Source: Minisyncoccota bacterium
GTDB lineage: Bacteria > Patescibacteriota > Minisyncoccia > Phycocordibacterales > CAJBRS01
Direction: 5' to 3'
NCBI GenBank assembly: GCA_035652395.1
Contig: DASRDX010000012.1
Location: 96,778 to 160,777, forward strand
DNA length: 64,000 nt
Shown: positions 1 to 64,000 of the stretch, piece by piece
How the letters are laid out: each line of letters begins with the position of its first letter
Numbering within the stretch: the first letter of the stretch is position 1
Program-made: the position numbers and the translations under genes
The notes under the pieces: model-generated
The model's input: only the letters and a program-made list of their open reading frames with translations
The model's database searches: none
What the model was told of the DNA's origin: nothing

Positions 1-64
1 TCGGGATCGAACCGAGGACCTTCTCCTTAAAAGGGAGCTGCTCTACCAGCTGAGCTACGGGCGG
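1..64 (-). tRNA. tRNA-Lys (anticodon TTT), partial; its 3' end is cut off by the window edge
   Basis: The reverse complement reads as a D-arm GCTC-AGCTGGTA-GAGC, an anticodon loop CTTTTAA and the start of a T-arm CTCGGTTCGATCCCGA. Confidence 0.8.
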
Positions 65-132
65 AAATTATCTAGTTGCGAATAAATCCGCACAGATTGA
101 AAAAATATATCAAAATTCGGCTAAAAGTCTAT

Positions 133-795
133 TTAAATTTCCAGAATGAATTTTTCCAGAGCAAGATCAAAGTCGAAGAGACCGCGATGAGCATTGTGGT
201 AAATTGAAACCATTTTAGCCGCGAGGGTTCCGAGTTCGGTCGCGCCATATTTGGAGGCGCGACCGACTTTTCCGGAAAGCATCATTTGCTTCAATTTCCA
301 CCAGAGAATGCCGTGGATTTCCTCTGGTGCGGCGTTCTTACGGGCTTCCTGATAAAGAATCCAGAGTTTGCGTTTATCTCGATATTCAAAAGGAAAGGTC
401 AAACTAAAGACGCTAAATTTCTCCTTTTTGGATTCTTTGGCGGCTGAAAAAACTTCCGTTTTTTCAGCCTTTTTCTCTATTCTAGTGGCAGTGACTTTGT
501 CTAACTTCCCTTCCAGCAAAATAAAAATGTGCGGGGATTCTTCCAAATCTTTCAAATTCTTTAAGACAAAATCTTTGGCTTCCTCATTCTCAAAAACTCG
601 ATCCAAAACAACGATGTTTCGATTTTCAAATAAACCAATTGATTTCACTAATTCATCAAAACTTGCCGTATCCCAGTTTTCCGCATTAAATCGAAAAATC
701 GAAGCGTTAGGTTTTTTCTTCACCAGACTTTCCTGAAGTTCATCTCCTCTTTCCCGAGCTTTTTCAAAATCAGAGCCGTAAATCAAATAAAGCAT
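133..795 (-). CDS. holA: DNA polymerase III delta subunit-like (HolA family)
   Basis: 220 aa. N-terminal LIYGSD motif and overall delta-subunit-like composition; it lies next to polA. Confidence 0.5.
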   Translation of the reverse strand: MLYLIYGSDFEKARERGDELQESLVKKKPNASIFRFNAENWDTASFDELVKSIGLFENRNIVVLDRVFENEEAKDFVLKNLKDLEESPHIFILLEGKLDKVTATRIEKKAEKTEVFSAAKESKKEKFSVFSLTFPFEYRDKRKLWILYQEARKNAAPEEIHGILWWKLKQMMLSGKVGRASKYGATELGTLAAKMVSIYHNAHRGLFDFDLALEKFILEI

Positions 796-845
796 AAGAT
801 TATTATAAACCGCTTAAAATAAAAACCGAAACAAAAGTTTCGGCG

Positions 846-1271
846 CTATTGTCTATTTACCCGACGATTAATTATATCGGGTAAATGCTCCTCAAGAGTT
901 CGCTCGGAAACGCTGACGGCCGCCCTCCCATGCATTTGAAGATAGGCAGTTAGTCTGCTCGGAGAAAATCCGACGAAGATGAATGACGGTTTCAAATCAA
1001 TCTCTCTTTTGTTCAAATCGTAGAGGAGATGAGGTAAGCCGTATTCAGGGCTGTCCGTATCGTTTGCCACTACCACCGCTTTCAAATTGGGAAAAGGGGT
1101 GGCGCCTTCGATTGGACGAATGAAATCGACTAGTGACTCCGGATGAGAATGGGGTCTTACTTTAAGAGTTGGTTTTTGACCTAGCCCAAGCTTTACTGCC
1201 GACAAAATCCTTTTATGATTCTCGGGGTTGGCCGCCACTACCACCACTTGAACGTTGTCATCCATATTCAT
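846..1271 (-). CDS. receiver-domain-like protein (degenerate CheY fold, no output domain)
   Basis: 141 aa. Alternating beta-alpha pattern with VQVVVVAANPEN (beta1) and KAVVVANDTDSPEYG (beta3) and a FIFVGFS strand; the acidic pocket residues are partly replaced. Confidence 0.35.
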   Translation of the reverse strand: MNMDDNVQVVVVAANPENHKRILSAVKLGLGQKPTLKVRPHSHPESLVDFIRPIEGATPFPNLKAVVVANDTDSPEYGLPHLLYDLNKREIDLKPSFIFVGFSPSRLTAYLQMHGRAAVSVSERTLEEHLPDIINRRVNRQ

Positions 1272-1330
1272 ATTCTGGAGCGACTATAACATAGGGTTAA
1301 AAAAATAAAAGCTCCCTCAGGAGCTGTGTA

Positions 1331-1747
1331 TTAATTTGCAGGCAGTTTTTGCAAAAATTCGCAAAACAGATTTGGTAAGTCATATTCTGCCATCGTTTGA
1401 AATCTGCCTTCGTATTTGTTTTTCAGCTCCTCACTTTGAATCCGCCACTTGGTACCCCCAACCAAGAAAATGGTTGGCTTTGGCAGCTGCCGATAAAAAA
1501 GTGTGAGACTTTGAATTAAGCTGGCTACATCATAACCAGTGGTTGTCATATTTTCATGCATGATCACCACGGCAAAAGGTTGGTGCGTAGAGAGAACGTG
1601 GTCAATGTCTCCTTTTATGGAATTGTCGTCGAGAAGCCAAATATATCGGTAATCGAACCCAATTTTATTGAGTACCTCTTCCGCACTCCTAAGTAAAGCG
1701 TCATATCGAATAGCTGAGCGGTCAATAAAAAGAACATGGATTTTCAT
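1331..1747 (-). CDS. receiver-domain-like protein with His at the phospho-acceptor position (pseudo-receiver)
   Basis: 138 aa. KIHVLFIDRS (beta1), AVVIMHENMTTTGYD (His where the phospho-acceptor Asp would sit), TIFLVGGTKW (beta5 Lys). Confidence 0.35.
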   Translation of the reverse strand: MKIHVLFIDRSAIRYDALLRSAEEVLNKIGFDYRYIWLLDDNSIKGDIDHVLSTHQPFAVVIMHENMTTTGYDVASLIQSLTLFYRQLPKPTIFLVGGTKWRIQSEELKNKYEGRFQTMAEYDLPNLFCEFLQKLPAN

Positions 1748-1774
1748 CTATCTCAGACCTTAGCACCTTTTTCC

Positions 1775-4231
1775 TTACTTTTCCATCTCTCCCCAATTGT
1801 TCCCCGCGGAGGCGTGGGCAACGATGGGTACTCCTTTAGTTTCCTTTGGTGAGATAATTCCTTCCATGATTTCCTTAATTTTTTTGGAAAGCTCGTCAAC
1901 CAATTCATTTTTAATCTCGTAAATTAATTCGTCATGCACCTGAAGCAGTAAATAAACTTTTTCTTCCCATTTGGAGCTTTTAATGTGCTCGTCAATCTGG
2001 CGCATTGCTATCTTAATAAGGTCAGCTTGGGTGCCCTGAATTGGCGCATTGATCGCCATCCGCTCGGCTTCTGCTTTGATGTAAGGCAGTTTGGAATTGA
2101 TGCCGGCAAAATAACGACGGCGGCCAAAAAGAGTCTCGGTGTATCCTAGCCGGGCCGCATCGGCCTTCACCTTATCCAAATACCAGGCTAGACCGGAATA
2201 ATTTCTAAAGTATTCATTGTAAAATTTCTGGGCCTCGTCTCGGGTGCCCCCTAGATTGGCCTTGAGAGCATTCACTCCCATACCATATAAAATCCCGAAG
2301 TTGATAACTTTGGCTTGTCGACGCATTTCGGCATTCACCATCTCAAGGGGCACGTTAAAAACTTGGGCTGCTACGGCCGTGTGAACATCCTGATTGGTTT
2401 TAAAAATTTCGATTAATTTGGGATCACCGGAAAGAATGGCGGCAATACGCAATTCTATTTGAGAATAATCAAAGGCCACTAATTTGTAACCTTTGTCCGC
2501 AATAAAAGCTTTCCGAATGTTGCGCCCAAGCTCGGATTTAATTGGGATATTCTGGAGATTAGGATTGTTCGAAGACATGCGTCCAGTAGCGGCGCCTGTT
2601 TGAGAAAAAGTTGAATGAAGGCGATCGTCTTCGTCAGCCAAAACCGGAATAGTATCAATATAGGTGGAGAGTAATTTCTGGAGTTCGCGATGCTTTAATA
2701 TCAAGCCGATGATCGGATGAAGCTCCTGCATTTTTAGAAGCTCTGATTCCCGAGTGGAGCGGGCTCCGCCGGCAGTCTTTTTAATATTTTTAGCTTTCAA
2801 AGCCAACTTGTCGTAGAGAACCGTGCCGAGCTGCTTTGGCGAATTAATATTGAATTCTTCACCGGCTTCCTTCCAAATTTTCTTCTCAAGTTTGGCCAGC
2901 TCCTGATGATAGCTTTTGCTTAAGTCATATAAATAAGTGCGATTGATTTTTATCCCGCGTTTCTCCATTCGTTCAATAATCGGAATGAGTGGCAACTCAA
3001 TTTCTTCATAAACCTTTTCCAGTTTTCTTTTGCGGATTTCGCCGAGAATAATTTCGGCGGCTTTGGCGAAGGACTTGGTCTTAGCGAAATGAAGAACGTC
3101 ATCAAGAGTCGGATTAGTGAGATTGGAATCGAGAACCCATAGAGCCAAAGTCACCCTTTTTAGTTCGGCCCGATCGATCGGTTCGTCAAAAGCTTCATTG
3201 AGACTTGATTGAGTTGGTGATGAAGAGGAAGGAGCATCTGTTGGATCATAAGTGGCTGATTGAGATTTTGTTTGGCCACCTTTCGGACCCCCACTTAAAA
3301 CCTCCTTTAATCGAGCACTTAATGTTCTGAATTCCAGATCGCGGAAAAGGGTTTCGATTTTATCCAGATCGACTGATTCTGTCCAAGTTTTTGACGGCAA
3401 CTTAAATTCAATTGGAGCGTCTCGTCGAATCGTGGCCAGCATCTTGCTAAAGAGGGCTTCCTCTTTTCCTTCCCTTAAAAGCTTGATAATGCGATCAGTT
3501 AAACCGGCTTTTTTAAATTTCTCATCGCCTTGTTCCAGTTCTTTATAAATATTTTCAACGGTGCCGAATTGCTGAATTAAAATGGTGGCGGTTTTTTCGC
3601 CAATGCCGGCAATTCCGATAATATTGTCCGACGGATCTCCGCGTAATCCTTTGTAGTCTGCTAGAAGTGCTGGCGGAAAGCCGAAGCGCTCTTCCACTTT
3701 TTTCTGGTCGTACATGACTGTATCCGTCAGTCCCTTGCGTAGAGTGAAAACTTGTACATCTTTCCCTCTTACTAGCTGCAAAGTGTCCATGTCGCCCGAA
3801 GCAATGACGACGCAAACTCCAGAAATATCTTTGACTTCCTCAACGATAGTGCCGATGACGTCGTCGGCTTCAAAACCGGCCTTATCATAAATAGGAATAT
3901 TAAAAGCTTCAAAAATATCTCGCGAACGAGTCATTTGGGAAACCAGCTCCGGATCGGCTTTTTTACGCCCGGCTTTGTAAGCTTCATAAGCCTGGTGTCG
4001 ATAGGTCGGTTCAGGCAAATCATAAGCCGCTATTAAATAATCCGGTTTCAAATCCTGGATGATACGAATGAGCATGGTGGAAATTCCATACAGTCCGCCA
4101 GTCGCTTCCCCTTTGCTGGAAGCAAAATCCGGCAGCGCGTGATAGGCCCGATGTAAGATGGCGTGCGCATCCAACAAAACCAGTCGCTGGTTTTCCATTT
4201 TCACTTTTTCCGTTTTCGGAGCTTTTGGCAT
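1775..4231 (-). CDS. polA: DNA polymerase I (5'-3' exonuclease domain plus polymerase domain)
   Basis: 818 aa. N-terminal FEN-like exonuclease, polymerase motifs KVINFGILYGMG and QVHDELIYE. Confidence 0.9.
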   Translation of the reverse strand: MPKAPKTEKVKMENQRLVLLDAHAILHRAYHALPDFASSKGEATGGLYGISTMLIRIIQDLKPDYLIAAYDLPEPTYRHQAYEAYKAGRKKADPELVSQMTRSRDIFEAFNIPIYDKAGFEADDVIGTIVEEVKDISGVCVVIASGDMDTLQLVRGKDVQVFTLRKGLTDTVMYDQKKVEERFGFPPALLADYKGLRGDPSDNIIGIAGIGEKTATILIQQFGTVENIYKELEQGDEKFKKAGLTDRIIKLLREGKEEALFSKMLATIRRDAPIEFKLPSKTWTESVDLDKIETLFRDLEFRTLSARLKEVLSGGPKGGQTKSQSATYDPTDAPSSSSPTQSSLNEAFDEPIDRAELKRVTLALWVLDSNLTNPTLDDVLHFAKTKSFAKAAEIILGEIRKRKLEKVYEEIELPLIPIIERMEKRGIKINRTYLYDLSKSYHQELAKLEKKIWKEAGEEFNINSPKQLGTVLYDKLALKAKNIKKTAGGARSTRESELLKMQELHPIIGLILKHRELQKLLSTYIDTIPVLADEDDRLHSTFSQTGAATGRMSSNNPNLQNIPIKSELGRNIRKAFIADKGYKLVAFDYSQIELRIAAILSGDPKLIEIFKTNQDVHTAVAAQVFNVPLEMVNAEMRRQAKVINFGILYGMGVNALKANLGGTRDEAQKFYNEYFRNYSGLAWYLDKVKADAARLGYTETLFGRRRYFAGINSKLPYIKAEAERMAINAPIQGTQADLIKIAMRQIDEHIKSSKWEEKVYLLLQVHDELIYEIKNELVDELSKKIKEIMEGIISPKETKGVPIVAHASAGNNWGEMEK

Positions 4232-4672
4232 TTAATACTTTATTTCTCGAGTATTTTCGTCAATAAACTTAAAATAAATCTTTTGATAATTTTTGGGCAA
4301 GGCGCTTTCCACGTTCTTCGACCATTCTATTAATACCAGATTTTTGGGGTCAGCTGCTATTTCCTCAAAATTCAACTTCATTAATTCTTCGCCGTTCTGG
4401 AGGCGGTAAGCATCAATATGAATTAATTTATTCCATGTTGGATCGCCCGCGAGTTCATAATTTTTTTCAATCACGAAAGTCGGACTAGTCATAGATTCTC
4501 TGATTCCTAAGAGCCGACCCAGTGCCTGAACGAACGTAGTTTTGCCGGCACCCAAATCGCCTATTAAACCGGCGATTTGGGCGCCTTCCTCTCCCTTCAG
4601 ATCCCTCAAATAATCTAAAAACTTTTCCGCCACCACTCCAGTTTCATCCAAACTTCTACTGTCAATCTTCAT
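4232..4672 (-). CDS. tsaE: tRNA threonylcarbamoyladenosine biosynthesis protein TsaE (YjeE)
   Basis: 146 aa. P-loop GDLGAGKTTFV and the family motif SPTFVIEKNYE. Confidence 0.8.
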   Translation of the reverse strand: MKIDSRSLDETGVVAEKFLDYLRDLKGEEGAQIAGLIGDLGAGKTTFVQALGRLLGIRESMTSPTFVIEKNYELAGDPTWNKLIHIDAYRLQNGEELMKLNFEEIAADPKNLVLIEWSKNVESALPKNYQKIYFKFIDENTREIKY

Positions 4673-4716
4673 CTTGAAATATTAGCACGACCCTTAATCT
4701 ATCTAAATAAAAGAAA

Positions 4717-4744
4717 ACGGCGAGTTCAAAAATGAACTCGCCGT
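4717..4744. terminator. 12-bp perfect hairpin (ACGGCGAGTTCA-aaaa-TGAACTCGCCGT) between tsaE and the GC-rich gene
   Basis: Perfect inverted repeat lying at the end of the convergent minus-strand gene 4771..5643. Confidence 0.6.
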
Positions 4745-4770
4745 ACTGTCAGGATTCGAACCTGAAAGAT

Positions 4771-5643
4771 TTAACCTCGGCGTGGATGGCTACCGGGCGG
4801 TCTTTGCATTGGAGCATGTGGCGCCGATGCATAGTGATTGCCGCTGTTGATCTGATTACCGATGGCAACGGTGATACCGTTGAGGATCCCCCCGAACACA
4901 TTGCCCGAACCGTGCGAATTATATCCGCCGGGTCCCCCGCCGTAACCATAAGGTCTTGGCGGCGGGAACGAATTCGTGGCGTACGATTCGAATCGTCCAG
5001 AAGGTTGTTGCAGACTCGCGACATAAGCTTCCGCTTGCGCGTGCGTCATCTTCACTTCCCGGACATTGCCGTAGCAGTCATGGACGCGAACGATGACACA
5101 ATCAACCGGAGCCTTTCGCAGATGAATCTCGGCGTGGCGCGGTTGTGGCGGTGCGGGTTGTTCCTCCACAAAGGCAATCATGTTCTTGTACGCTTTGCCG
5201 TTACGCATGCATCCATCGATATAGATGGGCTGCTTGGTGGCTGTATCGTAGTAGATCATGGCCGAAGCGCTGAGCGGAACAATTTCCGCCTTGTGAAGCA
5301 TCTGGTTGTAGACCAGCCGCCCCGTCCATCCGAGCTCGGCTGCCGATTTGTATCCGAGCCCTTCCAGGCATTCAGGTCCGGTGTAAGGATGACGTCCTTT
5401 GAAAACGCTGAGCGGGGCATACCCTTGAGGGGTTCCGTAACGGCCACGGCTGACATCGGGTTTCGGCCGGTGAGAGTCGCGGGTCGTTGTGACGGTTGCG
5501 ATCGTCATGTTTTCGCTTGAATCGTTTTGCTCGGCCGAAAGACGGTCGAGTTCGGCCTGAAGCTTGTCTTCGTTGTTTTGGGCCTTGAGGTTATTGACGC
5601 TGGCAAGAGCCAGCAGACTGACAAAGAGCAGAAGCTGTTTCAT
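4771..5643 (-). CDS. secreted hypothetical protein with a Gly-rich C-terminus, encoded in a high-GC island
   Basis: 290 aa. N-terminal signal peptide MKQLLLFVSLLALASV and a C-terminal GYGGGPGGYNSHGSGNVFGG stretch. Local GC is about 58% against about 42% in the flanks, so every frame is open here; this frame is chosen because of the signal peptide. Confidence 0.5.
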   Translation of the reverse strand: MKQLLLFVSLLALASVNNLKAQNNEDKLQAELDRLSAEQNDSSENMTIATVTTTRDSHRPKPDVSRGRYGTPQGYAPLSVFKGRHPYTGPECLEGLGYKSAAELGWTGRLVYNQMLHKAEIVPLSASAMIYYDTATKQPIYIDGCMRNGKAYKNMIAFVEEQPAPPQPRHAEIHLRKAPVDCVIVRVHDCYGNVREVKMTHAQAEAYVASLQQPSGRFESYATNSFPPPRPYGYGGGPGGYNSHGSGNVFGGILNGITVAIGNQINSGNHYASAPHAPMQRPPGSHPRRG

Positions 5644-5719
5644 TTTTTCTTTCCGTGTTGAGGTTTACTGACGTGAAACTGACTTTTCTAGATTATATCA
5701 CTCCTAGAGAAAAAGTCAA

Positions 5720-5750
5720 GGAGGGCGGCTGAGGTCGCCAGCCGCCCTCC
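5720..5750. promoter_or_regulatory. 12-bp GC-rich hairpin (GGAGGGCGGCTG / CAGCCGCCCTCC) in a divergent intergenic region
   Basis: Perfect inverted repeat with a 7-nt loop, lying upstream of both 4771..5643 (-) and pilB (+). Confidence 0.5.
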
Positions 5751-5805
5751 TTCAGCCCCTCCGCCTTTAAAACCCCCCTAAAAAAGGCTATTATTTACCT
5801 AATAA

Positions 5806-7488
5806 ATGGTTCAATTCAACGAAGAAAAACAGAAGGCTCGCCTGGCCGACCTGAAAAAGAGCGAAGAGGAAAAGCTGGCGGAAATCTTATCTGGAAAATA
5901 CGGCCTTCAGTACATTGATCTTTCTCGCATCACCATTAACACAGATGCCCTGCGTCTTATTCCGGAAGAAGCCGCCCGTCGCAATAAAATGGCTGTTTTT
6001 GATGTGGTTAATAAAAATATTCGAGTGGCCATTCAGACCCCGAACAATCCTTCAACGACTGAAACTTTAAATGAACTAAAAGAAAAAGGTTACTTCCCGA
6101 TCGTCTACATGGTTTCAACTGAAAGTTTGGAAAAAGCCTGGAGTCGTTACAAAGATCTTTCCTTCGCTCTTGAAACAAAGGCCGGCTCTCTGGATATTTC
6201 CAATCAGGAAATTGAAACTTTTCTGCATCAGGTAAACAGCATGCAGGATATTCAAAAATTAATTAATGAGGCTCTGACAATTAAGAAAACTTATCGTATC
6301 TCGCGCGTTTTAGTGATCATCATGGCCGGCGCGCTTTCCTTAAAAGCATCTGATGTTCATATCGAACCGGAAGAAGACCATACTCGCTTGCGCTATCGTC
6401 TGGATGGAGTCTTGGTAGACGTGCTGAATTTTGATAATGAAACTTATAATCTGCTCCTTTCGCGCATTAAACTCCTTTCCAACCTGAAATTAAATATTAA
6501 AGAAAATGCCCAAGACGGTCGTTTCAGTATTTTAGTTTCGGGAGACGAGATCGAAGTGCGTACTTCCGTTTTACCCGGAAATTATGGCGAGTCCATCGTG
6601 CTCCGTTTACTAAATCCAAAATCAATTACCGTGCCCCTTGAAGAACTGGGTATTGAACCGCGCCTTTTCAAAATTCTGGAGGCGGAAATTAACAAACCAA
6701 ACGGCATGATTCTAACCACCGGTCCGACCGGTTCCGGAAAGACCACCACCCTCTATTCTTTTATGCGCCGTATTTACAATCCGGAAATTAAAATTCTGAC
6801 TATTGAAGATCCCATCGAGTATCACTTGGCCGGCATTGTTCAGACGCAGGTAGAACCGAAGAAAGGCTACACCTTCGTTTCCGGATTAAGAGCGGCTCTT
6901 CGACAAGACCCTGATGTCATTATGGTTGGAGAAATTCGAGATGAAGAGACGGCCGAAATTGCCATTAATTCCTCTCTTACCGGTCACTTGGTATTCTCCA
7001 CCCTTCACACCAACGACGCCGCCGGTACTTATCCTCGTCTAATTGATCTCGGAGTAAATCCAAAAGTGCTCTCGTCGGCTATTAATGTTTCTATCGCTCA
7101 GCGTCTGGTGCGAGTGCTATGCCCTGTTTGTAAAAAAGAAGTGGCAGTTCCCGCCAGTACGAAAACCACTTTGGAAAAAGTAATTGCTTCAATTTATTTG
7201 GAAGAATTTCGAGTGCCGGTAAAAACTATGTATGAGCCGGTGGGCTGTTCGGAATGTCATCATCAAGGCTTTAAAGGCAGAATCGGAATTTTCGAAGCCA
7301 TTTTAACGGACGAAAAAATTGAACAAGTAGTCAAAGAAAACCCAAGCGAGCGAGAAATTAGAATCGCGGCGAGACCTCAAGGAATTTTAACTATGGAGCA
7401 GGACGGGGTGCTAAAAGTTTTGAAGGGCGTCACTTCTCTTTCCGAACTTGGCCGCGTGGTAAACATCGAACAGTATTTGAATCTGTAA
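5806..7488 (+). CDS. pilB: type IV pilus assembly / type II secretion ATPase (PilB/GspE family)
   Basis: 560 aa. N-terminal GSPII_E_N-like domain, Walker A GPTGSGKTTTL, Asp and His boxes, C-terminal tetracysteine CPVCKK...CSEC. Confidence 0.85.
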   Translation: MVQFNEEKQKARLADLKKSEEEKLAEILSGKYGLQYIDLSRITINTDALRLIPEEAARRNKMAVFDVVNKNIRVAIQTPNNPSTTETLNELKEKGYFPIVYMVSTESLEKAWSRYKDLSFALETKAGSLDISNQEIETFLHQVNSMQDIQKLINEALTIKKTYRISRVLVIIMAGALSLKASDVHIEPEEDHTRLRYRLDGVLVDVLNFDNETYNLLLSRIKLLSNLKLNIKENAQDGRFSILVSGDEIEVRTSVLPGNYGESIVLRLLNPKSITVPLEELGIEPRLFKILEAEINKPNGMILTTGPTGSGKTTTLYSFMRRIYNPEIKILTIEDPIEYHLAGIVQTQVEPKKGYTFVSGLRAALRQDPDVIMVGEIRDEETAEIAINSSLTGHLVFSTLHTNDAAGTYPRLIDLGVNPKVLSSAINVSIAQRLVRVLCPVCKKEVAVPASTKTTLEKVIASIYLEEFRVPVKTMYEPVGCSECHHQGFKGRIGIFEAILTDEKIEQVVKENPSEREIRIAARPQGILTMEQDGVLKVLKGVTSLSELGRVVNIEQYLNL

Positions 7489-7550
7489 TCACCGCAATAT
7501 TGACAATTCCTTTTATTTATGATAGGATATTGGAGAAAGTAATTTCTAAA

Positions 7551-7771
7551 TCGACAATATAAATCTCTCAGCAATTAGCTCCGCAAGGAGCTACTGGTTC
7601 TTCTTAGAGGACACTCTGGTGCCTCTCTCCGAGAACAGCATCTAAGCAAGGAGAATAACCCAACCCTTCCAAAATGATGTTTTTGGAGAGGGGTTGCTGG
7701 TGTTATCCTTACAAGAAGTGCTTAACTTTTGATCACATTGAAAGCATTGCTGAGAGATTTATCTTGTCGAT
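7551..7771. repeat. 221-bp element bounded by 25-bp terminal inverted repeats; candidate structured ncRNA or MITE-like element
   Basis: TCGACAATATAAATCTCTCAGCAAT at 7551-7575 and its reverse complement at 7747-7771 (1 mismatch). The interior holds a GNRA hairpin AGCTCC-GCAA-GGAGCT and a CCAAAA...TTTTGG hairpin. Weaker complementarity extends about 30 nt further out on both sides. Confidence 0.5.
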
Positions 7772-7872
7772 TTTCTATTTTCATCCTATTCAGCTAAAAA
7801 ATAACTGCAAGCTTTTCAGTGGGGAAAAGTTGTGTTCTGGTAAAGTGAGCGGTTAAAAAAGTCATCGGTTTT

Positions 7873-8919
7873 TTGTGTTATGCTTTTGTCATGACAGAAA
7901 GTAAAGCGCCCGCTGGCGAAGAAAAAGTCTTTGTGGAAGATCAGGCCCTTGATCAGACTTTGCGGCCGACGAAATGGGCCGACTATGTTGGACAGGAGCC
8001 AATTAAACAAAATTTAAATATTCTTCTTTCAGCGGCTAAAGAAAGAAATCATCCACCTGAACACGTTTTATTCTACGGTCCGCCCGGTTTGGGCAAGACC
8101 ACTCTAGCGCACCTTATTTCCAAAGAAATTGGCGCCCAAATGAAGATTACTTCCGGCCCGGCCATTGAACGGGTTGGCGATTTGGCTTCCATTCTGACCA
8201 ATCTTTCAGCCGGCGACATTTTATTTATAGATGAAATTCATCGTCTTAATAAGGCGGTGGAGGAAATTCTTTATCCGGCCATGGAGTCGGGAGTTTTGGA
8301 TATTATTATCGGCAAGGGTCCGTCCGCTCGCACCATTCAGCTGGATTTGCCCCAATTCACTTTGATCGCGGCTACTACTCGAATTGCCCTACTCTCTTCC
8401 CCGCTTCGCTCTCGTTTCTCCGGTGGAGTTTTCCGTCTGGAGTTTTATACCGAAAAAGAAATCGAGGAAATTGTTCGACGCTCGGCTAAAATCTTAAAGA
8501 TTGATATTGATGAAGGAGCGATTAAAGAGATTGCCAAGCGCAGTCGCTTTACACCGCGAACCGCCAACTATCTCTTAAAACGCTGTCGCGATTATGCCCA
8601 AATCAAAAAGGTCACTCTTTCCAAAGAGATGGTGCTGGAGGCTCTGAAACTTCTCGGCATTGATGAAGTTGGGCTTTCCAATTCGGACCGACTGCTTCTC
8701 GAAACTATTATTAATAAATTCAGCGGCGGTCCGGTCGGTCTAAATACTTTGGCCGCCTCTCTCTCCGAGGAAGAGGCGACCATCGAAGAATTCAATGAGC
8801 CTTATCTCATTCAAATCGGTTTTTTGGAGAGAACGGCCCGCGGCCGCACAGCCACCCCTCGCGGCTACCAGCATTTAAAAGTTAAGATGCCTGATCACCT
8901 ACAGGAGAAACTCTTGTAG
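7873..8919 (+). CDS. ruvB: Holliday junction branch-migration helicase RuvB
   Basis: 348 aa. Walker A GPPGLGKTTLA and RuvB-type AAA+ layout with a C-terminal winged helix. Confidence 0.9.
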   Translation: MCYAFVMTESKAPAGEEKVFVEDQALDQTLRPTKWADYVGQEPIKQNLNILLSAAKERNHPPEHVLFYGPPGLGKTTLAHLISKEIGAQMKITSGPAIERVGDLASILTNLSAGDILFIDEIHRLNKAVEEILYPAMESGVLDIIIGKGPSARTIQLDLPQFTLIAATTRIALLSSPLRSRFSGGVFRLEFYTEKEIEEIVRRSAKILKIDIDEGAIKEIAKRSRFTPRTANYLLKRCRDYAQIKKVTLSKEMVLEALKLLGIDEVGLSNSDRLLLETIINKFSGGPVGLNTLAASLSEEEATIEEFNEPYLIQIGFLERTARGRTATPRGYQHLKVKMPDHLQEKLL

Positions 8920-8958
8920 TTCGTAAGGTTTATAAGGTTATAAAGTTCATAAAGTATT

Positions 8959-9279
8959 ATGGAACCACAGCCGGGTTTTTATTATCACTACAAACATGAT
9001 TCGACGAAAGGCGTTTTTGATTATGCCTATGAAGTTTTAAATATCGGCCACCATACCGAAATTGAAGATTGGAAAGCCGGAGAGATGGTGGTTTATCGTC
9101 CACTTTATGAAAGTGCCCAAGTTTATCAATCCGGTAAACACTGGGATGTTCGGCCGCGAGCTATGTTTTTAGAATCGGTGATTAAAAACGATAAGACGTT
9201 CCCGCGTTTTCAAAAAATTACGGACTCAAAAATAATTTCCAAACTTGAAAATCAAGTTAAAAAATTATATAAAAACTAA
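8959..9279 (+). CDS. DUF1653-like small protein
   Basis: 106 aa. GFYYHYK...YEVL...VVYRPLY pattern typical of DUF1653. Confidence 0.45.
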   Translation: MEPQPGFYYHYKHDSTKGVFDYAYEVLNIGHHTEIEDWKAGEMVVYRPLYESAQVYQSGKHWDVRPRAMFLESVIKNDKTFPRFQKITDSKIISKLENQVKKLYKN

Positions 9280-9306
9280 GCCTTTTACTTTTAACTTTTA
9301 ACTGAA

Positions 9307-9837
9307 GTGTCCGGCCACAATAAATGGTCACAAATTAAACATCGAAAAGCTGCCACTGATGCCAAGAAAAGTCAGCTTTTTTCGAAGTTGGGGCGTTTAA
9401 TTACAGTGGAATCCAAAAAGGCGGCCGGCAAGACCAGCTCGCCCAGTTTGGCGGTAGCGATTGAGAAAGCTCGCAAAGAAAATATGCCCAAAGACGTAAT
9501 TGAGCGAGCGATTAAAAAAGGAACGGAAAGCAATACCGGTTCAATGGAAGCCATTACCTACGAAGCATATGGCCCGGGCGGATCAGCCATTATGATTGAA
9601 GTGCTCACTGACAATCGAAATAAATCAGCCCAAGAAATGAAATTTATTCTCTCTAAAAATGACTCTTCGCTTGCCGGCATTGGGGCCGCCAGCTGGGCTT
9701 TTGAAAGAAAAGATCGAGAATGGCTGCCAAAAACTACAGTTCAATTAGAGGATAGCGATTTGGAAAAACTAGAAAAGCTGGTGGATGAGCTTGAAAGTAA
9801 TGAAGATGTTCAGGCCGTTTTCACTAATGTAGAATAA
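9307..9837 (+). CDS. yebC: YebC/PmpR-family transcriptional regulator, shortened
   Basis: 176 aa. N-terminal MSGHNKWSQIKHRKAATDAKK and C-terminal NEDVQAVFTNVE match the family; about 60 aa of the middle domain is missing. Confidence 0.75.
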   Translation: MSGHNKWSQIKHRKAATDAKKSQLFSKLGRLITVESKKAAGKTSSPSLAVAIEKARKENMPKDVIERAIKKGTESNTGSMEAITYEAYGPGGSAIMIEVLTDNRNKSAQEMKFILSKNDSSLAGIGAASWAFERKDREWLPKTTVQLEDSDLEKLEKLVDELESNEDVQAVFTNVE

Positions 9838-9841
9838 TGAT

Positions 9842-10318
9842 ATGAAAATCTTGGCAGTTGATCCGGGGTATGAGCGATTGGGGGTAGCAATTATAAAGAA
9901 GAATCCCGGAGAAAAAGAGCGAGTTATTTATTCCAACTGTTTCAAAACTTCAGCCAAGCAACCCTTTGAAGAAAGGTTACTTTTAATTGGTCAGGAGATT
10001 AAAAGACTGATTAAGGAGTTTGAACCGGCGGCTTTGGCTATTGAAACTTTGTATTTCACCAATAATCAGAAGACTGCCATGCATGTCTCCGAGGTTCGGG
10101 GAGTAGTTACTTACGAAGCACTGTGTGCCAGCATGAAGTTATTTGAATACACCCCTCTTCAAATTAAAGTGGCGGTGACTGGCTACGGTGGCGGCGATAA
10201 AAAGCAGGTTATTTCCATGATCGAGAAGTTGGTGACTATCGATAAAAATATTGCTCACGACGACGAGTACGACGCCATTGCCGTCGGCTTGACTTACTTT
10301 GCCACAGCTCGTCTTTAG
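9842..10318 (+). CDS. ruvC: crossover junction endodeoxyribonuclease RuvC
   Basis: 158 aa. MKILAVDPGYERLGVAI start and the conserved yebC-ruvC adjacency. Confidence 0.8.
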   Translation: MKILAVDPGYERLGVAIIKKNPGEKERVIYSNCFKTSAKQPFEERLLLIGQEIKRLIKEFEPAALAIETLYFTNNQKTAMHVSEVRGVVTYEALCASMKLFEYTPLQIKVAVTGYGGGDKKQVISMIEKLVTIDKNIAHDDEYDAIAVGLTYFATARL

Positions 10319-10392
10319 GAGTAAGGTAAGTAAGTCTCTTCTCAAGCGTCTTAGATTGTAAGGCATTATTTATCAGTTAATCAATTATTAAC

Positions 10393-10656
10393 ATGGCAAC
10401 AATTGTAAACAACCCTCCTCCACAAAATAATGATGGGGGTAGCGGATTCGGTTCAGGTTTAATCATCGGTATTATTATCGTCGTTCTGATCATCTTCTTG
10501 ATCTTCTGGTTCGGAGTAAAAGGAAATAACAGCGCTCCAGCTCCCGCTACAGACACCAATAATGGCAGCACGGTGGTAGTACCGATCCCAACGTATCAGT
10601 CCACTACTAATTCATCTTCAACAACCGTTATTAACAACGGCAGCTCGACAAGATAA
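10393..10656 (+). CDS. small membrane protein with a Thr/Ser-rich tail
   Basis: 87 aa with one strong transmembrane helix LIIGIIIVVLIIFLIFWF; an intrinsic terminator follows. Confidence 0.4.
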   Translation: MATIVNNPPPQNNDGGSGFGSGLIIGIIIVVLIIFLIFWFGVKGNNSAPAPATDTNNGSTVVVPIPTYQSTTNSSSTTVINNGSSTR

Positions 10657-10666
10657 GGACTTATAA

Positions 10667-10699
10667 AGAGGCCGCGCCCAAAGGGCGCGGCCTCTTTTA
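10667..10699 (+). terminator. rho-independent terminator (AGAGGCCGCGCCC-aaa-GGGCGCGGCCTCT followed by TTTT)
   Basis: 13-bp GC-rich stem plus a T-tract. Confidence 0.8.
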
Positions 10700-10741
10700 T
10701 TTCCTTGCTTTTTCCTTAAAAGCGATTAATATCGATTTTGG

Positions 10742-11131
10742 ATGAAAAAGGTCTTTATTGTGGAAGATTATAAAAACATTTTAAAAGGATGGGGTCTTAT
10801 CTGGGAGGCCGATGGCTATGACTTAGAGGTAATACCCGCTTTTACTCTTGAAGAGGCTAATTCCCTTTTAGATCAGGGGATTGACTTCGATCTTGCAGTG
10901 ATCGACGGCCATGTTGGCAAAAACCAACCTTACAACAGCGGAGGTTTGATTCGGCGAATTCGCGCTACGTACTCGGTTCCTATTCTTGCGACTTCCTCCG
11001 AGGTAAAAACGCGGGAACAAATGCAAAAAGATGGATGCAGCGAGGTGGTGGATAAAATGGTTAATATGGCGGTGGTGAACAAGGTGGTGGAAATCCTGGG
11101 ATTAAAGCCGTCGCAACCGTTTCCTGTCTAG
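10742..11131 (+). CDS. stand-alone response-regulator receiver-domain protein
   Basis: 129 aa. KKVFIVEDY (beta1), LAVIDGHVG (the phospho-acceptor Asp position), no output domain. Confidence 0.5.
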   Translation: MKKVFIVEDYKNILKGWGLIWEADGYDLEVIPAFTLEEANSLLDQGIDFDLAVIDGHVGKNQPYNSGGLIRRIRATYSVPILATSSEVKTREQMQKDGCSEVVDKMVNMAVVNKVVEILGLKPSQPFPV

Positions 11132-11279
11132 GGGGCGGTTTTTTATTGTGTACTTTTTGTAAAGATTTAAAAGGCCTATTTTAAAGGGTTTTTGAGCTAT
11201 CCACAGGCCCTTGACAAAACCCTTGATTTTTAAGTTGAGCATGTTACAAATATGGCATTAGTAGCTAGATCATTGCTAA

Positions 11280-11435
11280 ATGTATAGTGAAGATTTTCAA
11301 GCCGACGCAATGGATCAAGAAGAGGTAGTAGAAGACGACAACCTTGATCTGGAAAGCTCGGAATTTGAAGATGAAGAGAATGCTTATCTCGTCAACGACG
11401 AGGAGCTAGACGAAGGATTTCAGTTCCAAGGTTAA
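11280..11435 (+). CDS. small highly acidic protein (51 aa)
   Basis: This ORF is below the cutoff of the six-frame track. It reads MYSEDFQADAMDQEEVVEDDNLDLESSEFEDEENAYLVNDEELDEGFQFQG; a TTGACA-type promoter lies upstream and a strong hairpin follows. Confidence 0.3.
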   Translation: MYSEDFQADAMDQEEVVEDDNLDLESSEFEDEENAYLVNDEELDEGFQFQG

Positions 11436-11445
11436 GAAAAATAAT

Positions 11446-11495
11446 CCGCCCCGAATGCTGGATTTGGCGCAAGCCGAGTCCAGCATTCGGGGCGG
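11446..11495. terminator. bidirectional terminator; 17-bp perfect stem CCGCCCCGAATGCTGGA / TCCAGCATTCGGGGCGG
   Basis: Lies between the convergent small acidic ORF (+) and tyrS (-), with A/T tracts on both sides. Confidence 0.8.
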
Positions 11496-11507
11496 ATTTT
11501 GCGTTTA

Positions 11508-12701
11508 TTAGATCTCCAGTTTAATAAATCTTTTCTTGCCGATTTTTAGAGAGAGCGGCTCTTCGATTTGAAAATTTCTATCGGTAATTTTGGCCCCGCC
11601 CACTACGGAGATCGCTCCCTCATTAATAAGACGAGTAAATTCAGTTTTTGATTTGATAATTTTTTGCTCAAGAAGAATTTCTCCCAGATTGGCGCCCTTT
11701 TTTATTTTAAAAGCTTCAATGTGATCCGGAATTTCGCCTTTTTGAAAGGCGGCCGAAAAAGCTAAGACCGCTTTTTCGGCCGCCTCTTCGCCATGATAAA
11801 TTTTGACGATCTCCATGGCTAATTTTTCTTTCAAATCGCGAGGATTCGTTCCCTCTTTCAACATGTTTTTAATTTTTTCCACATCAGCCTCTGAAAAATC
11901 AGTGCATAATTCAAAACCGACAACAATCATCTCGTCCGTCCAGCTCATTACTTTGCCAAACATTTCATTCGGCCCATCATCAAGACGCACCATATTTCCC
12001 TCGCTCTTTCCCATCTTCTTGCCGGTTGAGTCCACTAAAAGTTTCATGGCGATAACAATTTTTTCCTGATTCTTAATCTGCTTCAGCAATTGTCGTCCGA
12101 CAAGCATATTAAAAGTCTGATCATTTCCTCCGAGCTCGCCGTCAACTTCCAAAGCGACGCTGTCGTAACCTTGGAGAAGCGGGTACAAAAATTCATGAAT
12201 AAAAATTGGCCGCTCATTTTTCATCCTTTCCTCAAACATGTCTCGTTTCAGCATCTGCTCTACTGTCATGTGGGCGGCCAAATCCAGCAATTGAATCATG
12301 CTCATTTTACTAAGCCAATCCGAGTTGTAGCGAATTTCGGCCGGATTTTCGCCCTCAAAATTCAGGAAAACAGCGGCTTGATTTTGATAATTTTTGGCGT
12401 TTTCGGTGATTTCTTTGGCGCTAAGTGGCTTTCTGATGATGTCCTTCCCTGTGGGATCTCCAATCATGGCGGTAAAATCTCCTACTACTAAAATAATTTT
12501 ATGCCCAAGTTTTTGAAGTTCGGCCAATTTCCTTAAGTTAATAGCGTGCCCTAAATGCAAAGACGGACCGGTCGGATCAATTCCTAAATAAAATTTTTGT
12601 TTTTTGTGCTGGAGAATTTTTTGAGCCATCTCTTTATTGGGGAAAATATTTTCCACCCCGCGCTTCAAAATTTCGTCCAGATTGCTTTCTTTCATACTCA
12701 T
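11508..12701 (-). CDS. tyrS: tyrosine--tRNA ligase
   Basis: 397 aa. HIGH-type motif HLGHAINL, KMSKS-type KMGKSEGN, C-terminal S4-like domain. Confidence 0.9.
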   Translation of the reverse strand: MSMKESNLDEILKRGVENIFPNKEMAQKILQHKKQKFYLGIDPTGPSLHLGHAINLRKLAELQKLGHKIILVVGDFTAMIGDPTGKDIIRKPLSAKEITENAKNYQNQAAVFLNFEGENPAEIRYNSDWLSKMSMIQLLDLAAHMTVEQMLKRDMFEERMKNERPIFIHEFLYPLLQGYDSVALEVDGELGGNDQTFNMLVGRQLLKQIKNQEKIVIAMKLLVDSTGKKMGKSEGNMVRLDDGPNEMFGKVMSWTDEMIVVGFELCTDFSEADVEKIKNMLKEGTNPRDLKEKLAMEIVKIYHGEEAAEKAVLAFSAAFQKGEIPDHIEAFKIKKGANLGEILLEQKIIKSKTEFTRLINEGAISVVGGAKITDRNFQIEEPLSLKIGKKRFIKLEI

Positions 12702-12768
12702 AAATGTAGCATAGGCCTCATTTTTTTGGTATTTTTCCCTCTTTCAATGTGCTACCATAGATTGGTAA

Positions 12769-15462
12769 ATGCTACGACGTTTATTTAAGTCCCTCATTGA
12801 TGAGGTTGATTACTTGGCCAATACTTTTGGCTGGATTCTGCGCCACCTTCAAAGCTGGCGCGGCGCTAAATTGGTGTTTCGCACCCTGCTTGCCTATTTT
12901 GTCACCTCCATGATTCTTTTCTGGCGTGGAGTAATCTGGTATTTCAGAGCTTTGCGCAATCCTCGGCGTCGCGGTCGTCTAATCAGAGAAACTATTGCCA
13001 TTCTTATTGTCCTTTTTTTATTTTTTGTCGGCACCACCTTGCTTTGGGCAGCCAGTTTGCAAATTCCCGATCTTAATTCTTTTGACCATCGCCTGATCAG
13101 CCAATCAACTAAAATTTACGACCGCACTGGAAATGTCTTGCTTTATGATTTGGGTGGCGAGGTGCGCCGAACCGTCGTGCCCTTTGATCAAATTTCCCCG
13201 AACATTAAAAATGCCTCGCTGGCTATTGAAGACGCGGGGTTCTACCAGCATGGCGCCATAAAAACCTCCTCAATTATTCGAGCTTTGCTTTATGATCTTA
13301 CTCATTTCACCACCACTCAAGGCGGATCTACCATTACTCAGCAGGTAATTAAAAATTCTCTTCTAAATAACAGTAAAAGTCCTACCAGAAAACTCAAGGA
13401 GTGGATTTTAGCAATTAAGCTGGAGGAGCAGGCCGACAAGGATACTATTCTTAATCTTTATTTAAATATCATTCCCTATGGAGGCAATATTTACGGAGTG
13501 GAAGAAGCTAGTGAGGCCTATTTCGGTGTTCATGCCATTGATTTAACTTTGGCCCAATCGGCTTATTTGGCCGCCATGGTTCAGGCTCCAAGTTATTACT
13601 CTCCTTATGGCGCCCATCGTGACGCGCTCGAGAATCGCAAAAATTTAGTTCTCAGTAAGATGAAAGAAAATGGATTTATTACCGAGGATCAATACAATCA
13701 AGCCCTGGCGGAAAAAATTGCTTTTGTTTCTCAACCTATTAACAGCATAAAAGCTCCGCACTTCTCGATGTATATTGTTCAGTATCTTGAAGATAAGTAT
13801 GGTGAGGATGTGGTTCAGAACGACGGATTGAAAGTTACTACTACACTTGATTACACCGTCCAGCAAAAAGCTGAAGATATTGTCAAAACTTATGTCGACA
13901 CTAATGGGAAAAAGTTTAAAGCTAGTAACGCAGCGTTAGTGGCGGCTGATCCAAAAACCGGTCAGATTTTAGCCATGGTCGGCTCGCGAGATTATTTCAG
14001 CAAAGAAATTGACGGCAATTTTAATGTGGCTACTGCCCATCGCCAGCCGGGATCTTCTTTTAAACCTTTCGTCTACGCCACCGCTTTTAATAAAGGTTAC
14101 ACTCCCGACACTATTCTTTTCGATGTGGATACAGAGTTCAATGCCAACTGTACGCCGGACCACATTCCAACTAATTCTGGAACTACCTGTTATGATCCGC
14201 AAAATTATGAAGGCGGATATCAAGGACCGATGACAATTAGAGCCGCTCTCGGTCAGTCGAGAAACATTCCGGGAGTGAAAGCTTTATATCTGGCGGGAAT
14301 TCAGGCTTCTCTCGATACCGCCCACGCTATGGGTATTCAGAGCCTCAACGCCGGTCCAGCCATTTACGGACTGACCTTAGTACTTGGAGGCGGCGAAGTT
14401 TCTCCCCTGGACATGGCCGAAGCTTATGGAGTTTTCGCCAACAACGGAGCGAAAAATCCGGCCACTGGAATTCTAAGTGTGGTGGATCGTGACGGAAAGG
14501 TTTTGGAACAATACGCCACCGACACGCCGGAGCAGGTTATTCCGGAGCAAACCGCTGAAGAAATGAATGATATTTTATCGGATAATAATGCTCGCGCTCC
14601 GATTTTTGGTTCGCATTATTTTGGCAGCCAGCGCGTGGCCATGAAAACTGGTACGACAAATAATTCGCGTGACGCTTGGATTATCGGCTACACTCCTGAT
14701 ATTTCGGTTAGCGCTTGGATGGGAAACAATGACAACACACCGATGGCCCAACAAGCGGCTGCCACAATTGTGGCACCAATGTGGAAAAAGTTTATGGATG
14801 CTGTTTTGCCTCAATATTCGGCAGATGAATTTAAACCACCAGCCCCTATTGATGAATCAAATATGAAGCCGGTGTTGCGTGGAGTTTGGCAGGGTAATGT
14901 TGCTTACACGCTTGATAAAAGTACGGGATTACTGGCCACGCCAGATACTCCACCAGAGATGCGGCAGGACGTTTATGATAATAATGTTCATGAAATTCTT
15001 TATTACGTGAATAAGAATGATCCGCAAGGTCCGCCGCCTACGAATCCGGCGGCGGACCCCCAATTCGCCAACTGGGAGGCTGGCGTTTCCCGTTGGGCTG
15101 CCACCGCCGGTTACACTAGCAGCACAACCCCTTCTTCAACCGCCCCCACCGGCTTTGATAATGTTCACACTCAGGCGGCCGCTCCCAAAATTTCCATCAC
15201 CAATCCGGGAAATGGGTCTACTTATCCAAAAGATCAAAGGATTACTATTTCTATCAGCAGCCAAGGCTCCTTCCCCCTTTCTAAAGTTGATTACTACATT
15301 AACGGCAGCTATATTGGCACGGCCGATAAAAGTCCGTTCTTTTTCTCCTTTGTGCCGGCAGATGTTCAAAATATTGCCGCCCACAACGAATTGAGAGCGG
15401 TGGCCTACGACAATGTTTTAAATAAAGGAGAGGCTGTAAGTAATTTCGATGTCAGTCCCTAG
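12769..15462 (+). CDS. class A penicillin-binding protein (GT51 glycosyltransferase plus transpeptidase) with a C-terminal extension
   Basis: 897 aa. GT51 motifs EDAGFYQHGAI and GGSTITQQVIKN, transpeptidase SSFKP and KTGTTN, N-terminal membrane anchor. Confidence 0.85.
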   Translation: MLRRLFKSLIDEVDYLANTFGWILRHLQSWRGAKLVFRTLLAYFVTSMILFWRGVIWYFRALRNPRRRGRLIRETIAILIVLFLFFVGTTLLWAASLQIPDLNSFDHRLISQSTKIYDRTGNVLLYDLGGEVRRTVVPFDQISPNIKNASLAIEDAGFYQHGAIKTSSIIRALLYDLTHFTTTQGGSTITQQVIKNSLLNNSKSPTRKLKEWILAIKLEEQADKDTILNLYLNIIPYGGNIYGVEEASEAYFGVHAIDLTLAQSAYLAAMVQAPSYYSPYGAHRDALENRKNLVLSKMKENGFITEDQYNQALAEKIAFVSQPINSIKAPHFSMYIVQYLEDKYGEDVVQNDGLKVTTTLDYTVQQKAEDIVKTYVDTNGKKFKASNAALVAADPKTGQILAMVGSRDYFSKEIDGNFNVATAHRQPGSSFKPFVYATAFNKGYTPDTILFDVDTEFNANCTPDHIPTNSGTTCYDPQNYEGGYQGPMTIRAALGQSRNIPGVKALYLAGIQASLDTAHAMGIQSLNAGPAIYGLTLVLGGGEVSPLDMAEAYGVFANNGAKNPATGILSVVDRDGKVLEQYATDTPEQVIPEQTAEEMNDILSDNNARAPIFGSHYFGSQRVAMKTGTTNNSRDAWIIGYTPDISVSAWMGNNDNTPMAQQAAATIVAPMWKKFMDAVLPQYSADEFKPPAPIDESNMKPVLRGVWQGNVAYTLDKSTGLLATPDTPPEMRQDVYDNNVHEILYYVNKNDPQGPPPTNPAADPQFANWEAGVSRWAATAGYTSSTTPSSTAPTGFDNVHTQAAAPKISITNPGNGSTYPKDQRITISISSQGSFPLSKVDYYINGSYIGTADKSPFFFSFVPADVQNIAAHNELRAVAYDNVLNKGEAVSNFDVSP

Positions 15463-15713
15463 TGGAGATTTTCAAATTTAATTCCGGAAATCTCTTTTGA
15501 TATTCGTTCTAGTATAGTTTGCCGCTTCAATAAAATTTCTGTTTTGGCCACGCCTCCTAATTTTATAAAAAGAGAATTACCCTGAATAATTACTTGTTCT
15601 TTAGAAAGAGTTGCCCCTGTTTCCTGTTGGATAATCTGGCTGATCTGTTCTTTTTTGGCGTCAGGACGCTCAAGATTTCTGAATTTAGAAAGAAAATCGG
15701 AAATGCTTTTCAT
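15459..15713 (-). CDS. DUF721 / DciA-like protein
   Basis: 84 aa. Small basic protein immediately downstream of dnaN, the position where DUF721 genes are typically found. Confidence 0.5.
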   Translation of the reverse strand: MKSISDFLSKFRNLERPDAKKEQISQIIQQETGATLSKEQVIIQGNSLFIKLGGVAKTEILLKRQTILERISKEISGIKFENLH

Positions 15714-15722
15714 TTTAGGGGT

Positions 15723-15746
15723 CGCGGCCGCCTTTGGCGGCCGCGC
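15723..15746. terminator. GC hairpin CGCGGCCGCC-tttg-GGCGGCCGCG between dnaN and the DUF721 gene
   Basis: 10-bp GC stem. Confidence 0.5.
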
Positions 15747-15748
15747 TC

Positions 15749-16852
15749 TTACTTATTCATCGGACTAACTAAATAGAGAAATGATCGATCGTTTACTCCC
15801 CGAATTAATAGGGGTTTATTTGGCCCGCTGAAAGTTAGCTGAACACTGTCGGCGTCAATAGACTGAAAGCAGTCATTAATGTATTTATAATTAAAACTAA
15901 TCTCTAAATCTTCTCCCTTAAGAGCGGCTTCCAGTTTGTCCTGACTTTCCCCCACCTCACCATTTCGACTACTTAATTCAAAAAGTTTGTTTTTGGGGGA
16001 CAAAGACAGACTAATCTGATTAAAGTTGTTGGAAAATATATTGGCAATCTTTAAAGCGTTAATTAAATCCTGTTTTAGAATTACCGCTTCGGAGGTCGAT
16101 TCTTTTGGAATAATTTGTTTGTAGTCTGGGAAAATTCCATCCACCACTCGGGAAAATAATCTTATACCGGGAAGTTCGAAAGAAAGTTGATTTTTATTGA
16201 GCGATAATTCCACCTGGGCTTCACCTGTTTGCTCCAAGACGCGCACAATTTCCGGAATGTTTTTAAAAGGAATCAAAATTTGCGAAAAATCTTTTTTGTT
16301 TTTTATTTTTAGTCGCTTTTCGGCCAACCTAAATGAGTCTGTGGCCACAAACACCACCTCATCATGATCTGGGTAAATAAAAACACTAGAAAGCTCTGGC
16401 TTCATGCTGGAAACAGAGGCACTATACCAAACGGATTTAAATCCGCGGATTAAATCCTTGGTGTTAAAAGTGATTTTTTGTCCGTTTTCTACTTTTGGAA
16501 TGGAGGGAAAATCTTGGTGTGGAACAGCTTTAATTAGGGTCTGGTGTCGCCTGGTAGAAACTTTTAAATTTCCTTCTTTTGTTTCAAAGCGAATATTTTT
16601 GTCCTCTAAAGAACTGTTTATGAAATTATTTAGGACGCTCCCAGGCACAGCCACTTCCCCTTTTTCCTCGGTCTTTACCGGCACCTCCAGCTCAATTCCG
16701 ATGTCTAAATTAGTGGCTTTAATTATTAGGTTGTTGGTTTCCGCCACGAAAAGAACACATTTCAAAACCGGCAAAGTGGCGCTTTTCGCAGTAATTTTTT
16801 CAGCTAAAGATATAGCTGTGCTTAATTTTTCTTTCAATCCTTCTAATTTCAT
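15749..16852 (-). CDS. dnaN: DNA polymerase III beta sliding clamp
   Basis: 367 aa with the three-domain clamp pattern; lies downstream of dnaA. Confidence 0.9.
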   Translation of the reverse strand: MKLEGLKEKLSTAISLAEKITAKSATLPVLKCVLFVAETNNLIIKATNLDIGIELEVPVKTEEKGEVAVPGSVLNNFINSSLEDKNIRFETKEGNLKVSTRRHQTLIKAVPHQDFPSIPKVENGQKITFNTKDLIRGFKSVWYSASVSSMKPELSSVFIYPDHDEVVFVATDSFRLAEKRLKIKNKKDFSQILIPFKNIPEIVRVLEQTGEAQVELSLNKNQLSFELPGIRLFSRVVDGIFPDYKQIIPKESTSEAVILKQDLINALKIANIFSNNFNQISLSLSPKNKLFELSSRNGEVGESQDKLEAALKGEDLEISFNYKYINDCFQSIDADSVQLTFSGPNKPLLIRGVNDRSFLYLVSPMNK

Positions 16853-17087
16853 ATTGTTAACAAGTATTAATATTTCTCTTTATAAAATTTATTATTGCTA
16901 TTATGGGTGTGGATTTGTGTATAACTTTTTTAAACCATAATTTAGAACACCTTTTTCAATTCCTTTAATTTTTTATTGGGGATAATTGAATTATACAATC
17001 TTCCAATATTTAACCTTTTATAAGTTTATGTTGTTTTCCCTAAAATTCTCCCCACCAGCACAACTACTTTCCCCATCCTTTACCTCC
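16853..17087. promoter_or_regulatory. AT-rich dnaA-dnaN intergenic region; candidate oriC segment with DnaA-box-like 9-mers
   Basis: TGTGTATAA (1 mismatch from TGTGGATAA), TGTGGATTT and TTATACAAT. The region is strongly AT-rich. Confidence 0.4.
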
Positions 17088-18419
17088 CTATATCAACGCC
17101 CTAATCTGATTTAGCTCCTGGGCCAGTAAATTATCCACCTTCAACTCATTTTTTATTTTCTCACAGGAATGAATAACAGTGGTGTGGTCGCGGCCACCCA
17201 ATTTTTGACCAATGGTCGGATAAGAGACGTTAAAATCTTCCCGCAAAATATACATTGATAACTGTCTTGGCCGAACCACTTCTTTCCGCCGAGTCTTGTC
17301 GTAAATACTATCCTCCTCCACATTATAAAAGCCAGCCACAATCTTAATAACGTCTTTCACCGAAACATTTTTAGTCGGTTTGGCACTGTTTTTAATGAGA
17401 GTTTTGATTTCCAGAAGATTTAATTCCCGCCCACGGACCTCGGACTGATGAATGAGGCTGTTTAAAATTCCTTCAAGCTCACGAATGTTTCCTTGAATGG
17501 AAGTGGCTAAATACTGCGAAACCTCCTGCGAAAGACTGAAATTGTGAGCCCGACTTTTAGTTTCCAGGATAGCTACTCGCGACTCGTGATCGGGCGGAGG
17601 AATATCAACAATCATACCGGCCACAAACCGAGACTTTAAACGCTCTTCCAGGTTCGGAATAAAATTAGGATGAATATCGGAGGAGAAAATAATCTGTTTG
17701 TTGTTGTCATGAAGGTGGTTAAATAAATGAAATAACTCTTCCTGACACTTGTCTTTGTTGGAAATAAACTGGATATCGTCCATGATCAGGACATCGTATT
17801 TTCGGTATTTGTCCTTAAAATTGTTCATTTTATTGGTCTGGATGTGGTTGACGACGTCTTGAGCGAATTTTTCAGAAGTAATGTAGTAAATTTTTTTGTT
17901 ACTCTGAATTTTCAAGTGATTGCCAATAGCCTGCATCAAATGAGTTTTACCGAGGCCGGTATTTCCATAAATGAAAAGCGGATTGTAAGCGATAGGTTTT
18001 TTAATAATGGCCTGGGCGGCAGCGTACGCCAATTCATTAAACGGACCGACTACAAAAGAATCAAAAGTGTAACGCGGGTTAAGATTATCTTCTTTGTTGA
18101 TATAAAGATCTGAAAAAGGCAGCTCTTTAGTCGGTTGCGGCGCAAAAGAAGCTTCCTGTTTAGGAGCGGTGGTTGAAGTAATGGTGTATTCGAGCGAGCG
18201 GATATTTTCTTGGAGCGAGCGGAGAATCCTTAAAATATTTTTATGGAATTTATTGACTAACCAGTCTTTAACAAAAGCGCTAGGGACGGCTAAAGTTACC
18301 ACCCCGTCTTCTTGTTTAAGAATATAGGTGGGTTTAAACCAGATGTTAAAGTTTCCTTTTGATACCGAAAGCTCAATTTCAGCCAGCACCTTGTCCCAAA
18401 GTTTCTTGTTATCTAACAT
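17088..18419 (-). CDS. dnaA: chromosomal replication initiator DnaA
   Basis: 443 aa. AAA+ Walker A GNTGLGKTHL and a C-terminal DNA-binding domain. Confidence 0.95.
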   Translation of the reverse strand: MLDNKKLWDKVLAEIELSVSKGNFNIWFKPTYILKQEDGVVTLAVPSAFVKDWLVNKFHKNILRILRSLQENIRSLEYTITSTTAPKQEASFAPQPTKELPFSDLYINKEDNLNPRYTFDSFVVGPFNELAYAAAQAIIKKPIAYNPLFIYGNTGLGKTHLMQAIGNHLKIQSNKKIYYITSEKFAQDVVNHIQTNKMNNFKDKYRKYDVLIMDDIQFISNKDKCQEELFHLFNHLHDNNKQIIFSSDIHPNFIPNLEERLKSRFVAGMIVDIPPPDHESRVAILETKSRAHNFSLSQEVSQYLATSIQGNIRELEGILNSLIHQSEVRGRELNLLEIKTLIKNSAKPTKNVSVKDVIKIVAGFYNVEEDSIYDKTRRKEVVRPRQLSMYILREDFNVSYPTIGQKLGGRDHTTVIHSCEKIKNELKVDNLLAQELNQIRALI

Positions 18420-18732
18420 AGTTTAAACACCAGATAAAGATTTAATAAATTTTTCTCATTATAGCCCTCTCTCCAAAATAGCAATCTTGTGAACAGTTTA
18501 TAAGTGTGTTGATAAATTGTGGATAGTGGAGCCGACAGAGTTTTTGGCAGACTGTCAAACCAGCCACTTTTTGAATTTTAATTGTATAGCAAGAAACACT
18601 AATAAATTTTTGTATTCGAAATATTCAGAGAATACAAGAAGTTTTAACTTTACGGTAAAGAGTCAGCAAGCTCCGACATTCGAACAAAGAGATTTTTTTG
18701 GCACAGAGCTAATTTTGAGCTATACTACTTCC
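18420..18732. promoter_or_regulatory. dnaA upstream region / rpmH promoter region; second candidate oriC segment
   Basis: TTGTGGATAG (complement cTATCCACA, 1 mismatch from the DnaA-box consensus), AT-rich tracts, and a TATACT -10 element ahead of rpmH. Confidence 0.4.
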
Positions 18733-18867
18733 ATGTCACGAACTTATCAACCGAAAAAGCGAAAAAGAGCTAAAACTCATGGTTTTTTGGTCAGGAATCG
18801 AACGAAAGGCGGGCGCAAAACCGTTAAAAGACGACGCCAGAAAGGCAGACGACGACTAACTGTTTAA
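18733..18867 (+). CDS. rpmH: 50S ribosomal protein L34
   Basis: 44 aa: [18 protein letters not shown]...GRRRLTV. The six-frame ORF 18517..18867 is trimmed to the internal Met. Confidence 0.9.
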
Positions 18868-18922
18868 ATAACCCATCTCCTAAATCTCCTAGATTTTTAG
18901 AGGACTCTACCTCTAATCTATT

Positions 18923-19246
18923 ATGACTAAAATACAGCGCACCAGCCGCGAACTCTTCAAGAGAGTGATGAAAAAAGGGCGAGGACGAAACTCAAAACAC
19001 CTATCTTTAAAATTTTTACCCCTTCAGGCTGATGAAAAAAGTTTTGTCGCCGTAGTTTCCAAAAAAAATTATAAAAGAGCGGTGGATCGTAATAAATTGA
19101 AGCGCCGGGCGCGGGCCATTTTCCGGAAATTAGAGGAAAATGCCGCGCCCGGCTCCTACATTCTTTTTTTAAAATCCAAATCCCTCCTCCTCACTTATCA
19201 AGAGCTTGAAAAAGAAGTGGCCGATTTAATCGGAATTAATAAATAA
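18923..19246 (+). CDS. rnpA: ribonuclease P protein component
   Basis: 107 aa basic protein in the canonical rpmH-rnpA-yidC arrangement. Confidence 0.85.
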   Translation: MTKIQRTSRELFKRVMKKGRGRNSKHLSLKFLPLQADEKSFVAVVSKKNYKRAVDRNKLKRRARAIFRKLEENAAPGSYILFLKSKSLLLTYQELEKEVADLIGINK

Positions 19247-19280
19247 GATAGGCTCGTGGCATTCATGTTACTATAATTAA

Positions 19281-20009
19281 ATGATCCAATACTTTTTCAA
19301 ACCGCTCTTCTATATTCCCCTCTACAATGCTCTAGTTTTTCTTCTCTCTATCTTACCGGCTGCCAGTGTGGGTCTCGCCGTCATTCTTTTAACCTGTATT
19401 GTCAAATTAATTCTCTTTCCCTTAACTCGCCAATCGGTTGTTACTACCGCTAAATTAAAAAAACTTGAACCGGAACTGGCCGTTCTTCGAAAACAATACG
19501 AAAAAGACAAACAGGAACAAGCTCGGCAAGTAATGGCATTTTATAAGAAGAACCAAATCAATCCTTTTTCCGGAGTTTGGCTTTTGCTGATTCAAACGCC
19601 TATTATTTTAAGCCTCTATTACATTTTCTTAAAAGGAGGGTTGCCAATCATTGATGTATCTCTCCTTTACCCATTTATTCACCCGCCGCAGGTGGTGGAC
19701 ATGACATTTTTGGGTCTTAACATCGCGCACCCCCAATTTATTTTTGGCCTCCTGGCCGGCGTTACACAATTTATTCAGATTCAATTGTCTGTACCGCCGG
19801 TGAAAAAGCTGGCTGACGGCACAACCCCAACTTTCAAAGACGATTTGGCCCGCAGTATGAATATGCAGTTTCGTTACGTGCTGCCTGTCGTCATTTTTAT
19901 TATTTCCCTAAAAGTTTCCGGAGCAGTCGCTCTTTACTGGGCGACCAGCAACCTATTCATTATCGGGCAGGAATTAGTAGTTCGACGGCAGCTTAAAAAA
20001 ACCTCTTAA
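19281..20009 (+). CDS. yidC: membrane protein insertase YidC (short form)
   Basis: 242 aa, multi-transmembrane, at the position of the 60 kDa inner-membrane protein family gene in the origin operon. Confidence 0.8.
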   Translation: MIQYFFKPLFYIPLYNALVFLLSILPAASVGLAVILLTCIVKLILFPLTRQSVVTTAKLKKLEPELAVLRKQYEKDKQEQARQVMAFYKKNQINPFSGVWLLLIQTPIILSLYYIFLKGGLPIIDVSLLYPFIHPPQVVDMTFLGLNIAHPQFIFGLLAGVTQFIQIQLSVPPVKKLADGTTPTFKDDLARSMNMQFRYVLPVVIFIISLKVSGAVALYWATSNLFIIGQELVVRRQLKKTS

Positions 20010-21406
20010 TGAGCCGGCGGAGTGTAAGGAGTGCTGGTTGGAGCTACAACAGGGCCTGTAGTAGCTGGCGTGCTGCTAGAAACAATTGGACCGGGAGGCT
20101 GCGTAATTAAAAGATTCCACAAGGTCAGATCTCGTTTGTTGGTAAACATTAAATAATTTTCGTTTGGATCAAGCGAAAGATTGACGGCGTCGATTGCTTG
20201 TTTGGTTAGATCGGCCGTTCTGGCAACGACAGTACGTTCTCCAGTCTGAACATTGATTTTCCAGAAATTATCGTTGAAGAAAACACTTCCCTGATACCAA
20301 ACGTCCGGATAGTTTCCTTTCTTCACTAAAATTGGCACGGCACAATAAACCACCGTAGTTGCTTTCTGACTCCAAACACATTTTTCGGGCAGAGTTTTCA
20401 AGGAAAGACTGGAAGCGCTACCGCTTTTAGTGTTGAAAAGATTTAAATCAAAATCCACCGTATTACTTTCGTTAAAAAGAATATAACTAAGATCCGGTGA
20501 GGTTAAAGTAGTTAAGCCCGGCACATTTCCCAGAACTTTAGTTAGGGAACCTGTCGTACTATTCATAAAGAAAACATAGCCGGGAATATAAGCTGAAGGT
20601 CTGGTGGTCAGAGTTAAAGTGTTAGTCTTTGGCCAACTAACTTGCCACTCTTTTAAGGGGAAATTAAAAATCTGTTTTGGCTTGGCATTATTTGGCGAAG
20701 CGACGGAACCTATTCCTCCCTGCCCCCCGGCTCGGAGATAAAAAATCTGGTCTCTCCCCGGCGAGAGAGCCAACTCCGTAATATTTTCCGGCAGGGCATA
20801 AGTGAATAAAGATTTTGGCCCACTATTTCCTCCGACCGTTGTAGTGGTGGCGGTGGAGGTGGAAACTAGAACATAAGAAGTCTCAATTGTATTTTCGTCA
20901 GAGCCTAAGTACCGAAGTAGCGCTGAATTACCCTGATTAGTAATAAGAGCTTGGTAGATTTTAGGCAGCGTGGTGTTAGTTATTTCAGCCACATCCAAAG
21001 AATCAGGTTTGGTTTCAAAGAAGTGGCTAGTAGCCCGATCAACATACCGAATAAAAGTCTGAACCAGAGAAACATTTTTAACTTGTCCTTGATTATCTAC
21101 CGTGGTTGAAGCCACCACTCGTTGAATAAAACCCGCGCCCGCTACCGGCGCTTTAGTAACCTGGCGCAAACGCGGAATGGTGACCATCGCACCGCTATCA
21201 GATTGAATGGTAGCCGTCGGGCTGGAACTAGCCGTTCCTTCCGGGCCGCCGTTAAATAAAGAAAAAATTGTACCAAAAATTCCTCCAGAACTTTGACCTT
21301 GCGACGACGACTTTCCTTTCATAATAGCCAAAGCAAATAAGACGCCGATAATTATCACCACAATTATCAAAACAACTATAACAATTTTAACTATTCTTGA
21401 AGTCAT
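20006..21406 (-). CDS. membrane-anchored Thr/Ser-rich extracellular protein (first gene of the T4SS-like locus)
   Basis: 466 aa. N-terminal transmembrane helix IVKIVIVVLIIVVIIIGVLFALAI; its stop overlaps the upstream gene. Confidence 0.4.
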   Translation of the reverse strand: MTSRIVKIVIVVLIIVVIIIGVLFALAIMKGKSSSQGQSSGGIFGTIFSLFNGGPEGTASSSPTATIQSDSGAMVTIPRLRQVTKAPVAGAGFIQRVVASTTVDNQGQVKNVSLVQTFIRYVDRATSHFFETKPDSLDVAEITNTTLPKIYQALITNQGNSALLRYLGSDENTIETSYVLVSTSTATTTTVGGNSGPKSLFTYALPENITELALSPGRDQIFYLRAGGQGGIGSVASPNNAKPKQIFNFPLKEWQVSWPKTNTLTLTTRPSAYIPGYVFFMNSTTGSLTKVLGNVPGLTTLTSPDLSYILFNESNTVDFDLNLFNTKSGSASSLSLKTLPEKCVWSQKATTVVYCAVPILVKKGNYPDVWYQGSVFFNDNFWKINVQTGERTVVARTADLTKQAIDAVNLSLDPNENYLMFTNKRDLTLWNLLITQPPGPIVSSSTPATTGPVVAPTSTPYTPPAH

Positions 21407-22389
21407 TAATGTTTAGAATTATAGAAAGTAAAGCTGAGATTACTTCCGTCATAAACAGCATTCTTTCCCGGCACCGCCAATCCCAGTGTTTGAGCGGCGT
21501 GAAGTGAGATCTCGCCGTATCCAGTCGCGCCAGCGTCTCCTACAACGGCCCAGGCGGTTTTACCAGTCTTGCTATCAGTTATTAAAACAGGAGTTCCCAT
21601 GGGAATACCTGAACCAGTGGGCACTGCTACATAGTTGTCAGTTGTGGCATCCAGGCAAGAATTATTCGGGACATAACTAGTACAACTTTTATGTGTGGTC
21701 GGATCCAAACCCGGATCAGTTCGTCCGTCGGTATCAATAGCCACATTATCAGAGTTAATAGTGTACCCTTCTATGTAGTTGTCGTTTGAATCCAGTAAAT
21801 AATTGGAGCCATCGGGGTTAATCACCGCAGTAGAGCCGTCATTGTAATCAATGTAATGGATTCCGTTACTATCATATTCATCAGCGATACCATTGCCTCC
21901 ACCAGTTGTACCAACGGTCCCGCCCGGACCATATTGACCAGCCGGCACCAGAGTTCCTCCTCCAGTCTGAGCGGCCCCGCCAACAGAAACAGGAGTAATT
22001 TGAAGATTGGTTTTAAGAAGGGCCGGATTAATAGTGTTAAGAATAACGTAGGCTCCCAAAGCCAGAATCAATCCCCAAATCGCCGAAGTCATTCGGTTGA
22101 TTCCTTCGGATTTATTAGAAACAGCATCACTTGACATATATTGGATTCCTCCAATGACTATCATGATTACAGCTAAGCCGCTGGCTAGAGCTACCCCGAA
22201 CTTAAACATAGTATTTAGATATCCGCTCAAACCTCCGGCTGCACTGTTTGTGTCAGTGTAACCATCGATTGGGGCCAAGGGCACATATCCTTGGGCTAAC
22301 CCGACAAGCGGGATCGCAAAAAACCCCAACATACTAATTAGAAAAAAGATTTTAAAAAGATTATGAAATTTTGATTTAGAAAGAAGCAT
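21406..22389 (-). CDS. VirB2/TrbC-like pilin domain fused to a C-terminal RlpA-like DPBB (lytic) domain
   Basis: Signal peptide followed by two hydrophobic helices (GVALASGLAVIMIVIGGIQY, AIWGLILALGAYVIL), then a Gly-rich linker and PMGTPVLITDSKTGKTAWAVVGDAG...GEISLHAAQTLGL, which matches the RlpA/3D core. The start is trimmed to the internal Met. Confidence 0.5.
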   Translation of the reverse strand: MLLSKSKFHNLFKIFFLISMLGFFAIPLVGLAQGYVPLAPIDGYTDTNSAAGGLSGYLNTMFKFGVALASGLAVIMIVIGGIQYMSSDAVSNKSEGINRMTSAIWGLILALGAYVILNTINPALLKTNLQITPVSVGGAAQTGGGTLVPAGQYGPGGTVGTTGGGNGIADEYDSNGIHYIDYNDGSTAVINPDGSNYLLDSNDNYIEGYTINSDNVAIDTDGRTDPGLDPTTHKSCTSYVPNNSCLDATTDNYVAVPTGSGIPMGTPVLITDSKTGKTAWAVVGDAGATGYGEISLHAAQTLGLAVPGKNAVYDGSNLSFTFYNSKH

Positions 22390-23440
22390 TTTGGCTACTA
22401 TTGTTTGAGAAGTTAACAATGATATTGGTGGAAGCGGACTGTAAAATACTTGACGGCACAGTGGCCGATACAGAAATCGCGGATTGTCCATTTTGATTAT
22501 CTGGCTTTCGGAAAACTACTTCACTTTGATGAGGATCAAGAGCCATGGCTGAATTATTTAGATACCAAGCATAATTAATAGTCTTATCAGTAGGAGAAGT
22601 GGCACTAAAATAAAATGGAAAAGCGCCAAATGTAACTTCCGAGGCGGTTAAATCGAACTGGCTGTCTAAAATTTTATTAAAAAGAATGCCGTTTAGCGGA
22701 CTGTCTTCATATAAAAGTACTTGAGGATTTTGAGACGCTACACTTATAGCTCCCGAACCACTAATGTTATTTTTTACCAAAGACGCCTCAACACTTACAT
22801 TAATTGGTTGATTCAAAATATCGCCGGTAACAGTCAGGGTTCGTTTACCGTATCCAGATTTGTCTCCAAGTACGGAATTGTTTAGGCGCCATTTATACAC
22901 CAAAGTGTTAGGGTCCACCGTCACCCCATTCGAAACAAAATTAGGGAGAGCAACGAAGGTTAAAGTGCCTTGAGGTGGATAGAGACGTTTCCCTTCATAA
23001 AATGGGGGCACATACGAATTTGCTTCCCAAACAATATCAACGCTGGCCGGACTAATATTTACCGTCTTCGTAATTCTAGTGCCGTTAACCGGTAAAATAA
23101 TAACCTGTACAGCCGAGAGACTGCCTGCCGCGCCAGTTGTAAATTCAAAGGAGGTAGCACCCACGCCGTTTTTTTGAACGACTCCATTTACTAACCAGGA
23201 AATGTCAGCTCTATTTAGATCCGTGCCAAAGGCTTCAAGAGAAAGATTAACTAGTTGACTTGGTGCAGGATTTTCAGGATTAACCTTAATATTTATCTGC
23301 TCCTCAAGCCCAGGAATTAGACTAGGTAAAGAAGGACTATTATAGTCCGTATTCTGGGCGTAGCCAATTGAGAAAAAAGAAAAAAGAAGAATCAGTAGAA
23401 GAGAAAAAGTCAGCCGAGAGTATAAATGACTAAACTTCAT
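22376..23440 (-). CDS. secreted hypothetical protein
   Basis: 354 aa with signal peptide MKFSHLYSRLTFSLLLILLFSFFSIGYAQ. Confidence 0.4.
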   Translation of the reverse strand: MKFSHLYSRLTFSLLLILLFSFFSIGYAQNTDYNSPSLPSLIPGLEEQINIKVNPENPAPSQLVNLSLEAFGTDLNRADISWLVNGVVQKNGVGATSFEFTTGAAGSLSAVQVIILPVNGTRITKTVNISPASVDIVWEANSYVPPFYEGKRLYPPQGTLTFVALPNFVSNGVTVDPNTLVYKWRLNNSVLGDKSGYGKRTLTVTGDILNQPINVSVEASLVKNNISGSGAISVASQNPQVLLYEDSPLNGILFNKILDSQFDLTASEVTFGAFPFYFSATSPTDKTINYAWYLNNSAMALDPHQSEVVFRKPDNQNGQSAISVSATVPSSILQSASTNIIVNFSNNSSQNASF

Positions 23441-23476
23441 TCTCTCAATTATATAATTTTAGACCCTTTTTTACTA

Positions 23477-23917
23477 CTAAGCGGTATCTCCGAGGGTATC
23501 TGATGAGGCATTTTCAATCGAAATCTTATTGATTTGCTTCTGATTATAAACATCATCTTCTTCTCGGGTAATTTCAGTTACTTGTCGAACAAAAGCCCTA
23601 ACACTTGGTTCAATCAACCCTTTTTTGGTGCGGCTAAAGGCGAAGACGTTCACAATGGGAATGAGAGATAGAACAAATTTGCCGGCTGCTGCCCCAGCTA
23701 TTTTCCCTTTGAAAACTGAAACACCTTTAGTGGCAAACCAGAAAGCAAACATACAATAAACTAAAGCCATAAAAATAAAGCTCACTATCTCTCCTATTCC
23801 AAACCAGTCACCGAGAATATTTACTAGAAAATTAATCCCATAGGCAGCCCAAGCCACTGCCCCCATCAACATTTCTGAAGCGGCAGATATTCTGTTGCGT
23901 GTATAAATAACTGCCAT
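23477..23917 (-). CDS. small polytopic membrane protein
   Basis: 146 aa with three predicted transmembrane helices; lies immediately downstream of virB4. Confidence 0.4.
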   Translation of the reverse strand: MAVIYTRNRISAASEMLMGAVAWAAYGINFLVNILGDWFGIGEIVSFIFMALVYCMFAFWFATKGVSVFKGKIAGAAAGKFVLSLIPIVNVFAFSRTKKGLIEPSVRAFVRQVTEITREEDDVYNQKQINKISIENASSDTLGDTA

Positions 23918-23919
23918 GA

Positions 23920-25743
23920 TTAGGTCTGCGTAGATTCTTCAGCAACTTGAGCCTTGGCCTGTTTGATGGCCAGAAGCTGGTGCGGATCGGAAGTGATGAT
24001 CTGATCTTCGGTGTAAGAAGCGATGACTTTAATGGCGACGTGTTTGAGGCCGGCGAAGAAAATTCCTTCCCCAACATCTGATTCCAAAAGCAGGTATTTT
24101 TCTTCCTCGGTTAAGTTGAAAGTTTTCTGCACCACATCAATGGAAGAAGCCGATTGTTTCATTAACATTTGAATTGACGAGTTCGTGATAATTGGCATGC
24201 CGTATTGCGACTTCATGAAATCTTCCACGTCTTGAGTAATGGTGGCGAGCCCCAAGAAATATTTTCGGCCTCGTTTAGCCAGACCGAGTAAGAACGAAGC
24301 GGTGTCTTCCGATTTCATCATCCACCAAGCCTCGTCAATTACCAACAAACGCTTTTTCAGTTCCTTGCGAATAGAATTCCAAATGAAGTGAGTGACGATA
24401 TACATTGCAACCGGTTTTAATTCATCTTCCATGTCGCGAAGTGAAAAGACCACGAACTTCTTATTAATATCCACGTTTGTCGGGCGGTTAATAAATCCGG
24501 CCCAAGTTCCTTTAGTGTATTTTGAAAGTCTTTGAACCAGCGATTCTCCCCCCTCCATGCCCGCCAGCACCAGTTCGAAGTCTGAAAGAAGGGGTGGCTC
24601 AATATTGGCGAAATTGCTCTCGGAAGTGATATCTTTAAGAGCGTAAGTTTCAGTGATGGCCCGATCAATAATGGAATCTTCTTCCGGAGTTAATCCTCCA
24701 AGCATTAACCGGAATAGACCGACTAAATTCACAATGTTGGAGCGCAAAATATCTGCTTGTGATTCGTCTTCGCGAGCGATTGGCAAATCAAATGGATTGA
24801 TGTGGTTGTCGGAAGTCAAAGAAATATTGAAGTATCGGCCACCAGTCGCTTCGGCTAGGAATTCATATTCTCTTTCCGGGTCAATGACAATGACATCGGT
24901 ATCGAACATCAACGAACGCAGAATTTCCAGTTTAGTGAAATAAGATTTTCCGGAACCGGCCTTGGCAAAAGTAACGGAGTTGTAATTTTCCAAAGAAAAG
25001 CGATCAAAGAGAATCAAGCCAGAATTATGACGGTTAATTCCGTAAAGAATTCCTTTATCGGAAGTTAAATCAAAAGAAATAAAAGGAAATAGGCTGGAGA
25101 GCGGCGAGGAATTTAATTTTGATCGAACTTCCAGAAGGTCGGTAGCAATTGGCAGAATGCTTTTATATCCCTGCTCCTGCTGGAAAAGAGCCGGTTTGAC
25201 GTAAACTAGACTGGCTTCCAGAATCGATTTCACTTCGGATTCCAATTTATCCAACTCACCTTCATTGGCTCCGTAAATGGAAATGTAAAGACCGACATCA
25301 AAGATTCTTTCTTGGGCTTGTTGAAGATTGTCGCGAAGTTGTTCCAAATCCTGATAAGCAGTGTCAAGAACTGGATCGCGTACCAGTCCTTTTTCTTCCC
25401 GAATGGAAATCTGACTTTCTACTTCGGCCACCTTTTTCTGAAACTGGCGGAGAATAGTGGCAGTATCAATCGGATGAACAAAAATGGAAATATCGAAGAC
25501 CTTGTCCAAGTTGATGATGGGAGAAAACCATGATTCGCCAAGAAATCTAGGGTAGGAAATGACAAAGAAAGTGCGCACCATTTTATCACCCAGATTCATT
25601 TCCCGCGGCGTAATTTTTAGGGCAGACGGAGCGATAATATCTTTCAGCTCCAAAACCCCTGATTGATAAATCTCCTGCGGCAGGATGGAAGTAATCTTAG
25701 GTGTCTCCTTCTGTTCGGGTTTTAAAAAGTCCAATAAAGCCAT
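23920..25743 (-). CDS. virB4: T4SS ATPase VirB4/TrbE family (Gram-positive PrgJ/TcpF-like)
   Basis: 607 aa. Walker A FAKAGSGKSYFTK, Walker B-like VIDEAWWMM, NPFD motif. Confidence 0.8.
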   Translation of the reverse strand: MALLDFLKPEQKETPKITSILPQEIYQSGVLELKDIIAPSALKITPREMNLGDKMVRTFFVISYPRFLGESWFSPIINLDKVFDISIFVHPIDTATILRQFQKKVAEVESQISIREEKGLVRDPVLDTAYQDLEQLRDNLQQAQERIFDVGLYISIYGANEGELDKLESEVKSILEASLVYVKPALFQQEQGYKSILPIATDLLEVRSKLNSSPLSSLFPFISFDLTSDKGILYGINRHNSGLILFDRFSLENYNSVTFAKAGSGKSYFTKLEILRSLMFDTDVIVIDPEREYEFLAEATGGRYFNISLTSDNHINPFDLPIAREDESQADILRSNIVNLVGLFRLMLGGLTPEEDSIIDRAITETYALKDITSESNFANIEPPLLSDFELVLAGMEGGESLVQRLSKYTKGTWAGFINRPTNVDINKKFVVFSLRDMEDELKPVAMYIVTHFIWNSIRKELKKRLLVIDEAWWMMKSEDTASFLLGLAKRGRKYFLGLATITQDVEDFMKSQYGMPIITNSSIQMLMKQSASSIDVVQKTFNLTEEEKYLLLESDVGEGIFFAGLKHVAIKVIASYTEDQIITSDPHQLLAIKQAKAQVAEESTQT

Positions 25744-25763
25744 GGTTTTTTGGGAATTATACC

Positions 25764-26402
25764 TTAAGTGAGAGGAATAGGTTTTTCCGTATCTCCCGGA
25801 TTAAAAATTTTATAAAAGAGCTCGATTAACTCCTCTGTTCCGAGCTGAACCACTCGAATACCGCAACGCACCAACCCCTGTTCCACAACGTCAATTCGCT
25901 GTTCCAGCTGGGTTCGATGCTCCTCAAAACTTTGGATGTTATCAGCCGCCACTTCCTTTGGGTTTTTTCTTTTCAAGAATCCCCCACCAATAGTTTTTTT
26001 GGCTTGAAGCATGGCCGGAGTATATGGAATAACAATAAAAAAACTTTTAGTCATGATATTGGTGTTTTCAGTAAAATTTTTGATGAACTCAATGTATTCA
26101 TGAGTCTGGATTTTCATCAGATCGATTTTTTGTTCTTTTTCCCGCTGCTCGAGAAGGGCGATGTAAGGACGAATGTCGAGTTTGCGCGACTGAACGAAAA
26201 TCTGAATGGAAAAATTCAGGGAGTTTAGAAAATTTTGAAATTGGAAAATAATGGAATTCTGCTCATCCGCTGATTTCAGGGCAAAGTTTAAAGAAGAAGT
26301 CATAATTAAGGAGCGCAATGATCCGTCTTTCAATACAATAACGCCGTCTCGAATTTCTTTGATCGGTACAAATTCCTGTGTTGCTTTTGAAGGAGTAGCC
26401 AT
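25764..26402 (-). CDS. T4SS-associated hypothetical protein
   Basis: 212 aa in a different frame from virB4, separated by 20 nt. No catalytic motif seen; it weakly resembles VirB4 N-terminal regions. Confidence 0.35.
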   Translation of the reverse strand: MATPSKATQEFVPIKEIRDGVIVLKDGSLRSLIMTSSLNFALKSADEQNSIIFQFQNFLNSLNFSIQIFVQSRKLDIRPYIALLEQREKEQKIDLMKIQTHEYIEFIKNFTENTNIMTKSFFIVIPYTPAMLQAKKTIGGGFLKRKNPKEVAADNIQSFEEHRTQLEQRIDVVEQGLVRCGIRVVQLGTEELIELFYKIFNPGDTEKPIPLT

Positions 26403-26404
26403 TT

Positions 26405-26854
26405 TTAAATTCTTAAGCCTAAATCTTCATCGCGCTTCTTGCGAGTTTCCTGTGAATAAAGAGTGTCATTGATGTCCAGACTCCAAGTTAAATCTTTCAA
26501 TTTGCTTTCGGAAAGCTTTGGCACATAAATGGAGGAAACAGCGGCACTTTCTTCTTTTTTCTCTTCCGGTTTTCTCTCTTCCTTTTTCCAGATGTAGAGC
26601 TTGTGACTGATGGCGTAATTAAAAGCCGATTCCATAAGGAGAATAAACGGACGATTATTGACCTTGTAAAAAGCCAAAGCGATTCCCAGGCCGAGCGATC
26701 CTAAAATGGGTAGGACGGCTACGTAAAGAGGAAGGTAACGGAAAAAAATGTAAGAAAGTCCCGCTCCACCGGCCAAATAAAGGAACTGTTTGAAAGTTAG
26801 CGGTCCAAAGATCTTATCCTCTACTTCAATGAATTGTGGAACTTGATAGCGCAT
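26405..26854 (-). CDS. PrgI/VirB3-like small membrane protein
   Basis: 149 aa. MRYQVPQFIEVEDKIFGPLTFKQFLYL followed by two transmembrane helices, as in Gram-positive conjugation PrgI-family proteins. Confidence 0.5.
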   Translation of the reverse strand: MRYQVPQFIEVEDKIFGPLTFKQFLYLAGGAGLSYIFFRYLPLYVAVLPILGSLGLGIALAFYKVNNRPFILLMESAFNYAISHKLYIWKKEERKPEEKKEESAAVSSIYVPKLSESKLKDLTWSLDINDTLYSQETRKKRDEDLGLRI

Positions 26855-27231
26855 TATCGCTTACCTCCCTTGACCAGCTTGCCGATTTCCTTACTCACAA
26901 GGGCGGTTTGTGATGCTATTTTATCAAATGAATCGGGCTTTAGATAGCCGAGATCGCGCGCTACAAGAAGATAATTTTGAATTTCCCGCACCGCCTTTAG
27001 GGAAAAGGTGTAAAACTGCACCTTTTCCCTAAAGGCGGTGCGTCCAAAACCCTCCGCAATATTGGTAGTAATGGCCAGAGCCGAACGTTTTAACTGGCTA
27101 CTTAAACCACTCTGATCCTCTTGAGGAAAGTTTCGGACCACTTTGAAAATAAGGAGGATTAATTGATGACCTTCCTGCCAGGCGCTAAGATCGGTGAAGG
27201 ATTTTATTTTTTCAATCCTTATTTCCATCAA
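26854..27231 (-). CDS. four-helix-bundle protein (TIGR02436 family, the type found in 23S rRNA intervening sequences)
   Basis: 125 aa. FKVVRNFPQEDQSGLSSQLKRSALAITTNIAEGFGR matches the family pattern. Confidence 0.65.
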   Translation of the reverse strand: MMEIRIEKIKSFTDLSAWQEGHQLILLIFKVVRNFPQEDQSGLSSQLKRSALAITTNIAEGFGRTAFREKVQFYTFSLKAVREIQNYLLVARDLGYLKPDSFDKIASQTALVSKEIGKLVKGGKR

Positions 27232-28040
27232 TTAACAGGTTCTCGATACGGATCGATTTTAGAAGGAGTGGGCGGTGTGGGAGTTGGTGGTGGCGTTTCT
27301 TTTACTTCGATTTCTTGTCGCGGGGCTCGCACGGTTTCAGTCAATTTGTCCGGAAGGATAGTAGCAGCCGGAACTTCAGAAGTTGGTGTACTTATTGGTT
27401 GCGCCTTCGGCGCAACCTCAACTCTCTCTTCCGTTCGGCTCTTCATCTCTTCCTCCATGGCTGCCCTTCTAAAATCATCCATTCTTTTAGCATCGGTGGT
27501 CACGCTCATATCACGATCTCTCAACCTTTCGCCAATATTTGCCAGTCCACTAGAACTTCTTTTCGGCATTACATTTTGGTGGTCCGGTACAGTAATTGGT
27601 CTAGAATGTGCCGCAACTCTCACTGGCTCCTCAATTTCTCTCAAAAGATTGTCTTTATTTAGATTTTGTTCGCTCTCTGTATTAGATTGACGAGCCTCTT
27701 GTGCGTCCTCCTCTTTAATTTTTTCTGCCATTGTCTGAAGAGAGGATTTTATAGAAGAAAAAATACTATTATTTACATCATCAACAATTAGCGAGGCTTT
27801 ATCTCGGGGGATTCTAAGTTCCCGTACTAAATTATTAAGATACTCATCAGCGCTTTCAAGACCCACCAAAATCATCAAGGTTTCATTCTCTAATATGTCG
27901 GCCTGGTCAATGTGGAGCTGATGTTTCTTACTAATTTCCGCCAGCTTTGCTCCAATATCATTATTCAAAATAGCCTCCTTAATATTACTCGGAAGGTTTT
28001 GGAGTTGTGGCTCTATGATTTTAAAAATTTCTTCGTTCAT
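27228..28040 (-). CDS. hypothetical protein with a Pro/Thr-rich C-terminus
   Basis: 270 aa with no recognisable motifs. Confidence 0.3.
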   Translation of the reverse strand: MNEEIFKIIEPQLQNLPSNIKEAILNNDIGAKLAEISKKHQLHIDQADILENETLMILVGLESADEYLNNLVRELRIPRDKASLIVDDVNNSIFSSIKSSLQTMAEKIKEEDAQEARQSNTESEQNLNKDNLLREIEEPVRVAAHSRPITVPDHQNVMPKRSSSGLANIGERLRDRDMSVTTDAKRMDDFRRAAMEEEMKSRTEERVEVAPKAQPISTPTSEVPAATILPDKLTETVRAPRQEIEVKETPPPTPTPPTPSKIDPYREPVN

Positions 28041-28049
28041 GAATCTATA

Positions 28050-30008
28050 TTAATGAGTTGGTGTCCCGGGGCTTGGCTTATTTCTTCCCTCATCTGTATT
28101 TTTGGCAATATCCTCAAGTTTTCTTTCCATCTTACTTTCAATTTTACCTTCTTTTTCCAAGATTTCTCTAATCTTTTTAAAACCACTTTCTTCTTCTTTT
28201 TTCTTGGATTCATCTAAATAAAGTTTTCCCTCTCGCACATTCTTCCTCAATTCTTTAGCGGCCGCACGACGGGAACCGACCTTAAAACTACTAGCTTCCA
28301 GTTCCTCCGTTTGTTTTCTTTGTTCCTCAAGTCTGACATTTTTACTAAATTCATTTTGGGCCGCCTCTAAATCTTTTTGCGCGCCCTCTCTAGCGCGTGA
28401 AGCGTCAGCCAAATTCTTTCGTGCCTCTTTTGTTGCCGTATCGCCAACCGCTGTCGTTAACTGTTGTTTAGCAGCCTGATAGTCCTGTTCAGCCTTTTCT
28501 CGAGCCTTTCGAACATCTTCTGTTTTGAGGGGCATTTCTCTTTCTAGTCTGTTACCAGCTCTTTTATCGGCCTGAAGCGCTTCAAATTTAGTACGTCTTG
28601 TATTGATTTCTTCCACCCGCTTATCTATATCTTTAACGGACTCTTTTGCTCCAAACCTAGTCGCAACAAGTCTTCCGGTAGTTGCTCTTTTTACTGCGTC
28701 TCCAACACGAGTATTCCCAAATCTTTCAAATCTCCCTCCCTTCTCGAAAGATTTGTTAAGTGCATTAATACCAAAACCCCGCACAGCACTCCTACCAGCG
28801 ATCCCTTGTGCGCGTTTTCTTATCCCGTGAAAAGTTTGAAGAGCTAATTTTCCTCCTCGCGTTCCCCCGTTTTTGGCTAAAATTAAGGAAGCAATAAGAA
28901 AACCTATGACAACGGCATAACTAAACAGTACTCCAATAGCCGCCCTGCTACCCGAAGCGAGAGCCACAAAAGGGTTTCCTGAAATATTTTGATTATTTAG
29001 AAATGAGGTGGAATTTAAAATTCGGAGACTAACCCAAATCAACATAAAAAAAATGGGCGCAACCAAAGCTTCAGAAAATAATTTATCCCACCACTGAGAA
29101 GCGTATTTATTTGTTTGGGGTAAGATCATGGCGATAAAAGCCACCGGCGAAAAAATCATCAGGATAACTAACATTAGAAATCTGACAATGAAAATGATTG
29201 CTCCTGCCAAAAATACAAAAGCAGCTATTAAATAAACTACAATGCCTAACACAATAGCCATTAACTTAACGTTCGCGTTTGCCGTCTGGTTAACTGGATC
29301 TTCTACATAATTTCCATTTTGGTCAGTTTGATAATTATAAAGATCTTTTAGGTGTAGCGGACCAACAAAGGCATCCATTAAACCAGTTGCCGTTACTCCA
29401 TTTGTATTTGCAGAATTATTTAAAGGCAAAGCAGAATAAAAGCTGTACGAAAAGTAATTTGAGGCATCTATAATCACTTTGGTAAAGAAAAGGCTAAAAT
29501 TAATTAACAAGGCAATAATAATAAGATTAATCAATAACTTTTTGGTATTAAAACCGTTAATTTGAAGAATAGTCGAGATGGCGATAAACAGAATAATAAA
29601 GATAAAAAAGATATTGGCTAAATCTCGAAAAGCTTTCCACGCTTCAGGCAAAGCTCCAATACGATCAATATTGTCTCTCATATGAATTACCGTCTGGTCG
29701 ATAATGAAATTGAAAGCCACAGCCACTAACCAAAAAATAAAAGCAGCTATCTTTAGAATAAGATATAAGAATGTTATGAAATATCCATAGATAACACTTA
29801 AAGAATAAGTAGCTACCGCTTTTCCTCCAGAACTCAAGCAATCACTGGCCGAACCCGTTACAATTGACCACAATCCGTCATTCCCTGCCTTTAAACAATT
29901 GATAAGACCGCTGCTCTGGGCATGAGTTACATGGGCAGAAGCAAAAAAGACAATGGCTACAATTATGAAGAAAATTTTTAAAATCTTTTTATTTACTCGC
30001 TTCATCAC
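28050..30008 (-). CDS. VirB6/TrbL-like polytopic membrane protein with a charged coiled-coil tail
   Basis: 652 aa. Signal peptide, at least 6 transmembrane helices, C-terminal KRAE-rich region. Confidence 0.45.
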   Translation of the reverse strand: MMKRVNKKILKIFFIIVAIVFFASAHVTHAQSSGLINCLKAGNDGLWSIVTGSASDCLSSGGKAVATYSLSVIYGYFITFLYLILKIAAFIFWLVAVAFNFIIDQTVIHMRDNIDRIGALPEAWKAFRDLANIFFIFIILFIAISTILQINGFNTKKLLINLIIIALLINFSLFFTKVIIDASNYFSYSFYSALPLNNSANTNGVTATGLMDAFVGPLHLKDLYNYQTDQNGNYVEDPVNQTANANVKLMAIVLGIVVYLIAAFVFLAGAIIFIVRFLMLVILMIFSPVAFIAMILPQTNKYASQWWDKLFSEALVAPIFFMLIWVSLRILNSTSFLNNQNISGNPFVALASGSRAAIGVLFSYAVVIGFLIASLILAKNGGTRGGKLALQTFHGIRKRAQGIAGRSAVRGFGINALNKSFEKGGRFERFGNTRVGDAVKRATTGRLVATRFGAKESVKDIDKRVEEINTRRTKFEALQADKRAGNRLEREMPLKTEDVRKAREKAEQDYQAAKQQLTTAVGDTATKEARKNLADASRAREGAQKDLEAAQNEFSKNVRLEEQRKQTEELEASSFKVGSRRAAAKELRKNVREGKLYLDESKKKEEESGFKKIREILEKEGKIESKMERKLEDIAKNTDEGRNKPSPGTPTH

Positions 30009-31903
30009 TGTTGAATTACTTTAAATAATTGTCCCAACGCCGTTTGAATCAAATTGTTTACTAATTGAGTGACCATTTGATCATATCCTCCAGCGTTATT
30101 GGCCAATCTTTGAGTAGCCAACTGGTTATTTGCATTAAATTGAGCTAAAGATTGAGCACCCGTAACTTGGGTTAGACAATTGGTAGGTTGCCCGAAAGCA
30201 TCTACTGTTCTTACGCCACTACAACTGTCTATGTTTAATTGTCCTTGGTTGGCTAAATATTTTAAAGTCTCAGACCTATCACTTTGATTGAGAGCAGTCT
30301 GTAGTTGATCTGTCAATTTTAATTCCGCACCAAAAATATTGTAATCATCGTTTTGGCTAACGGCAAAGATTCCATCAAGACCTTGTTGATTAACCGCCTG
30401 AGCATTATATGGCGCTAACCCGCCTCCACCCGACGAATAATTTTTAACTAAATTTTGAATCACTTGACCTTGAAAGGGGGCACCACTATTTTGAGATTGT
30501 AAATAAGTGAAATAATTTTTTGCAGTCTCATTTTGGACTCCTAATAAAAATTGTGAAAGATTCTGAACGAAAGCAGGGTTGCCATTGAAGGCGGTATACA
30601 TCCAATTAAGGGTGGACTGCTGAATGTATTTGATCATAGCGTTTTCCAAACAATATGAGACAGCGTCCCAGCTCGGTTGATTTGGGAAACCAACTTGAGC
30701 CGCTCTAATATAACGTGCATCGTTAGCATTTTGAGTAACGCTGCCATTGATTTGAGGCAAGGTGCTGGTGATGTATGGCGCTGTTGCGTCATTGATATCA
30801 ATTGAGCCTCCTCCACCAGCGCCTCCTCCTCCTAGGCGTTTTGGAGTGGCCAGAAGAGCACGGTCTCCCGAGATTACTCCCCTGATCGCCGGTGTCAGAA
30901 TCTGACCGATAGTACAACCAAGAGCGTTAGTAGTGGCTTGAGAAATTCCTTGAAGTGCGCTGGCTTGCGGTCCAACGGTACTTGCTCCGCCCCCAGTATA
31001 AGAAGCGACTTGCGAGCGAGTTGGACGCGTACTAGTGCCGGTAGTGGTTGCTCCATTATTCAAATCGCCGGGCGCGCTGGCAAAATCGGAAAAGTCCTGA
31101 CTGAAATGCCAATAAAGATCGATGTATGAGCCGGCCGGCACATTCAATAATCCATTACTATTAAGATATGGCGGCGTGTTAGTAGTTAAGAAATTAATAC
31201 TGACAGATTTTCCGGCAATTGGAATGTCGTCATGACACGTCACATTATTAATACAAAGAGTGAAACCGGAATACCATCCGTCGGGTACGGTTACGGAAAC
31301 AGTGTGCAAACCCGGAGGTAAAGTGTCGAAAGAATAACTGGTAGTTGTGGCCGTATATCGTCCGTCCAAGGTAACAACTTGAGAATCGGCCACGCCACCA
31401 ATCGGTACTTTAAATCCCATAATGCAATCTGCCGTGCCTCGACACAGATAGAGAGGACCTTGATATGTGCTGGTTGAATTGCAACTGTTGCCACTACAAT
31501 CGTTTGTAACATTAAAAGCATAAGCATTGCTGGTGCCGTTGGCGTTAGTAATGGAAATTGGATAAGCACCGCTCGGTAGTGGCGTAGTGCCGTCACTTAA
31601 AGTGGTTGGAACATTAAAAAATAGCGAGGTGCCATCCGGTGAACTAATGCCGCTTAAGTGTTGATTGCCAAAGTTAACTGTGTTGTTAGATGAAGTAAAA
31701 CCGGTGCCGTATAAATTAACGACTGTGCCAGAAGGTCCGGAAGTCGGAGTTCCATTGCTTAGAGTAACCGCCGAAGCTTGGGCATTTGCATTGTAAGATC
31801 TGACGAAAAGCTGCGCGATTTTAGGGACGACTAAAACGGCCACTAAGACTACGGCTATGATCGCCACTCCCCAAATAATTTTTCTGTATTCAATTTTATT
31901 CAC
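30005..31903 (-). CDS. membrane-anchored surface protein with an IPT/TIG-like N-terminal domain
   Basis: 632 aa. Transmembrane anchor, then TLSNGTPTSGPSGTVVNLYGTGF, which is IPT-like; rich in Gly, Asn and Gln. Confidence 0.4.
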   Translation of the reverse strand: MNKIEYRKIIWGVAIIAVVLVAVLVVPKIAQLFVRSYNANAQASAVTLSNGTPTSGPSGTVVNLYGTGFTSSNNTVNFGNQHLSGISSPDGTSLFFNVPTTLSDGTTPLPSGAYPISITNANGTSNAYAFNVTNDCSGNSCNSTSTYQGPLYLCRGTADCIMGFKVPIGGVADSQVVTLDGRYTATTTSYSFDTLPPGLHTVSVTVPDGWYSGFTLCINNVTCHDDIPIAGKSVSINFLTTNTPPYLNSNGLLNVPAGSYIDLYWHFSQDFSDFASAPGDLNNGATTTGTSTRPTRSQVASYTGGGASTVGPQASALQGISQATTNALGCTIGQILTPAIRGVISGDRALLATPKRLGGGGAGGGGSIDINDATAPYITSTLPQINGSVTQNANDARYIRAAQVGFPNQPSWDAVSYCLENAMIKYIQQSTLNWMYTAFNGNPAFVQNLSQFLLGVQNETAKNYFTYLQSQNSGAPFQGQVIQNLVKNYSSGGGGLAPYNAQAVNQQGLDGIFAVSQNDDYNIFGAELKLTDQLQTALNQSDRSETLKYLANQGQLNIDSCSGVRTVDAFGQPTNCLTQVTGAQSLAQFNANNQLATQRLANNAGGYDQMVTQLVNNLIQTALGQLFKVIQQ

Positions 31904-31971
31904 CTCGTAAAATAAGCCTTTATTTTAGCGATATTTTCTGGACTTCTATTGAACTTCCCCTCTTTTAAAAA

Positions 31972-33045
31972 TTAGATGTTATTCCACATCAATCCAGGCT
32001 CATCTTTATTGAAGATTATAGCATTTTCCCGCAGATATTGGGCAATTTTAAGGTAGAAAGTGGGTAAAATATTGCGGTTGTTCTGATAAAGTTTAGCGTC
32101 CAGCACTCCTTTTACGGGGTCGGTCTGATAATTATTCAAATCTGAAAGAGCTACATACATTTGATTGTAACCGTTGACGATCGAAAGATGGATTTCTCCT
32201 ATTTCATTCGGTACGGCAATTTTAGAAAGATCATTTGCCAACTTTTTATAATAACTGGCGGATTGATCGTAGGTTGGATTGGAAATGAGTAAATAATCGT
32301 CCGAATCTTTCTGGTAAACTGAAGCAAGGGCGTTAGCGTAAGTTTTAATTTGATCTTTAGATGGAGAGTTTATGATATTCAAACTATCCAAAGTATATTT
32401 TTGAGCGGCTGGCGTAGAAGAGGGAACGCCGGAGAGAATATTTTGAATTAAAGTGCTTTTGTCCGGTTCTGAAACTTTACCGTTTTGATCTTGAGCTGTT
32501 AGATAAGAAGTAAAGAAATTTTTGGAGAGACTTTGAGTGAGATTGTTACTGGCAGAATTGTCGGTAGAAACGGCGATCTGTACGGCAGTGGTGATACGCG
32601 AATCTCCCGCTGAAAGGTAATCAGTGTAAGGCGGCGAGGCTCCGTTCGAACTTAGTTTGCTTGGGTCTCTTCCTTCATTTACTTCTACCCCGTCCAATGT
32701 GCCGTCACCGTCCGTGTCTGGATTTTTTGGATTGGTGTGCCAGATATTTATTTCCGCGTAATCACTCAAGCTGTCGCTGTCGGAATCTTTCTGGTTTTGA
32801 AGATTGTTTGCGGCTGAATATGAGAGATTTTTCTCGCCCAAAACCGAACTGGCGATATGATTTTTAGAAATAAAGACAACTAAAATTACCACTAGAGCAA
32901 GAATGCCGAGATAAAGGATTTTTTTACTTGGTTTTTTACTGTTTGGAGTCAAGAAAGTAAGCCTTTTAGCTATTATAGCATGGGGAAGCAAGCGGCCGGC
33001 CGTATCTTCGGCCGGCCGCTTGCTTCCCCAATCATTGTGCGCCAT
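31972..33045 (-). CDS. membrane-anchored protein with thrombospondin type-3-like Ca-binding repeats
   Basis: DSDSDS stretch and NPKNPDTDGDGTLDGVEVNEGRDP. The first roughly 30 codons overlap a 22-bp hairpin, so the true start may be the TTG near 32947. Confidence 0.4.
   Translation of the reverse strand: MAHNDWGSKRPAEDTAGRLLPHAIIAKRLTFLTPNSKKPSKKILYLGILALVVILVVFISKNHIASSVLGEKNLSYSAANNLQNQKDSDSDSLSDYAEINIWHTNPKNPDTDGDGTLDGVEVNEGRDPSKLSSNGASPPYTDYLSAGDSRITTAVQIAVSTDNSASNNLTQSLSKNFFTSYLTAQDQNGKVSEPDKSTLIQNILSGVPSSTPAAQKYTLDSLNIINSPSKDQIKTYANALASVYQKDSDDYLLISNPTYDQSASYYKKLANDLSKIAVPNEIGEIHLSIVNGYNQMYVALSDLNNYQTDPVKGVLDAKLYQNNRNILPTFYLKIAQYLRENAIIFNKDEPGLMWNNI
32981..33030. promoter_or_regulatory. 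22-bp perfect GC-rich hairpin (TGGGGAAGCAAGCGGCCGGCCG...)
   Basis: Perfect inverted repeat with loop TATCTT, at the divergent junction between the T4SS operon and the hydrolase genes. Confidence 0.55.
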
Positions 33046-33060
33046 AATTAAGTCGTCTTT

Positions 33061-34044
33061 ATGAAAAAATTTTTCATACCCCTTTCTTTTACTCTGTTAT
33101 TTCTCCTCTTATCATTATTCTTTATCTCGGAAACAAAAGCCCAGAATACTACTTATATCCCGCAAGGTAGTTTTCACTACGGTGCCACTGGATCCGAAGT
33201 AGAACGGCTTCAAGACGCTTTAGTTGTCTTAGGCTATCTCCAACTCTCCTCCAGCGATTATGATAATGGCGGCTATGGTAGTTTTGGACCGAAAACTCGA
33301 GCAGCGCTAGCTCAATATCAAGCGGATAACGGAATTTTTGGCGGAAACAATGGATATTATTACGGCCCCCAGACACGTCAAAACCTCCAAGACGATCTAA
33401 GTGTTTCAGCAAGCTCTAATCCCAATTCAGGATTGGCCGTTCAGCCTACTGTTCCTGGAGCGAATGGTGGCATATCTTCTAACGGCTCTACTCAAACTTC
33501 GCCACCGCCAGTTGTTAACGGAAACCCTACTCAGTCGAACAATTCAACCGCCAATCCTCCCGCTTCTCAGACAACTACTTCTTGTTTTAAACCGACCACT
33601 TCTGTTCCCTCTTACACATTACAAGCTCGAGTTACTTATTTCTACCCAGGTGACGGATCTTTCGGGGGTTGGGGAACGGCTACTAATTTAGATCTTCATA
33701 ATTTTGTTCTCAGTCAGAATTCACCTTACTTTCCATACCCTTGTCGTATCTTTGGAGCAGCCGCCGTGGATCCGCATCTTATTCCTTATGGAAGTTTAAT
33801 TAAAGTCTCTACTCCTTCGGTTGGAGATTTCTATTACATTGCTGCCGACACCGGTCCAGATGTGGTGTCTCGCAAAGCTTCCATAAAGTCCAGATCGTAC
33901 GGAGCAGATGGCAAACCGCTTCCAATTGTGGACTTATTTAGTCAAACTCCGAATTACAATGCATTCAACAGTGTTGTAACCATTACTCCGAAATTTTTCA
34001 CGATCAGTGGGGGTAGCTACAATGTTTCTGGTGGTTCAATTTAA
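33061..34044 (+). CDS. secreted cell-wall hydrolase: peptidoglycan-binding domain plus 3D domain
   Basis: Signal peptide, PG_binding_1-like GATGSEVERLQDALVVLGYL...GPKTRAALAQYQ, C-terminal 3D-like AAAVDPHLIPYGSLIKV...AADTGPDV...IVDLF. Confidence 0.6.
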   Translation: MKKFFIPLSFTLLFLLLSLFFISETKAQNTTYIPQGSFHYGATGSEVERLQDALVVLGYLQLSSSDYDNGGYGSFGPKTRAALAQYQADNGIFGGNNGYYYGPQTRQNLQDDLSVSASSNPNSGLAVQPTVPGANGGISSNGSTQTSPPPVVNGNPTQSNNSTANPPASQTTTSCFKPTTSVPSYTLQARVTYFYPGDGSFGGWGTATNLDLHNFVLSQNSPYFPYPCRIFGAAAVDPHLIPYGSLIKVSTPSVGDFYYIAADTGPDVVSRKASIKSRSYGADGKPLPIVDLFSQTPNYNAFNSVVTITPKFFTISGGSYNVSGGSI

Positions 34045-34047
34045 ACT

Positions 34048-35241
34048 ATGTTACTCAAAACTAAAATTTTTTTACTGTCCCTCTTGATTTTCAGTCCAAT
34101 TTTCTTTATTCATGCCGAAAACTATCTTTCCATTTCCGCTTCCTCCACCTTCTCCCGCGATCTGGGCCTAGGCAATCGTGGCCAGGATGTTGAAAATCTA
34201 CAATGCATTTTAGAAGTCAGTACACCCACAGGCTATTTCGGTCCGATTACCCAAGGAGCTCTGGTGCAGTTTCAAAATGCTCACGCCGCTGACATCCTAA
34301 CTCCGGCGGGGTTAACTCAAGGTACCGGTTATTTTGGGGCCAGGACTCGAGCCTTCATTAACACACAATTAGCTCAAAAAGGAGCAACCTCAACTACTCC
34401 AACTTGTCCGACGTATGTACCGCCTGGTTCCACCCCAACTCCTACTCCAAATCCTTTACCAAACCCACAACCAACACCGAATCCAAGTCCTAATCCCAGC
34501 CCAACCCCGACCTCATGTCCAACTGGCTACAGTTGCACCCCAACTCAGCCCGCTAATTGTCCTATCGGTTATAGTTGCTTACCTACACAACCAACCTTCA
34601 ATTCTTATGGACTAAACGGTTACGGGAATATCAGTGATCCTTACAACAATCCTTACTCCGCTTACAGTCCTTCTATAAACGCGAATGCTTACACAAACCC
34701 GAATATTAGTCCGTTAGTTGGTCATGCTTCTCCCAATAATCAATATGCTGCATATGCCGAGGACGTTAATCCAGCCGAGCTTCAGGCTTATCTGAATCAC
34801 GGTTGGTATTACGGTAAAGACAATGGCGGAAATGATTGCCGAATTGATCCCGTAATCGAATTCTTGATTGAAAAAGTGCCGAAGCTTTTCCCATGGGCAC
34901 AGGTCAATAGCAGTTGTAGAACGCAAGCATATAACAACCAGGTCGGAGGCTCTCCATCCTCTGCGCACATTACCGGTGAGGCAGTAGATTTTGGCAGTCA
35001 AAGTGGTATGAGCGGCCTCCTAAACAGTACCGATCCAAAATGTCCGGCCAGCATCAAAGCCAATTGTTTGGGTCAGGGGCAGCAACTAGTTATCTGGGCT
35101 CAGCGAAACGGCGCTATCTTAGGATTACATCAAATCATTTTCGACGGAGTCTTATACAATTCTCCCGACGGAATAAACTGGACAAATAAACCATATACTG
35201 AATACGGGGGTCACTATGACCATGTTCACCTTGGCCGCTAA
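34048..35241 (+). CDS. secreted PG-binding protein with a C-terminal M15-type (VanY/LAS-like) metallopeptidase domain
   Basis: PG-binding GNRGQDVENLQCIL...GPITQGALVQFQ, Pro/Thr linker, SSAHITGEAVD (SxHxxGxAxD) and DHVHL. Confidence 0.55.
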   Translation: MLLKTKIFLLSLLIFSPIFFIHAENYLSISASSTFSRDLGLGNRGQDVENLQCILEVSTPTGYFGPITQGALVQFQNAHAADILTPAGLTQGTGYFGARTRAFINTQLAQKGATSTTPTCPTYVPPGSTPTPTPNPLPNPQPTPNPSPNPSPTPTSCPTGYSCTPTQPANCPIGYSCLPTQPTFNSYGLNGYGNISDPYNNPYSAYSPSINANAYTNPNISPLVGHASPNNQYAAYAEDVNPAELQAYLNHGWYYGKDNGGNDCRIDPVIEFLIEKVPKLFPWAQVNSSCRTQAYNNQVGGSPSSAHITGEAVDFGSQSGMSGLLNSTDPKCPASIKANCLGQGQQLVIWAQRNGAILGLHQIIFDGVLYNSPDGINWTNKPYTEYGGHYDHVHLGR

Positions 35242-35362
35242 TACTGAGGGAACAGCTCATTCGATATACATCCTGGACTGTGACAAAAAGCAGCGACCAA
35301 AATCAAAGGCCGCTGTTTTCTTTCTCTTGTTGCCTTTTTCTATTGGGGTATAATTACTTCAA

Positions 35363-37114
35363 ATGAAAAACAAATCTATTTTTTTCAGTCTTTTAATAGC
35401 CGCTCTCTTAATCCTGTTCGCTAAAAATTTTTCCTCCCATATTTTGGCCCAAAGTTACTCAAGTCTATTTAATAATCCTCAGACCACTACAACCACCACT
35501 ACCACTACTCAAACCACCGGCACCTCCTTTACACCGGTCTATGCTAATAGCCGCTGGTCCGAAGATACAATGCGAAGCTATTTCGGCCAGTACAACATTA
35601 GCGTAGGGAACGGTGCCACGGTATATGGTTTGGGAAACTTTGCTGTTACCGGCATCATTTCTTTGAAAAAAACCACTGACTATTACAATGCTGTAGTTCG
35701 CGGATCGAATACGCCAGCCAATATTGTAGTTGTACGAGCTACCGAAACTTACGGAATAGACAAACCTGTTCTTGATGTTCAAACCGACGCCGTCTTGGAT
35801 AATTTCATTACTACTTTGGCCACCAATCGCGGCAATACTTCAAGTGGCAATCTCTATCAGCTCGGGGACGATTACTTCTTTCAGCAAAGCGGCTACTGGC
35901 ACATCATCTTCGGCCCCTCAAATGGCGCATTTGTTAAAAACACCATTGCCTTCTTTGGTATCGTCCGCGACAATTTCAATGTTCAGCATCCGACTTTGAC
36001 TAACACCAATGTCCCCTCTTCCGTTAATTTTTATCGAACCCTTTCACTTGGATCGAGCGGATCGGACGTCCGAGATCTTCAAAAACTTCTTAATACTGAT
36101 CCTTATACTCAAGTCGCCCCAAGTGGTGCCGGCTCTCCCGGAAACGAATCAACTTACTTCGGTGCTCGCACTCAAGCGGCGGTCAAAGCTTATCAATACA
36201 AAAACAATGAAATCCTGGATGCGGCCGGCATCACTACTCCTTCCGGCATCGTTGCTTCGTTCAGCCGCGCTCATCTCACTGCATATTGGAATTATCTAAA
36301 TACAAATTTGCGCGGCACCGGTCATTCTCCGGTTTTGCAATACCCAACTCCAACTAAACCACTTCAGGATATTCCGTTAAACGGCACTTATCCGGCCACG
36401 ACTGTTTCTGCTACTTCCACCATAACTATTACTCCGACAACCACCCCAATTGCTGTTATTACTACTCCTAATGCGCCAACTTATAGCGGCTCATACGGAG
36501 ACCTGCCAGTGCAAGGCAACCCTAACGACTCACTGAATAACTTGCCGGTCTTTCAACAGCCACCAGTGGTTAATGGTAGCAATGTTACAGATCCAAATAA
36601 CTCCGCCAATCAATCGAGCGCCCAACAGCCGTCATTACTTCAAAGCTTACTACCAACCATTCTGCAGACAGCTACTAGATTTTTGACGGGTAGTACGGGA
36701 GGATTAGGGGGACCTTCTGCTCTACCTGAATTTGGAGGCCATACTCTCTATAATTCAGTTTATGACAATAGTCCTTATAAACCGTGTGGAGTTAGCGCAG
36801 CAGTTTCTATTGTAGTAAACGATAATTCGGCCAAACCCACCGGAATTAAACCCATTGTCTTGGCACAGTCTCCCTCAACACTATTAATTAATGGATCTCC
36901 TCCTATAGGAGCTTGTGTTTTGGGTAGTTATACTCCAAGTGGCGCTGCAGCTATTGCTGGCTGTCAAACCAAAGTCAAAATAAATAACCAGGATGTTGTG
37001 GTTCCCGGAACAGGGCAGGCCCTCAATATTGACCCACAATTCCAGCCTTATAAAGTACTTCCGGTTACGGGTGCTATCGGTATGATGAATCAAAATTCAG
37101 GAGCTTGTCACTAA
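35363..37114 (+). CDS. secreted Thr-rich protein with a central peptidoglycan-binding domain
   Basis: 583 aa. Signal peptide, poly-Thr stretch, GSSGSDVRDLQKLL...GARTQAAVKAYQ. Confidence 0.45.
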   Translation: MKNKSIFFSLLIAALLILFAKNFSSHILAQSYSSLFNNPQTTTTTTTTTQTTGTSFTPVYANSRWSEDTMRSYFGQYNISVGNGATVYGLGNFAVTGIISLKKTTDYYNAVVRGSNTPANIVVVRATETYGIDKPVLDVQTDAVLDNFITTLATNRGNTSSGNLYQLGDDYFFQQSGYWHIIFGPSNGAFVKNTIAFFGIVRDNFNVQHPTLTNTNVPSSVNFYRTLSLGSSGSDVRDLQKLLNTDPYTQVAPSGAGSPGNESTYFGARTQAAVKAYQYKNNEILDAAGITTPSGIVASFSRAHLTAYWNYLNTNLRGTGHSPVLQYPTPTKPLQDIPLNGTYPATTVSATSTITITPTTTPIAVITTPNAPTYSGSYGDLPVQGNPNDSLNNLPVFQQPPVVNGSNVTDPNNSANQSSAQQPSLLQSLLPTILQTATRFLTGSTGGLGGPSALPEFGGHTLYNSVYDNSPYKPCGVSAAVSIVVNDNSAKPTGIKPIVLAQSPSTLLINGSPPIGACVLGSYTPSGAAAIAGCQTKVKINNQDVVVPGTGQALNIDPQFQPYKVLPVTGAIGMMNQNSGACH

Positions 37115-37894
37115 ACTCCTCCAATTTTCTAAACTCAAATCCTCTGCCCGAGATTTTTCCGAAAGGCCGCAACTTCGGAATTTCTCCGGCCAGGAAATGG
37201 CGCCGATAGGCGCCATTTCTTTTAGATTACTGACGAGAAATTTGCGCTTGTGGGCAAAACCGGCCCGCACCAGATCGAAAAATTTTTCCTCATCAATTTG
37301 ATTATCGTGAAAAATTTTTCTGGAAATATCTTTAATTAAAAGAATGGCCGAATCTACTTTCGGTGCCGGCGAAAAATACTTCGCCGGCACCGTTTTAATA
37401 TATTTCGGCTCTCCATAAGCTTTAACACTAATCGAAAGCAGGCTTTCTTTGCCGTCTTTCGCTACGATTCTTTTCGCCACTTCCTTTTGGAGCATCAAAA
37501 CCATCAATTCCGGTTGTAACTTAGCCGTGAGGAACTTTCGCAAAAAAGTACCAGTAATGTAATAAGGAATGTTGGCGATAAGCTTATAGCTTATAGGGAT
37601 TAGCTTATAGAAGTTTTCAAAATCAAAATTTAAGATATCCTGATGGATTAACTGAAATTTTCCACTCTTTATCTCATTTGAGAATTTTTCTTGAAGTTGT
37701 TCAATTAATCGATCATCTTTTTCTACGGCAATCACTTTAGCTCCGGTGGTCAGCAAGGCTTCCGTCAACACTCCTTTTCCGGGGCCAACCTCAAGCACTA
37801 AATCTTCTGGCTTGAGGTTGGCCACCTTTATAATTTCAATTACCGCCGCTTTTGACTTTAAGAAATTTTGACCGAGTGATTTTTTTGCCCGCAT
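37097..37894 (-). CDS. rsmA: 16S rRNA (adenine1518/1519-N6)-dimethyltransferase
   Basis: 265 aa. LGQNFL motif, SAM-binding VLEVGPGKGVLT, NIPYYIT motif. It carries an in-frame 21-nt tandem duplication (YKLIPIS/YKLIANI). Confidence 0.85.
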   Translation of the reverse strand: MRAKKSLGQNFLKSKAAVIEIIKVANLKPEDLVLEVGPGKGVLTEALLTTGAKVIAVEKDDRLIEQLQEKFSNEIKSGKFQLIHQDILNFDFENFYKLIPISYKLIANIPYYITGTFLRKFLTAKLQPELMVLMLQKEVAKRIVAKDGKESLLSISVKAYGEPKYIKTVPAKYFSPAPKVDSAILLIKDISRKIFHDNQIDEEKFFDLVRAGFAHKRKFLVSNLKEMAPIGAISWPEKFRSCGLSEKSRAEDLSLENWRSLVTSS

Positions 37895-37898
37895 AGAA

Positions 37899-39824
37899 TT
37901 AATCGTAATGAATAGTTTTTTCGCTCAAATTCTCTTCCGGCTCCAATAGTTCCTCGTCAAGATCAATAATAAATTCAGACGGAATGCTAATTCGTTTGGA
38001 CCCGTAGATGGTGCGCACCGAGGCATAAGATAAATACAATTTTTCTTTTGCTCTGGTCAGAGCCACGTAAAAAAGTCGTCGCTCCTCTTCCTGATTTTCC
38101 TCGCTTAACTCCTCTTCAGATAACCGAAGATGCGGAAAAAGCTCGCTTTCGAGCCCCGAAATGAAGACATAAGAAAACTCCAGACCTTTTGAGGCATGAA
38201 CGGTCATTAATTTTACTGATCGTCCCCTTTCTTCCATCTCATCTTGATCAGTGGCTAAGGCTGCGTCGGCTAAAAGCTCTTCAATTCCCTCCTGTGGTGC
38301 CAGAGCATCATATCGGGTCGCCAAGGTTACTAATTCTTTCATGTTTTCCAAGCGCTCCTCGTCTTCTTCTTTGCCTTTTTTATACATTTCTTCCATACCG
38401 CTTTCTTTAATGATGTATTTAATAGTATTCGAAGGTTTTTCTTTCAGAGCTTGAATTTGAATTCTCGACAAAAGATTTCGAAATTCCGCAATTTTCTTTT
38501 TTATTGCTGGCGAAAGAGCCTCCTCTCTGTTAGAAGCAATGGCTAAAAGAGTAACTTTGCCCAAGCCACGAGCTGGTACGTTAATAATTCTTTTAATATC
38601 GGAGAGACTGTCAGGATTAAGAGCCGCTCGCAAATATGAAAGAACATCTTTCACCTCCTTTCGTTCAAAGAAGCGTACCCCTAAAATTTGATAAGGAATT
38701 TCCCGCATTAAAAACATTTCTTCAAGTACGCGAGACTGGAAATTGGCGCGATAGAGAACGGCAATTTCTTCCGGCGCCACCCCACCCTCAATTAATTCGG
38801 CTGATTTTCGAGAAATGAAATCGGCCTCATCAATTTCATCATATGCGCTATAAAGCCCAATCTTAGCGCCACCCTTTTTTCGAGTAAAAAGATTTTTCTC
38901 CTTGCGATGAACATTTTTCTGAATGATTTTATTGGCGGCTTGAAGAATGATTTCGCTAGAACGGTAATTTTCTTCCAGCAGAATAATCTTGGCTTCCGGA
39001 TAATCCTTTTCAAAATTTAAAATATTCCGAATATCGGCCCCCCGCCAGCTGTAAATGTTCTGATCAATATCTCCAACTACGCAAATATTTTTTTCTTTCT
39101 CGGCCAGAAGTTTGGCAATCATATACTGCACTCTATTAGTGTCCTGATACTCATCAATGTGAATGTATCGCCAGATTTTCTGGTATTTTTCCAGAATTTC
39201 TCGATTATTTTTTAAAAGATCAACCGTTTTCAATAGCAAGTCATCAAAATCCAAAGCTCTTTCTCGTTTTAGAATTTTCTCATACTCCTGCCAAACTGAT
39301 GCCGCTATTCGGCCAAAATATTCACGGCCCACGGACTCAGCGTATTCAGTCTGATTAATGTTATTACCTTTTTCTCGGGAAATTACGTGCAAAATTTTAG
39401 CCGGCTCAAATTTTTTCGGATCCAGATTAAGAATCTCAAGAGATTCTTTGACCGCGCGCTTGGAGTCCGCGCGGTCAAAAATCGAAAAGTGTCTCGGCAA
39501 ATCAAGTAGCCGCGAATTTTCTTTTATGATGTGCACTCCTAAGGCGTGGAAAGTGGAAACAAAAGGTCGTTCAAAAAAAGAAATGGGACGATTAAGTTCC
39601 TCGTCGCTCTTAAGAAGATCAAATACTCTTTCGCGCATCTCCTTGGCTGCTTTGTTGGTGAAAGTAATGGCCAAAATAGAATGCGGCGAAACACCCTCCT
39701 TAATTAAATGAAGAATCCGATGGGTAATAGTCTTAGTCTTTCCGGCACCCGCACCGGCCAAAATTAAAAGCGGACCAGAAGTGGTTAAGACCGCTTCTTT
39801 TTGCCGTTCATTTAAATTTTCCAT
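37899..39824 (-). CDS. pcrA: ATP-dependent DNA helicase PcrA/UvrD family
   Basis: 641 aa. Walker A AGAGAGKTKT, TFTNKAAKEM and the superfamily-1 helicase motifs. Confidence 0.85.
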   Translation of the reverse strand: MENLNERQKEAVLTTSGPLLILAGAGAGKTKTITHRILHLIKEGVSPHSILAITFTNKAAKEMRERVFDLLKSDEELNRPISFFERPFVSTFHALGVHIIKENSRLLDLPRHFSIFDRADSKRAVKESLEILNLDPKKFEPAKILHVISREKGNNINQTEYAESVGREYFGRIAASVWQEYEKILKRERALDFDDLLLKTVDLLKNNREILEKYQKIWRYIHIDEYQDTNRVQYMIAKLLAEKEKNICVVGDIDQNIYSWRGADIRNILNFEKDYPEAKIILLEENYRSSEIILQAANKIIQKNVHRKEKNLFTRKKGGAKIGLYSAYDEIDEADFISRKSAELIEGGVAPEEIAVLYRANFQSRVLEEMFLMREIPYQILGVRFFERKEVKDVLSYLRAALNPDSLSDIKRIINVPARGLGKVTLLAIASNREEALSPAIKKKIAEFRNLLSRIQIQALKEKPSNTIKYIIKESGMEEMYKKGKEEDEERLENMKELVTLATRYDALAPQEGIEELLADAALATDQDEMEERGRSVKLMTVHASKGLEFSYVFISGLESELFPHLRLSEEELSEENQEEERRLFYVALTRAKEKLYLSYASVRTIYGSKRISIPSEFIIDLDEELLEPEENLSEKTIHYD

Positions 39825-39846
39825 CAGGAAAACTATAACACACTGG

Positions 39847-40425
39847 CTAAGCAGCCTTCTTCTTAAAAGATTCCTCTTCCGCTTTCCTTTCTAGAACAGC
39901 CAAACTAAGCTTGGCTATTCTATCCAAATTCTTTTCAATTTGTTTTTGATTGCCAAGTTCTTGGAGGTTTGTATTTTCAGCTTTTAATTTTTCAATTACT
40001 ACCGGCGCTTCCTTTAGAAACCAATCTAAATCGTTCCTGAATGAGGGAGCTTTCGAGAATTTTACAATTTTCTTTGACTCGTTTGGTTCGAAGAATTCAG
40101 GCTTAAAAGCATTCGGAAAATTTTTATCAAGATAATCAATTAATTTATCAACCCTGCTCTGCAGATTATCTGATTGATAAATATCTCGCCTCTCTTCATT
40201 TTCTTTAAATTTCTCTACCTTTTTCCCATGCGGACGTTCTTTTTGTCGATGACTTTCTCTCGAGGCGGCGCCTGGACTCTCAGTAGATTTAGGGCCATCA
40301 TTTTTCAGATATTTTTCCACGTTTTCTGCCTGTCTAAGTTGATTTTTCTCGGCATTTTTAATAAAGGCATTTTGAAGGTCAGCCAACCCCTCCGGTTCAG
40401 GCTTATTTTCAGGCATTTTTTCCAT
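39847..40425 (-). CDS. hypothetical charged protein
   Basis: 192 aa, Lys/Glu-rich, no recognisable motifs. Confidence 0.3.
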   Translation of the reverse strand: MEKMPENKPEPEGLADLQNAFIKNAEKNQLRQAENVEKYLKNDGPKSTESPGAASRESHRQKERPHGKKVEKFKENEERRDIYQSDNLQSRVDKLIDYLDKNFPNAFKPEFFEPNESKKIVKFSKAPSFRNDLDWFLKEAPVVIEKLKAENTNLQELGNQKQIEKNLDRIAKLSLAVLERKAEEESFKKKAA

Positions 40426-40704
40426 GATTTAAAATTATACCTAATTTTTTGATTAGGCGCAAGGGTGAAATGGCTCAAAATAAGGCTAGATTTGTCCACA
40501 CCCTACCGGCCAAAGCATTGACAGGCTTGGCCCATAAAATATCATTATGTCTATCACTGATATCATGCCAATTGGGTGAGAGGGATCCCCCGATAGAAAG
40601 GCAGCAAATTCTGATTTATCATTAATTTTAGGCTTATTTTATCCAACCGTCGGTCTACTGTTTCTTATACTAAACGTCTTTTAACTGGCCTCTTCTACGG
40701 AAGA

Positions 40705-41736
40705 GTGATCTTTGCTTTGATTGTTATTTCCCTCCCCGCCAATAGTCAGGCCAGTGTTTTCTTCTTTGTTAACGGCCTATTCTCAAGCGCTAGAGCCGCC
40801 GATGTCACCCCGGCAACCGCTCTTAACTCCCAGAAAATAGCTCTATTGGAGCCCGTTTTGAATATTGACCCAAATCCCACCAAAGCTAGCTCAACCTTAG
40901 CTGTTGAAAATAACGCCCTGGTTACGGAAGCCGGTCCGGTAGGCGGCGGAGCCCAAGCTTTTAATGATTCTGCCTCTTCGGACCAGATTAGCCTCTATAC
41001 TGTTCGTGACGGAGATACCTTGCCCGGTATCGCCAAAATGTTTGGAGTATCAGTCAACACTATTTTGTGGGCTAACGATTTGAAGAAGGGTGCCACCATT
41101 CATAAAGATCAAGTTTTAACCATCCTGCCAGTCTCCGGAGTGAAATATACAGTTAAGAAGGGAGACACCTTAGGAAGTATTGCCAAACAATTCAAGGGAG
41201 ATGTAAATGAAATTGCCGTCTTTAACAACCTTGAAGATGGGCAGAGCCTTTCTCCGGGAGACGAACTGATTATTCCTAACGGCGAAGCCAATTCTGTAAC
41301 ACCTACAGTTTCTACTTCTAAAGCAAAGACAACCGGTTTGATAGGTTCAGCTGGAACGTCCGTTAATTTCAATGGCGGGCCGGTTGACTCCGGGGCCTTG
41401 CGACGCCCAATTGATGGTGGAGTTAGAACACAAGGTATTCACGGTCATAATGCCGTTGATCTAGGCTCTCCGGTTGGAACCCCGATTCATGCAGCTGCCG
41501 GTGGAGTAGTATTGATCAGTAAGAATAATGGTGGCTGGAACGGCGGATATGGAAATTACGTGGTAATCTCTCACCCAAATGGTGTACAGACGCTGTATGC
41601 TCACATGAAATCCACCACCGTTTCAGTTGGTGAGCACGTCGCTCAAGGAGAAACTATTGGTTACATTGGCATGACTGGCGACACCTCGGGCCCTCACGTT
41701 CACTTTGAAGTTCGAGGAGGAGTAAATCCTTTTTAA
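40705..41736 (+). CDS. LysM(x2)-M23 peptidase (peptidoglycan endopeptidase)
   Basis: LysM motifs YTVRDGDTLPGIAKMFGV and YTVKKGDTLGSIAKQF; M23 core HNAVDLG...YGNYVVISH...GPHVHFE. Confidence 0.8.
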   Translation: MIFALIVISLPANSQASVFFFVNGLFSSARAADVTPATALNSQKIALLEPVLNIDPNPTKASSTLAVENNALVTEAGPVGGGAQAFNDSASSDQISLYTVRDGDTLPGIAKMFGVSVNTILWANDLKKGATIHKDQVLTILPVSGVKYTVKKGDTLGSIAKQFKGDVNEIAVFNNLEDGQSLSPGDELIIPNGEANSVTPTVSTSKAKTTGLIGSAGTSVNFNGGPVDSGALRRPIDGGVRTQGIHGHNAVDLGSPVGTPIHAAAGGVVLISKNNGGWNGGYGNYVVISHPNGVQTLYAHMKSTTVSVGEHVAQGETIGYIGMTGDTSGPHVHFEVRGGVNPF

Positions 41737-41761
41737 GAAGTTTTAGATAAGAGCAAGATTA

Positions 41762-41790
41762 AGAGGCCAAGCGCAACGCGCTTGGCCTCT
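41762..41790. terminator. bidirectional terminator AGAGGCCAAGCGC-aac-GCGCTTGGCCTCT
   Basis: 13-bp stem between the convergent M23 gene and comM. Confidence 0.75.
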
Positions 41791-43362
41791 TTAAATTTCC
41801 ACCTTTTTAGGTCGGTATTGCAAAGCCTCGAGCATATGATTAACTTCCACCTCTTCTTTCTCTTCCAGATCGGCAATGGTGCGAGCCACTTTAATCAAAC
41901 GATGATAGGCTCGAGCCGAAATATTAAGTTTGTAAGCGGCCTGATCTAAAATTTCCCGCACTTTCTTCTGAAGCGGTACTAAGGTCAGAAGATCTTTCGG
42001 CCGAATCTCGTTGTTAGTTAGAATGTTCAAGCCTGATTTAGCTAGCCTCTCCTTACTTCTAGCTCGCGCCTTGAGAACCCTCTCTTTAAAATCATCTGTC
42101 GTTTCCCCACTTCTTTCACTTCCGAGCTTTTTGTAATCAATTTCACTCACTTCAAGCCAGAGATCAATTCGATCTAAAATTGGTCCGGAGAGCTTGCGCT
42201 CGTAATTTAGCAAGTTTTGGCTGCGACAGAGACATTCTTTATTTTTACTTCCTCGATTACCGCAGGGACAAGGATTCATAGCTGCCATTAAAATAAAATT
42301 GGCCGGAAAAATAGCCGAACTTTTAGTTCGGGCTACGCTAACCACCTTTTCTTCAAGCGGCTCTCTCAAAGCATCAATCACTCGTCGGTCAAATTCCGGA
42401 AATTCGTCCATAAAAAGCACTCCGCGGTGTGCCAGAGTTACTTCGCCGGGTTTGGGAATAGTGCCTCCACCAATCAAGGCCGGATAAGAAGAGGTGTGAT
42501 GTGGCGATCGAAACGGCGGATATAAAATCAAAGGCGTGTTTCCGAGATTGCCGGAAACGGAATGAATGGAAGTTACCTCGAGCATTTCCGAAAAGGAAAG
42601 AGGCGGGAGAAGATGACAGAAAGCCTTAGCCAGCATCGTTTTGCCCGTGCCAGGCGGACCAAACATTAAGACATTGTGAGCCCCGGCGGCGGCGATTTCT
42701 AATCCTCTTTTGGCTTTTTCCTGACCTCGAATGTCGCCAAAATCAATTTCATATTCCGTCATTTCATAGAGAATGGGAGTGGAAGGCGCGGGCGAAAGTT
42801 TTGGTGGAGAAGAAGCGGCCGGCTCCGCCGGCCGCTTCTCATTCAAATGCTCCACCGCCTCTTTAAGAGTGGCTACTCCAAAAACATCTATGTCGGTAAT
42901 AATGGCCGCTTCTCGCACATTCTCCATCGGCACATAAACTTCTTTAAAGTGGTGCTGCTTTGCCTCGATTACCAAAGGCAAAACACCTTTAATAGCTCTT
43001 AGCTTTCCATTGAGCGACAATTCGCCTAAAAATAACTTCTCTCTCGGATCAAATTTAATATCGTCAGCCGCCAATAAATATCCCAGTGCCATAGCTAAAT
43101 CAAAATTCGGTCCCTCCTTTTTTAAATCGGCTGGAGCCAGCGAAATTACCACTTTCTGATTTTTATGTTTTGGTGAAGTAAAGCCACTGTTCTTAATGGC
43201 CGCTCCGATGCGATCTTTTGATTCCTCGACCGCTTTATCCGGCAAGCCCACTACTGAAAACTGGTAAAGTCCTTTAGCTAAATCAACCTCAATATCAATA
43301 ACGCGCGCTTGGAGCAGATGACTTTGAGCGCTATGAACTTTGGAAAAACTCATGCCGCCCAT
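41791..43362 (-). CDS. comM: Mg-chelatase-like ATPase ComM/YifB
   Basis: 523 aa. GPPGTGKTMLAK and the ChlI-like AAA+ core. Confidence 0.85.
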   Translation of the reverse strand: MGGMSFSKVHSAQSHLLQARVIDIEVDLAKGLYQFSVVGLPDKAVEESKDRIGAAIKNSGFTSPKHKNQKVVISLAPADLKKEGPNFDLAMALGYLLAADDIKFDPREKLFLGELSLNGKLRAIKGVLPLVIEAKQHHFKEVYVPMENVREAAIITDIDVFGVATLKEAVEHLNEKRPAEPAASSPPKLSPAPSTPILYEMTEYEIDFGDIRGQEKAKRGLEIAAAGAHNVLMFGPPGTGKTMLAKAFCHLLPPLSFSEMLEVTSIHSVSGNLGNTPLILYPPFRSPHHTSSYPALIGGGTIPKPGEVTLAHRGVLFMDEFPEFDRRVIDALREPLEEKVVSVARTKSSAIFPANFILMAAMNPCPCGNRGSKNKECLCRSQNLLNYERKLSGPILDRIDLWLEVSEIDYKKLGSERSGETTDDFKERVLKARARSKERLAKSGLNILTNNEIRPKDLLTLVPLQKKVREILDQAAYKLNISARAYHRLIKVARTIADLEEKEEVEVNHMLEALQYRPKKVEI

Positions 43363-43406
43363 TTTAGAATGGGCGGCATGAACATCCCTTAAAAAAATTA
43401 TAAAAA

Positions 43407-43772
43407 CTAACTTAACTTAACGTTCAAGTGAGCTTTGCAGGTTCTGGCCGCTGGATTGGCTTTCAATCTGTCTGCTTCAATCTCCGCCTGACAGACTTCG
43501 CATTTTCCATAAGTACCCTTTTCGATCTTATCCAAAGCTAAATTTATATCGTTTAATTGAGGCTCCAACTCTCGAAGAATGGCCGCATCTCCCTCAATAT
43601 TGCCAATTTTATCAGCCACTTCGTTTCGATCAGAAGTCAAAATATCCAGATTTTCAGCAGCTGGCTGCCAGTCGTTTGGATTATCAGGATCCTGCCGACT
43701 CAGGCCTTTTAATTCGGATAACAAAGTTTGCTTTTCCGATTCCAATTTACTTTTGAAAAAATTTATATCCAT
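43407..43772 (-). CDS. DksA/TraR-family C4-type zinc-finger protein
   Basis: 121 aa. C-terminal CEVC...(17 aa)...CKAH zinc ribbon. Confidence 0.7.
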   Translation of the reverse strand: MDINFFKSKLESEKQTLLSELKGLSRQDPDNPNDWQPAAENLDILTSDRNEVADKIGNIEGDAAILRELEPQLNDINLALDKIEKGTYGKCEVCQAEIEADRLKANPAARTCKAHLNVKLS

Positions 43773-43803
43773 ACCTGAAGTATACCAAGAATTAAATTCC
43801 TGC

Positions 43804-44814
43804 CTATTGAAGCTGTTTATTTTGTAAATAACGGCTCAAAATCTCATCAAAAGCGTTATGACTCTGGACTAAAACAATCGTATTGGGATCGAGGAAAGAA
43901 TAAATAAGCAGAATATTACCATTCTCGTCTAAAAGAGTTCGCGTGTCGCGATTGTCAAAGACCTCGTCCTTAAATGGAGTGGGCACAAAATTTGGATTTC
44001 CGTTTCCTGTCGGTAAACCAAAGAGGGCAGCCAGATCAGCTTGCATATTACTCTCCCATTGCAACATTCCGGAAAAAGCATTTTGATAGGAGTCAGTTTT
44101 TAAGATTAAAAACGGTTCCGGCCCGTTAGAATTTTGATAAAACCCCACAAGATAGCCGGACAGAGAACGATACAATGAACCCGGCAGACGTGCCTGCAGC
44201 AGATTCATGAAATCCTGAGTCGATAAAACTTTCCGCCCCACTTGATCAACCGAAGTAGCGTTGCCTAAATTACCTCTGACGGTGACAACGACACTTTCCA
44301 CGGAGCCGCTATCAAGACTAAGTGGTTTAATAGCTTGAAACTGACTGAGAAAAGATTGCAGAGTGACGCTATCCAATTTTATTTCAACCTGTTTATCCGG
44401 ATGAATAATTTCGTGAGGCAGGTTTACGGTTAGAACCCCGGTGTTTTTGGTTTTGCTAATCAAAAAATAGCCGACGATTAAAAAACCGGCCACAACTAAA
44501 ACCACGCTGGCAGCAATGATCACCACGCGTTTTTTAGATTCCTTGCCAACTGCTTCCGCGGTCAGACCCTGTTTTTCTTGACGGCGTTTTTCAGCCACAG
44601 CCATCTTGATAACGGAGACATTGTCGCGTTGAATTGCCTCCGCCACATCGCTTTGATAGGTCTTTATAGCCTTAATTGAACCTTCCTGTTTTTCTTTTTT
44701 GGCTTCAGCTAAAGCCTCCGACAGTTTTTCCGCCGGACTTTTATCGGTTAGAGGTTTAGACGGCTCCGAATTATTGGGAGGGGGATTATTTGGAATAATA
44801 GGATTGACTTCCAT
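43804..44814 (-). CDS. membrane-anchored hypothetical protein
   Basis: 336 aa. Charged N-terminus, then a transmembrane helix VVIIAASVVLVVAGFLIVGYFLI, then an extracytoplasmic domain. Confidence 0.35.
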   Translation of the reverse strand: MEVNPIIPNNPPPNNSEPSKPLTDKSPAEKLSEALAEAKKEKQEGSIKAIKTYQSDVAEAIQRDNVSVIKMAVAEKRRQEKQGLTAEAVGKESKKRVVIIAASVVLVVAGFLIVGYFLISKTKNTGVLTVNLPHEIIHPDKQVEIKLDSVTLQSFLSQFQAIKPLSLDSGSVESVVVTVRGNLGNATSVDQVGRKVLSTQDFMNLLQARLPGSLYRSLSGYLVGFYQNSNGPEPFLILKTDSYQNAFSGMLQWESNMQADLAALFGLPTGNGNPNFVPTPFKDEVFDNRDTRTLLDENGNILLIYSFLDPNTIVLVQSHNAFDEILSRYLQNKQLQ

Positions 44815-44840
44815 CCCTTAATTTTACCTTAAATCAAGAA

Positions 44841-46949
44841 TTAAGAGGACGAAGCCGGATTTTTAATGAAATCTGGATCAGCTCGTTTAATGGAGAGATT
44901 AATTCGGCCCCTTTCATCAACTTCTTTTACAACAATGGGTACTTTTTGGCCTTCCTTTAAAACTTTAGAGACGTTTTCAACTCGAAATGGAGCAATCTCC
45001 GAGATGTGAACCAGCCCTTCGGTAGAGCTACCGATTTTCACGAAGGCTCCGAAATCCATAATCTTAATAACGGTCCCTTCAAACCTCTCTCCCGCTTTAT
45101 ATTCATGAGTCATCTCCTCAATAATACTTTTGGCTTTTTCCGCTGAACCTTCCTTGCCCGTAAGATAAACCGTTCCATCATCTTCAATATCGATTTCAGC
45201 TCCGGTTTTTTCCTTAATATCTTTAATTGTTTTTCCACCCCCTCCAATTACCAAACCGATTTGATCCGGTTTTATTCGAATGGAAATAATTTTTGGCGCT
45301 TTTGAAGAAATATCAAGTCGCGGCGCCGGAATTTCTTTTTCAATCTGATCAAGGATTTGGAGCCGTGCTTTTTCAGCTTTTTCAAAAGCTTTTTCTAAAA
45401 TATCGAGCGGAATGCCGTCAACTTTTACATCCATTTGAACAGCCGTTACTCCTTCACGAGTCCCAGCCACTTTAAAATCCATATCACCATGATGATCTTC
45501 GGGGCCTTGGATGTCAGTCAACAGGACATAATTTTTTTCATCCTTCATCATTAAACCTGAAGCAATACCGGCTACCGGCGCTTTAATTGGTACGCCCCCA
45601 TCCATGAGAGCCAGGGTAGAAGCGCAAACCGAACCCATGGAAGTGGAGCCGTTTGAAGCCATAGATTCTGAAACAAGGCGAATAGTGTAAGGAAATTTTT
45701 CTTTATCCGGAATGACGGCTGTCAGGGCCTTTTCCGCCAGATTACCATGACCGATCATTCGGCGATTGAGACCGCCCATGCGGCCTGTTTCTCCCGTAGA
45801 AAACGGAGGAAAGTTGTAATGATGGAGAAAGCGCTTTTCAGTCTGAAGCTCCATGCCGTCAATAGTTTGAGAATCTCCCGGGCCTCCTAAAGTTAAGGCT
45901 GAGAGCACGTGAGTGCCACCTCGGTAGAAAATGCCGGAGCCGTGAAGCATGGGAGAAAGGCCGCCGGCCTGGACGTAAAGCGGCCGGATTTCGTCGAGGC
46001 CGCGGCCATCAGGCCGGCGGCTTTTTTCAACCGCTTCACGATGGATAAGATCGTTAACCTTTTCCTCAAAATATTCATCGGCCAGCGAGACTTTTCCTTC
46101 CGGAAAAGTCTCATTATACAAAAGAAGCCACTCGTCTTTCAAAGCATTTGCTTCTTTCTTGCCGGGTCCGGAAAAAACGGCCGCCTCTAATCTCGGCTCT
46201 ATCTTTTCGGCAAAGAGATCAGCAGCTTTTTCTTCAAATACTGGAAATTCTACAATTAATTTTTTCTTGCCGCGTTCAGTGATAATTTTTTTCTGGAAAT
46301 TCTGAATTTTTTCAATTTCCGCTGAAGCCAGACGCAAGGCCTCCATAACAATTTGATTGGGCACTTCTTTGGAACCCACCTCAATCATGTTGATGTTGCC
46401 GTCTTTGCCACAGGCCACTAAATCCAGATCAGCTCCTTCTCGGTCAGTGTAAATAGGATTAATTATCAGATTAGCCTCCCCTTTTCTGCGACCAATTCGA
46501 ACGGCACTGGCCGGCCCATTCCAAGGAATATCTGATACACCTAAAGCTAAGGAAGCCGCCAGAACGGCTAAAACATCCGGATCATCCTCATCAATGGAAA
46601 GCACCATTAGCACTACCTGCACATCGTGACGCATTCGGTGATCGAAAAGTGGGCGAATAGTTCTGTCCACCGCGCGGCCCGAGAGAATAGCTTCATCCGA
46701 TGGGCGGCCTTCGCGTCTGGTGAATTGACCACCAAGAATTCGTCCGGCCGCATAAAATTTTTCCTCGTAGTCAACTGTTAGAGGAAAGAAATCACCATCT
46801 TTTGGTTTCTTCGACATGACGGCCGAAGCAAAGACTACCGTATTGCCGTACCGGATAATAACTGAACCATTAGTCTGGTCGGCTAGATCATTAAATTCAG
46901 CTGTAAGAGTTTTGCCGCCAAACTCCACTGAATATTCTTTTTTTTGCAT
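44841..46949 (-). CDS. pnp: polynucleotide phosphorylase
   Basis: 702 aa. Two RNase PH domains plus KH and S1 domains. Confidence 0.9.
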   Translation of the reverse strand: MQKKEYSVEFGGKTLTAEFNDLADQTNGSVIIRYGNTVVFASAVMSKKPKDGDFFPLTVDYEEKFYAAGRILGGQFTRREGRPSDEAILSGRAVDRTIRPLFDHRMRHDVQVVLMVLSIDEDDPDVLAVLAASLALGVSDIPWNGPASAVRIGRRKGEANLIINPIYTDREGADLDLVACGKDGNINMIEVGSKEVPNQIVMEALRLASAEIEKIQNFQKKIITERGKKKLIVEFPVFEEKAADLFAEKIEPRLEAAVFSGPGKKEANALKDEWLLLYNETFPEGKVSLADEYFEEKVNDLIHREAVEKSRRPDGRGLDEIRPLYVQAGGLSPMLHGSGIFYRGGTHVLSALTLGGPGDSQTIDGMELQTEKRFLHHYNFPPFSTGETGRMGGLNRRMIGHGNLAEKALTAVIPDKEKFPYTIRLVSESMASNGSTSMGSVCASTLALMDGGVPIKAPVAGIASGLMMKDEKNYVLLTDIQGPEDHHGDMDFKVAGTREGVTAVQMDVKVDGIPLDILEKAFEKAEKARLQILDQIEKEIPAPRLDISSKAPKIISIRIKPDQIGLVIGGGGKTIKDIKEKTGAEIDIEDDGTVYLTGKEGSAEKAKSIIEEMTHEYKAGERFEGTVIKIMDFGAFVKIGSSTEGLVHISEIAPFRVENVSKVLKEGQKVPIVVKEVDERGRINLSIKRADPDFIKNPASSS

Positions 46950-47074
46950 GACGCTCTGTAGCGTCCAAATTCTAAATTTGAAGAATAATTCCTAGAACCT
47001 TCTTCAAACCTACTTATTTGAACGCTAAACTTACTATTAATAAAATAAAGATAACACAGCTATAGGAATTTAAA

Positions 47075-47099
47075 AAGGGCCGGCCTGCGGCCGGCCCTT
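47075..47099 (-). terminator. terminator AAGGGCCGGCC-tgc-GGCCGGCCCTT downstream of the NYN gene
   Basis: GC stem flanked by A/T runs. Confidence 0.6.
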
Positions 47100-47109
47100 C
47101 GTATTAAAA

Positions 47110-47649
47110 CTATTGCGCTTGCCGCGGACCACTCCTTCTTCCCGCCCCGCCCATCAAGTATTTTCGCGGACTACTATCCAAATCTAAAAAATCATCTACC
47201 ACCTCTTTCAATTTTCCGGAAGCGGATTTACCGAAGGAAACTCCTTCCACCTGGCAGCCATTCATCTGTAGATACTCAACTAAAGGTATGAAATCTCCAT
47301 CTCCAGAGACAATCACTACTGCATCCAATTTAGGGGCTAATTTGATGGCATCTACCGCCAGACCAACATCCCAGTCAGCCTTCTTGGAACCGCTGGAGAA
47401 AATCTGGAGATTTTTAGTTTTAGTCTCAATCCCCATTTTTACCAAGGCCTCAAAGAAGTTTTTTTCATCTCCGGCTTCAGTGGTAATAACATAAGCCACC
47501 GCCCGCACCAGAATTCTTCCGGCCAAAGCGTCCTTTAATATAGCCCCAAAATTCACTCTCGCCCGGTAGAGATTTTTGGCGCTGTGATAGAGATTTTGTG
47601 CATCAATAAAGATGCCAACCCGCTGCTCTTTATGTTTTATAACGGCCAT
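47110..47649 (-). CDS. NYN-domain (LabA/YacP-like) protein inserted between rpsO and pnp
   Basis: 179 aa. IFIDAQNLYHS...VIVSGDGDFIPLV pattern. Confidence 0.7.
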   Translation of the reverse strand: MAVIKHKEQRVGIFIDAQNLYHSAKNLYRARVNFGAILKDALAGRILVRAVAYVITTEAGDEKNFFEALVKMGIETKTKNLQIFSSGSKKADWDVGLAVDAIKLAPKLDAVVIVSGDGDFIPLVEYLQMNGCQVEGVSFGKSASGKLKEVVDDFLDLDSSPRKYLMGGAGRRSGPRQAQ

Positions 47650-47676
47650 CGCTCCAGATTAACTAGTTTTTCCAGT

Positions 47677-47943
47677 CTACTTTTTCAGATCAAGTTTCTT
47701 CAAAACGCTTTGATATCGTTTTGGATCTTTCTTTTGAAGATATCGAAGATGACTTTGGCGGTCGGCCACTAACTGAAGCAAACCACGTCGAGAATGATTG
47801 TCTTTGAGATTTTTCTTCAAATGTTTAGCCAACTCATCAATACGCCTACTTAAAATAGAAATTTGCACTTCCGGCGAACCAGTATCGGTATCGTGAACCC
47901 GACTTTCTTTGATCACGCGCTGTTTTTTAGTTTTCGTTAACAT
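47677..47943 (-). CDS. rpsO: 30S ribosomal protein S15
   Basis: 88 aa. Typical S15 sequence lying upstream of pnp. Confidence 0.9.
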   Translation of the reverse strand: MLTKTKKQRVIKESRVHDTDTGSPEVQISILSRRIDELAKHLKKNLKDNHSRRGLLQLVADRQSHLRYLQKKDPKRYQSVLKKLDLKK

Positions 47944-48001
47944 GGAACAATATTAACATAAAACTGGAAATTTTACAAGTTGGCTCAACAGAGCGGTTTT
48001 A

Positions 48002-48026
48002 GGGCGGCGGTCTTCGACCGCCGCCC
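48002..48026. promoter_or_regulatory. GC hairpin GGGCGGCGGTC-ttc-GACCGCCGCCC overlapping the xerC/D promoter
   Basis: A TATAAT at 48031-48036 lies only 10 nt before the ATG at 48047, which suggests a leaderless mRNA. Confidence 0.5.
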
Positions 48027-48046
48027 ATGCTATAATATTTTGCGAC

Positions 48047-48967
48047 ATGACCCTTGAAGATTTAAAAAGAGATTTCTTGGATCACTTGGAGATTGAAAAA
48101 GGCCGCAGCTTGAAAACTCGTGCCAATTACAGCCACTATTTAGACAAATTTCTATTTTTCGCCAAACTGAAAAACCCCGCCGATATTAGCGAGGACCTCA
48201 TTCGGGAATACCGTCTGTGGCTTAACCGTCAAAGTGACGGGAAGGCCGGCACTTTAAAAAAGCGCACTCAAAACTATTATTTAATTGCTCTCCGAGCCTT
48301 TTTGAAATATCTGGCCAAACGAAAAGTCTCATCTCTCTCTCCAGACGTTATTGAATTGGCGAAAGTGCCGGAGCGCTCGCTTGATCTGATTGGAGCGGAA
48401 GACTTAAAGAGATTGATGAAGGCTCCCGACGATGAAAAGGACGAATTAAAAAAACTCAGAGATAAAGCCATTTTAGAGCTCTTTTTTTCTACCGGTCTCC
48501 GAGTTTCAGAGCTCTGTTCCCTCTCTCGCGATCTAGATCTCCGCAAAGACGAATTCTCAATTCGCGGCAAAGGTGAAAAGGTGAGAGTGGTTTTTCTTTC
48601 GAATGAAGCGAAAGAGGCGATAAAAAAGTATCTAGATAAACGGGTAGATGTGGAAGATGCTTTGTTTGTTCAGCTGAAGAGCCCGATTGGTAACAAAACC
48701 GAAGCCAAAGAATTGCATCGGTTAACTGCGCGTTCAATTGAAAGAATTGTTAAACATTACGCTATTAAAGCTGGTATTTCAAAAAAAGTGACGCCGCATG
48801 TTCTTCGCCACAGTTTCGCCACCGATCTTTTGGAGAATGGGGCAGATTTGCGAGCCGTTCAAATGCTTCTTGGCCACGCCAACATCACTACTACCCAAAT
48901 TTATACTCACATTACTGACAAACACCTGAAGGAAATTCACAAGAATTTCCATAATAAGAAAAAATAA
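48047..48967 (+). CDS. xerD: tyrosine recombinase XerC/XerD family
   Basis: 306 aa. C-terminal HVLRHSFATDLL...LLGHANITTTQIYTH with the catalytic R-H-R-Y residues. Confidence 0.8.
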   Translation: MTLEDLKRDFLDHLEIEKGRSLKTRANYSHYLDKFLFFAKLKNPADISEDLIREYRLWLNRQSDGKAGTLKKRTQNYYLIALRAFLKYLAKRKVSSLSPDVIELAKVPERSLDLIGAEDLKRLMKAPDDEKDELKKLRDKAILELFFSTGLRVSELCSLSRDLDLRKDEFSIRGKGEKVRVVFLSNEAKEAIKKYLDKRVDVEDALFVQLKSPIGNKTEAKELHRLTARSIERIVKHYAIKAGISKKVTPHVLRHSFATDLLENGADLRAVQMLLGHANITTTQIYTHITDKHLKEIHKNFHNKKK

Positions 48968-49100
48968 GAAGGATTTGGCTGCTTCGCCGCCAAACTCTTC
49001 TTGACGAAAAGGCAAATCGTAGTAAGGTTGTCGCTGGGTCACATTTTTTGTGAATGGCTCATTCAAAACCTAACCGTAAAAATTCAAAAAAAGGAAAATA

Positions 49101-49556
49101 ATGATTGCAGCAAGAGAACAAAGCTACCTATCCATTCGTCTGCCTGGAGGTAAAAACCCAGAGCTTCGGCGCATCGAAGATAGGCTTAATCAACCTCTAA
49201 TCGAAACTCGGCATCAGATCAATGAAGCCCAGTCTACCTTGGAGGCTTGGTATGAAGGAAGAAATGGCCACAAAGACGCGGCCTACCAACTTTTCGGAGC
49301 TTTCTGGCGTGATCACTCCAAGAAAGAGATTTCGGTAAATGAACGGGGTCTGGTGGCGGAGGTCGCCTTTTACGCCGAAGGAAGCTCAAAAGCGGCTGTG
49401 ATTTTTTTCCGAATCGAACCACAAAAAGCGGTAATGAAAAATCGGAAAGAAATTCTGCCCGAATACAACTTATTGGTCCGAGCTCAAGTTCGGCGAATGG
49501 TTGATGCCCTACGCAATACCAGCGACAGCTACGGCAATATCACCAAGGTTGTCTAA
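49101..49556 (+). CDS. hypothetical protein
   Basis: 151 aa, no motifs recognised; an intrinsic terminator follows. Confidence 0.35.
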   Translation: MIAAREQSYLSIRLPGGKNPELRRIEDRLNQPLIETRHQINEAQSTLEAWYEGRNGHKDAAYQLFGAFWRDHSKKEISVNERGLVAEVAFYAEGSSKAAVIFFRIEPQKAVMKNRKEILPEYNLLVRAQVRRMVDALRNTSDSYGNITKVV

Positions 49557-49568
49557 CAGCACATTATT

Positions 49569-49604
49569 AGCTAGTCGTTCTTCAAGGGACGACTAGCTTT
49601 TTTA
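49569..49604 (+). terminator. intrinsic terminator AGCTAGTCG...CGACTAGCT followed by TTTTTTATTTTTT
   Basis: 9-bp stem plus a long T-tract. Confidence 0.7.
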
Positions 49605-49635
49605 TTTTTTCTCAATTTCACGCTAAGATTGTTTC

Positions 49636-50406
49636 ATGAAAATCATCTCATGGAACGTTAACGGCATTCGAGCTTGGCATAAAAAGGGCTATTTAGAGTG
49701 GTTTTTAAAGGAATCTCCCGATATTTTCTGTCTTCAGGAAACCAAAGCTCATCCGGAGCAGCTTACGGAGGAACTGCGAAACCCAAAGGGCTACCACTCC
49801 TATTTCGATCATTCAAAGGGACGTAAAGGCTATAGCGGCGTCGCGGTTTACAGCAAAATTAAGCCGGAAAAGATCGAATACGGCCTGGGAGTAAAGGAAT
49901 TAGACCAAGAGGGGCGTTTCATCGCTCTGCATTTCAAAAAATTTGTCCTGATTAACACCTACTTCCCTAATGGCGGTGGCGGTCCGGTTCGCCTTAAATA
50001 CAAACTTGATTACTACAAGGCGTATTTAAAATACGCCGATAATTTAAGAAAAAAAGGCCAAAAAATCATCTTTTGCGGAGATATCAATACTGCTCATACC
50101 GAGATCGATCTGGCCCGCCCTCGTGAAAACGTTTCACATACAGGATTTCTGCCTATAGAAAGGGCGTGGTTAGATAAGGTAATAGAACATGGTTACATTG
50201 ATGTCTTTCGTCACTTTTACCCCCATAAAACTGGCGCTTACACCTACTGGGATTCTTACAGTTTTGCTAGGGATCGAAACGTCGGTTGGAGAATTGATTA
50301 TTTCTTCGTTAGTCCGGATCTAATCAAAAAAGTCAAAAATATGGCTATTTTAAGCGACGTTTTTGGCTCGGACCATTGTCCTATTCTTTTAGAAATCGAC
50401 ATATAA
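49636..50406 (+). CDS. xth: exodeoxyribonuclease III
   Basis: 256 aa. MKIISWNVNGIRA and the EEP-family motifs. Confidence 0.9.
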   Translation: MKIISWNVNGIRAWHKKGYLEWFLKESPDIFCLQETKAHPEQLTEELRNPKGYHSYFDHSKGRKGYSGVAVYSKIKPEKIEYGLGVKELDQEGRFIALHFKKFVLINTYFPNGGGGPVRLKYKLDYYKAYLKYADNLRKKGQKIIFCGDINTAHTEIDLARPRENVSHTGFLPIERAWLDKVIEHGYIDVFRHFYPHKTGAYTYWDSYSFARDRNVGWRIDYFFVSPDLIKKVKNMAILSDVFGSDHCPILLEIDI

Positions 50407-50767
50407 GCAGACTTCTAAGTTATCCCCAGCCTTGTCCTTTACATGTCCTTTAGAAAGCCTTATCATAAAGGACAGATTCTAGCAGCGAACGTTATTAATC
50501 CCTCTTGACGCAAGCTTGCTAAAAGTTCGTTCCACATAAAGGACATTTTGTAAGATATTTTCTCGGTTGAATTCCCAAACAAATTTTTTACCAATTGGCA
50601 GACGAGTGTTTTCTCCGGAAAATTCTCTCCTGCTAAATTACCTCTTGGATTCAAACCCGTGGAAACTTCACTCGATGTCACTTTATGCTTCAAAAGCCGC
50701 ATCGCGCCTTCATCAATAGCCGCCTGCGGCTTTTCTCTTTCTCCTCCTAGGGTTGAGAAAGGAAAGG

Positions 50768-50860
50768 ATAGTCTAACGAATGAAAATAACCTCTCTTTTG
50801 CCGAGAATTTGGTCCTCCAACCTCTCGGAAAAGAGAGGTTATTGAAATAAGTTAGACTAT
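50768..50860. other. roughly 40-bp imperfect long hairpin overlapping the cca stop codon
   Basis: ATAGTCTAAC...ATAACCTCTCTTTTGCCGAGA pairs with TCTCGGAAAAGAGAGGTTAT...GTTAGACTAT. Confidence 0.5.
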
Positions 50861-52350
50861 TGTACCCAATATTTCTTTCTTATTTCCTTCACTTCTTCTT
50901 CCTGTAATCTCTCCTTCCTTTCCTTTCCTTTCTCCCCTATCTTTTTTAATTGCTCCTCAGTTAATTTGCTTAAATCTACTGCCCTCTCATAAAGGTGTTC
51001 TTTAGTATTCAAGGAAGGATCTTCCAAAACTTCTTCAAGCAAGGCATGCAAAATATAGCCAATCTTTGGTCCGGAAGGTAAGTTTGCCACCTCCATAATT
51101 TTACTGCCATCAATTTTTAACATCCCGACTGAAACCGGGTCATGCATCACCTCTTCAATCATTGATTTGTATTTTCTCAAGCGATACGGATCTTCTTTTG
51201 GTCTTCCCGTACCAATACGGTCGCAAATTCTGAGATTCATAAGATTCCAGACGTTCTCCTTACCCACATTTTTAAGCAAGCGTCTGACAGCCGACAAAGT
51301 AATTTGGTCGGGATCGGAGAAAAACATGTGCCAACGAATTAGTTTAGTTACTTCTTCAATTAATTTATTCGGAAAGCGTAAATCATTTAAAATTTTAGCA
51401 GCCACACGAGCTCCCACTACATCATGCCCGTGAAAAGTCCAGTCTTTTTTCTCGTTTGACCAGCGTCTTGATTGAGGCTTGGCAATATCATGAAGCAATG
51501 CGGCTAACCGAATTTCTAGCGACCACCCCTTGTCCGCCGCCGCTTGCAAGCTTTTTAATAAGTGTTCAAAGACGTCATAAGCGTGGGCTTGGTTTTGTTC
51601 AATTCCGGAAGCTTTCTCCAGTTCAGGGATAATAAACTTCAACACACCTAGGTTTTTAGCCGTTTTTAAGGCATCAGCCGGTTTAGCGGACATTAAAATT
51701 CTAACGAACTCTTCTCGTATTCTCTCTCGGGCAATGTTCTTCAGGAGACCCGCATCATTTTTAATAGCCTCTTCAGTTTCTGGGGCAATCTTAAATCCAA
51801 GTTCAGCTGAGAGTCTGATGGCTCGTAAAATTCTTAAACCATCTTCTTTGAATCTCTCATTCGGATCTCCTACGGTTCTAACAATTTTCTTTTCAATATC
51901 TTTTTGTCCTTGATAAAGGTCAACCACTTCCCCATCATAATTTTCTTTAGCTGTTGCAACAATTTTCAGAGCAATGGCATTGATAGTAAAATCCCGTCTC
52001 TTTAGATCATCTTCCAGATTTTGACTAAATGTAACGGAGTCAGGATGTCGATTATCCGAATAAGTGGCTTCCAGACGATACGGAGTCATCTCCACCACTT
52101 TCAAAGTTTCATCCTCCGCTTCTTCATTAACTACTCCAACTGTTCCATAATCGTTTTCATAGAAGGTTTTATCGAAATTTTGAATGATCTCTTCGGGCGT
52201 GGCGTTTGTAGTAACATCCCAGTCTTTCGGCTTGCGCTCCAAAAGCAAATCACGAACACAGCCACCGATTAAATAGGCTTCAAAACCAGCCTCTTCTAAT
52301 TTCCTAGTTATTCGTGAAACTTCCGGCGGAATGGAGAATTTTCTAGACAT
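50857..52350 (-). CDS. cca: CCA-adding tRNA nucleotidyltransferase with an HD domain
   Basis: 497 aa. N-terminal GGCVRDLLL...DWDV nucleotidyltransferase domain and an HD domain (LLHDIAKP). Confidence 0.85.
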   Translation of the reverse strand: MSRKFSIPPEVSRITRKLEEAGFEAYLIGGCVRDLLLERKPKDWDVTTNATPEEIIQNFDKTFYENDYGTVGVVNEEAEDETLKVVEMTPYRLEATYSDNRHPDSVTFSQNLEDDLKRRDFTINAIALKIVATAKENYDGEVVDLYQGQKDIEKKIVRTVGDPNERFKEDGLRILRAIRLSAELGFKIAPETEEAIKNDAGLLKNIARERIREEFVRILMSAKPADALKTAKNLGVLKFIIPELEKASGIEQNQAHAYDVFEHLLKSLQAAADKGWSLEIRLAALLHDIAKPQSRRWSNEKKDWTFHGHDVVGARVAAKILNDLRFPNKLIEEVTKLIRWHMFFSDPDQITLSAVRRLLKNVGKENVWNLMNLRICDRIGTGRPKEDPYRLRKYKSMIEEVMHDPVSVGMLKIDGSKIMEVANLPSGPKIGYILHALLEEVLEDPSLNTKEHLYERAVDLSKLTEEQLKKIGEKGKERKERLQEEEVKEIRKKYWVQ

Positions 52351-52417
52351 TTAATGATGATATTTTATTATAGCTTTGGCCTTTTCACTAATTTTGAAGT
52401 ATTATATTTCAACTATT

Positions 52418-52489
52418 GCTCCCGTGGTGAAATGGATATCACGCGACGCTTCGGACGTCGTATTGTGGGTTCGAGTCCTGCCGGGAGCG
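52418..52489 (+). tRNA. tRNA-Arg (anticodon TCG)
   Basis: Cloverleaf read by eye: acceptor GCTCCCG/CGGGAGC, anticodon stem CGACG/CGTCG, loop CTTCGGA, T-loop TTCGAGT (the T-stem has two G-T pairs). No encoded CCA. Confidence 0.65.
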
Positions 52490-52679
52490 CAAGCCAGAAA
52501 ATCTGAACTTCTTCAGATTTTTGCGGACTTGCGCTGGCCGGAGCGATGTCGCCCGGTTCTAGGCGACCGCGAGGCGGGGTCGCGAACACTTAGTATTTTG
52601 CAAGATTTAAGGCCGCAGCAAAAGACTTAGTGATTCGTGACCGCAAAACCAGTTTTAAGGTTATATAATAACAATATCC

Positions 52680-52750
52680 GCGGGTATGGTTTAGTGGTAG
52701 AACACATCCTTGCCAAGGATGAGACGGGAGTTCGATTCTCCCTACCCGCA
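52680..52750 (+). tRNA. tRNA-Gly (anticodon GCC)
   Basis: Acceptor GCGGGTA/TACCCGC, anticodon stem CATCC/GGATG with loop TTGCCAA, T-arm GGGAG-TTCGATT-CTCCC. No encoded CCA. Confidence 0.8.
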
Positions 52751-53176
52751 CATTAAAGACATTTCTAGTGCCAGATGGCGGACGAGAATCTTTGAAAGAG
52801 TTCGATAACTCTATGATACCAAGACAGCTAACTCTAAGATCTAGGAAAGAGTTTTTATCATATTTGTCTGTCTACCTGCTCTAAATTCCAACAGGTCTGG
52901 CAAATGGGATTTGTCTTATATTTGTCCTAAACCCAAAAATCGAAATGGCTTAAAATAAGGCTAATTTTCAATTTGCTGTGGATAACTCGGGGGATATGTG
53001 TATAAAGGACATAAAAATGACTTTTATGACCTTTTGTATAGGAGAAACATAGAATAAATAGGGTATTTATGTTTCACATGAAACGTTACTTATGAAACTT
53101 TCCTTTAAGACTTCGAACTCTCAACCTTTATGAAAAATTTAAGAAAATTTTAGGCCCATTTTGATTTAATTGTTTC

Positions 53177-53557
53177 ATGAATAACCAAGGTATAGGACAT
53201 ATTGGAGAAAGCTTAGCCTGCAAATTCTTATGCAATAAAGGATTTAACATCATTGGGCGGAATTTCTTGAGAAAATGTGGAGAAATAGATGTCATAGCTC
53301 GAAAAGAAGGTGTCCTGCACTTTATTGAGGTCAAAACTGTTACTTGTGAAAACCTGAATGTTATTCATGAAACAAATACCTACCGTCCCGAGGATAATAT
53401 TCATTTATATAAAACAGAGCGACTAAAAAGAGTAATTCAAGTTTATTTAGTAGAAAACTACATTAAACAGAATTGGCAATTTCATGCCATTACGGTTTTA
53501 TTCGATCCTATAAGAAGGGAAGCCAAGATAGATTTCTTAGAAAACCTTGTCCTTTAG
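53177..53557 (+). CDS. yraN: YraN-family (UPF0102) endonuclease-fold protein
   Basis: 126 aa. GHIGESLACKFL...IIGRNF...GEIDVIARK...FIEVKT family pattern. Confidence 0.7.
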   Translation: MNNQGIGHIGESLACKFLCNKGFNIIGRNFLRKCGEIDVIARKEGVLHFIEVKTVTCENLNVIHETNTYRPEDNIHLYKTERLKRVIQVYLVENYIKQNWQFHAITVLFDPIRREAKIDFLENLVL

Positions 53558-53619
53558 CGGGGTGTCTTTTAGGAAAATTAAAAAATGTGTGTTAGACTTT
53601 TTCAATCTTTATTTTTTAA

Positions 53620-53691
53620 CGGGGCGTGGTGTAACGGCTAACATTCTTGATTTGGGATCAAGCGACTCCGGGTTCGAATCCCGGCGCCCCG
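53620..53691 (+). tRNA. tRNA-Pro (anticodon TGG)
   Basis: Acceptor CGGGGCG/CGCCCCG, anticodon stem CTTGA/TCAAG with loop TTTGGGA, T-arm CCGGG-TTCGAAT-CCCGG. No encoded CCA. Confidence 0.8.
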
Positions 53692-53703
53692 AAAATTGCA
53701 AAG

Positions 53704-53760
53704 CAATTTTCGTCGACCGGGATTCGAACCCGGAAAACTAACGCCCGGGTCGAATAATTC
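53704..53760 (-). other. tRNA-like fragment: an inverted copy of the tRNA-Pro T-arm
   Basis: CCGGGATTCGAACCCGG is the reverse complement of the tRNA-Pro T-arm; the rest of a cloverleaf is absent. Confidence 0.4.
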
Positions 53761-53839
53761 TATGGTAGCAAGTCTGTAAACTCGAATGTTCGGATAATGT
53801 TACACATTTTCCCGGCGATCAAATCTAAATAAAAACAAA

Positions 53840-53970
53840 CCCCGCAAGACGTCTTGCGGGGGGCTGTAGAAAAGATTGCATTGCCCGGTAGGCTGCCACC
53901 TTATCTTTCTTTGGCTCAAAACGGTCAGGTTGCCATCCGGCCTGTCAAAAGGCCAACCGTGTATAAGCTT
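53840..53970 (-). ncRNA. candidate minus-strand small RNA (promoter to terminator)
   Basis: Perfect 11-bp palindrome CCCCGCAAGAC/GTCTTGCGGGG at 53840-53861 followed on the minus strand by a T-tract; a minus-strand TTGACA (53999-54004) and TATACT (53977-53982) sit 16 nt apart. Confidence 0.3.
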
Positions 53971-54077
53971 GTAAATAGTATACATTATATATTAGGAATG
54001 TCAAGAAATTCTTGTGTTTTATAATTTTTGGTATAGTATTGTTTCTGTTAATTTAGTATTAACTTTTTATTTTTAAC

Positions 54078-54956
54078 GTGAAAATCGTTACTCATAGTGG
54101 GAGTTTTCATCAAGACGAACTCTTTGCTTTAGCCGCTCTGCAGATGGTTTATCCTGATGCCGAGATTATTCGAACTCGTGATCCGGAAATTATTTCCAAG
54201 GCGGACATTGCTGTTGATATTGGCGGCATTTATGATCCGGCCAGTAATCGTTTTGACCATCATCAGGAAGGGGGAGCGGGAAGACGCGGCAAGAATGGCA
54301 TGCCGTATGCTTCTTTCGGTTTGGTTTGGAAAAAATTTGGCCGGCAAATTTGCGATGGGCGCGCCGACATAGCTGATCTGGTGGATCGAAAAATGATTCA
54401 GGCTATCGATGCGGCCGACAACGGAGTGATGGTTTACGCCCCAGTTAATCGTGAGATTCAGCCGTATTTATTTGATAACTTCTTGAACGCCATTACTCCG
54501 ACGTGGCGCGAAGGTAAAAGTATTGATGATGCTTTCAAACAAATTTTGAGCATCGTGAGATTAGTGCTTGAAAAAGAAATTGAGAAAGCTAAATTCTTTT
54601 TTGAAGAAACTGAATTGGTCCGCCAAGCTTATCGGGAATCGGAAGACAAAAGAATTATTGTCCTTGACCACCCGTATCCTTGGAAGAGTGTTTTAACAAA
54701 ATATCCGGAACCGCTTTTTGTTATCTATCAGGATCAAAATACTGATGAATGGGTGATTATGGCAGTCAAGAAAGATCCGCGAGCTTTTATTTATCGAAAA
54801 CTTTTTCCGGCCAATTGGGCAGGGAAGATCGGCAAGCCTCTGGCAGATGAAATCGGCATTCCGGATGCGGTTTTTTGCCACAACAAACGCTTCATTGCCA
54901 AAGCCTGGTCCAAAGAAAGCGCTATAAAGATGGCTAAAATAGGCCTTAATACGTAG
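54078..54956 (+). CDS. MYG1-family (UPF0160) metal-dependent hydrolase/exonuclease
   Basis: 292 aa. GTG start, THSGSFHQDE N-terminal motif, DIGG...FDHHQ, and an AADNG motif. Confidence 0.75.
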   Translation: MKIVTHSGSFHQDELFALAALQMVYPDAEIIRTRDPEIISKADIAVDIGGIYDPASNRFDHHQEGGAGRRGKNGMPYASFGLVWKKFGRQICDGRADIADLVDRKMIQAIDAADNGVMVYAPVNREIQPYLFDNFLNAITPTWREGKSIDDAFKQILSIVRLVLEKEIEKAKFFFEETELVRQAYRESEDKRIIVLDHPYPWKSVLTKYPEPLFVIYQDQNTDEWVIMAVKKDPRAFIYRKLFPANWAGKIGKPLADEIGIPDAVFCHNKRFIAKAWSKESAIKMAKIGLNT

Positions 54957-55052
54957 AGCTCTTGATTTTTACGTTAAGTATGATATAATGCAAAAAGAAG
55001 CTATTCATTCCGAATAGTCCTCACGAAACAATTTACAAAAGGAGATCGTACT

Positions 55053-55763
55053 TTGATACCCAAATTTAATCTTAAGGGCAGCATTCCAGCGCTGGTCTTA
55101 AAATGGTCAGTGACTAATCCTCACCTTGTACCGCTTGGAGCAGTTTTTACTCGCAGTAAGAGTAAAAAAGATTATCAGAAACGGGCCGAAAGGGTTTTCG
55201 GTATATCCACCGTCGATGAAATAGGAAACTCTGGATTTGAATTGCCGGAAACCAAAATCGGACGAGTCGGAATTCAGAGCGTAGAGAATCTGATGAATCG
55301 ATTTTTACGGATCGAACATCGGATCAGCAGGAAACCCGATCACATTCCCAAGCAGGCCATCTTGTTTTTCTTTGTTCTCAATGAAAAAGATTTACAGGAG
55401 GCTGTGCCCATGTCCGGCGAGCACGCTCAAGCCCTCAGATGGTTTGCCATGCAAACCTTCGAAGGCTGTCGAATCTGGAACAATGGTGAACGAGTAGTCA
55501 TTGATTTGGTCAAGCGTTTGCCGGAACAGAAAGCGGTGCACTGTATGGATTTACGTTCAGACAGTAAGCATGGCTGGCAGCTCTGTTGGGTGCCTCTTCC
55601 GGAAGGTGTTAATCCCGCGCCCACAGCGACACATCCAAAATTCCTGACAAAGGAGTATGTGGATTATCAACGGCGGGCAGAGGAAAAACTTTTCCAGCAA
55701 ACTCGCAGGTCTCTCGAAAACCTGTTTGAGGTTGCCGACAGGCAAGTGGCTATGGCCAGATAA
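55053..55763 (+). CDS. hypothetical protein encoded in a GC-rich segment (TTG start)
   Basis: 236 aa. TATAAT plus AAGGAG ribosome-binding site 8 nt ahead of the TTG; GC about 50%; followed by a strong terminator. No motifs recognised. Confidence 0.45.
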   Translation: MIPKFNLKGSIPALVLKWSVTNPHLVPLGAVFTRSKSKKDYQKRAERVFGISTVDEIGNSGFELPETKIGRVGIQSVENLMNRFLRIEHRISRKPDHIPKQAILFFFVLNEKDLQEAVPMSGEHAQALRWFAMQTFEGCRIWNNGERVVIDLVKRLPEQKAVHCMDLRSDSKHGWQLCWVPLPEGVNPAPTATHPKFLTKEYVDYQRRAEEKLFQQTRRSLENLFEVADRQVAMAR

Positions 55764-55769
55764 AAATTC

Positions 55770-55802
55770 AAACCGCGCGGAAACGAAGTTTCCGCGCGGT
55801 TT
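55770..55802 (+). terminator. 15-bp hairpin AAACCGCGCGGAAAC-gaa-GTTTCCGCGCGGTTT followed by TTT
   Basis: Perfect stem plus T-tract. Confidence 0.8.
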
Positions 55803-55835
55803 TTGCTTAAGCGTTTATATAATATAATCAACAGA

Positions 55836-57176
55836 ATGTTATCTCCACGCAGTATCGTCTATAGCGGCATTTTTCTCACGGAAGATTCAAGAAAAATTCT
55901 TTTAGAAAAAATACGGCCTCTATACGAAAATATTTTTGCTCATCATGTTACGGTCAAATATCGTCCCAACAGCGAGGAGATTTTTAATTTTCAGCCTGGA
56001 AAAGAATATGAACTGGAAATTGTCGGGGTTGCTTCTGACGGGAAAAGTCAGGCGGCGGTAATAAAAGGTTTTAAGACGGAAAGTGAGGTCACTCACGTCA
56101 CCATTTCAACTTTGGGGGAGACAAAGCCAAATTACTCAAAAGATCTTCTAAAGTCTGCCAAGATTGAAAATTTAAAACCGTTTAAAATAAAAGGGAAATA
56201 CGGCTTTTTTTGTGACGGACCATATTTTTTTGAATTCCCGACGTTTAATATTTCCACTGTTCAAATTCCTACCCGGCCGCAGCCCGATACAATTATCGCC
56301 CTGTTTCTTTTAAATGAATATGCTTCTTCTATTTTTCAAGGTATAGATTCGGCCGAGATTAAGTGTAATCCAATCTTTCCTAAGGATGAGACCTTTGAAA
56401 GCTTGCTTCAAAAAGGAATACTGACTATTGATTTTGAACAAAGCATATTCGATCATCATAATAAAGATTTTTCTACAGCTTCTGAAAGTGTTGCCGAGTG
56501 GTGCAATATCAGAAAAAATAAAGAGATTCAAAAACTTTTGGAATTTGCCAAACGCTCGGAAGAAGGTAAGGGGACTATTTCATCGGACGCTATTGATAAA
56601 ATGTTTGGTTTAGATGGCTTGATTATGGCCTTAAATCGCGTTCACTTTGCTGATCCAAAAGAAGTTTTTAGAATCGTGGAACCTATTTTAGCCGGTCATC
56701 TGAGGGATATAACTGAAAAATTAATTAATACCCCTGTGGTCTGGGCTGAATTACTAACCAATGGAAAAGGTAAAATAATTAAATGCCATACAAACATTGG
56801 TAATTCAAAAATTGCTTTTGCTGAGTCTGATAGTCAGAACTTGCCAGGGTTTTTACGGTCATACCAAGGCGAAAGATGTGACTTATTCGTTCAAAAACTC
56901 AGCTCTGGTCATATAAATATATTAAGCAAAGCCAACAATAACCTTGATCTATCCAAACTTGCCGGGATCATTAGACAAGCGGAAGCCTTAATACAAAAAC
57001 GACCAATCAATTCTGCAGATTTAAGACAGGCCGGCCGCCTTCCGGAAATTCCTGAATGGTATTATGACAAAATTACGAATTCTATTCTGAATGGTGGAAG
57101 AAACGTCGGAGATGTTAAACCAACTAGTATTTCATGGGGAAGTTTCGAAGCTCTAATTAAAAAATCTTTTGAATAG
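55836..57176 (+). CDS. two-domain protein: N-terminal 2H-phosphoesterase-like domain (two H-x-T-x motifs) and C-terminal divergent MYG1-like domain
   Basis: HHVTVKY and THVTIST lie about 57 aa apart. The C-terminal region aligns by eye to the upstream MYG1 paralog (ILTIDFEQSIFDHHNKDF against IAVDIGGIYDPASNRFDHHQ; ASESVAEW against ASFGLVWK) but lacks the HSGxFHxDE motif. The start is moved to the ATG at 55836 because a TATAAT sits at 55823-55828. Confidence 0.5.
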   Translation: MLSPRSIVYSGIFLTEDSRKILLEKIRPLYENIFAHHVTVKYRPNSEEIFNFQPGKEYELEIVGVASDGKSQAAVIKGFKTESEVTHVTISTLGETKPNYSKDLLKSAKIENLKPFKIKGKYGFFCDGPYFFEFPTFNISTVQIPTRPQPDTIIALFLLNEYASSIFQGIDSAEIKCNPIFPKDETFESLLQKGILTIDFEQSIFDHHNKDFSTASESVAEWCNIRKNKEIQKLLEFAKRSEEGKGTISSDAIDKMFGLDGLIMALNRVHFADPKEVFRIVEPILAGHLRDITEKLINTPVVWAELLTNGKGKIIKCHTNIGNSKIAFAESDSQNLPGFLRSYQGERCDLFVQKLSSGHINILSKANNNLDLSKLAGIIRQAEALIQKRPINSADLRQAGRLPEIPEWYYDKITNSILNGGRNVGDVKPTSISWGSFEALIKKSFE

Positions 57177-57470
57177 ATGTTTCAGAAAAACAAAGAAGAT
57201 TTTATTTGTGAGAAGTGCGGGCATGAAGTGAAAGGGACGGGATACACCAATCATTGTCCGAAATGCTTATGGAGCAAGCATGTGGATATTAATCCCGGGG
57301 ATCGTCTGAGTGAATGTGGAGGGATGATGGAGCCGGTACGGGTGGAGGGACGCACCGGCTCTTATGATTTTGTCCACCGATGTTTACGCTGTGGCTACGA
57401 AAAGAGAAACAAGGTTTCGCCCGAAGACGACTTTCAGAAAGTGATTGAAATTTCTAGGAAGGCTGATTAA
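57177..57470 (+). CDS. RNHCP-domain zinc-ribbon protein
   Basis: 97 aa. CEKCGHE...TNHCPKCLW...CLRCGYE. Its ATG directly abuts the stop codon of the upstream gene. Confidence 0.55.
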   Translation: MFQKNKEDFICEKCGHEVKGTGYTNHCPKCLWSKHVDINPGDRLSECGGMMEPVRVEGRTGSYDFVHRCLRCGYEKRNKVSPEDDFQKVIEISRKAD

Positions 57471-58735
57471 TGAGGTAGATAGTTAAACAAAGTGGATTCA
57501 GAATTTTTAAAATTATTTACCAAAGTGGCAATGTCGCGGTTTAAAAAGGAACTCAAGGTGTATCCAGTATGAGTTTTTAAGTCGACATTAATGTAATTGA
57601 GAGTAATGGCCTGAATATCCTGCTCTGAAGTATTACTGTTGTCTGGAACGGTGGTGGCGATCAGAGCAATCATTTGGCCGGCTTGATTGAGGATGCCCCC
57701 ACCAGAAGCTCCACGTTCAGCTAGAGAACTAGCTGTTGTTCTAATTAGATCTTTGCTGTTAGTGCCGGTGAAGGTGTAAGCGTCGATAACATTCATCAGG
57801 GCTGTTTGAATGGGTAGATTTTTCATAACGGTGGTGCCGGAAAAACTACTAGCTGGATAACCAACTCCTAAAATGGAGGTATTAGGTGAAAGGGAATTAA
57901 TAGATGTATCTAAAGAAAGATACGGAAAACTCCCGGGAACACTTCCGCCATTTATACCCGCCGTGACTGCTACTAAAGCGTAATCGCCAGCGCCGGTTTC
58001 TTGCGGCTGGTTCGCATTATTAATATTTGCTCCGTATTGGCGAAGCCATTCCTCTGAAATATGTACAAGAGACGCTTTGTATTGAGCCACGGCTGGAGAG
58101 CCACGACGAATAACACATTGTTTATTGGGATCCTGAAAATAATCGTCTAGGAGAAGGTGATCGGCCACATGAGCATTCGTTAAAATGATGCCTTTGGGAT
58201 CAATTATGACGCCACTGCCAGTCAGTATTTCAATAAGATTGCCGGATTGGCTGGTGCAATAAATATTGACGATGGCGGCCCGAGCCTTTTCATCCAGACT
58301 GGCATTGGCAGGAGGAGTTTGTGGTGGCGTAGCTGGAACTTGAGAAGGGAACGAAGAGGAGGCGGGTTGAATTGGAATGTTTGGAATGACTGGCACCGGA
58401 TTTGGGGCCGGAGTTTGAATGACTGGAATCTTTGGAGCGATCGGAGATTCAGTTTTGGGAACGGAAATTTTAGGAAAGGCCGGGACTTGAATAGCCAAAG
58501 TTGGCAACTTTTCTTTTTTGGTGGAAGTACTGGTGTTTGAAGGCCGGGTGCTCGAAGCATTAACACTAACAGCTGTTGGTACCAGAGGAGCGTAAGTAGA
58601 AAAAGAAGTAGTGGCCAATCGTTGTTCAAGACCGGGCAAACTGACTGACTTGTGAGTGGGTGGAGTGGTATAAGGAAAACCCAAAAAAGAACCGATTGAA
58701 AGAAGAATGGCGATGAGGGGAGAGAGAGGGTTCAT
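57467..58735 (-). CDS. secreted trypsin-like (S1) serine protease with a Pro-rich N-terminal region
   Basis: 422 aa. Transmembrane/signal region, ILTNAHV (His), GASGGG (Ser motif). Confidence 0.6.
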   Translation of the reverse strand: MNPLSPLIAILLSIGSFLGFPYTTPPTHKSVSLPGLEQRLATTSFSTYAPLVPTAVSVNASSTRPSNTSTSTKKEKLPTLAIQVPAFPKISVPKTESPIAPKIPVIQTPAPNPVPVIPNIPIQPASSSFPSQVPATPPQTPPANASLDEKARAAIVNIYCTSQSGNLIEILTGSGVIIDPKGIILTNAHVADHLLLDDYFQDPNKQCVIRRGSPAVAQYKASLVHISEEWLRQYGANINNANQPQETGAGDYALVAVTAGINGGSVPGSFPYLSLDTSINSLSPNTSILGVGYPASSFSGTTVMKNLPIQTALMNVIDAYTFTGTNSKDLIRTTASSLAERGASGGGILNQAGQMIALIATTVPDNSNTSEQDIQAITLNYINVDLKTHTGYTLSSFLNRDIATLVNNFKNSESTLFNYLPH

Positions 58736-58857
58736 TGATGGTTGTTGAAATTATAAACACAATTGCCCGCATATACCAGATTTGCTAGGATAATTCTACT
58801 CTAAGGAGCTCCGAACTCGAAGGTTCGGAGAATGTGAGATGTTTTAACTCGTGTTAA

Positions 58858-58928
58858 GCGGGATTAGTTTATTGGTAAAACATCAGTTTTCCAAACTGAG
58901 GTGGGGAGTTCGATTCTCCCATCCCGCA
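58858..58928 (+). tRNA. tRNA-Gly (anticodon TCC)
   Basis: Acceptor GCGGGAT/ATCCCGC, anticodon stem TCAGT/ACTGA with loop TTTCCAA, T-arm GGGAG-TTCGATT-CTCCC. No encoded CCA. Confidence 0.75.
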
Positions 58929-58938
58929 CTTTAAAACA

Positions 58939-58964
58939 AAAGGCTGGCGCTTCGCGCCGGCCTT
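58939..58964 (+). terminator. hairpin AAGGCTGGCGC-ttc-GCGCCGGCCTT followed by TTTGTTT
   Basis: Lies downstream of tRNA-Gly. Confidence 0.6.
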
Positions 58965-59020
58965 TTGTTTAGTGAGACGAAACTGTAATTTGTCCAAAAG
59001 TTCTACCGATTTTTGGACAC

Positions 59021-59293
59021 CTATTTGACTGCGTCTTTCAGAGCTTTAGCTGCTCTGAATTTTGGTACTCGCATAGCGGCTACCTGGATAGATTCGCCGG
59101 TGCGAGGGTTGCGAGCGGTTCTAGCTGCTCGTTGTTTAGCTACGAAAATACCAAGGCCGGAGATTGAAACTTCTTCTCCTTTCTTGAGAGTGTTGACGAT
59201 TGAGTCGATGACAGTATCCATTACTTTTTCAGCCTGAACTCGAGTCCCCCCGAGCACCTGCTGAATAGCTTCTACAATTCCTGCTTTATTCAT
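59021..59293 (-). CDS. hup: DNA-binding protein HU
   Basis: 90 aa from the internal Met: MNKAGIVEAIQQ...GLGIFVAKQRAARTARNPRTGE. Confidence 0.85.
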   Translation of the reverse strand: MNKAGIVEAIQQVLGGTRVQAEKVMDTVIDSIVNTLKKGEEVSISGLGIFVAKQRAARTARNPRTGESIQVAAMRVPKFRAAKALKDAVK

Positions 59294-59417
59294 TTGAGTG
59301 TTTTTGGCTAATAAATTTAGCTCGACCACTTTTAAACCTATCCATAACTACGAAAATTATTATATATTAGGCCATTTTTTAGGCAAGCGGAGTAAATATT
59401 TGAAGAAGTGTTAAAAA

Positions 59418-59444
59418 AAGGGCGGCCGCAAAGCGGCCGCCCTT
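59418..59444. terminator. terminator AAGGGCGGCCGC-aaa-GCGGCCGCCCTT downstream of rny
   Basis: Flanked by A- and T-tracts. Confidence 0.75.
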
Positions 59445-59484
59445 TTTATTCCCGTCAATAGTTATGTCAATACTCCTCTTACCA

Positions 59485-61017
59485 CTACCTAGCAAACTCT
59501 ACTGCCCGATTTTCCCTAATAACCGTTACCTTAATCTCCCCCGGATATTTCAACTCCTCTTCAATTCGTTTGGCAATATCCTGTGCCATTTTCTGAGCTT
59601 CCAGATCGGAGACCTCGGTCGGAGTAACAAAGATTCGAATCTCACGGCCGGCCTGCAAAGCATAAGATTTCTCCACACCCTTGAAACCGGTGGCAATCGC
59701 TTCCAAATCTCCCAAGCGCTTCAAATAATGTTCCATGGTGTCTCGGCGGGCGCCCGGTCGTCCCCCGGAAATAGAGTCGGCTGTCTGAACAATGATAGAT
59801 TCAATAGTTTCGTAAGGATATTCCTCGTGATGTGCCTGCATGGCCTTAATTACTTCTTCTGGAGCTCCGAATTTCTGGAGAATGCGTCGGCCGATTTCCA
59901 CGTGCGTGCCGGCCACCTCATGATCTACTGCCTTACCAATGTCGTGAAGCAGCGCTCCGGCTTTAGCTACTTGGACATTGGCACCCAATTCTTCCGCCAA
60001 CATGCCGGCAATGTGAGCCATTTCAATTGAATGCTGCAGAACGTTCTGACCGTAACTGGTTCGGAAATACAGGCGTCCCAAAATGGAAACAATTCTCGGA
60101 TCAAGATTGAAAACGCCTGTTTCATAAACTGCGTGCTCTCCTTTTTCCTTGATGATTTTATTTATTTCCTGTTTAGCTTTCTCTACCTCCTTTTCAATTT
60201 TAGCCGGCTGAATACGCCCATCTAAAATAAGATTTTCCAGAGCCAGTCGAGCAATCTGACGACGAACCGGATCGAAGGAAGAGATAGTAATAGAGCCCGG
60301 AGTATCGTCAACGATAATTTCTACTCCCGTTTCTCGCTCGAAAGCCTTGATGTTCCGGCCTTCTTTGCCGATAATCTTTCCCTTAATTTCGTCGGAAGGA
60401 ATGTCAACGTTCGTAGTGAAAAGATCGGCCGAGACGGAAGTAGCCAATCGCTGAATAGTCGTGGATAGAATATCTTTGGCTCGCTGTTCCAGTTTTTCTT
60501 GGCCGAATGTTTCCATCTTCTTCATTCGGGAGAGAATCTCTTCCTCATATTTTTTCTCGACACTCTGGAGAAGTTGCTCTTTAGCTTCTTCCTGTCCAAG
60601 CCGAGAGATTTTTTCCAATTCAGTGCGCTTCTGACTCTCCAAACTATCCACTCTTTCCTTAATCTCTTTTACTTCAGCAATTTTACTCTTAATATTTTCC
60701 ACCTCGTGGTCGATATCGGTCTGGCGAGTATCCAATAGCTCCTCCTTCTTGATTAAGCGGTCCTCAGTCTTCTTTAATTTATCTTCTTTCTCTTTAATTT
60801 CTTCGCGAATCTGCTTTAAAGTGCCCGCCGCTTCTTCTTCGGCGGCCAAAGTAATTCGCTTAGCTTCCTCTTTGGCATCAAGCATCATTTGCTTGATCTG
60901 AAGTTCCATTGAACCTTTTTTCCCCAAAGAAACCAGCACTCGAAGAAAATAACCGACAACTAAAGCCACCACTCCGGTGGAAGCTAGCATTAGAAACAAT
61001 ATTTTTAATGAAATCAT
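59485..61017 (-). CDS. rny: ribonuclease Y
   Basis: 510 aa. N-terminal transmembrane helix, coiled coil, KH domain, HD domain (LLHDIGKAVDHE). Confidence 0.9.
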   Translation of the reverse strand: MISLKILFLMLASTGVVALVVGYFLRVLVSLGKKGSMELQIKQMMLDAKEEAKRITLAAEEEAAGTLKQIREEIKEKEDKLKKTEDRLIKKEELLDTRQTDIDHEVENIKSKIAEVKEIKERVDSLESQKRTELEKISRLGQEEAKEQLLQSVEKKYEEEILSRMKKMETFGQEKLEQRAKDILSTTIQRLATSVSADLFTTNVDIPSDEIKGKIIGKEGRNIKAFERETGVEIIVDDTPGSITISSFDPVRRQIARLALENLILDGRIQPAKIEKEVEKAKQEINKIIKEKGEHAVYETGVFNLDPRIVSILGRLYFRTSYGQNVLQHSIEMAHIAGMLAEELGANVQVAKAGALLHDIGKAVDHEVAGTHVEIGRRILQKFGAPEEVIKAMQAHHEEYPYETIESIIVQTADSISGGRPGARRDTMEHYLKRLGDLEAIATGFKGVEKSYALQAGREIRIFVTPTEVSDLEAQKMAQDIAKRIEEELKYPGEIKVTVIRENRAVEFAR

Positions 61018-61215
61018 GGCGAAATTGATTTCGCCTTAGGCGCCCAAAAAACTTATGAGACTAGATATTCAATTCTTAAGGATTTTAACATTTGAATAAA
61101 AGTGAAGAGTCGGTGCGGAATCAAGGTCATCTGTGGCGGTCTAAAACAAAATCGAAATTTAAATTTTAATGAAATCAATATACATCATTCGTTACAGATT
61201 GTCCACGTAGAGTTG

Positions 61216-61244
61216 TTGACACTGAATATGAAAGATGTTATAAT
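61216..61244 (+). promoter_or_regulatory. consensus sigma70-type promoter TTGACA-17 nt-TATAAT
   Basis: Exact hexamers at 61216-61221 and 61239-61244. Confidence 0.6.
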
Positions 61245-61250
61245 CAATAA

Positions 61251-61380
61251 AACATTCACATTAGAAAAAATGTAGCCGATTACAAACGGGAACCCAGAGG
61301 GAAATGGCAAGTACCGTCAATTCTTCGGTGATGAGGTTCTTTGTATAGAGCCCCTCATATTTTTATGAGGGGCTCTTTGC
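61251..61380 (+). ncRNA. candidate small RNA, about 125 nt, running from the consensus promoter to the intrinsic terminator
   Basis: Ends in AGAGCCCCTCAT-attttt-ATGAGGGGCTCT followed by TTT. No ORF longer than 14 codons. The same hairpin is the clpP terminator on the other strand. Confidence 0.4.
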
Positions 61381-61953
61381 TTAATTCAAAACCTTATCAA
61401 TAATGCCGTATTTCTTGGCTTCCTCGGCGTTCATCCAGAAATTTCGGTCAACGTCCTTTTCAATCTTGCTCAAAGGCTGACCCGTATTTTTAGCCAGCAT
61501 TTTATTTAGAATTTCCCGATTTTTCAGAATTTGTTTGGCCGTAATTTCAATGTCCGAGGCCTGACCTTCCACGCCACCGGACGGCTGATGAATCATGATT
61601 TCGGAATTAGGCAAAGTAAATCGTTTGCCCTTCTTGCCGGCAGATAGAATCATTGCTCCCATGGAAGCGGCTACGCCGACGCAAATCGTAGAGATATCAT
61701 TCTTAACATGATTCATCGTATCAATAATGGCCATACCGGCTGTCACCATGCCACCCGGGGAATTAACATAAAGATTGATATCTTTTTTCGGATCTTCCGA
61801 TTGCAGAAATAAAAGCTGGGCAATAACAATATTAGCCACATTATCATCAATTGGGCCGCCCAAAAAAATAATATTTTCGCGCAAAAGGCGAGAGTAAATA
61901 TCGTAAGCGCGTTCGCCGAATTGGGATTTTTCAATAACTGTTGGAATAAGCAT
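61381..61953 (-). CDS. clpP: ATP-dependent Clp protease proteolytic subunit
   Basis: 190 aa with catalytic Ser (AASMGA) and His (MIHQP). Confidence 0.9.
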
Positions 61954-62064
61954 ATTTGAGTTGAAGGTTAAAGGTTAAAAGTTAAAGATAATAATGCGGT
62001 GAGTATAGCAGATGGTATTTAGGGGGCAAGTAGCGAGCGGCCAGAAATTCTCTATACTATTAGT

Positions 62065-62781
62065 ATGAGATTACATCGATTCCTGCTCACTGAGGAGATA
62101 GCCGATCGCAAAGAGGTAATTATTTCCGATTCAGACCTAATTCATCAATGGCGGCAGGTTTTTCGGTTTACAGTAGGCACTCAGCTTATTCTTTTTGACA
62201 ACTCCGGATTTGAATATCTTGGCTTAATTTCTAAGCTTTCCCACCTTGGGGCAGTCGTTCGAATTTTGAATAAAGAAGATAGAAGCACCTCGTTACCTGA
62301 AGTTTGCCTTTTCGCCGCTCTGATAAAGAAGGATAATTTTGAGTGGATTATTGAAAAAACCACAGAATTGGGAGTTTCACAGATTGTGCCTATTATTTCT
62401 GATCGAAGCGAGAAGAAAGGTTTGAATATGATACGAGCTAAGAAAATCATCAAAGAAGCTAGTGAGCAATCTGGAAGGGTGAAGTTAACCAGGTTGAATG
62501 AGCCCACCGATTTGGAGGAGTTGCTGAAGAGTTTAGATAAAGGAGATGAAGAGAAGGTGAAGATTTTCTCAATTGATCCCAAAGGAAAACCTTTTGATGA
62601 AAAGATCTCGGCAAAGATTGCGAGAGAAGTCGGAGTGTTTGTCGGACCGGAAGGAGGCTGGACGGAAAGGGAACTGGAATTATTTAAACGCAAAAGGATT
62701 CCGATTTACAGTCTCGGCTCTCAAATCCTCCGAGCCGAGACTGCCGCCGTGGCAATTGCGTCGCTTCTCCTCCTGAAATAA
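62065..62781 (+). CDS. rsmE: 16S rRNA (uracil1498-N3)-methyltransferase RsmE
   Basis: 238 aa. N-terminal PUA-like region, C-terminal VGPEGGWTEREL motif. Confidence 0.75.
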   Translation: MRLHRFLLTEEIADRKEVIISDSDLIHQWRQVFRFTVGTQLILFDNSGFEYLGLISKLSHLGAVVRILNKEDRSTSLPEVCLFAALIKKDNFEWIIEKTTELGVSQIVPIISDRSEKKGLNMIRAKKIIKEASEQSGRVKLTRLNEPTDLEELLKSLDKGDEEKVKIFSIDPKGKPFDEKISAKIAREVGVFVGPEGGWTERELELFKRKRIPIYSLGSQILRAETAAVAIASLLLLK

Positions 62782-62783
62782 AT

Positions 62784-62954
62784 ATGAGTTCAAAACCTTT
62801 AATCTGGATCGGAATGTTTATTGGTTCAACTATCGGCGGATTTATTCCGAGTCTTTGGGGCGCCGGCTTTTTCTCCTTTTCATCAATAATCTTGACTACC
62901 GTCGGAGGAATTTTCGGGATCTGGGTCGCTTTTAAAATCAGCAACAATTATTTT
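62784..62954 (+). CDS. small two-helix membrane protein (56 aa), GlsB/YeaQ/YmgE-like
   Basis: Below the six-frame ORF cutoff. Gly-zipper-rich: MSSKPLIWIGMFIGSTIGGFIPSLWGAGFFSFSSIILTTVGGIFGIWVAFKI. Confidence 0.35.
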
Positions 62955-63961
62955 TGACTCTCCAGAAACTGCCAAACTTTTTCATTAGTGAGAATTTGTT
63001 CAACGTAAAGACGGGCTCGCATCGGATCGGCGTCTTTATGATGGGACAGAATATGTTCCATTTCCTGTTCAACCGCTTTTTTGTCGGCTTCAATTTTTTC
63101 TTCCAAGGCAATCTTGGCTAAGATCAATTCCATTTTCACTCTCTTAATGGCATCATCTTTCCATTCATCTTTTACATCGGCTTCAGTTTTGCCGATTTGT
63201 TTAAAATAATCTTCCGGTTTTAGGCCCATGCCAGAAATATTGCCTTTAAATTGAGCCAGCATCTTTTCTTTTTCGCTTTCAATCAAGACTTCGGGAATTT
63301 CCACCTTTGTTTTGTCAATGATCTTGTCAAGGAGGGTCAATCGTTCTTTCTCTCGCAGGCGCAATTCTTTTTCCAGTTGTAAATTTTCTCGTAATTTAGT
63401 TTTGAAATCTTCCACATTTTTGAAATCGCCAAAACTTTTTACCAATTCGTCGGTCAACTCCGGAGTCGGATCCGTTTCAGTTTTTCGCCGACTCTCTCGA
63501 GCTCGAGTCAAAGTTTCTTCAAATTCCTGATCAGTCACCTCGGCTTTTTCGGCCGTCTTCATGGCTTCTTTGGCTATTTTTTTATAATCCGGCAGCGAGA
63601 ATTCCGGCAGGACGGCCAGGGTGATTTTAAAAACAACGGGATTTTTAGCCGCCAGTGTGGGGATGGCAATTTGGGGACGCCCGACCGGATTAACCTTGGC
63701 CTCGGTGAGAATTTTTAAATAAAGATTTTCTAGGGCGAGCGAGGCCGACTCTTCCAATAGGCCGAGCTCGCCGACTCGCTCAATTAAGACTTTTTCCGGA
63801 ATATGCCCCTCGCGAAAGCCGTCAATCTTAAGACGGCTATTGAGGTTTTTCACCGCCTCTTTTCGGTAGCTTTCCACTACTTCTTCCGGAATTTCCGCTT
63901 CAATCTCAACTTGAGAATGAGGAAGAGGCGCAATCTTTAAGATTTTAAAATTTTGGTTCAT
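62948..63961 (-). CDS. tig: trigger factor (short form)
   Basis: 337 aa. N-terminal ribosome-binding-domain pattern; lies upstream of clpP in the conserved tig-clpP order. Confidence 0.6.
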   Translation of the reverse strand: MNQNFKILKIAPLPHSQVEIEAEIPEEVVESYRKEAVKNLNSRLKIDGFREGHIPEKVLIERVGELGLLEESASLALENLYLKILTEAKVNPVGRPQIAIPTLAAKNPVVFKITLAVLPEFSLPDYKKIAKEAMKTAEKAEVTDQEFEETLTRARESRRKTETDPTPELTDELVKSFGDFKNVEDFKTKLRENLQLEKELRLREKERLTLLDKIIDKTKVEIPEVLIESEKEKMLAQFKGNISGMGLKPEDYFKQIGKTEADVKDEWKDDAIKRVKMELILAKIALEEKIEADKKAVEQEMEHILSHHKDADPMRARLYVEQILTNEKVWQFLESQK

Positions 63962-64000
63962 ATTAATTAGAGAAATTAACTGGAAGTGGCGCTAACCTGA

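Follow-up and report, generated by a model that had tools for sequence, protein, structure and literature searches.

Does the tRNA-flanked stretch at 52.4–57.5 kb represent an island acquired by integration? A preliminary description, made from the letters alone, had taken it for an accessory region at a tRNA integration hot spot, acquired in part. The window analysed here is the whole 64,000-nt stretch of DNA, which lies on a Paceibacteria (CPR) chromosome. Our analysis indicates that the locus probably consists of two unlike parts side by side, a conserved core (52.4–53.7 kb) and an exchanged slot (53.7–57.2 kb). The core, made up of cca, tRNA-Arg, tRNA-Gly, yraN and tRNA-Pro, would be old and passed down vertically. 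The content of the slot would be exchanged between genera by ordinary gain and loss and by small rearrangements, without a site-specific integrative element. The features are collected in Table 1.

Table 1. Features of the locus, with positions in the window
Feature	Position	Strand	Evidence or remark
Left cis-element cluster	50420..50545		In 450-bp spacer beyond cca
CCA-adding tRNA nucleotidyltransferase (cca)	50857..52350	-	Pfam PolyA_pol 3.7e-34, plus RNA-binding and HD domains; left neighbour
tRNA-Arg(TCG)	52418..52490	+	ARAGORN, Rfam; CCA not encoded
Structured element, 106 nt, 57% GC	52537..52642	+	tRNA-Arg/tRNA-Gly spacer
tRNA-Gly(GCC)	52680..52751	+	ARAGORN, Rfam
Conserved block CTGTGGATAAnTnnGGGATATGTGTATAAAGGACA	52976..53011	-	Two tandem DnaA boxes
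parS-like palindrome TGTTTCACATGAAACG	53070..53085		2 mismatches to TGTTTCACGTGAAACA; sole match in window
yraN (UPF0102), PD-(D/E)xK endonuclease	53177..53557	+	Pfam 3.7e-17, NCBIfam YraN 1e-22
tRNA-Pro(TGG)	53620..53692	+	ARAGORN, Rfam; left edge of variable slot
tRNA-Pro-derived scar	53691..53820		Trailer hairpin, 53691-53711; inverted T-arm copy, perfect over 18 nt, 53717-53734 against 53667-53684; degenerate direct 3'-end copy, 53810-53820, tcccggcgatc
Window-specific insert, ~150 bp	53835..54004	-	Candidate small RNA, ~135 nt
MYG1/UPF0160, DHH-type 3'-5' RNA exonuclease family	54078..54956	+	Pfam 5.3e-72; solved MYG1 structures (PDB) 4e-33
Lineage-restricted protein (orphan), 236 aa	55053..55763	+	47.3% GC; own promoter-like site and terminator hairpin
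2H phosphoesterase-DHH fusion	55803..57176	+	2H and DHH-superfamily domains
RNHCP zinc-ribbon protein	57177..57470	+	Pfam 1.6e-29; start codon directly after fusion stop codon

With cca as the synteny anchor, 34 related loci were found. The gene order cca, tRNA-Arg, tRNA-Gly, yraN, tRNA-Pro, slot, RNHCP, protease, tRNA-Gly, HU, RNase Y is kept in about 20 Paceibacteria relatives (seen in L001–L015, L023, L036 and L038) and persists down to about 58% identity of the CCA enzyme. Synteny and alignment, both directly observed, show that conservation is highest in the 425-bp spacer between tRNA-Gly and yraN, in yraN itself and in the tRNA genes, and the synteny comparison suggested for finding variable genes places them only in the slot after tRNA-Pro. 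The label of an accessory stretch thus fits the slot, whose content differs among relatives, but not the tRNA genes, yraN or the spacer. The three tRNA genes read earlier from the sequence were all recovered (Rfam scores 57–74 bits), and the calls of YraN, MYG1 and RNHCP were borne out by Pfam. CCA is encoded by none of the local tRNA genes, and the orientation of tRNA-Arg relative to cca differs between relatives. yraN is syntenic among the relatives and carries the motif residues D38 and E51-V52-K53; its family is described as resolving the transformation D-loop together with ComM (bioRxiv 10.1101/2024.02.06.579203).

The 106-nt element (fold z -3.8) is closed by a helix of 3 bp; next come a short helix whose hairpin varies and a long hairpin, GGUCGCG...CGUGACC. 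Covariation is strong: 97.7% of cells are paired (81.5% in shuffles), and compensatory changes occur at 11 of the 19 pairs, a result matched by none of 500 shuffles. A covariance model detected 11 copies across six loci, each copy within the cca-tRNA-yraN locus; the 0.93 Mb searched contained no others. As a short GC-rich intergenic hairpin with 0–5 copies per locus, the element resembles REP/BIME-type palindromes and tRNA-operon spacer RNAs. Unlike these, it always points the same way as the tRNA genes next to it, is restricted to one locus in all sequences searched, has junctions conserved across genera and stems with compensatory changes, and matches no family in Rfam.

The non-coding DNA previously put at about 430 bp measures 425 bp (52752–53176) and contains no credible ORF. 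Both boxes of its conserved block lie on the minus strand, a perfect TTATCCACA (52977–52985) and TTATACACA (52997–53005), the latter overlapping a TGTCCTTTA 9-mer at 53003–53011. The block can be aligned in 13 of 13 sequences, with the first box perfect in 12 and the second matching in 8. In relatives, 10 parS-like sites lie within the homologous spacers and 13 others at most about 2.5 kb away; the density is 23 sites in 276 kb of cca loci, while 606 kb covering dnaA loci contain none. The left cluster on the other side of cca holds a DnaA-box-like TTATCCCCA (50420–50428), which is perfect (TTATCCACA) at the same position in L001, L004, L005, L006, L007 and L009. It also holds four perfect TGTCCTTTA 9-mers, two in tandem on the plus strand with an 11-bp period (50433 and 50444) and two on the minus strand (50466 and 50537). 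A further copy is located at the end of yraN (53548–53556). The window contains six perfect copies (0.49 expected by chance), all within 50.4–53.6 kb; across the syntenic loci there are 75, all near or inside cca. The 9-mer is clade-specific and often phased at 11 or ~22 bp, and we know of no binding site that matches its consensus, aTGTCCTTTAta.

From these motifs, which are themselves directly observed, we infer that DnaA and a ParB-type protein would bind the 425-bp spacer. This conserved hub would be a centromere-like or DnaA-binding chromosome locus, possibly the origin itself. As the boxes and the palindrome lie at a local GC-skew minimum, the spacer is a candidate centromere or DnaA-binding locus, possibly oriC. 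Like bacterial oriC regions, DnaA-box clusters and origin-proximal parS centromeres, it combines TTATCCACA and TTATACACA consensus boxes in tandem with a parS-type palindrome of 16 bp, lies in AT-rich DNA and shows a change of GC-skew sign. It differs from them in its distance from dnaA, its few boxes and lack of a DnaA-trio array, its phased, clade-specific aTGTCCTTTAta arrays and its flanks of cca, tRNA genes and yraN. B. subtilis has its oriC and DnaA-box clusters; in E. coli, oriC lies 42 kb from dnaA, and datA and DARS are DnaA-box clusters outside oriC. The window yielded no parA or parB signature, and the local change of skew falls where gene orientation diverges; we count both against the hub reading.

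The spacer could be oriC itself, 35 kb from dnaA (17–18 kb) as in E. coli, with the box pair nucleating DnaA, the phased 9-mers binding an accessory origin factor and parS loading the partition/SMC machinery. We regard this as possible, though somewhat doubtful. It would account for the conservation across genera of the sole perfect DnaA box in the 64 kb, for the second conserved box beyond cca, which gives a bipartite look, for parS lying together with the boxes and for a 40-mer of only 20% GC (53127–53166). The cumulative GC-skew minimum at 52.2–52.3 kb also agrees with it, and almost every gene between 33 and 52.4 kb has a negative GC3 skew irrespective of strand, which does not fit an origin at dnaA; the skew sign switches at the box in 8 of 9 loci, compared with 12 of 24 at dnaA. 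However, the boxes number only two or three, the sequence beside the pair shows no DnaA-trio/BUS arrangement, and the window extends just 11.5 kb to the right of the site, with mixed skew beyond 59 kb. The dnaA-dnaN spacers of relatives have more perfect boxes. Perfect boxes cluster at these dnaA genes themselves, both immediately upstream and within 300 bp downstream, so that the classical position is likewise a good candidate for oriC, and the spacer may not be the origin. It is unlikely that the boxes and palindrome are mere transcriptional operators of yraN and the tRNA genes, with no role in replication or segregation. They do remain upstream of yraN even in L014, where yraN is rearranged, and DnaA is known to act as a transcription factor at other loci (PMC13438810). 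The 9-mers, however, also fill the spacer on the far side of cca and the 3' end of yraN, and they extend even into the coding sequence of cca (16 copies in L007), the palindrome fits the ParB site consensus with 1–2 mismatches in many genera, and up to six parS-like sites cluster within 2.5 kb in L015, beyond what operators need.

The slot holds MYG1, the orphan and the 2H-DHH gene in the window, L036 and L035, the last a short 2.4-kb contig in which the slot genes, but not the outer slot edges, are visible. MYG1, TruD (5e-61) and a GC-rich gene unrelated to the orphan fill it in the sister genomes L001 and L002, and MutY/Nth-like genes (recognised by eye through their HhH-GPD motif) in L004, L006 and L007; in L009 it is empty. 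Site-specific integration of an island at tRNA-Pro, importing MYG1, the GC-rich gene and the 2H/DHH-RNHCP pair, is very unlikely, although, as in tRNA-targeted tyrosine-integrase islands (attL/attR = tRNA 3' end), variable content starts directly 3' of tRNA-Pro and part of the tRNA 3' end recurs downstream. The empty slot of L009, the inverted T-arm copy and a mildly GC-rich orphan nearly without relatives point the same way. Against this, the slot lacks a recombinase and the stretch an integrase; the one tyrosine recombinase in the vicinity (48047–48967) is Xer-like and syntenic in relatives whose sequence reaches there. The search for att sites yielded no direct repeats of tRNA 3' ends flanking the cargo: the degenerate tRNA-Pro copy lies only ~118 nt from the tRNA and bounds ~130 bp, not the 3.5-kb cargo. 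PHROG and PADLOC gave the cargo no match of note, only weak ones to unknown-function families, and no cargo relatives were found on viral contigs. The cargo is bounded by no sign of an integrase, att repeat, phage or defence system. The supposed composition shift turned out weak, with ordinary tetranucleotide usage at 54–57.5 kb (z -1.3 to +0.2) and only the AT-rich 52751–54000 deviating (z 2.7; spacer 32.7% GC, yraN 33.9%). The cargo order is common to three genomes (one the 2.4-kb contig) with divergence similar to that of the flanks, with which it is inherited; the GC excess persists in the orphan orthologues, and the slot holds housekeeping genes (MutY/Nth-like, TruD) in other genera. The integration-island reading is therefore mostly refuted, and the existence of a variable slot is confirmed. 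Given the degenerate 3'-end copy and the inverted T-arm, a fragment noted earlier and confirmed here, an ancient integration or rearrangement may have occurred at tRNA-Pro. L035 and L001 retain a better-preserved version of the scar, and in L001 tRNA-Pro and scar are inverted together as a block.

The slot in the window's lineage carries a cassette of MYG1 exonuclease, fast-evolving GC-rich protein and 2H-phosphoesterase-DHH fusion, common to the window and at least two other genomes. The orphan starts with TTG, with AGGAG 8 nt upstream, and lies between a promoter-like site (TTGATT-16-TATAAT, 54962–54989) and a perfect 15-bp terminator hairpin (55770–55802), in agreement with the strong ribosome-binding site and separate promotion and termination proposed for it. 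Its GC content is 47.3% rather than the estimated 50% (window average 42.6%), and 7.5% of same-size windows are equally or more GC-rich. The orphan is confined to a handful of genomes: a search of 5.8 billion proteins returned two matches, P0002 and the copy in the window itself, and HMMER, run exhaustively over 1.84 billion representatives, also gave two. Orthologues occur in the same gene order in L035 (P0002, 53%) and in L036 (51%), where the gene caller had called an antisense ORF. The GC contents of orphan orthologues are 47, 51 and 56%, versus 43, 43 and 46% for their loci; because diverged orthologues show it too, the excess argues for a maintained property rather than a recent import. 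The sole distant relative, P0106, adjoins a 2H/tRNA_lig_CPD gene. The AF2 model (pLDDT 34) is unusable.

MYG1 follows tRNA-Pro in L001, L002 and L036 and lies upstream of the orphan in L035 (76–87% identity). The fusion, for which NCBI gives an ATG start at 55836 (446 aa), comprises an N-terminal 2H phosphoesterase (H48-x-T50 and H98-x-T100) and a C-terminal DHH-superfamily domain of ~310 aa with PTRPQPDT and D217-H218-H219; of its former 2H/MYG1-like label, the 2H part stands, and a specific kinship to MYG1 found no support (hhalign 21% probability). It shares the two HxT motifs and CNPase-like fold with 2H proteins (LigT/ThpR, CNPase, tRNA-ligase CPD domain), the DHH motif and DHH/DHHA1-like fold with DHH phosphoesterases (NrnA, MYG1), and the neighbourhood of MYG1, cca and tRNA genes with RNA end-healing enzymes. 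In contrast to known DHH phosphoesterases, its DHH-type family has no Pfam model, has been found so far only in Patescibacteria and has its own invariant motifs (PTRPQPDT, RDDxxGKGTxSxDxLDRxFG and EWYYDxxTNSxxNGG). In contrast to RNA end-healing enzymes, this family is joined to 2H in three different arrangements and is here preceded by a fast-evolving GC-rich gene and would be translationally coupled to the RNHCP zinc ribbon. RNHCP is a backbone gene in most relatives; it adjoins the protease gene in L001, L002, L004 and L007 and tRNA-Gly(GCC) in L006, and lies directly 3' of the 2H-DHH gene in L036 and L038. We infer a pathway in which the 2H domain would open RNA ends that carry a 2',3'-cyclic phosphate, the DHH domain and MYG1 would dephosphorylate or trim 3' ends, and the neighbouring CCA-adding enzyme would rebuild tRNA 3' ends. 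That the fusion and its partners instead degrade nucleotide second messengers (cyclic oligonucleotides, pApA/pGpG) is distinctly improbable.

The insert between the scar and MYG1 is not present in L035, L036 or L001 and has no match in Rfam. Its fold has a z of -2.6, and it carries an intrinsic-terminator-like hairpin (53861–53840) and a minus-strand promoter-like site (TTGACA-16-TATACT, 54004–53977) that matches 11 of 12 promoter positions.

The order of genes around the CCA-adding enzyme gene (cca) is shared between the window and its nearest relatives, which are metagenome-assembled Paceibacteria/Parcubacteria (CPR) genomes. With the CCA-adding enzyme as the synteny anchor, 34 related loci (L numbers) were compared using tblastn and ARAGORN. 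Relatives long enough to show it have the order cca, tRNA-Arg(TCG), tRNA-Gly(GCC), yraN, tRNA-Pro(TGG), a slot of variable content, RNHCP, trypsin-like protease, tRNA-Gly(TCC), HU and RNase Y. The order is kept down to approximately 58% identity of the CCA-adding enzyme, and genomes named Taylorbacteria, Adlerbacteria and Zambryskibacteria are included. The conserved backbone order places the tRNA genes, yraN and the spacers in the core, not in the accessory part. None of the three tRNA genes (Arg, Gly and Pro) encodes the CCA end. Each of tRNA-Arg, tRNA-Pro and tRNA-Gly(TCC) lies inverted at its usual position in L001 and L002, the two closest relatives, where the flanking protein genes have the same orientation as in the window. 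The orientation of tRNA-Arg has flipped repeatedly across the clade, and in L006 the two tRNA-Gly isoacceptors have exchanged positions. A long imperfect hairpin is located just 3' of the cca stop codon; L001 has segments approximately 90% identical to it, and it has no Rfam match.

Coordinates of the features in the window and in related loci
Feature	Locus	Coordinates	Strand	Remarks
Compositional outlier	window	4501-6000		GC up to 57%; tetranucleotide z 4.6
Long ORF within outlier	window	4732-5520	+	
Long ORF within outlier	window	4771-5643	-	
Probable dnaN	window	15749-16852	-	
dnaA	window	17088-18419	-	
Classical oriC candidate	window	15749-19280		
Xer-like tyrosine recombinase	window	48047-48967		
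Imperfect hairpin	window	50768-50860		32-nt arms, 84% complementary
cca	window	50857-52350	-	
tRNA-Arg(TCG)	window	52418-52490		
Structured element	window	52537-52642		106 nt, 57% GC; in tRNA-Arg/tRNA-Gly spacer
Spacer tRNA-Gly(GCC)/yraN	window	52752-53176		425 bp, non-coding
First DnaA box, TTATCCACA	window	52977-52985		
Second DnaA box, TTATACACA	window	52997-53005		R2-type
parS-type palindrome, TGTTTCACATGAAACG	window	53070-53085		
tRNA-Pro(TGG)	window	53620-53692		
Degenerate direct copy of tRNA-Pro 3' end	window	53810-53820		
Window-specific insert	window	53835-54004	-	approximately 150 bp
MYG1	window	54078-54956		
Orphan gene	window	55053-55763	+	236 aa
2H-DHH fusion gene	window	55803-57176	+	457 aa; 446 aa from ATG at 55836 (NCBI start)
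RNHCP	window	57177-57470		
tRNA-Gly(TCC)	window	58858-58929		
Standalone gene	L036	2469-3068		199 aa
Public gene call antisense to orphan orthologue	L036	4045-4647	-	
Orphan orthologue	L036	4075-4767	+	
GC-rich gene 5' of DHH-like gene	L038	4112-4921		
GC-rich gene 5' of DHH-like gene	L039	4043-4891		
GC-rich gene 5' of DHH-like gene	L040	4097-4957		
GC-rich gene 5' of DHH-like gene	L042	4251-4898		
GC-rich gene 5' of RNHCP	L001	5406-6377		
GC-rich gene 5' of RNHCP	L002	5007-6023		

The preliminary description had read the stretch from tRNA-Arg to RNHCP as an integration hot spot at a tRNA cluster, with a shift in composition suggesting that part of it was acquired. Its inventory is borne out. 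The three tRNA genes, YraN, MYG1 and RNHCP are present, each of the proteins with a strong Pfam match; the inverted tRNA fragment repeats 18 nt of the tRNA-Pro T-arm perfectly in inverted orientation; the non-coding stretch is a spacer without an ORF; and the orphan gene, which is lineage restricted, starts with TTG, has a ribosome-binding site and a promoter-like site, and is followed by a perfect 15-bp terminator hairpin. The integration reading itself is mostly refuted by the missing recombinase, the missing bounding tRNA repeat, the ordinary composition and the core tRNA-yraN synteny. Pfam scans of all slot genes detected no recombinase or integrase; a tyrosine recombinase in the window is Xer-like, lies outside the stretch and is syntenic in relatives whose sequence extends to that position. 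Direct repeats of tRNA 3' ends, which had been suggested as markers of att sites, were sought by approximate matching of the 3'-terminal 13-25 nt of all four tRNAs. None bounds the cargo, the only match being the paralogous tRNA-Gly gene. The two tRNA-Gly 3' halves (91% over 32 nt) were rejected as an att pair; both belong to complete paralogous tRNA genes that are conserved in relatives. Tetranucleotide usage is ordinary over 54-57.5 kb (z -1.3 to +0.2), and the sole deviant part of the stretch is the AT-rich segment at 52.75-54.0 kb (z 2.7). The orphan gene, described as having about 50% GC, measures 47.3%, a value that 7.5% of windows of that size equal or exceed (92.5th percentile). Its orthologues have 47, 51 and 56% GC as compared to 43, 43 and 46% for their loci; being common to the orthologues, the excess looks maintained rather than freshly imported. 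PHROG and PADLOC gave no match of note for the cargo, and no relatives of the orphan or fusion families were found on viral contigs. Approximately 130 bp of tRNA-Pro-derived sequence 3' of tRNA-Pro form a scar consisting of a trailer hairpin, the inverted T-arm and the degenerate direct 3'-end copy. The scar is better preserved in L035 and L001, and in L001 the whole block of tRNA-Pro and scar is inverted. It records old small rearrangements at tRNA-Pro, and the cargo lies outside its approximately 130 bp. For genome scanning, a tRNA cluster with empty DNA and an orphan gene can be core chromosome architecture, not an island. The strongest compositional outlier of the window (overall GC 42.6%) is located at its other end, where long ORFs overlap on both strands.

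The slot after tRNA-Pro is the only variable part of the backbone. The proposed comparison of synteny among relatives found variation in the slot genes, with the tRNA genes, yraN and spacers conserved. The slot is empty in L009. In L004, L006 and L007, it contains MutY/Nth-like genes (called from the HhH-GPD motif seen by eye in the translations, with no family model) and other genes, and in L001 and L002, it contains MYG1, TruD (5e-61) and a GC-rich gene unrelated to the orphan (323/338 aa; 53.5% and 60.4% GC). The combination of MYG1, orphan and 2H-DHH fusion is common to the window, L036 and L035, the last of these a 2.4-kb contig. The CCA-adding enzyme is 78% (L001), 74% (L002) and 74% (L036) identical to that of the window; the closest relatives bear alternative cassettes, not an empty site. 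In L036, RNHCP is directly 3' of 2H-DHH, as in the window, and the more distant L038 has cca, yraN, a GC-rich gene without assigned function, 2H-DHH and RNHCP. The variable slot is real and probably reflects ordinary cassette turnover. Several lineages carry a GC-rich gene directly 5' of the DHH-like gene (of RNHCP in L001 and L002). These genes (L038, L039, L040, L042, L001 and L002) exceed the GC of their own locus by up to 16 points; Pfam matches are neither recorded nor detected for them, and no similarity between lineages was detected. Between tRNA-Pro and MYG1, a stretch that is non-coding in the window, L036 has a standalone gene; by eye, its product shows two HxS/T motifs (FHLSV and PHLTLF) resembling those in the N-terminal domain of some DHH fusions, and it has no Pfam hit.

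YraN matches PF02021 (62.9 bits, cut-off 23.6), and the PD-(D/E)xK residues D38 and E51-x-K53 can be read from the translation. Together with ComM, YraN acts on transformation D-loops as a single-stranded DNA endonuclease (bioRxiv 10.1101/2024.02.06.579203). MYG1, a 3'-5' RNA exonuclease (PMC6582341), matches PF03690 with 243.5 bits over profile positions 1-316 of 318 and the MYG1 exonuclease in the PDB at 4e-33. RNHCP matches PF12647 (102.2 bits, cut-off 24); it starts at the codon right after the stop of the fusion gene and is also located 3' of the same gene in L036 and L038. In NCBI, the fusion protein is annotated as hypothetical and comes from a Candidatus Paceibacterota MAG. Its structure model is confident (pLDDT 89.6), with an N-terminus of the 2H phosphoesterase superfamily (two H-x-T/S motifs on a 2H fold) and a C-terminus of the DHH phosphoesterase superfamily (DHH motif and DHH/DHHA1-type fold). 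Of the earlier label 2H/MYG1-like, the 2H and DHH-superfamily domains stand, and a specific kinship of the C-terminus to MYG1 is not established at the level of sequence. In hhalign, the fusion family aligns with the MYG1 of the window at 21% probability over 22 columns around DIGG..FDHH, and PF03690 matches none of 33 members of the DHH-type family at E<=1. By sequence, the fusion family had no match in the PDB. The DHH-type domain belongs to a family of approximately 100 sequences without a Pfam model, from Patescibacteria in every member with a taxon name or traced locus; the domain is standalone or has 2H fused at the N-terminus (two kinds) or C-terminus (PF02834/PF13563).

Conservation over 230 codons in three genomes (orthologues 51-55% identical) marks the orphan as a genuine coding gene. 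Among 1.84 billion representatives scanned exhaustively with HMMER, the only matches were the orthologue encoded in L035 (P0002) and one distant relative (P0106), which adjoins a 2H/tRNA-ligase-CPD gene. The orphan has no hit in Pfam, PHROGs or PADLOC and a weak below-threshold match in NCBIfam; its AF2 model is unusable (pLDDT 34). A relation to the GC-rich gene of L001 and L002 was rejected (hhalign probability 0.3%), and the GC-rich genes 5' of DHH-like genes in L038-L042 were rejected as unrelated. In L036, the public gene call is an antisense ORF of the orphan orthologue; as a result, the orthologue is absent from the protein database and the family seems even smaller. In CPR/Patescibacteria, tRNA genes do not encode the CCA end and the RNase repertoire is strongly reduced. 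A route of RNA 3'-end repair and trimming beside the CCA-adding enzyme is suggested by the 2H-DHH family together with its RNHCP partner and MYG1 neighbour. A rival reading is that the cassette would serve nucleotide second-messenger turnover; healing and trimming of RNA 3' ends beside the CCA-adding enzyme is the most economical reading.

The homologous spacers of 13 genomes were aligned and contain a single sharply conserved block, CTGTGGATAAnTnnGGGATATGTGTATAAAGGACA, which comprises two tandem DnaA boxes and aligns in 13/13. The first box is the only perfect DnaA box in 64 kb and is perfect in 12 of the 13 sequences; the second matches in 8 of the 13. Downstream of the pair, the parS-type palindrome has two mismatches to TGTTNCACGTGAAACA. 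Relatives have 10 parS-like sites (two mismatches at most; one or two seen) in the homologous spacers and 13 more within approximately 2.5 kb, with six in L015. As would be expected of parS, a 16-bp palindrome close to TGTTNCACGTGAAACA is thus enriched at one locus (23/23 sites within approximately 2.5 kb of the spacer), and none is present in 606 kb of the relatives' dnaA loci. The 9-mer TGTCCTTTA has six perfect copies in the window, all between 50433 and 53556 (0.49 expected by chance). Among the syntenic relatives, all perfect copies are at most approximately 1.6 kb from cca or inside it (16 in L007), and the more distant genomes without synteny have no copy; the relatives' dnaA loci (606 kb) show no enrichment. 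The extended consensus is the 12-mer aTGTCCTTTAta, with favoured spacings between neighbours of 11-12 and 21-24 bp. Beyond cca, a further spacer holds four copies of the 9-mer and a DnaA box, the latter perfect in six relatives. Perfect copies also lie within the cca coding sequence in L007 (9338-10936, six copies), L003, L004, L010, L011 and L015, so the motif array is not confined to intergenic DNA. The spacer as a pseudogene of the 2H-like gene of L036 was rejected, the tblastn match being only at the tRNA overlap. We infer that the spacer is a conserved hub of predicted DnaA- and ParB-type binding sites.

The skew evidence tends to favour the cca-yraN locus over dnaA as the origin. Cumulative GC skew along the window is lowest at 52.2-52.3 kb, with 11.5 kb to the right, and gene orientation is divergent at the same place. 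Third-position skew is negative in nearly all genes at 33-52.4 kb regardless of strand and mostly positive at 54-59 kb. The sign of the skew switches in 8 of 9 cca loci versus 12 of 24 dnaA loci. The tandem pair in the spacer and the further box beyond cca form a cluster of DnaA boxes, as would be expected of an oriC. A DnaA-trio/BUS array within approximately 16 bp of a DnaA box is a further oriC criterion (PMC8287927); by eye, no run of at least three NAN trios in register was seen on either side of the boxes (52940-53060). For ParA/ParB, no GERR or KGGxGKT signature was found in a real ORF of the 64-kb window. The box pair without a DnaA-trio array and the window without a ParB signature argue against an origin at the spacer. 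Perfect DnaA boxes in the relatives' dnaA loci (80, all metagenomic) cluster immediately upstream of the gene and within 300 bp downstream of it, which makes the classical oriC position a serious candidate. In the window, the dnaA-dnaN region contains five DnaA boxes with one mismatch each; the dnaA-dnaN spacer is AT-rich, and an upstream region of 860 bp is poor in ORFs. That the spacer is oriC itself, we consider rather unlikely. A wider proposal, tentative and doubtful as a whole, would make the cca-tRNA-yraN locus the site of both the origin and the centromere of Paceibacteria, with dnaA tens of kilobases away. They would be built of the tandem DnaA-box pair, parS and phased arrays of the aTGTCCTTTAta 12-mer bound by an origin factor; the neighbouring tRNA spacers would hold a structured RNA, co-transcribed and not described before. 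In a full-text literature search, the 15 best-ranked of 364 matching papers included no mapped origin or centromere in CPR/Patescibacteria. The deeply conserved DnaA-box/parS/9-mer locus is a concrete and testable origin/centromere candidate for these bacteria.

The tRNA-Arg/tRNA-Gly spacer, 189 bp in the window versus 30-90 bp in the closest relatives, contains a structured element with one architecture in seven copies from five loci. In the alignment, 97.7% of cells are paired as compared to 81.5% in shuffles and 29-41% in slid controls. Compensatory changes are present in 11 of 19 pairs, a result reached by none of 500 shuffles. A covariance model located 11 copies in 0.93 Mb, all within the cca-tRNA-yraN locus (0-5 per locus), and the element is co-stranded with the adjacent tRNA genes in copies whose neighbouring tRNAs were checked. 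The element has no Rfam match; Rfam gave tRNAs only, both at gathering thresholds for the whole window and at permissive E-values for 52300-55100 and 50300-50900. The covarying element is a candidate new RNA family. The locus is of moderate interest on three counts, the DnaA-box/parS/9-mer hub, the Patescibacteria-restricted 2H-DHH family and this structured element. On its minus strand, the window-specific insert between tRNA-Pro and MYG1 carries a promoter close to the consensus, and its terminator is strong. The insert, absent from relatives and without an Rfam match, may encode a small RNA of approximately 135 nt (fold z -2.6).

Follow-up and report, generated by a model that had tools for sequence, protein, structure and literature searches.

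MYG1 proteins are conserved from bacteria to humans, and their real substrates are poorly defined. MYG1 acts as a 3'-5' RNA exonuclease, with an activity that depends on the DHH motif (PMC6582341). The CPD of Trl1 converts RNA ends with a 2',3'-cyclic-PO4 to 3'-OH,2'-PO4 ends (PMC11571804). Predicted relatives of both are joined in a single protein encoded in the stretch analysed here (the window), 64,000 nt of contig DASRDX010000012.1 from a Minisyncoccota bacterium. This 446-aa fusion ORF (55836-57176, plus strand) combines a 2H domain, a short linker and a DHH/DHHA1-fold MYG1-like module, and its product is probably a bifunctional phosphoesterase.

The public annotation of the fusion protein (P0001) was also 446 aa in length. 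A longer ORF beginning at a TTG at 55803 was rejected because this start falls inside a terminator-like hairpin, a 15-bp GC-rich structure (55770..55802) with T/A runs on both flanks that could serve in either direction. The hairpin stands between the gene pair formed by the fusion and a downstream RNHCP gene and a lineage-specific 236-aa ORF upstream, which was rejected as part of the same unit since only the closest relative (L001) has it and the hairpin intervenes. The limits of the pair are set by the upstream hairpin, a TAG|ATG junction and a convergent gene downstream. A TATAAT-rich stretch, tatataatataat (55817..55829, plus strand), ends ~7 nt 5' of the ATG; it is a possible -10 element, and the fusion mRNA may be leaderless or nearly so. 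An Rfam search of the region for hidden RNAs returned four tRNAs and nothing more, and GC content was ordinary when base composition was checked for a foreign island. Neither domain of the 446-aa protein was matched by Pfam (to E<=1) or NCBIfam models, and its AF2 model had a mean pLDDT of 89.9.

Residues ~8-125 (55857..56210, plus strand) were predicted to form a 2H phosphoesterase domain of minimal size, similar in type to CNPase and Trl1-CPD. The two HxT motifs that an earlier note on this DNA had read as 2H signatures were both present, HVTV at residues 37-40 (55944..55955) and HVTI at residues 87-90 (56094..56105), and both histidines and both threonines (H37, T39, H87 and T89) were unchanged throughout 21 aligned relatives. 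Because of this invariance, and because the region is predicted to fold as a 2H domain with the bilobed alpha+beta architecture, the HxT pair is not a chance match. Relatives scored 15-23.6 bits against PF08302 (tRNA_lig_CPD; cut-off 23), and a stand-alone short 2H module of 131 aa in another locus (L067) scored 26.5 bits. The long 2H forms found in other members of the family are true 2H domains (Pfam PF02834/PF13563, hhalign 96 %). Since hhalign between the short module and these long forms was not significant, the short form is assigned to 2H on the basis of structure prediction together with the borderline tRNA_lig_CPD matches in relatives. From the motifs and the model, the N-terminal 125 residues are predicted to be a cyclic phosphodiesterase, a 2H enzyme reduced in size but with the two catalytic HxT motifs preserved.

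The C-terminal module (residues ~138-446, 56247..57173, plus strand) had the two-domain DHH/DHHA1 fold in the predicted structure and belongs to an unannotated family, sister to MYG1, of 1,504 clusters at 50 % identity, nearly all from Patescibacteria and represented by no Pfam or NCBIfam model. An alignment by eye had placed the C-terminal two-thirds of the protein with MYG1, and hhalign agreed, giving 69 % with a narrow profile and 95.6 % with a broad one (E 1.3e-8 over 174 columns), against <=1.1 % for all controls (unrelated, reversed and 20 column-shuffled profiles). By this comparison the module shares ancestry with MYG1, its closest relative among those tested. Less sensitive searches were silent: the Pfam MYG1 model PF03690 matched 0 of 121 family members at E<=0.1, BLASTP of the fusion protein against the neighbouring MYG1 found nothing, and phmmer and hmmsearch runs against PDB sequences, whether with the protein or with the narrow and broad profiles, returned noise and did not reach the MYG1 entries. 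Solved MYG1 structures (PDB 24ah and related entries) were absent from both fold-search outputs. A profile comparison with two degenerate NrnA-like ORFs, a weak test, gave no signal to either the module family or MYG1. The domain assignments of the earlier note are supported, with hhalign linking the C-terminal region to MYG1 and Pfam identifying the RNHCP protein; Pfam gave no match to the 2H or MYG1 part of the 446-aa protein. Where they were located, divergent members of the family carried weak ChrB_C matches (E 0.01, 17 residues).

The active site of the module was compared with that of MYG1 through alignment equivalences rather than structural superposition. DHH motif III (FDHH, residues 205-208, 56448..56459) was invariant in 112 sequences. 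In place of motif I of MYG1, HSGxFHxDE, the protein had PTRPQPDT (residues 145-152, 56268..56291), and the loss of this metal site had been recognised correctly before. MYG1 H6 aligned with P145, H11 with Q149 and D13 with D151, so that motif I is cut down to Q149-x-D151, beside which R147 is conserved in the module family; motifs II (D199), III (DHH) and IV (D242) were present. Across 112-121 sequences D151, D199, DHH, R240, D251, D254 and a WYYD-ATNS-LNGG block were invariant, the last with W408, D411, N415, S416, N419 and G420 of the C-terminal lobe. By alignment, metal site 2 of DHH enzymes is represented in the module by the retained residues D151, D199, H207 and D242. The suggestion that the protein is an inactive paralogue is probably wrong, as the half of the DHH site that holds metal 2 does not vary across the family, though the 446-aa protein is somewhat relaxed and atypical within its family (D241S, D242E, GGG to EQS, E292I and E302V; position 242 is Asp in 99 % of members), and its activity could be altered or weakened. 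Since the metal-1 ligands are lost, the module may be a nuclease, a phosphatase or a mere binding module. Divergent paralogues without the DHH triad were seen adjoining canonical copies.

We evaluated the gene neighbourhood of the module in 80 species-representative loci. A 2H domain accompanied it in 30 of these, fused to it in 26 and encoded by a separate adjacent gene in 4 more, and 37 of 150 representatives at 50 % identity were fusions. Four fusion geometries occurred, with a short or a long 2H form at either the N or the C terminus. This repeated fusion and adjacency suggests a functional link between the 2H domain and the module. As ~60 % of family members had no 2H domain within 7 kb, the module would clearly also work alone. 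Canonical MYG1 was drawn into the same company: in the window a MYG1/UPF0160 gene (54078-54956, plus strand; PF03690, E 5e-72, 243 bits) lay 0.9 kb upstream of the fusion gene, in L001 a 2H gene was found 5 nt upstream of canonical MYG1, and in four loci outside the clade of the studied genome (L015, L017, L067 and L069) canonical MYG1 adjoined the module, making it a recurrent neighbour in independent contexts. Many module genes were situated in housekeeping surroundings, among ftsH, ribosomal protein genes and aminoacyl-tRNA synthetases.

Fusion to 2H domains has arisen in no fewer than four distinct ways, and this association suggests, as targets, RNA or nucleotides whose ends bear 2',3'-cyclic or 2'-phosphates. 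From domain identity and the logic of the fusion, we postulate with roughly even confidence that the enzyme carries out a two-step processing of 2',3'-cyclic-phosphate RNA ends, its two modules acting in sequence on the 3' ends of RNA or oligonucleotides. The 2H domain would open the cycle to leave a 2'-phosphate and a 3'-OH, like CNPase and Trl1-CPD, and the DHH-like module would then take off either the phosphate or the phosphorylated nucleotide at the end. The resulting clean 3'-OH could be used by exonucleases or nucleotidyltransferases. A more ambitious form of this proposal, which we consider doubtful, is that the associations of 2H domains with the module and with MYG1 represent a route of RNA 3'-end healing in two steps that had gone unrecognised, in which 2H opens the 2',3'-cyclic phosphate and a MYG1-type DHH enzyme removes the 2'-phosphorylated terminus. 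The family in these candidate phyla radiation (CPR) bacteria would then have a re-engineered site of one metal and an arginine, specialised for phosphate-bearing ends, and the physiological substrates of MYG1 generally, the human enzyme included, would be RNA ends with cyclic phosphates or 2'-phosphates.

Directly downstream of the fusion gene was a 97-aa RNHCP zinc-ribbon ORF (57177-57470, plus strand), whose identity as proposed in the earlier note was confirmed by Pfam PF12647 (E 1.6e-29, 102 bits, cut-off 24) and by the full signature C11, C14, N25-H26-C27-P28, C30, C47, C69 and C72. The ATG does abut the fusion-gene stop (...gaa TAG ATG ttt...), and because of this junction, and of a position directly downstream within a conserved housekeeping gene block, RNHCP is predicted to be co-transcribed with the fusion gene in the studied genome. 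Also present within 6 kb, as described before, were the canonical MYG1, a CCA-adding-type nucleotidyltransferase (50857-52350, minus strand) with PolyA_pol, PolyA_pol_RNAbd, HD and tRNA_NucTran2_2 domains, and four tRNA genes (52418, 52680, 53620 and 58858), none with CCA directly after. These neighbours had led to the proposal of a dedicated tRNA 3'-end repair or surveillance module, in which the fusion, the coupled RNHCP, MYG1 and the CCA enzyme act on tRNAs without encoded CCA. The abutting codons, the nearby CCA enzyme and tRNA genes and the recurrent adjacency of MYG1 favour it, as does the retention of the RNHCP pair at 0-50 nt in relatives (L001, L002, L037, L045, L054, L079, L088 and L093) whose modules are only 37-41 % identical to that of the 446-aa protein. 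However, RNHCP followed the module gene in just 5 of the 80 module loci, all within one extended synteny block that also holds a protease, HU and RNase Y. With one common block and no independent recurrence, the adjacency reflects shared gene order. The remaining 75 module loci lacked both RNHCP and the CCA enzyme, and a module stood upstream of RNHCP in 1 of 80 RNHCP loci, leaving 79 without it. In other genomes with the block the slot 5' of RNHCP was often empty or held unrelated genes, outside the block RNHCP had unrelated neighbours, and no RNHCP-module fusion was found among 150 representatives. The CCA-adding gene lies on the opposite strand 3.5 kb from the fusion gene, and together with the tRNAs it belongs to the same clade-specific synteny; the CCA enzyme and the tRNAs are absent from the ~70 other loci. 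RNHCP is therefore a clade-specific neighbour of the fusion gene, neither an obligate nor a dedicated partner. The pair is not kept as neighbours across relatives, an outcome that the earlier note had itself named as evidence against its idea and that largely applies; the neighbourhood statistics largely refute the tRNA proposal, and we regard it as improbable.

Alternatively, the fusion protein might serve nucleotide salvage, the 2H domain hydrolysing 2',3'-cNMPs from RNA breakdown and the DHH-like module dephosphorylating the 2'(3')-NMP in the manner of NrnA (pAp phosphatase). Such an enzyme would be a cytoplasmic analogue of the bifunctional CpdB, useful to CPR bacteria living on scavenged nucleotides. 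The domain evidence (2H plus a DHH-like module) fits salvage equally well, and CNPase, the best structural match, accepts 2',3'-cyclic nucleotides in free form. Some DHH enzymes are phosphatases or pyrophosphatases of nucleotides, and de novo nucleotide synthesis is generally absent from Patescibacteria, to which the module family is essentially confined; the housekeeping surroundings of many module genes also suit this role. Set against it, genes for a nucleoside kinase, phosphorylase or transporter did not recur beside the module family, most module members have no 2H partner, and MYG1, the closest relative tested, is an RNA exonuclease (PMC6582341), which leaves salvage unlikely. Catalytic death of the DHH-like module, which would then be an RNA-binding part or scaffold from which either the 2H domain or MYG1 receives substrates, is less probable still. 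Both motif-I histidines of MYG1 are lost, the 446-aa protein further carries D241S, D242E and the change of GGG to EQS, and divergent paralogues without the DHH triad sit beside canonical copies, but the invariance of D151, D199, DHH, R240, D251, D254 and the WYYD-ATNS-LNGG block in 112-121 sequences resembles that of an active site, and the ~60 % of members that stand alone have no catalytic partner near. Degradation of a cyclic-oligonucleotide messenger, with a 2H domain that acts as Acb1 does and a DHH part that works in the manner of GdpP/PggH or the DHH/DHHA1 ring nucleases, so as to turn off signalling of the CBASS or type III CRISPR kind, seems very improbable: PADLOC matched no gene of the region, CRISPR or CBASS genes were seen in none of the neighbourhoods examined, base composition is ordinary, and CNPase is far ahead of any other 2H match.

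Processing of 2',3'-cyclic-phosphate ends by the fusion enzyme, our preferred reading, would give Patescibacteria, whose set of enzymes is very small, a further predicted RNA-end-processing activity, and it provides a testable hypothesis on the ends on which the family acts. The analysis also brings to light a sizeable sister family of MYG1 that has had no Pfam or NCBIfam model. The locus further illustrates that abutting stop and start codons and a suggestive neighbourhood (CCA enzyme, tRNAs and MYG1) can come from clade-level synteny alone, and RNHCP is an extremely conserved small zinc protein in its own right. The impression that the architecture had not been described before was borne out to the extent that no Pfam, NCBIfam or PADLOC model covers it and a limited literature search found none.

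Compared with described systems, the RNHCP protein is a full-length, typical member of a family (PF12647) of unknown function, with all invariant residues present and nothing to set it apart from ~1,900 other clusters; its place 3' of the fusion gene is the exception and not the rule. Like CNPase and the CPD of fungal and plant tRNA ligases (PF08302), the short 2H domain has two HxT motifs, but it is only ~125 residues long (CNPase ~215, LigT ~180), its motifs are 50 residues apart whereas those of CNPase and LigT are ~80-100 apart, and, unlike tRNA ligase CPD, it has no linked kinase or ligase domain. Where the 2H form is long, the domain joined to either end of this DHH-like module is of the type of the bacterial LigT/ThpR 2H RNA 2',3'-cyclic phosphodiesterases (PF02834/PF13563), and the module's partnership would therefore be with 2H chemistry in general. 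The DxD motif I of NrnA, PggH, GdpP, RecJ and PPX1 is not found in the module, where the second Asp alone is retained, nor is there a clear copy of their GGGH motif, the nearest candidate being SSGH at 356-359 (G358 invariant). With MYG1 the module has in common a two-lobed DHH plus DHHA1-like architecture, profile-profile homology across the DHH domain and helical linker, the '...D-x-GG-x-FDHH' context, and acidic residues of motifs I (D151/D13), II (D199/D47) and IV (D242/D114). The two differ in motif I, where H6 and H11 of MYG1 give way to P145 and Q149 plus the conserved R147, and in the C-terminal lobe, which hhalign could not align and in which the module has its own invariant PEWYYD-ATNS-LNGG block as opposed to the FCHNKRF histidine of MYG1 (H344 in the human protein). 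The module family, unlike MYG1, is essentially confined to Patescibacteria, and many of its members are fused to a 2H domain.

The fusion gene ran on the forward strand from an ATG at 55836 to a stop codon at 57176 and encoded the same 446 residues as the public annotation, where they appear as a hypothetical protein of a Candidatus Paceibacterota MAG. The HVTV and HVTI motifs described in the earlier note lay at residues 37-40 and 87-90, and FDHH at residues 205-208. A TTG at 55803 was rejected as an alternative start, leaving the ATG as the credible one, because the TTG falls within a terminator-like hairpin. This perfect, GC-rich 15-bp hairpin (AAACCGCGCGGAAAC/GTTTCCGCGCGGTTT, 55770-55802), with A/T runs on both flanks, looks like a terminator for the ORF upstream. 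Together with tatataatataat, which comes after it (window 55770-55835) and ends ~7 nt 5' of the ATG, it suggests termination in both directions and, beyond that, a promoter whose mRNA would have no leader or almost none; neither the fusion gene nor the RNHCP gene had a visible Shine-Dalgarno-like sequence ahead of it. The upstream ORF (236 aa, 55053-55763) had no Pfam, NCBIfam or PADLOC match and was seen only in the window's closest relative (L001:4129-4782), where the public gene call is on the opposite strand (4045-4647, -), so that the two readings conflict and one must be in error. As the earlier note had it, the ATG of the 97-aa RNHCP gene (57177-57470; Pfam RNHCP, E 1.6e-29) immediately followed the TAG stop of the fusion gene, and the region also held a canonical MYG1 gene (54078-54956; PF03690, E 5e-72), a CCA-adding-type nucleotidyltransferase (50857-52350, -) and four tRNA genes, all without encoded CCA. 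A convergent Trypsin_2 protease gene (57467-58735, -) overlapped the RNHCP stop by 4 nt; its product has a hydrophobic segment, then a long Pro/Thr/Ser-rich N-terminal region. Given the upstream hairpin, the TAG/ATG junction and this convergent gene, the fusion gene and RNHCP are very probably co-transcribed in the window genome.

Pfam and NCBIfam searches of the whole window protein gave no match at any position. Its AlphaFold2 model was confident, at a mean pLDDT of 89.9 (input alignment of 112 sequences), Foldseek returned a match to CNPase (E 1.8e-5), and both His and both Thr of the HxT motifs were invariant in 21 aligned relatives. The closest relatives matched PF08302 (fungal tRNA-ligase CPD) near the second HxT at 15-23.6 bits (cut-off 23), and a stand-alone 131-aa copy of the short 2H module (L067:9940-10335) reached 26.5 bits, above the cut-off. 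These results make the N-terminal domain a reduced 2H phosphoesterase (about 125 aa, HxT spacing of 50 residues) of the CNPase/Trl1-CPD branch. The proposed 2H identity stood on fold, motifs and relatives, although the window protein itself lacks a Pfam match and profile-profile comparison found no link between the short 2H and the longer LigT-type 2H domains of other family members.

The C-terminal module (residues about 138-446) formed a separate family, with 112 close homologues in a word-indexed search and, in an exhaustive HMM search, 1,504 clusters (50 % identity) at E<=1e-3, 291 of them at E<=1e-30; no Pfam domain covered the module region in these 1,504 clusters. By name, nearly all source records were Patescibacteria/CPR (Paceibacteria, Taylorbacteria, Giovannonibacteria, 'Saccharibacteria'), and three were labelled Gammaproteobacteria. 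Strongly conserved motifs were PTRPQPDT, D-x-GGG-x-FDHH, ERDD-x-GKGTIS-D-LDRAFGLSGL, GFLRS, SSGH-N-ILT and PEWYYD-ATNS-LNGG. Against the MYG1 alignment, hhalign gave 69 % for the narrow family profile and 95.6 % (E 1.3e-8, 174 columns) for a broad 121-sequence profile, with controls at or below 1.1 % (unrelated profiles, the reversed MYG1 alignment and 20 column-shuffled MYG1 alignments). Judged by this result and its clean controls, the by-eye alignment to UPF0160/MYG1 in the earlier note was essentially correct, but none of the 121 family members reached the Pfam MYG1 model. Four touched Pfam DHH weakly, BLASTP found no match between the window protein and the MYG1 gene 0.9 kb upstream, and the C-terminal lobes of module and MYG1 failed to align. 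By sequence, the module is related to MYG1 yet is not MYG1 proper, a relationship detectable through profile-profile comparison and structure alone. Weak Pfam ChrB_C (PF09828) matches occurred in 12/121 divergent members (alignment A5, e.g., the protein P0463; best E 3.5e-7), the sole one located covering 17 N-terminal residues at E 0.01. C-terminal extensions of >100 aa, present in 8/150 representatives (P0460, P0461, P0463, P0466, P0404 and P0421 among them), matched no 2H, MYG1 or RNHCP profile, and two proteins of about 710 aa (P0037 and P0058) carried a 2H domain on each side of the module.

We classified architectures by HMMs at 80 species-representative loci. The window type, a short 2H followed by the module, occurred at 4, a long 2H followed by the module at 14, the module followed by a long 2H at 5 and by a short 2H at 3; a stand-alone module had a separate 2H gene alongside at 4 loci and no 2H within 7 kb at 50. 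Among representatives at 50 % identity, 37/150 were 2H fusions. By Pfam (PF02834/PF13563), the long forms are genuine 2H domains, N- and C-terminal versions matching each other at 96 %. That the pairing occurs in four fusion geometries and also as split genes argues strongly that the module and 2H chemistry work on the same substrates. Canonical MYG1 was another neighbour that recurred, at +1 or -2 of the module in four loci outside the window's clade (L015, L017, L067, L069), and in L001 a separate long-type 2H gene (2469-3068) lay 5 nt upstream of MYG1 (3074-3949), forming a 2H-MYG1 gene pair. No remnant of that 2H gene was found in the window, where its position is taken up by tRNA-Pro and a spacer of about 385 nt. 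At 13 loci (cluster 3; e.g., L005:4283-5230) a further neighbour encoded about 315 aa without a Pfam match, and in 11 of these it directly followed the module in the same orientation; FtsH was the +1 gene at 11 other loci.

RNHCP lay behind the module gene in the same orientation, after a 0-50 nt gap or with a short overlap, in the window, L001 (an uncalled ORF, 6216-6518), L002/L003/L006, L037, L045, L054, L079, L088 and L093. Every such locus with enough flank shared one extended block (ExoIII-like, CCA-adding enzyme(-), UPF0102, slot, RNHCP, trypsin-like protease(-), HU(-), RNase Y(-)), so the adjacency is gene order inherited in one clade, not several independent origins; the Trypsin_2 protease was conserved beside RNHCP in this block. 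The 2H part of the slot gene was short and N-terminal in the window, L001 and L002, long and N-terminal in L054, C-terminal in L088, and absent in L037, L045 and L079. The RNHCP family comprised 1,936 clusters of proteins of about 100 aa, with block genes as the commonest neighbours. Conservation of the pair as a unit, which the earlier note named as a check, was not borne out: RNHCP came after the module at 5/80 module loci, and the module was present at 1/80 RNHCP loci (metagenomes; 51/80 with at least 1 kb upstream). The UPF0102-RNHCP interval of block-bearing loci was empty or held unrelated genes, among which the broad family HMM found no divergent module members; RNHCP neighbours were unrelated in Chloroflexi, Microgenomates and other Paceibacteria, and no RNHCP-module fusion occurred among 150 representatives. 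RNHCP is a constant part of a housekeeping block; the slot beside it varies in content, and the module is one of its occupants. RNHCP proteins shared 60-70 % identity across distant CPR lineages, with seven Cys, E7, T24-N25-H26, H35, D37, P40-G41-D42-R43 and N78 invariant; neither a solved homologue nor, in the literature searched, any biological account was found.

In the hhalign alignment, MYG1 H6 and H11 corresponded to family P145 and Q149, presumably the counterparts of metal-1 ligands H9 and D13 of family II pyrophosphatase. MYG1 D13, D47, D60-H61-H62 and D114 corresponded to family D151, D199, D206-H207-H208 and D242, which we take to be the counterparts of metal-2 ligands D15, D75, H97 and D149, respectively. 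All metal-2 counterparts were kept, and the metal-1 positions were substituted, with a nearly invariant R147 in the same loop. Solved MYG1 structures (24ah and others) exist, but the fold searches did not return them. At several positions that are otherwise conserved, the window protein deviated together with its 71 % relative (D241S, D242E, GGG to EQS before FDHH, E292I, E302V); the replacement by Glu at 242 is conservative, and some loss or shift of activity is possible in this lineage. Module paralogues of about 350 aa (cluster 2, 16/80 loci; L012:1917-2975, L013:3449-4504, L072:6143-7198, L078:2157-3209) lay one or two genes upstream of a canonical copy and in the same orientation. The L012 paralogue, at least, lacked the DHH triad ('PIDIGDRKYH' in place of FDHH) and kept the C-terminal WYY...LINGG...EPT block; such paralogues may serve as regulatory or partner subunits with no activity of their own. 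NrnA-like DHH proteins near RNHCP genes on two metagenome contigs (L132:3517-4689, L140:71-1243) had 'NWNGDN' in place of DxD motif I and are a further case of a CPR DHH protein whose motif I is reduced.

Other DHH enzymes include nanoRNases and 3'-phosphatases (NrnA). MYG1 acts on RNA as a 3'-5' exonuclease in a DHH-dependent manner (PMC6582341), and PMC11571804 describes CNPase/Trl1-CPD-branch enzymes as converting 2',3'-cyclic phosphate to 2'-phosphate/3'-OH. The data show which two folds are present, that residues of catalytic type are conserved, and that the module is repeatedly linked to 2H and to MYG1. On the activities above, the simplest model is that cyclic-phosphate RNA ends are cleaned up in two steps, for which we infer the reaction order: the 2H domain would open the 2',3'-cyclic phosphate, and the DHH-like module would then take off either the phosphate or the end nucleotide that bears it, regenerating a 3'-OH. 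Salvage of 2',3'-cNMPs by a CpdB-like logic would be attractive for nucleotide-auxotrophic CPR bacteria and is a lesser possibility. That the module is a catalytically inert binding module is improbable: with the metal-2 counterparts retained and the metal-1 ligands substituted, we read the site as remodelled rather than dead, so that the 'inactive' half of the suggestion 'inactive or re-purposed' is probably wrong. We consider a tRNA-specific module with RNHCP about equally doubtful, its members being neighbours through clade gene order with a variable slot occupant; the data support neither a dedicated two-component system nor a tRNA-repair module conserved together with the CCA enzyme. Breakdown of cyclic-oligonucleotide signals is very unlikely, as defence genes were absent from the neighbourhoods examined, PADLOC gave no match and composition was ordinary.

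The reading of the domains in the earlier note stands. The literature searched, with incomplete coverage of comparative surveys, gave no account of permuted 2H fusions, in keeping with the view that the architecture had not been described. The finding is not categorically new, because both folds are well known and the proposed chemistry is conventional. The module is, even so, a sizeable family without a curated model, and the main value of the finding is the testable lead it gives on what MYG1-type enzymes act upon.

Follow-up and report, generated by a model that had tools for sequence, protein, structure and literature searches.

The window analysed here is the whole 64-kb stretch of DNA, which belongs to a Paceibacteria (Parcubacteria/Patescibacteria) MAG and matches ENA contig k141_729253 of ERZ27279688 without a difference. 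Near its end clpP and rny (RNase Y), both assigned by Pfam, follow each other on the minus strand, and the spacer between them carries a promoter that points the other way, toward the 3′ end of clpP. About 100 nt downstream of this promoter, hereafter the orphan promoter, lies a hairpin with the features of an intrinsic terminator. The coordinates of the genes and of the predicted elements are collected in Table 1.

Table 1. Genes and predicted features of the clpP–rny region, in window coordinates.
Feature	Position	Strand	Remarks
rny (RNase Y)	59485..61017	-	Pfam; 510 aa
rny 5′ leader	61018..61170	-	alignable with the two closest relatives
rny promoter, TGGACA-17-TATATT	61177..61205	-	back-to-back with the orphan promoter
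Lineage-specific segment, 204 nt	61184..61387	.	9 nt at the same place in the sister genome (L166)
41-codon TTG-started hydrophobic ORF	61185..61310	-	antisense to the predicted transcript; without Shine-Dalgarno sequence
-35 hexamer TTGACA of the orphan promoter	61216..61221	+	motif read from the sequence
Extended -10 TGtTATAAT (TG 61236-61237; TATAAT 61239-61244), 17-nt spacer from the -35	61236..61244	+	
Predicted non-coding transcript, ~130 nt	61251..61380	+	ends inferred from the -10 and the T-rich tail
14-codon ORF, MASTVNSSVMRFFV and stop	61304..61348	+	GAGG 3 nt before the ATG
Intrinsic-terminator hairpin, perfect 13-bp stem, 4-nt loop TTTT	61347..61376	+	~100 nt downstream of the promoter
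clpP	61381..61953	-	Pfam; 190 aa
rsmE, next plus-strand gene	from 62065	+	

The orphan promoter matches the consensus at 12 of 12 positions and has the TG extension in addition. When both strands of the 64 kb were scanned for exact TTGACA-N16-18-TATAAT, it was the sole occurrence, and it was also the sole site in the window with at most one mismatch at 17-nt spacing. Dinucleotide-preserving shuffles of the window (n = 100) were used to set the chance level: 0.03 exact sites are expected, three of the 100 shuffles having one. With at least 10 of 12 matches the window holds 25 sites, 16 of them intergenic, and many are placed 30–160 nt upstream of genes or a tRNA. This intergenic enrichment and upstream placement indicate that the sigma-70-type consensus is meaningful in the host genome. 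Perfect hairpins of at least 9 bp are likewise in excess (24, versus 1.75 in shuffles); 13 of the 24 are intergenic at gene ends, where the T-tract is usually on the side of the terminated gene. The host clearly uses canonical sigma-70 promoters and hairpin terminators, and by consensus match the orphan promoter is the strongest predicted sigma-70-type promoter of the window. An earlier note on this DNA had singled out an exact TTGACA-17 nt-TATAAT on the plus strand, had called perfect promoters rare in the window and had seen no plus-strand gene downstream. These statements are borne out: the motif is present at 61216–61244, it is unique against the expectation from shuffling, and the next plus-strand gene is rsmE, past the convergent clpP.

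The arms of the hairpin, AGAGCCCCTCATA (61347–61359) and TATGAGGGGCTCT (61364–61376), are followed on the plus strand, from 61377, by the T-rich tail TTGCTTAATT. On the minus strand, that of clpP, the tail reads ATACAAAGAA and has no U-tract. Because a T-rich tail is found on the plus strand only, the hairpin is oriented to terminate a plus-strand transcript rather than clpP, and the orientation of the T-tract agrees with that of the promoter. Transcription is predicted to start near A61251, 7 nt after the -10, and to end near 61378–61382. The best promoter of the window and a same-strand terminator stand 100 nt apart, and both are of types used elsewhere in the genome; a self-contained, ORF-less transcription unit of ~130 nt running from promoter to terminator is therefore credible.

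The roughly 125-nt terminator-capped transcript that the earlier note had placed between rny and clpP was thus a fair reading, the length predicted from promoter and terminator being ~130 nt. Its description of a 12-bp hairpin with a U-tract holds for the terminator and for the T-rich tail on the plus strand, but the stem is 13 bp long. We doubt its further claim that clpP transcripts end at this hairpin as well, since the clpP strand has no U-tract and relatives have no terminator after clpP. The note had also given 14 codons for the largest internal reading frame, and the largest ATG ORF wholly inside the predicted transcript is indeed of that length (MASTVNSSVMRFFV, 61304–61348). This ORF is probably not translated: its GAGG is just 3 nt before the ATG, which makes for poor Shine-Dalgarno spacing.

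Folding of the predicted RNA together with its hairpin gave z = -4.6 relative to shuffles, and the RNA body (61251–61346, ~95–98 nt) gave z = -0.40, no better than shuffles. We also considered a leader or attenuator (riboswitch, T-box or leader peptide) and found no same-strand gene that it could regulate, the next plus-strand gene lying 821 nt away, past the convergent clpP.

The rny promoter and the orphan promoter stand back-to-back, their -35 boxes 10 bp apart. The rny -35 of the window, TGGACA, is 17 nt upstream of a conserved TATATT; this -10 is kept in the sister genome, and many relatives have a promoter of the TAGACA-17-TATAYT type ahead of rny. On the same strand, a hairpin (GGCGAAAT/ATTTCGCC, 61018–61035) abuts the rny start codon, the only AAGG lying upstream of it. 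This hairpin is retained, with changes, in the two closest relatives, and translation of RNase Y may be controlled through it. The rny start differs between gene callers, giving a protein of 510 aa or of 501 aa.

The age of the unit was read from its relatives, which are annotated as Nomurabacteria or Paceibacterota. Two close ones were found by protein search: GCA_038215155.1 (loci L162/L166; Rny 90.4% and ClpP 93.7% identical) and GCA_017881075.1 (loci L164/L167; Rny 87% identical). By the pairwise identities of three proteins (Rny, ClpP and trigger factor), L166 is the sister and L167 the outgroup. Synteny with L166 is kept over 49–64 kb of the window. On one side of the spacer, clpP (window 61955–61388) aligns with L166 9255–9822 at 80%; on the other, the rny leader and gene (window 61183–59491) align with L166 9832–11527 at 77%. 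Between these two blocks the window has a 204-nt segment in which the orphan unit lies complete, together with the final codon and stop of clpP and the rny promoter's -35. ClpP of the window has one extra C-terminal residue, ending in VLN where relatives end in VL. L167 is also without the segment. In L162 the final codons of clpP include the rny -35 (TAGACA) and no terminator separates the two genes; nor is a hairpin found between clpP and the rny promoter in the relatives. Since the segment is missing from both L166 and L167 while the adjoining rny leader aligns, the most parsimonious reading is a single insertion in this lineage after its split from L166.

Two more specific origins were set aside. 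A MITE or other small mobile element was rejected, as the segment has no terminal inverted repeats, no flanking direct repeats and only a single copy in the window and the loci searched. The possibility that 61184–61207 is a diverged duplicate of the sister's clpP 3′ end was too weak to retain, with 11 of 24 positions matching by hand, mostly in the -35.

Searches for copies and families returned the segment itself or nothing of significance. Searches of spacer and segment by blastn and nhmmer against the window and against 80, then 164 to 167 loci gave self-hits alone, as did blastn of the segment against the extended loci L166 and L167. When a covariance model was made from the one sequence and its MFE structure, all it recovered were generic terminator hairpins located after clpP in L033, L015 and L139. 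Phages and plasmids yielded short chance matches and no more, and viral contigs, scanned for exact 24-mers, yielded none. By these searches the segment is a singleton among 167 related loci and the phages, plasmids and viral contigs searched, the whole-collection DNA scans having covered protein-anchored loci. With Rfam 15 at gathering thresholds, the whole window yielded tRNAs only; a permissive E-value scan of 61000–61500 reached 21–23 bits at best, against thresholds of 47–62, and all of these scores rested on the hairpin. The putative orphan RNA belongs to no described RNA family.

Trans targets were sought by pairing the RNA body with 60 start regions in the 64-kb window. No outlier was seen, and 18 of 30 shuffled RNAs did equally well. 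Of the checks that the earlier note had proposed, the Rfam search found no family for the orphan RNA, target prediction found no signal above shuffles among these start regions, and the comparison with relatives found promoter, body and terminator all absent from the sister, the outgroup and the other loci searched. This last outcome goes beyond the refutation that the note itself had named, a sequence not conserved past the terminator. Its small RNA candidate stands as a promoter–terminator unit without an ORF; a conserved regulator it does not appear to be, given that relatives, Rfam, structure and targets give no signal. We regard the unit as a putative orphan RNA gene or a relic, unconserved in either case.

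The clpP-then-rny order is widespread, being collinear in 110 fetched loci, and the spacer between the two genes varies from ~0 to >2000 bp, with a median of ~235 bp. In other Paceibacteria the larger spacers hold unrelated small ORFs that are often antisense and driven from a TTGACA promoter standing back-to-back with that of rny. Such cargo is present in L003, L030, L045, L060, L083, L099 and L142, the back-to-back type being exemplified by L003, L030, L045, L060 and L099; the spacer of L007 (3570–4247) carries an RHH antitoxin-like ORF and a ParE-like ORF. The clpP–rny spacer is therefore an insertion hot spot. The putative cassette of the window has the arrangement of the cargo in other lineages' spacers, minus the ORF.

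A second orphan unit is predicted on the minus strand at ~53830–54004. TTGACA (54004–53999) is followed after 16 nt by TATACT (53982–53977), by ~140 nt without an ORF, and by a hairpin (CCCCGCAAGAC/GTCTTGCGGGG, 53861–53840) with TTTGTTTTTA after it on that strand. Its folding z is -2.9 and it has no Rfam match. It is contained in an insertion (53768–54036) of 269 nt, where the sister genome has 34 nt. No sequence relatedness between this unit and the one in the clpP–rny spacer was found. Nearby, at 53717–53733 on the minus strand, a fragment resembling a tRNA T-arm and acceptor (CCGGGTTCGAATCCCGGTCGACG) adjoins tRNA-Pro on the opposite strand and shows weak matches to the 3′ end of tmRNA; it may be what is left of a tRNA or an integration site.

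Three other regions of the window were noted. The gene-free gap at 50407–50856 is 74% identical to the sister over 325 nt and contains a motif, AGGACATGTAAAGGACA (50433–50449, minus strand), that does not vary between the window, L166 and L167, as well as a 79-aa minus-strand ORF (50463–50702). It has no Rfam match, and is a candidate conserved small gene or non-coding element of no recognised family. The region 22492–23476 spans ~985 bp without an ORF of at least 80 aa; it has promoter-like sites on the minus strand (23448–23419 and 23367–23339) and no Rfam match even at E = 1. A plus-strand TTGACA-17-TAGGAT with TG (7500–7528) lies 345 nt upstream of a gene at 7873, implying a long untranslated leader; the region 7489–7872 has no Rfam match at gathering thresholds.

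Our tentative reading, to which we give a probability of about 0.4, is that segment 61184–61387 is a young, lineage-specific insertion carrying a self-contained non-coding cassette, whose effects would be mainly local. The orphan unit would be transcribed as a ~130-nt RNA, and its main consequence would arise in its immediate surroundings rather than through distant mRNA targets. The predicted unit faces the 3′ end of clpP and points away from the rny promoter behind it. In relatives, with no terminator between the genes, clpP transcription would run straight into the rny promoter. Here, polymerases leaving clpP, if read-through is assumed, would meet both the hairpin and a strong convergent promoter, and any clpP read-through RNA would be fully complementary to a putatively abundant small RNA. 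By collision and antisense pairing the cassette may uncouple rny from clpP read-through, an insulating role suggested by geometry alone.

Nearly as likely as a cassette with local effects is a decaying relic, in which a cargo cassette of promoter, leader, ORF and terminator would have been inserted and then have lost its ORF, so that the unit may still be transcribed but has no use. What is left would be the promoter, a leader with the Shine-Dalgarno-like AGAGGG, the 14-codon stub and the terminator. The same spacer in other lineages has antisense ORFs of 70–186 aa with TTGACA promoters and short leaders, and in the window a Shine-Dalgarno-like GAGG and then an ATG are found 53 nt after the predicted start, the stub ending at the terminator. 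The negative outcome of the searches for conservation, structure and targets, as well as the second, unrelated window-specific insertion with an orphan unit, are also consistent with a relic. However, no significant match came from tblastn and tblastx of the segment against the cargo ORFs that relatives have in this spacer, so this origin lacks protein-level similarity, and neither promoter nor hairpin has lost its perfect form. The tendency of very compact genomes to shed useless DNA also speaks against it, yet a functionless relic that was recently inserted and is still intact would look the same in sequence. A base-pairing small RNA acting in trans, its unstructured 5′ two-thirds pairing with distant mRNAs and altering their translation or decay, is less probable than either and on the whole unlikely. 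The classic anatomy of an independent gene (strong promoter, no ORF, terminator hairpin with U-rich tail) and the long single-stranded 5′ region would suit such an RNA; its absence from the sister and from every further relative searched, the lack of an Rfam family and target duplexes no better than those of many shuffled RNAs argue against it.

Both small ORFs of the segment invite an explanation of their own. Ribosomes on the 14-codon ORF could block formation of the hairpin and so allow antisense read-through across clpP, a switch to which two details lend themselves: the TAG stop (61346–61348) takes in two bases at the start of the terminator stem, and the 5′ arm can be held in an alternative helix, AUGAGG/CCUCAU, as long as the 3′ arm has yet to be synthesised. 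We consider this very improbable, given the poor spacing of the GAGG, an alternative fold no better than shuffles (z = -0.74) and a sequence without conservation among the relatives searched. The other ORF, on the minus strand, would make the locus a type I toxin–antitoxin pair, the plus-strand RNA being the antitoxin, antisense to a 41-aa hydrophobic peptide (61310–61185). The ORF exists, has the hydrophobic core FPFVIGYIFSNVNVLLIITSFIF and is overlapped over its first 20 codons by the strongly promoted antisense RNA, and, like many loci of this type, the segment is an insertion specific to one lineage. Nevertheless, this is the reading to which we give the least credence: the TTG start has no Shine-Dalgarno sequence, the minus strand has no promoter-like site ahead of the ORF, the ORF runs into the rny promoter, and AT-rich sequence is expected to hold ORFs this long by chance. 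The lack of any homologue among 1.84 billion representative proteins weighs weakly in the same direction.

Among known systems, the putative cassette is closest in outline to the orphan small RNA genes of bacteria, with which it shares an intergenic site, a strong sigma-70-type promoter, a length of ~130 nt without an ORF, a GC-rich terminal hairpin with U-rich tail and restriction to one species, the last being common for young small RNAs. It differs from them in that it is known from sequence alone, in an uncultivated patescibacterial host, with no seed or target found and zero homologues. With cis-antisense RNAs and convergent-promoter interference it has in common that it would fire toward the 3′ end of clpP and be complementary to any clpP read-through. 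The genes on either side of the unit run in one direction and adjoin each other in relatives; unlike in those systems, the overlap with a sense transcript is assumed here, and the predicted RNA ends before the clpP coding region. Type I toxin–antitoxin loci of the Sib/Ibs type are likewise short insertions in which a small hydrophobic ORF is faced by an antisense small RNA with a strong promoter, but the ORF of the window is without a ribosome-binding site, promoter or homologues, and there are no repeated copies. For CPR/Patescibacteria, whose regulatory RNAs have hardly been described, a literature search found no description of a small RNA.

A single-genome, unconserved and unstructured candidate of this kind is common among bacterial intergenic insertions and offers no handle on function, and a perfect promoter alone is no sign of a conserved regulator. 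The two unrelated cassettes in 64 kb (61184–61387 and 53768–54036), both missing in the sister, would fit a class of accessory elements in Paceibacteria. As a long shot, cassettes of a promoter, an RNA of ~130 nt and a terminator could form such a class and land in spacers next to housekeeping promoters, and the one described here could be active, tuning rny and clpP or acting as an addiction or defence RNA. If it is transcribed, the unit would offer an example, simple to test, of an RNA gene of very recent origin in a minimal genome, beside the gene for its main RNA-decay nuclease.
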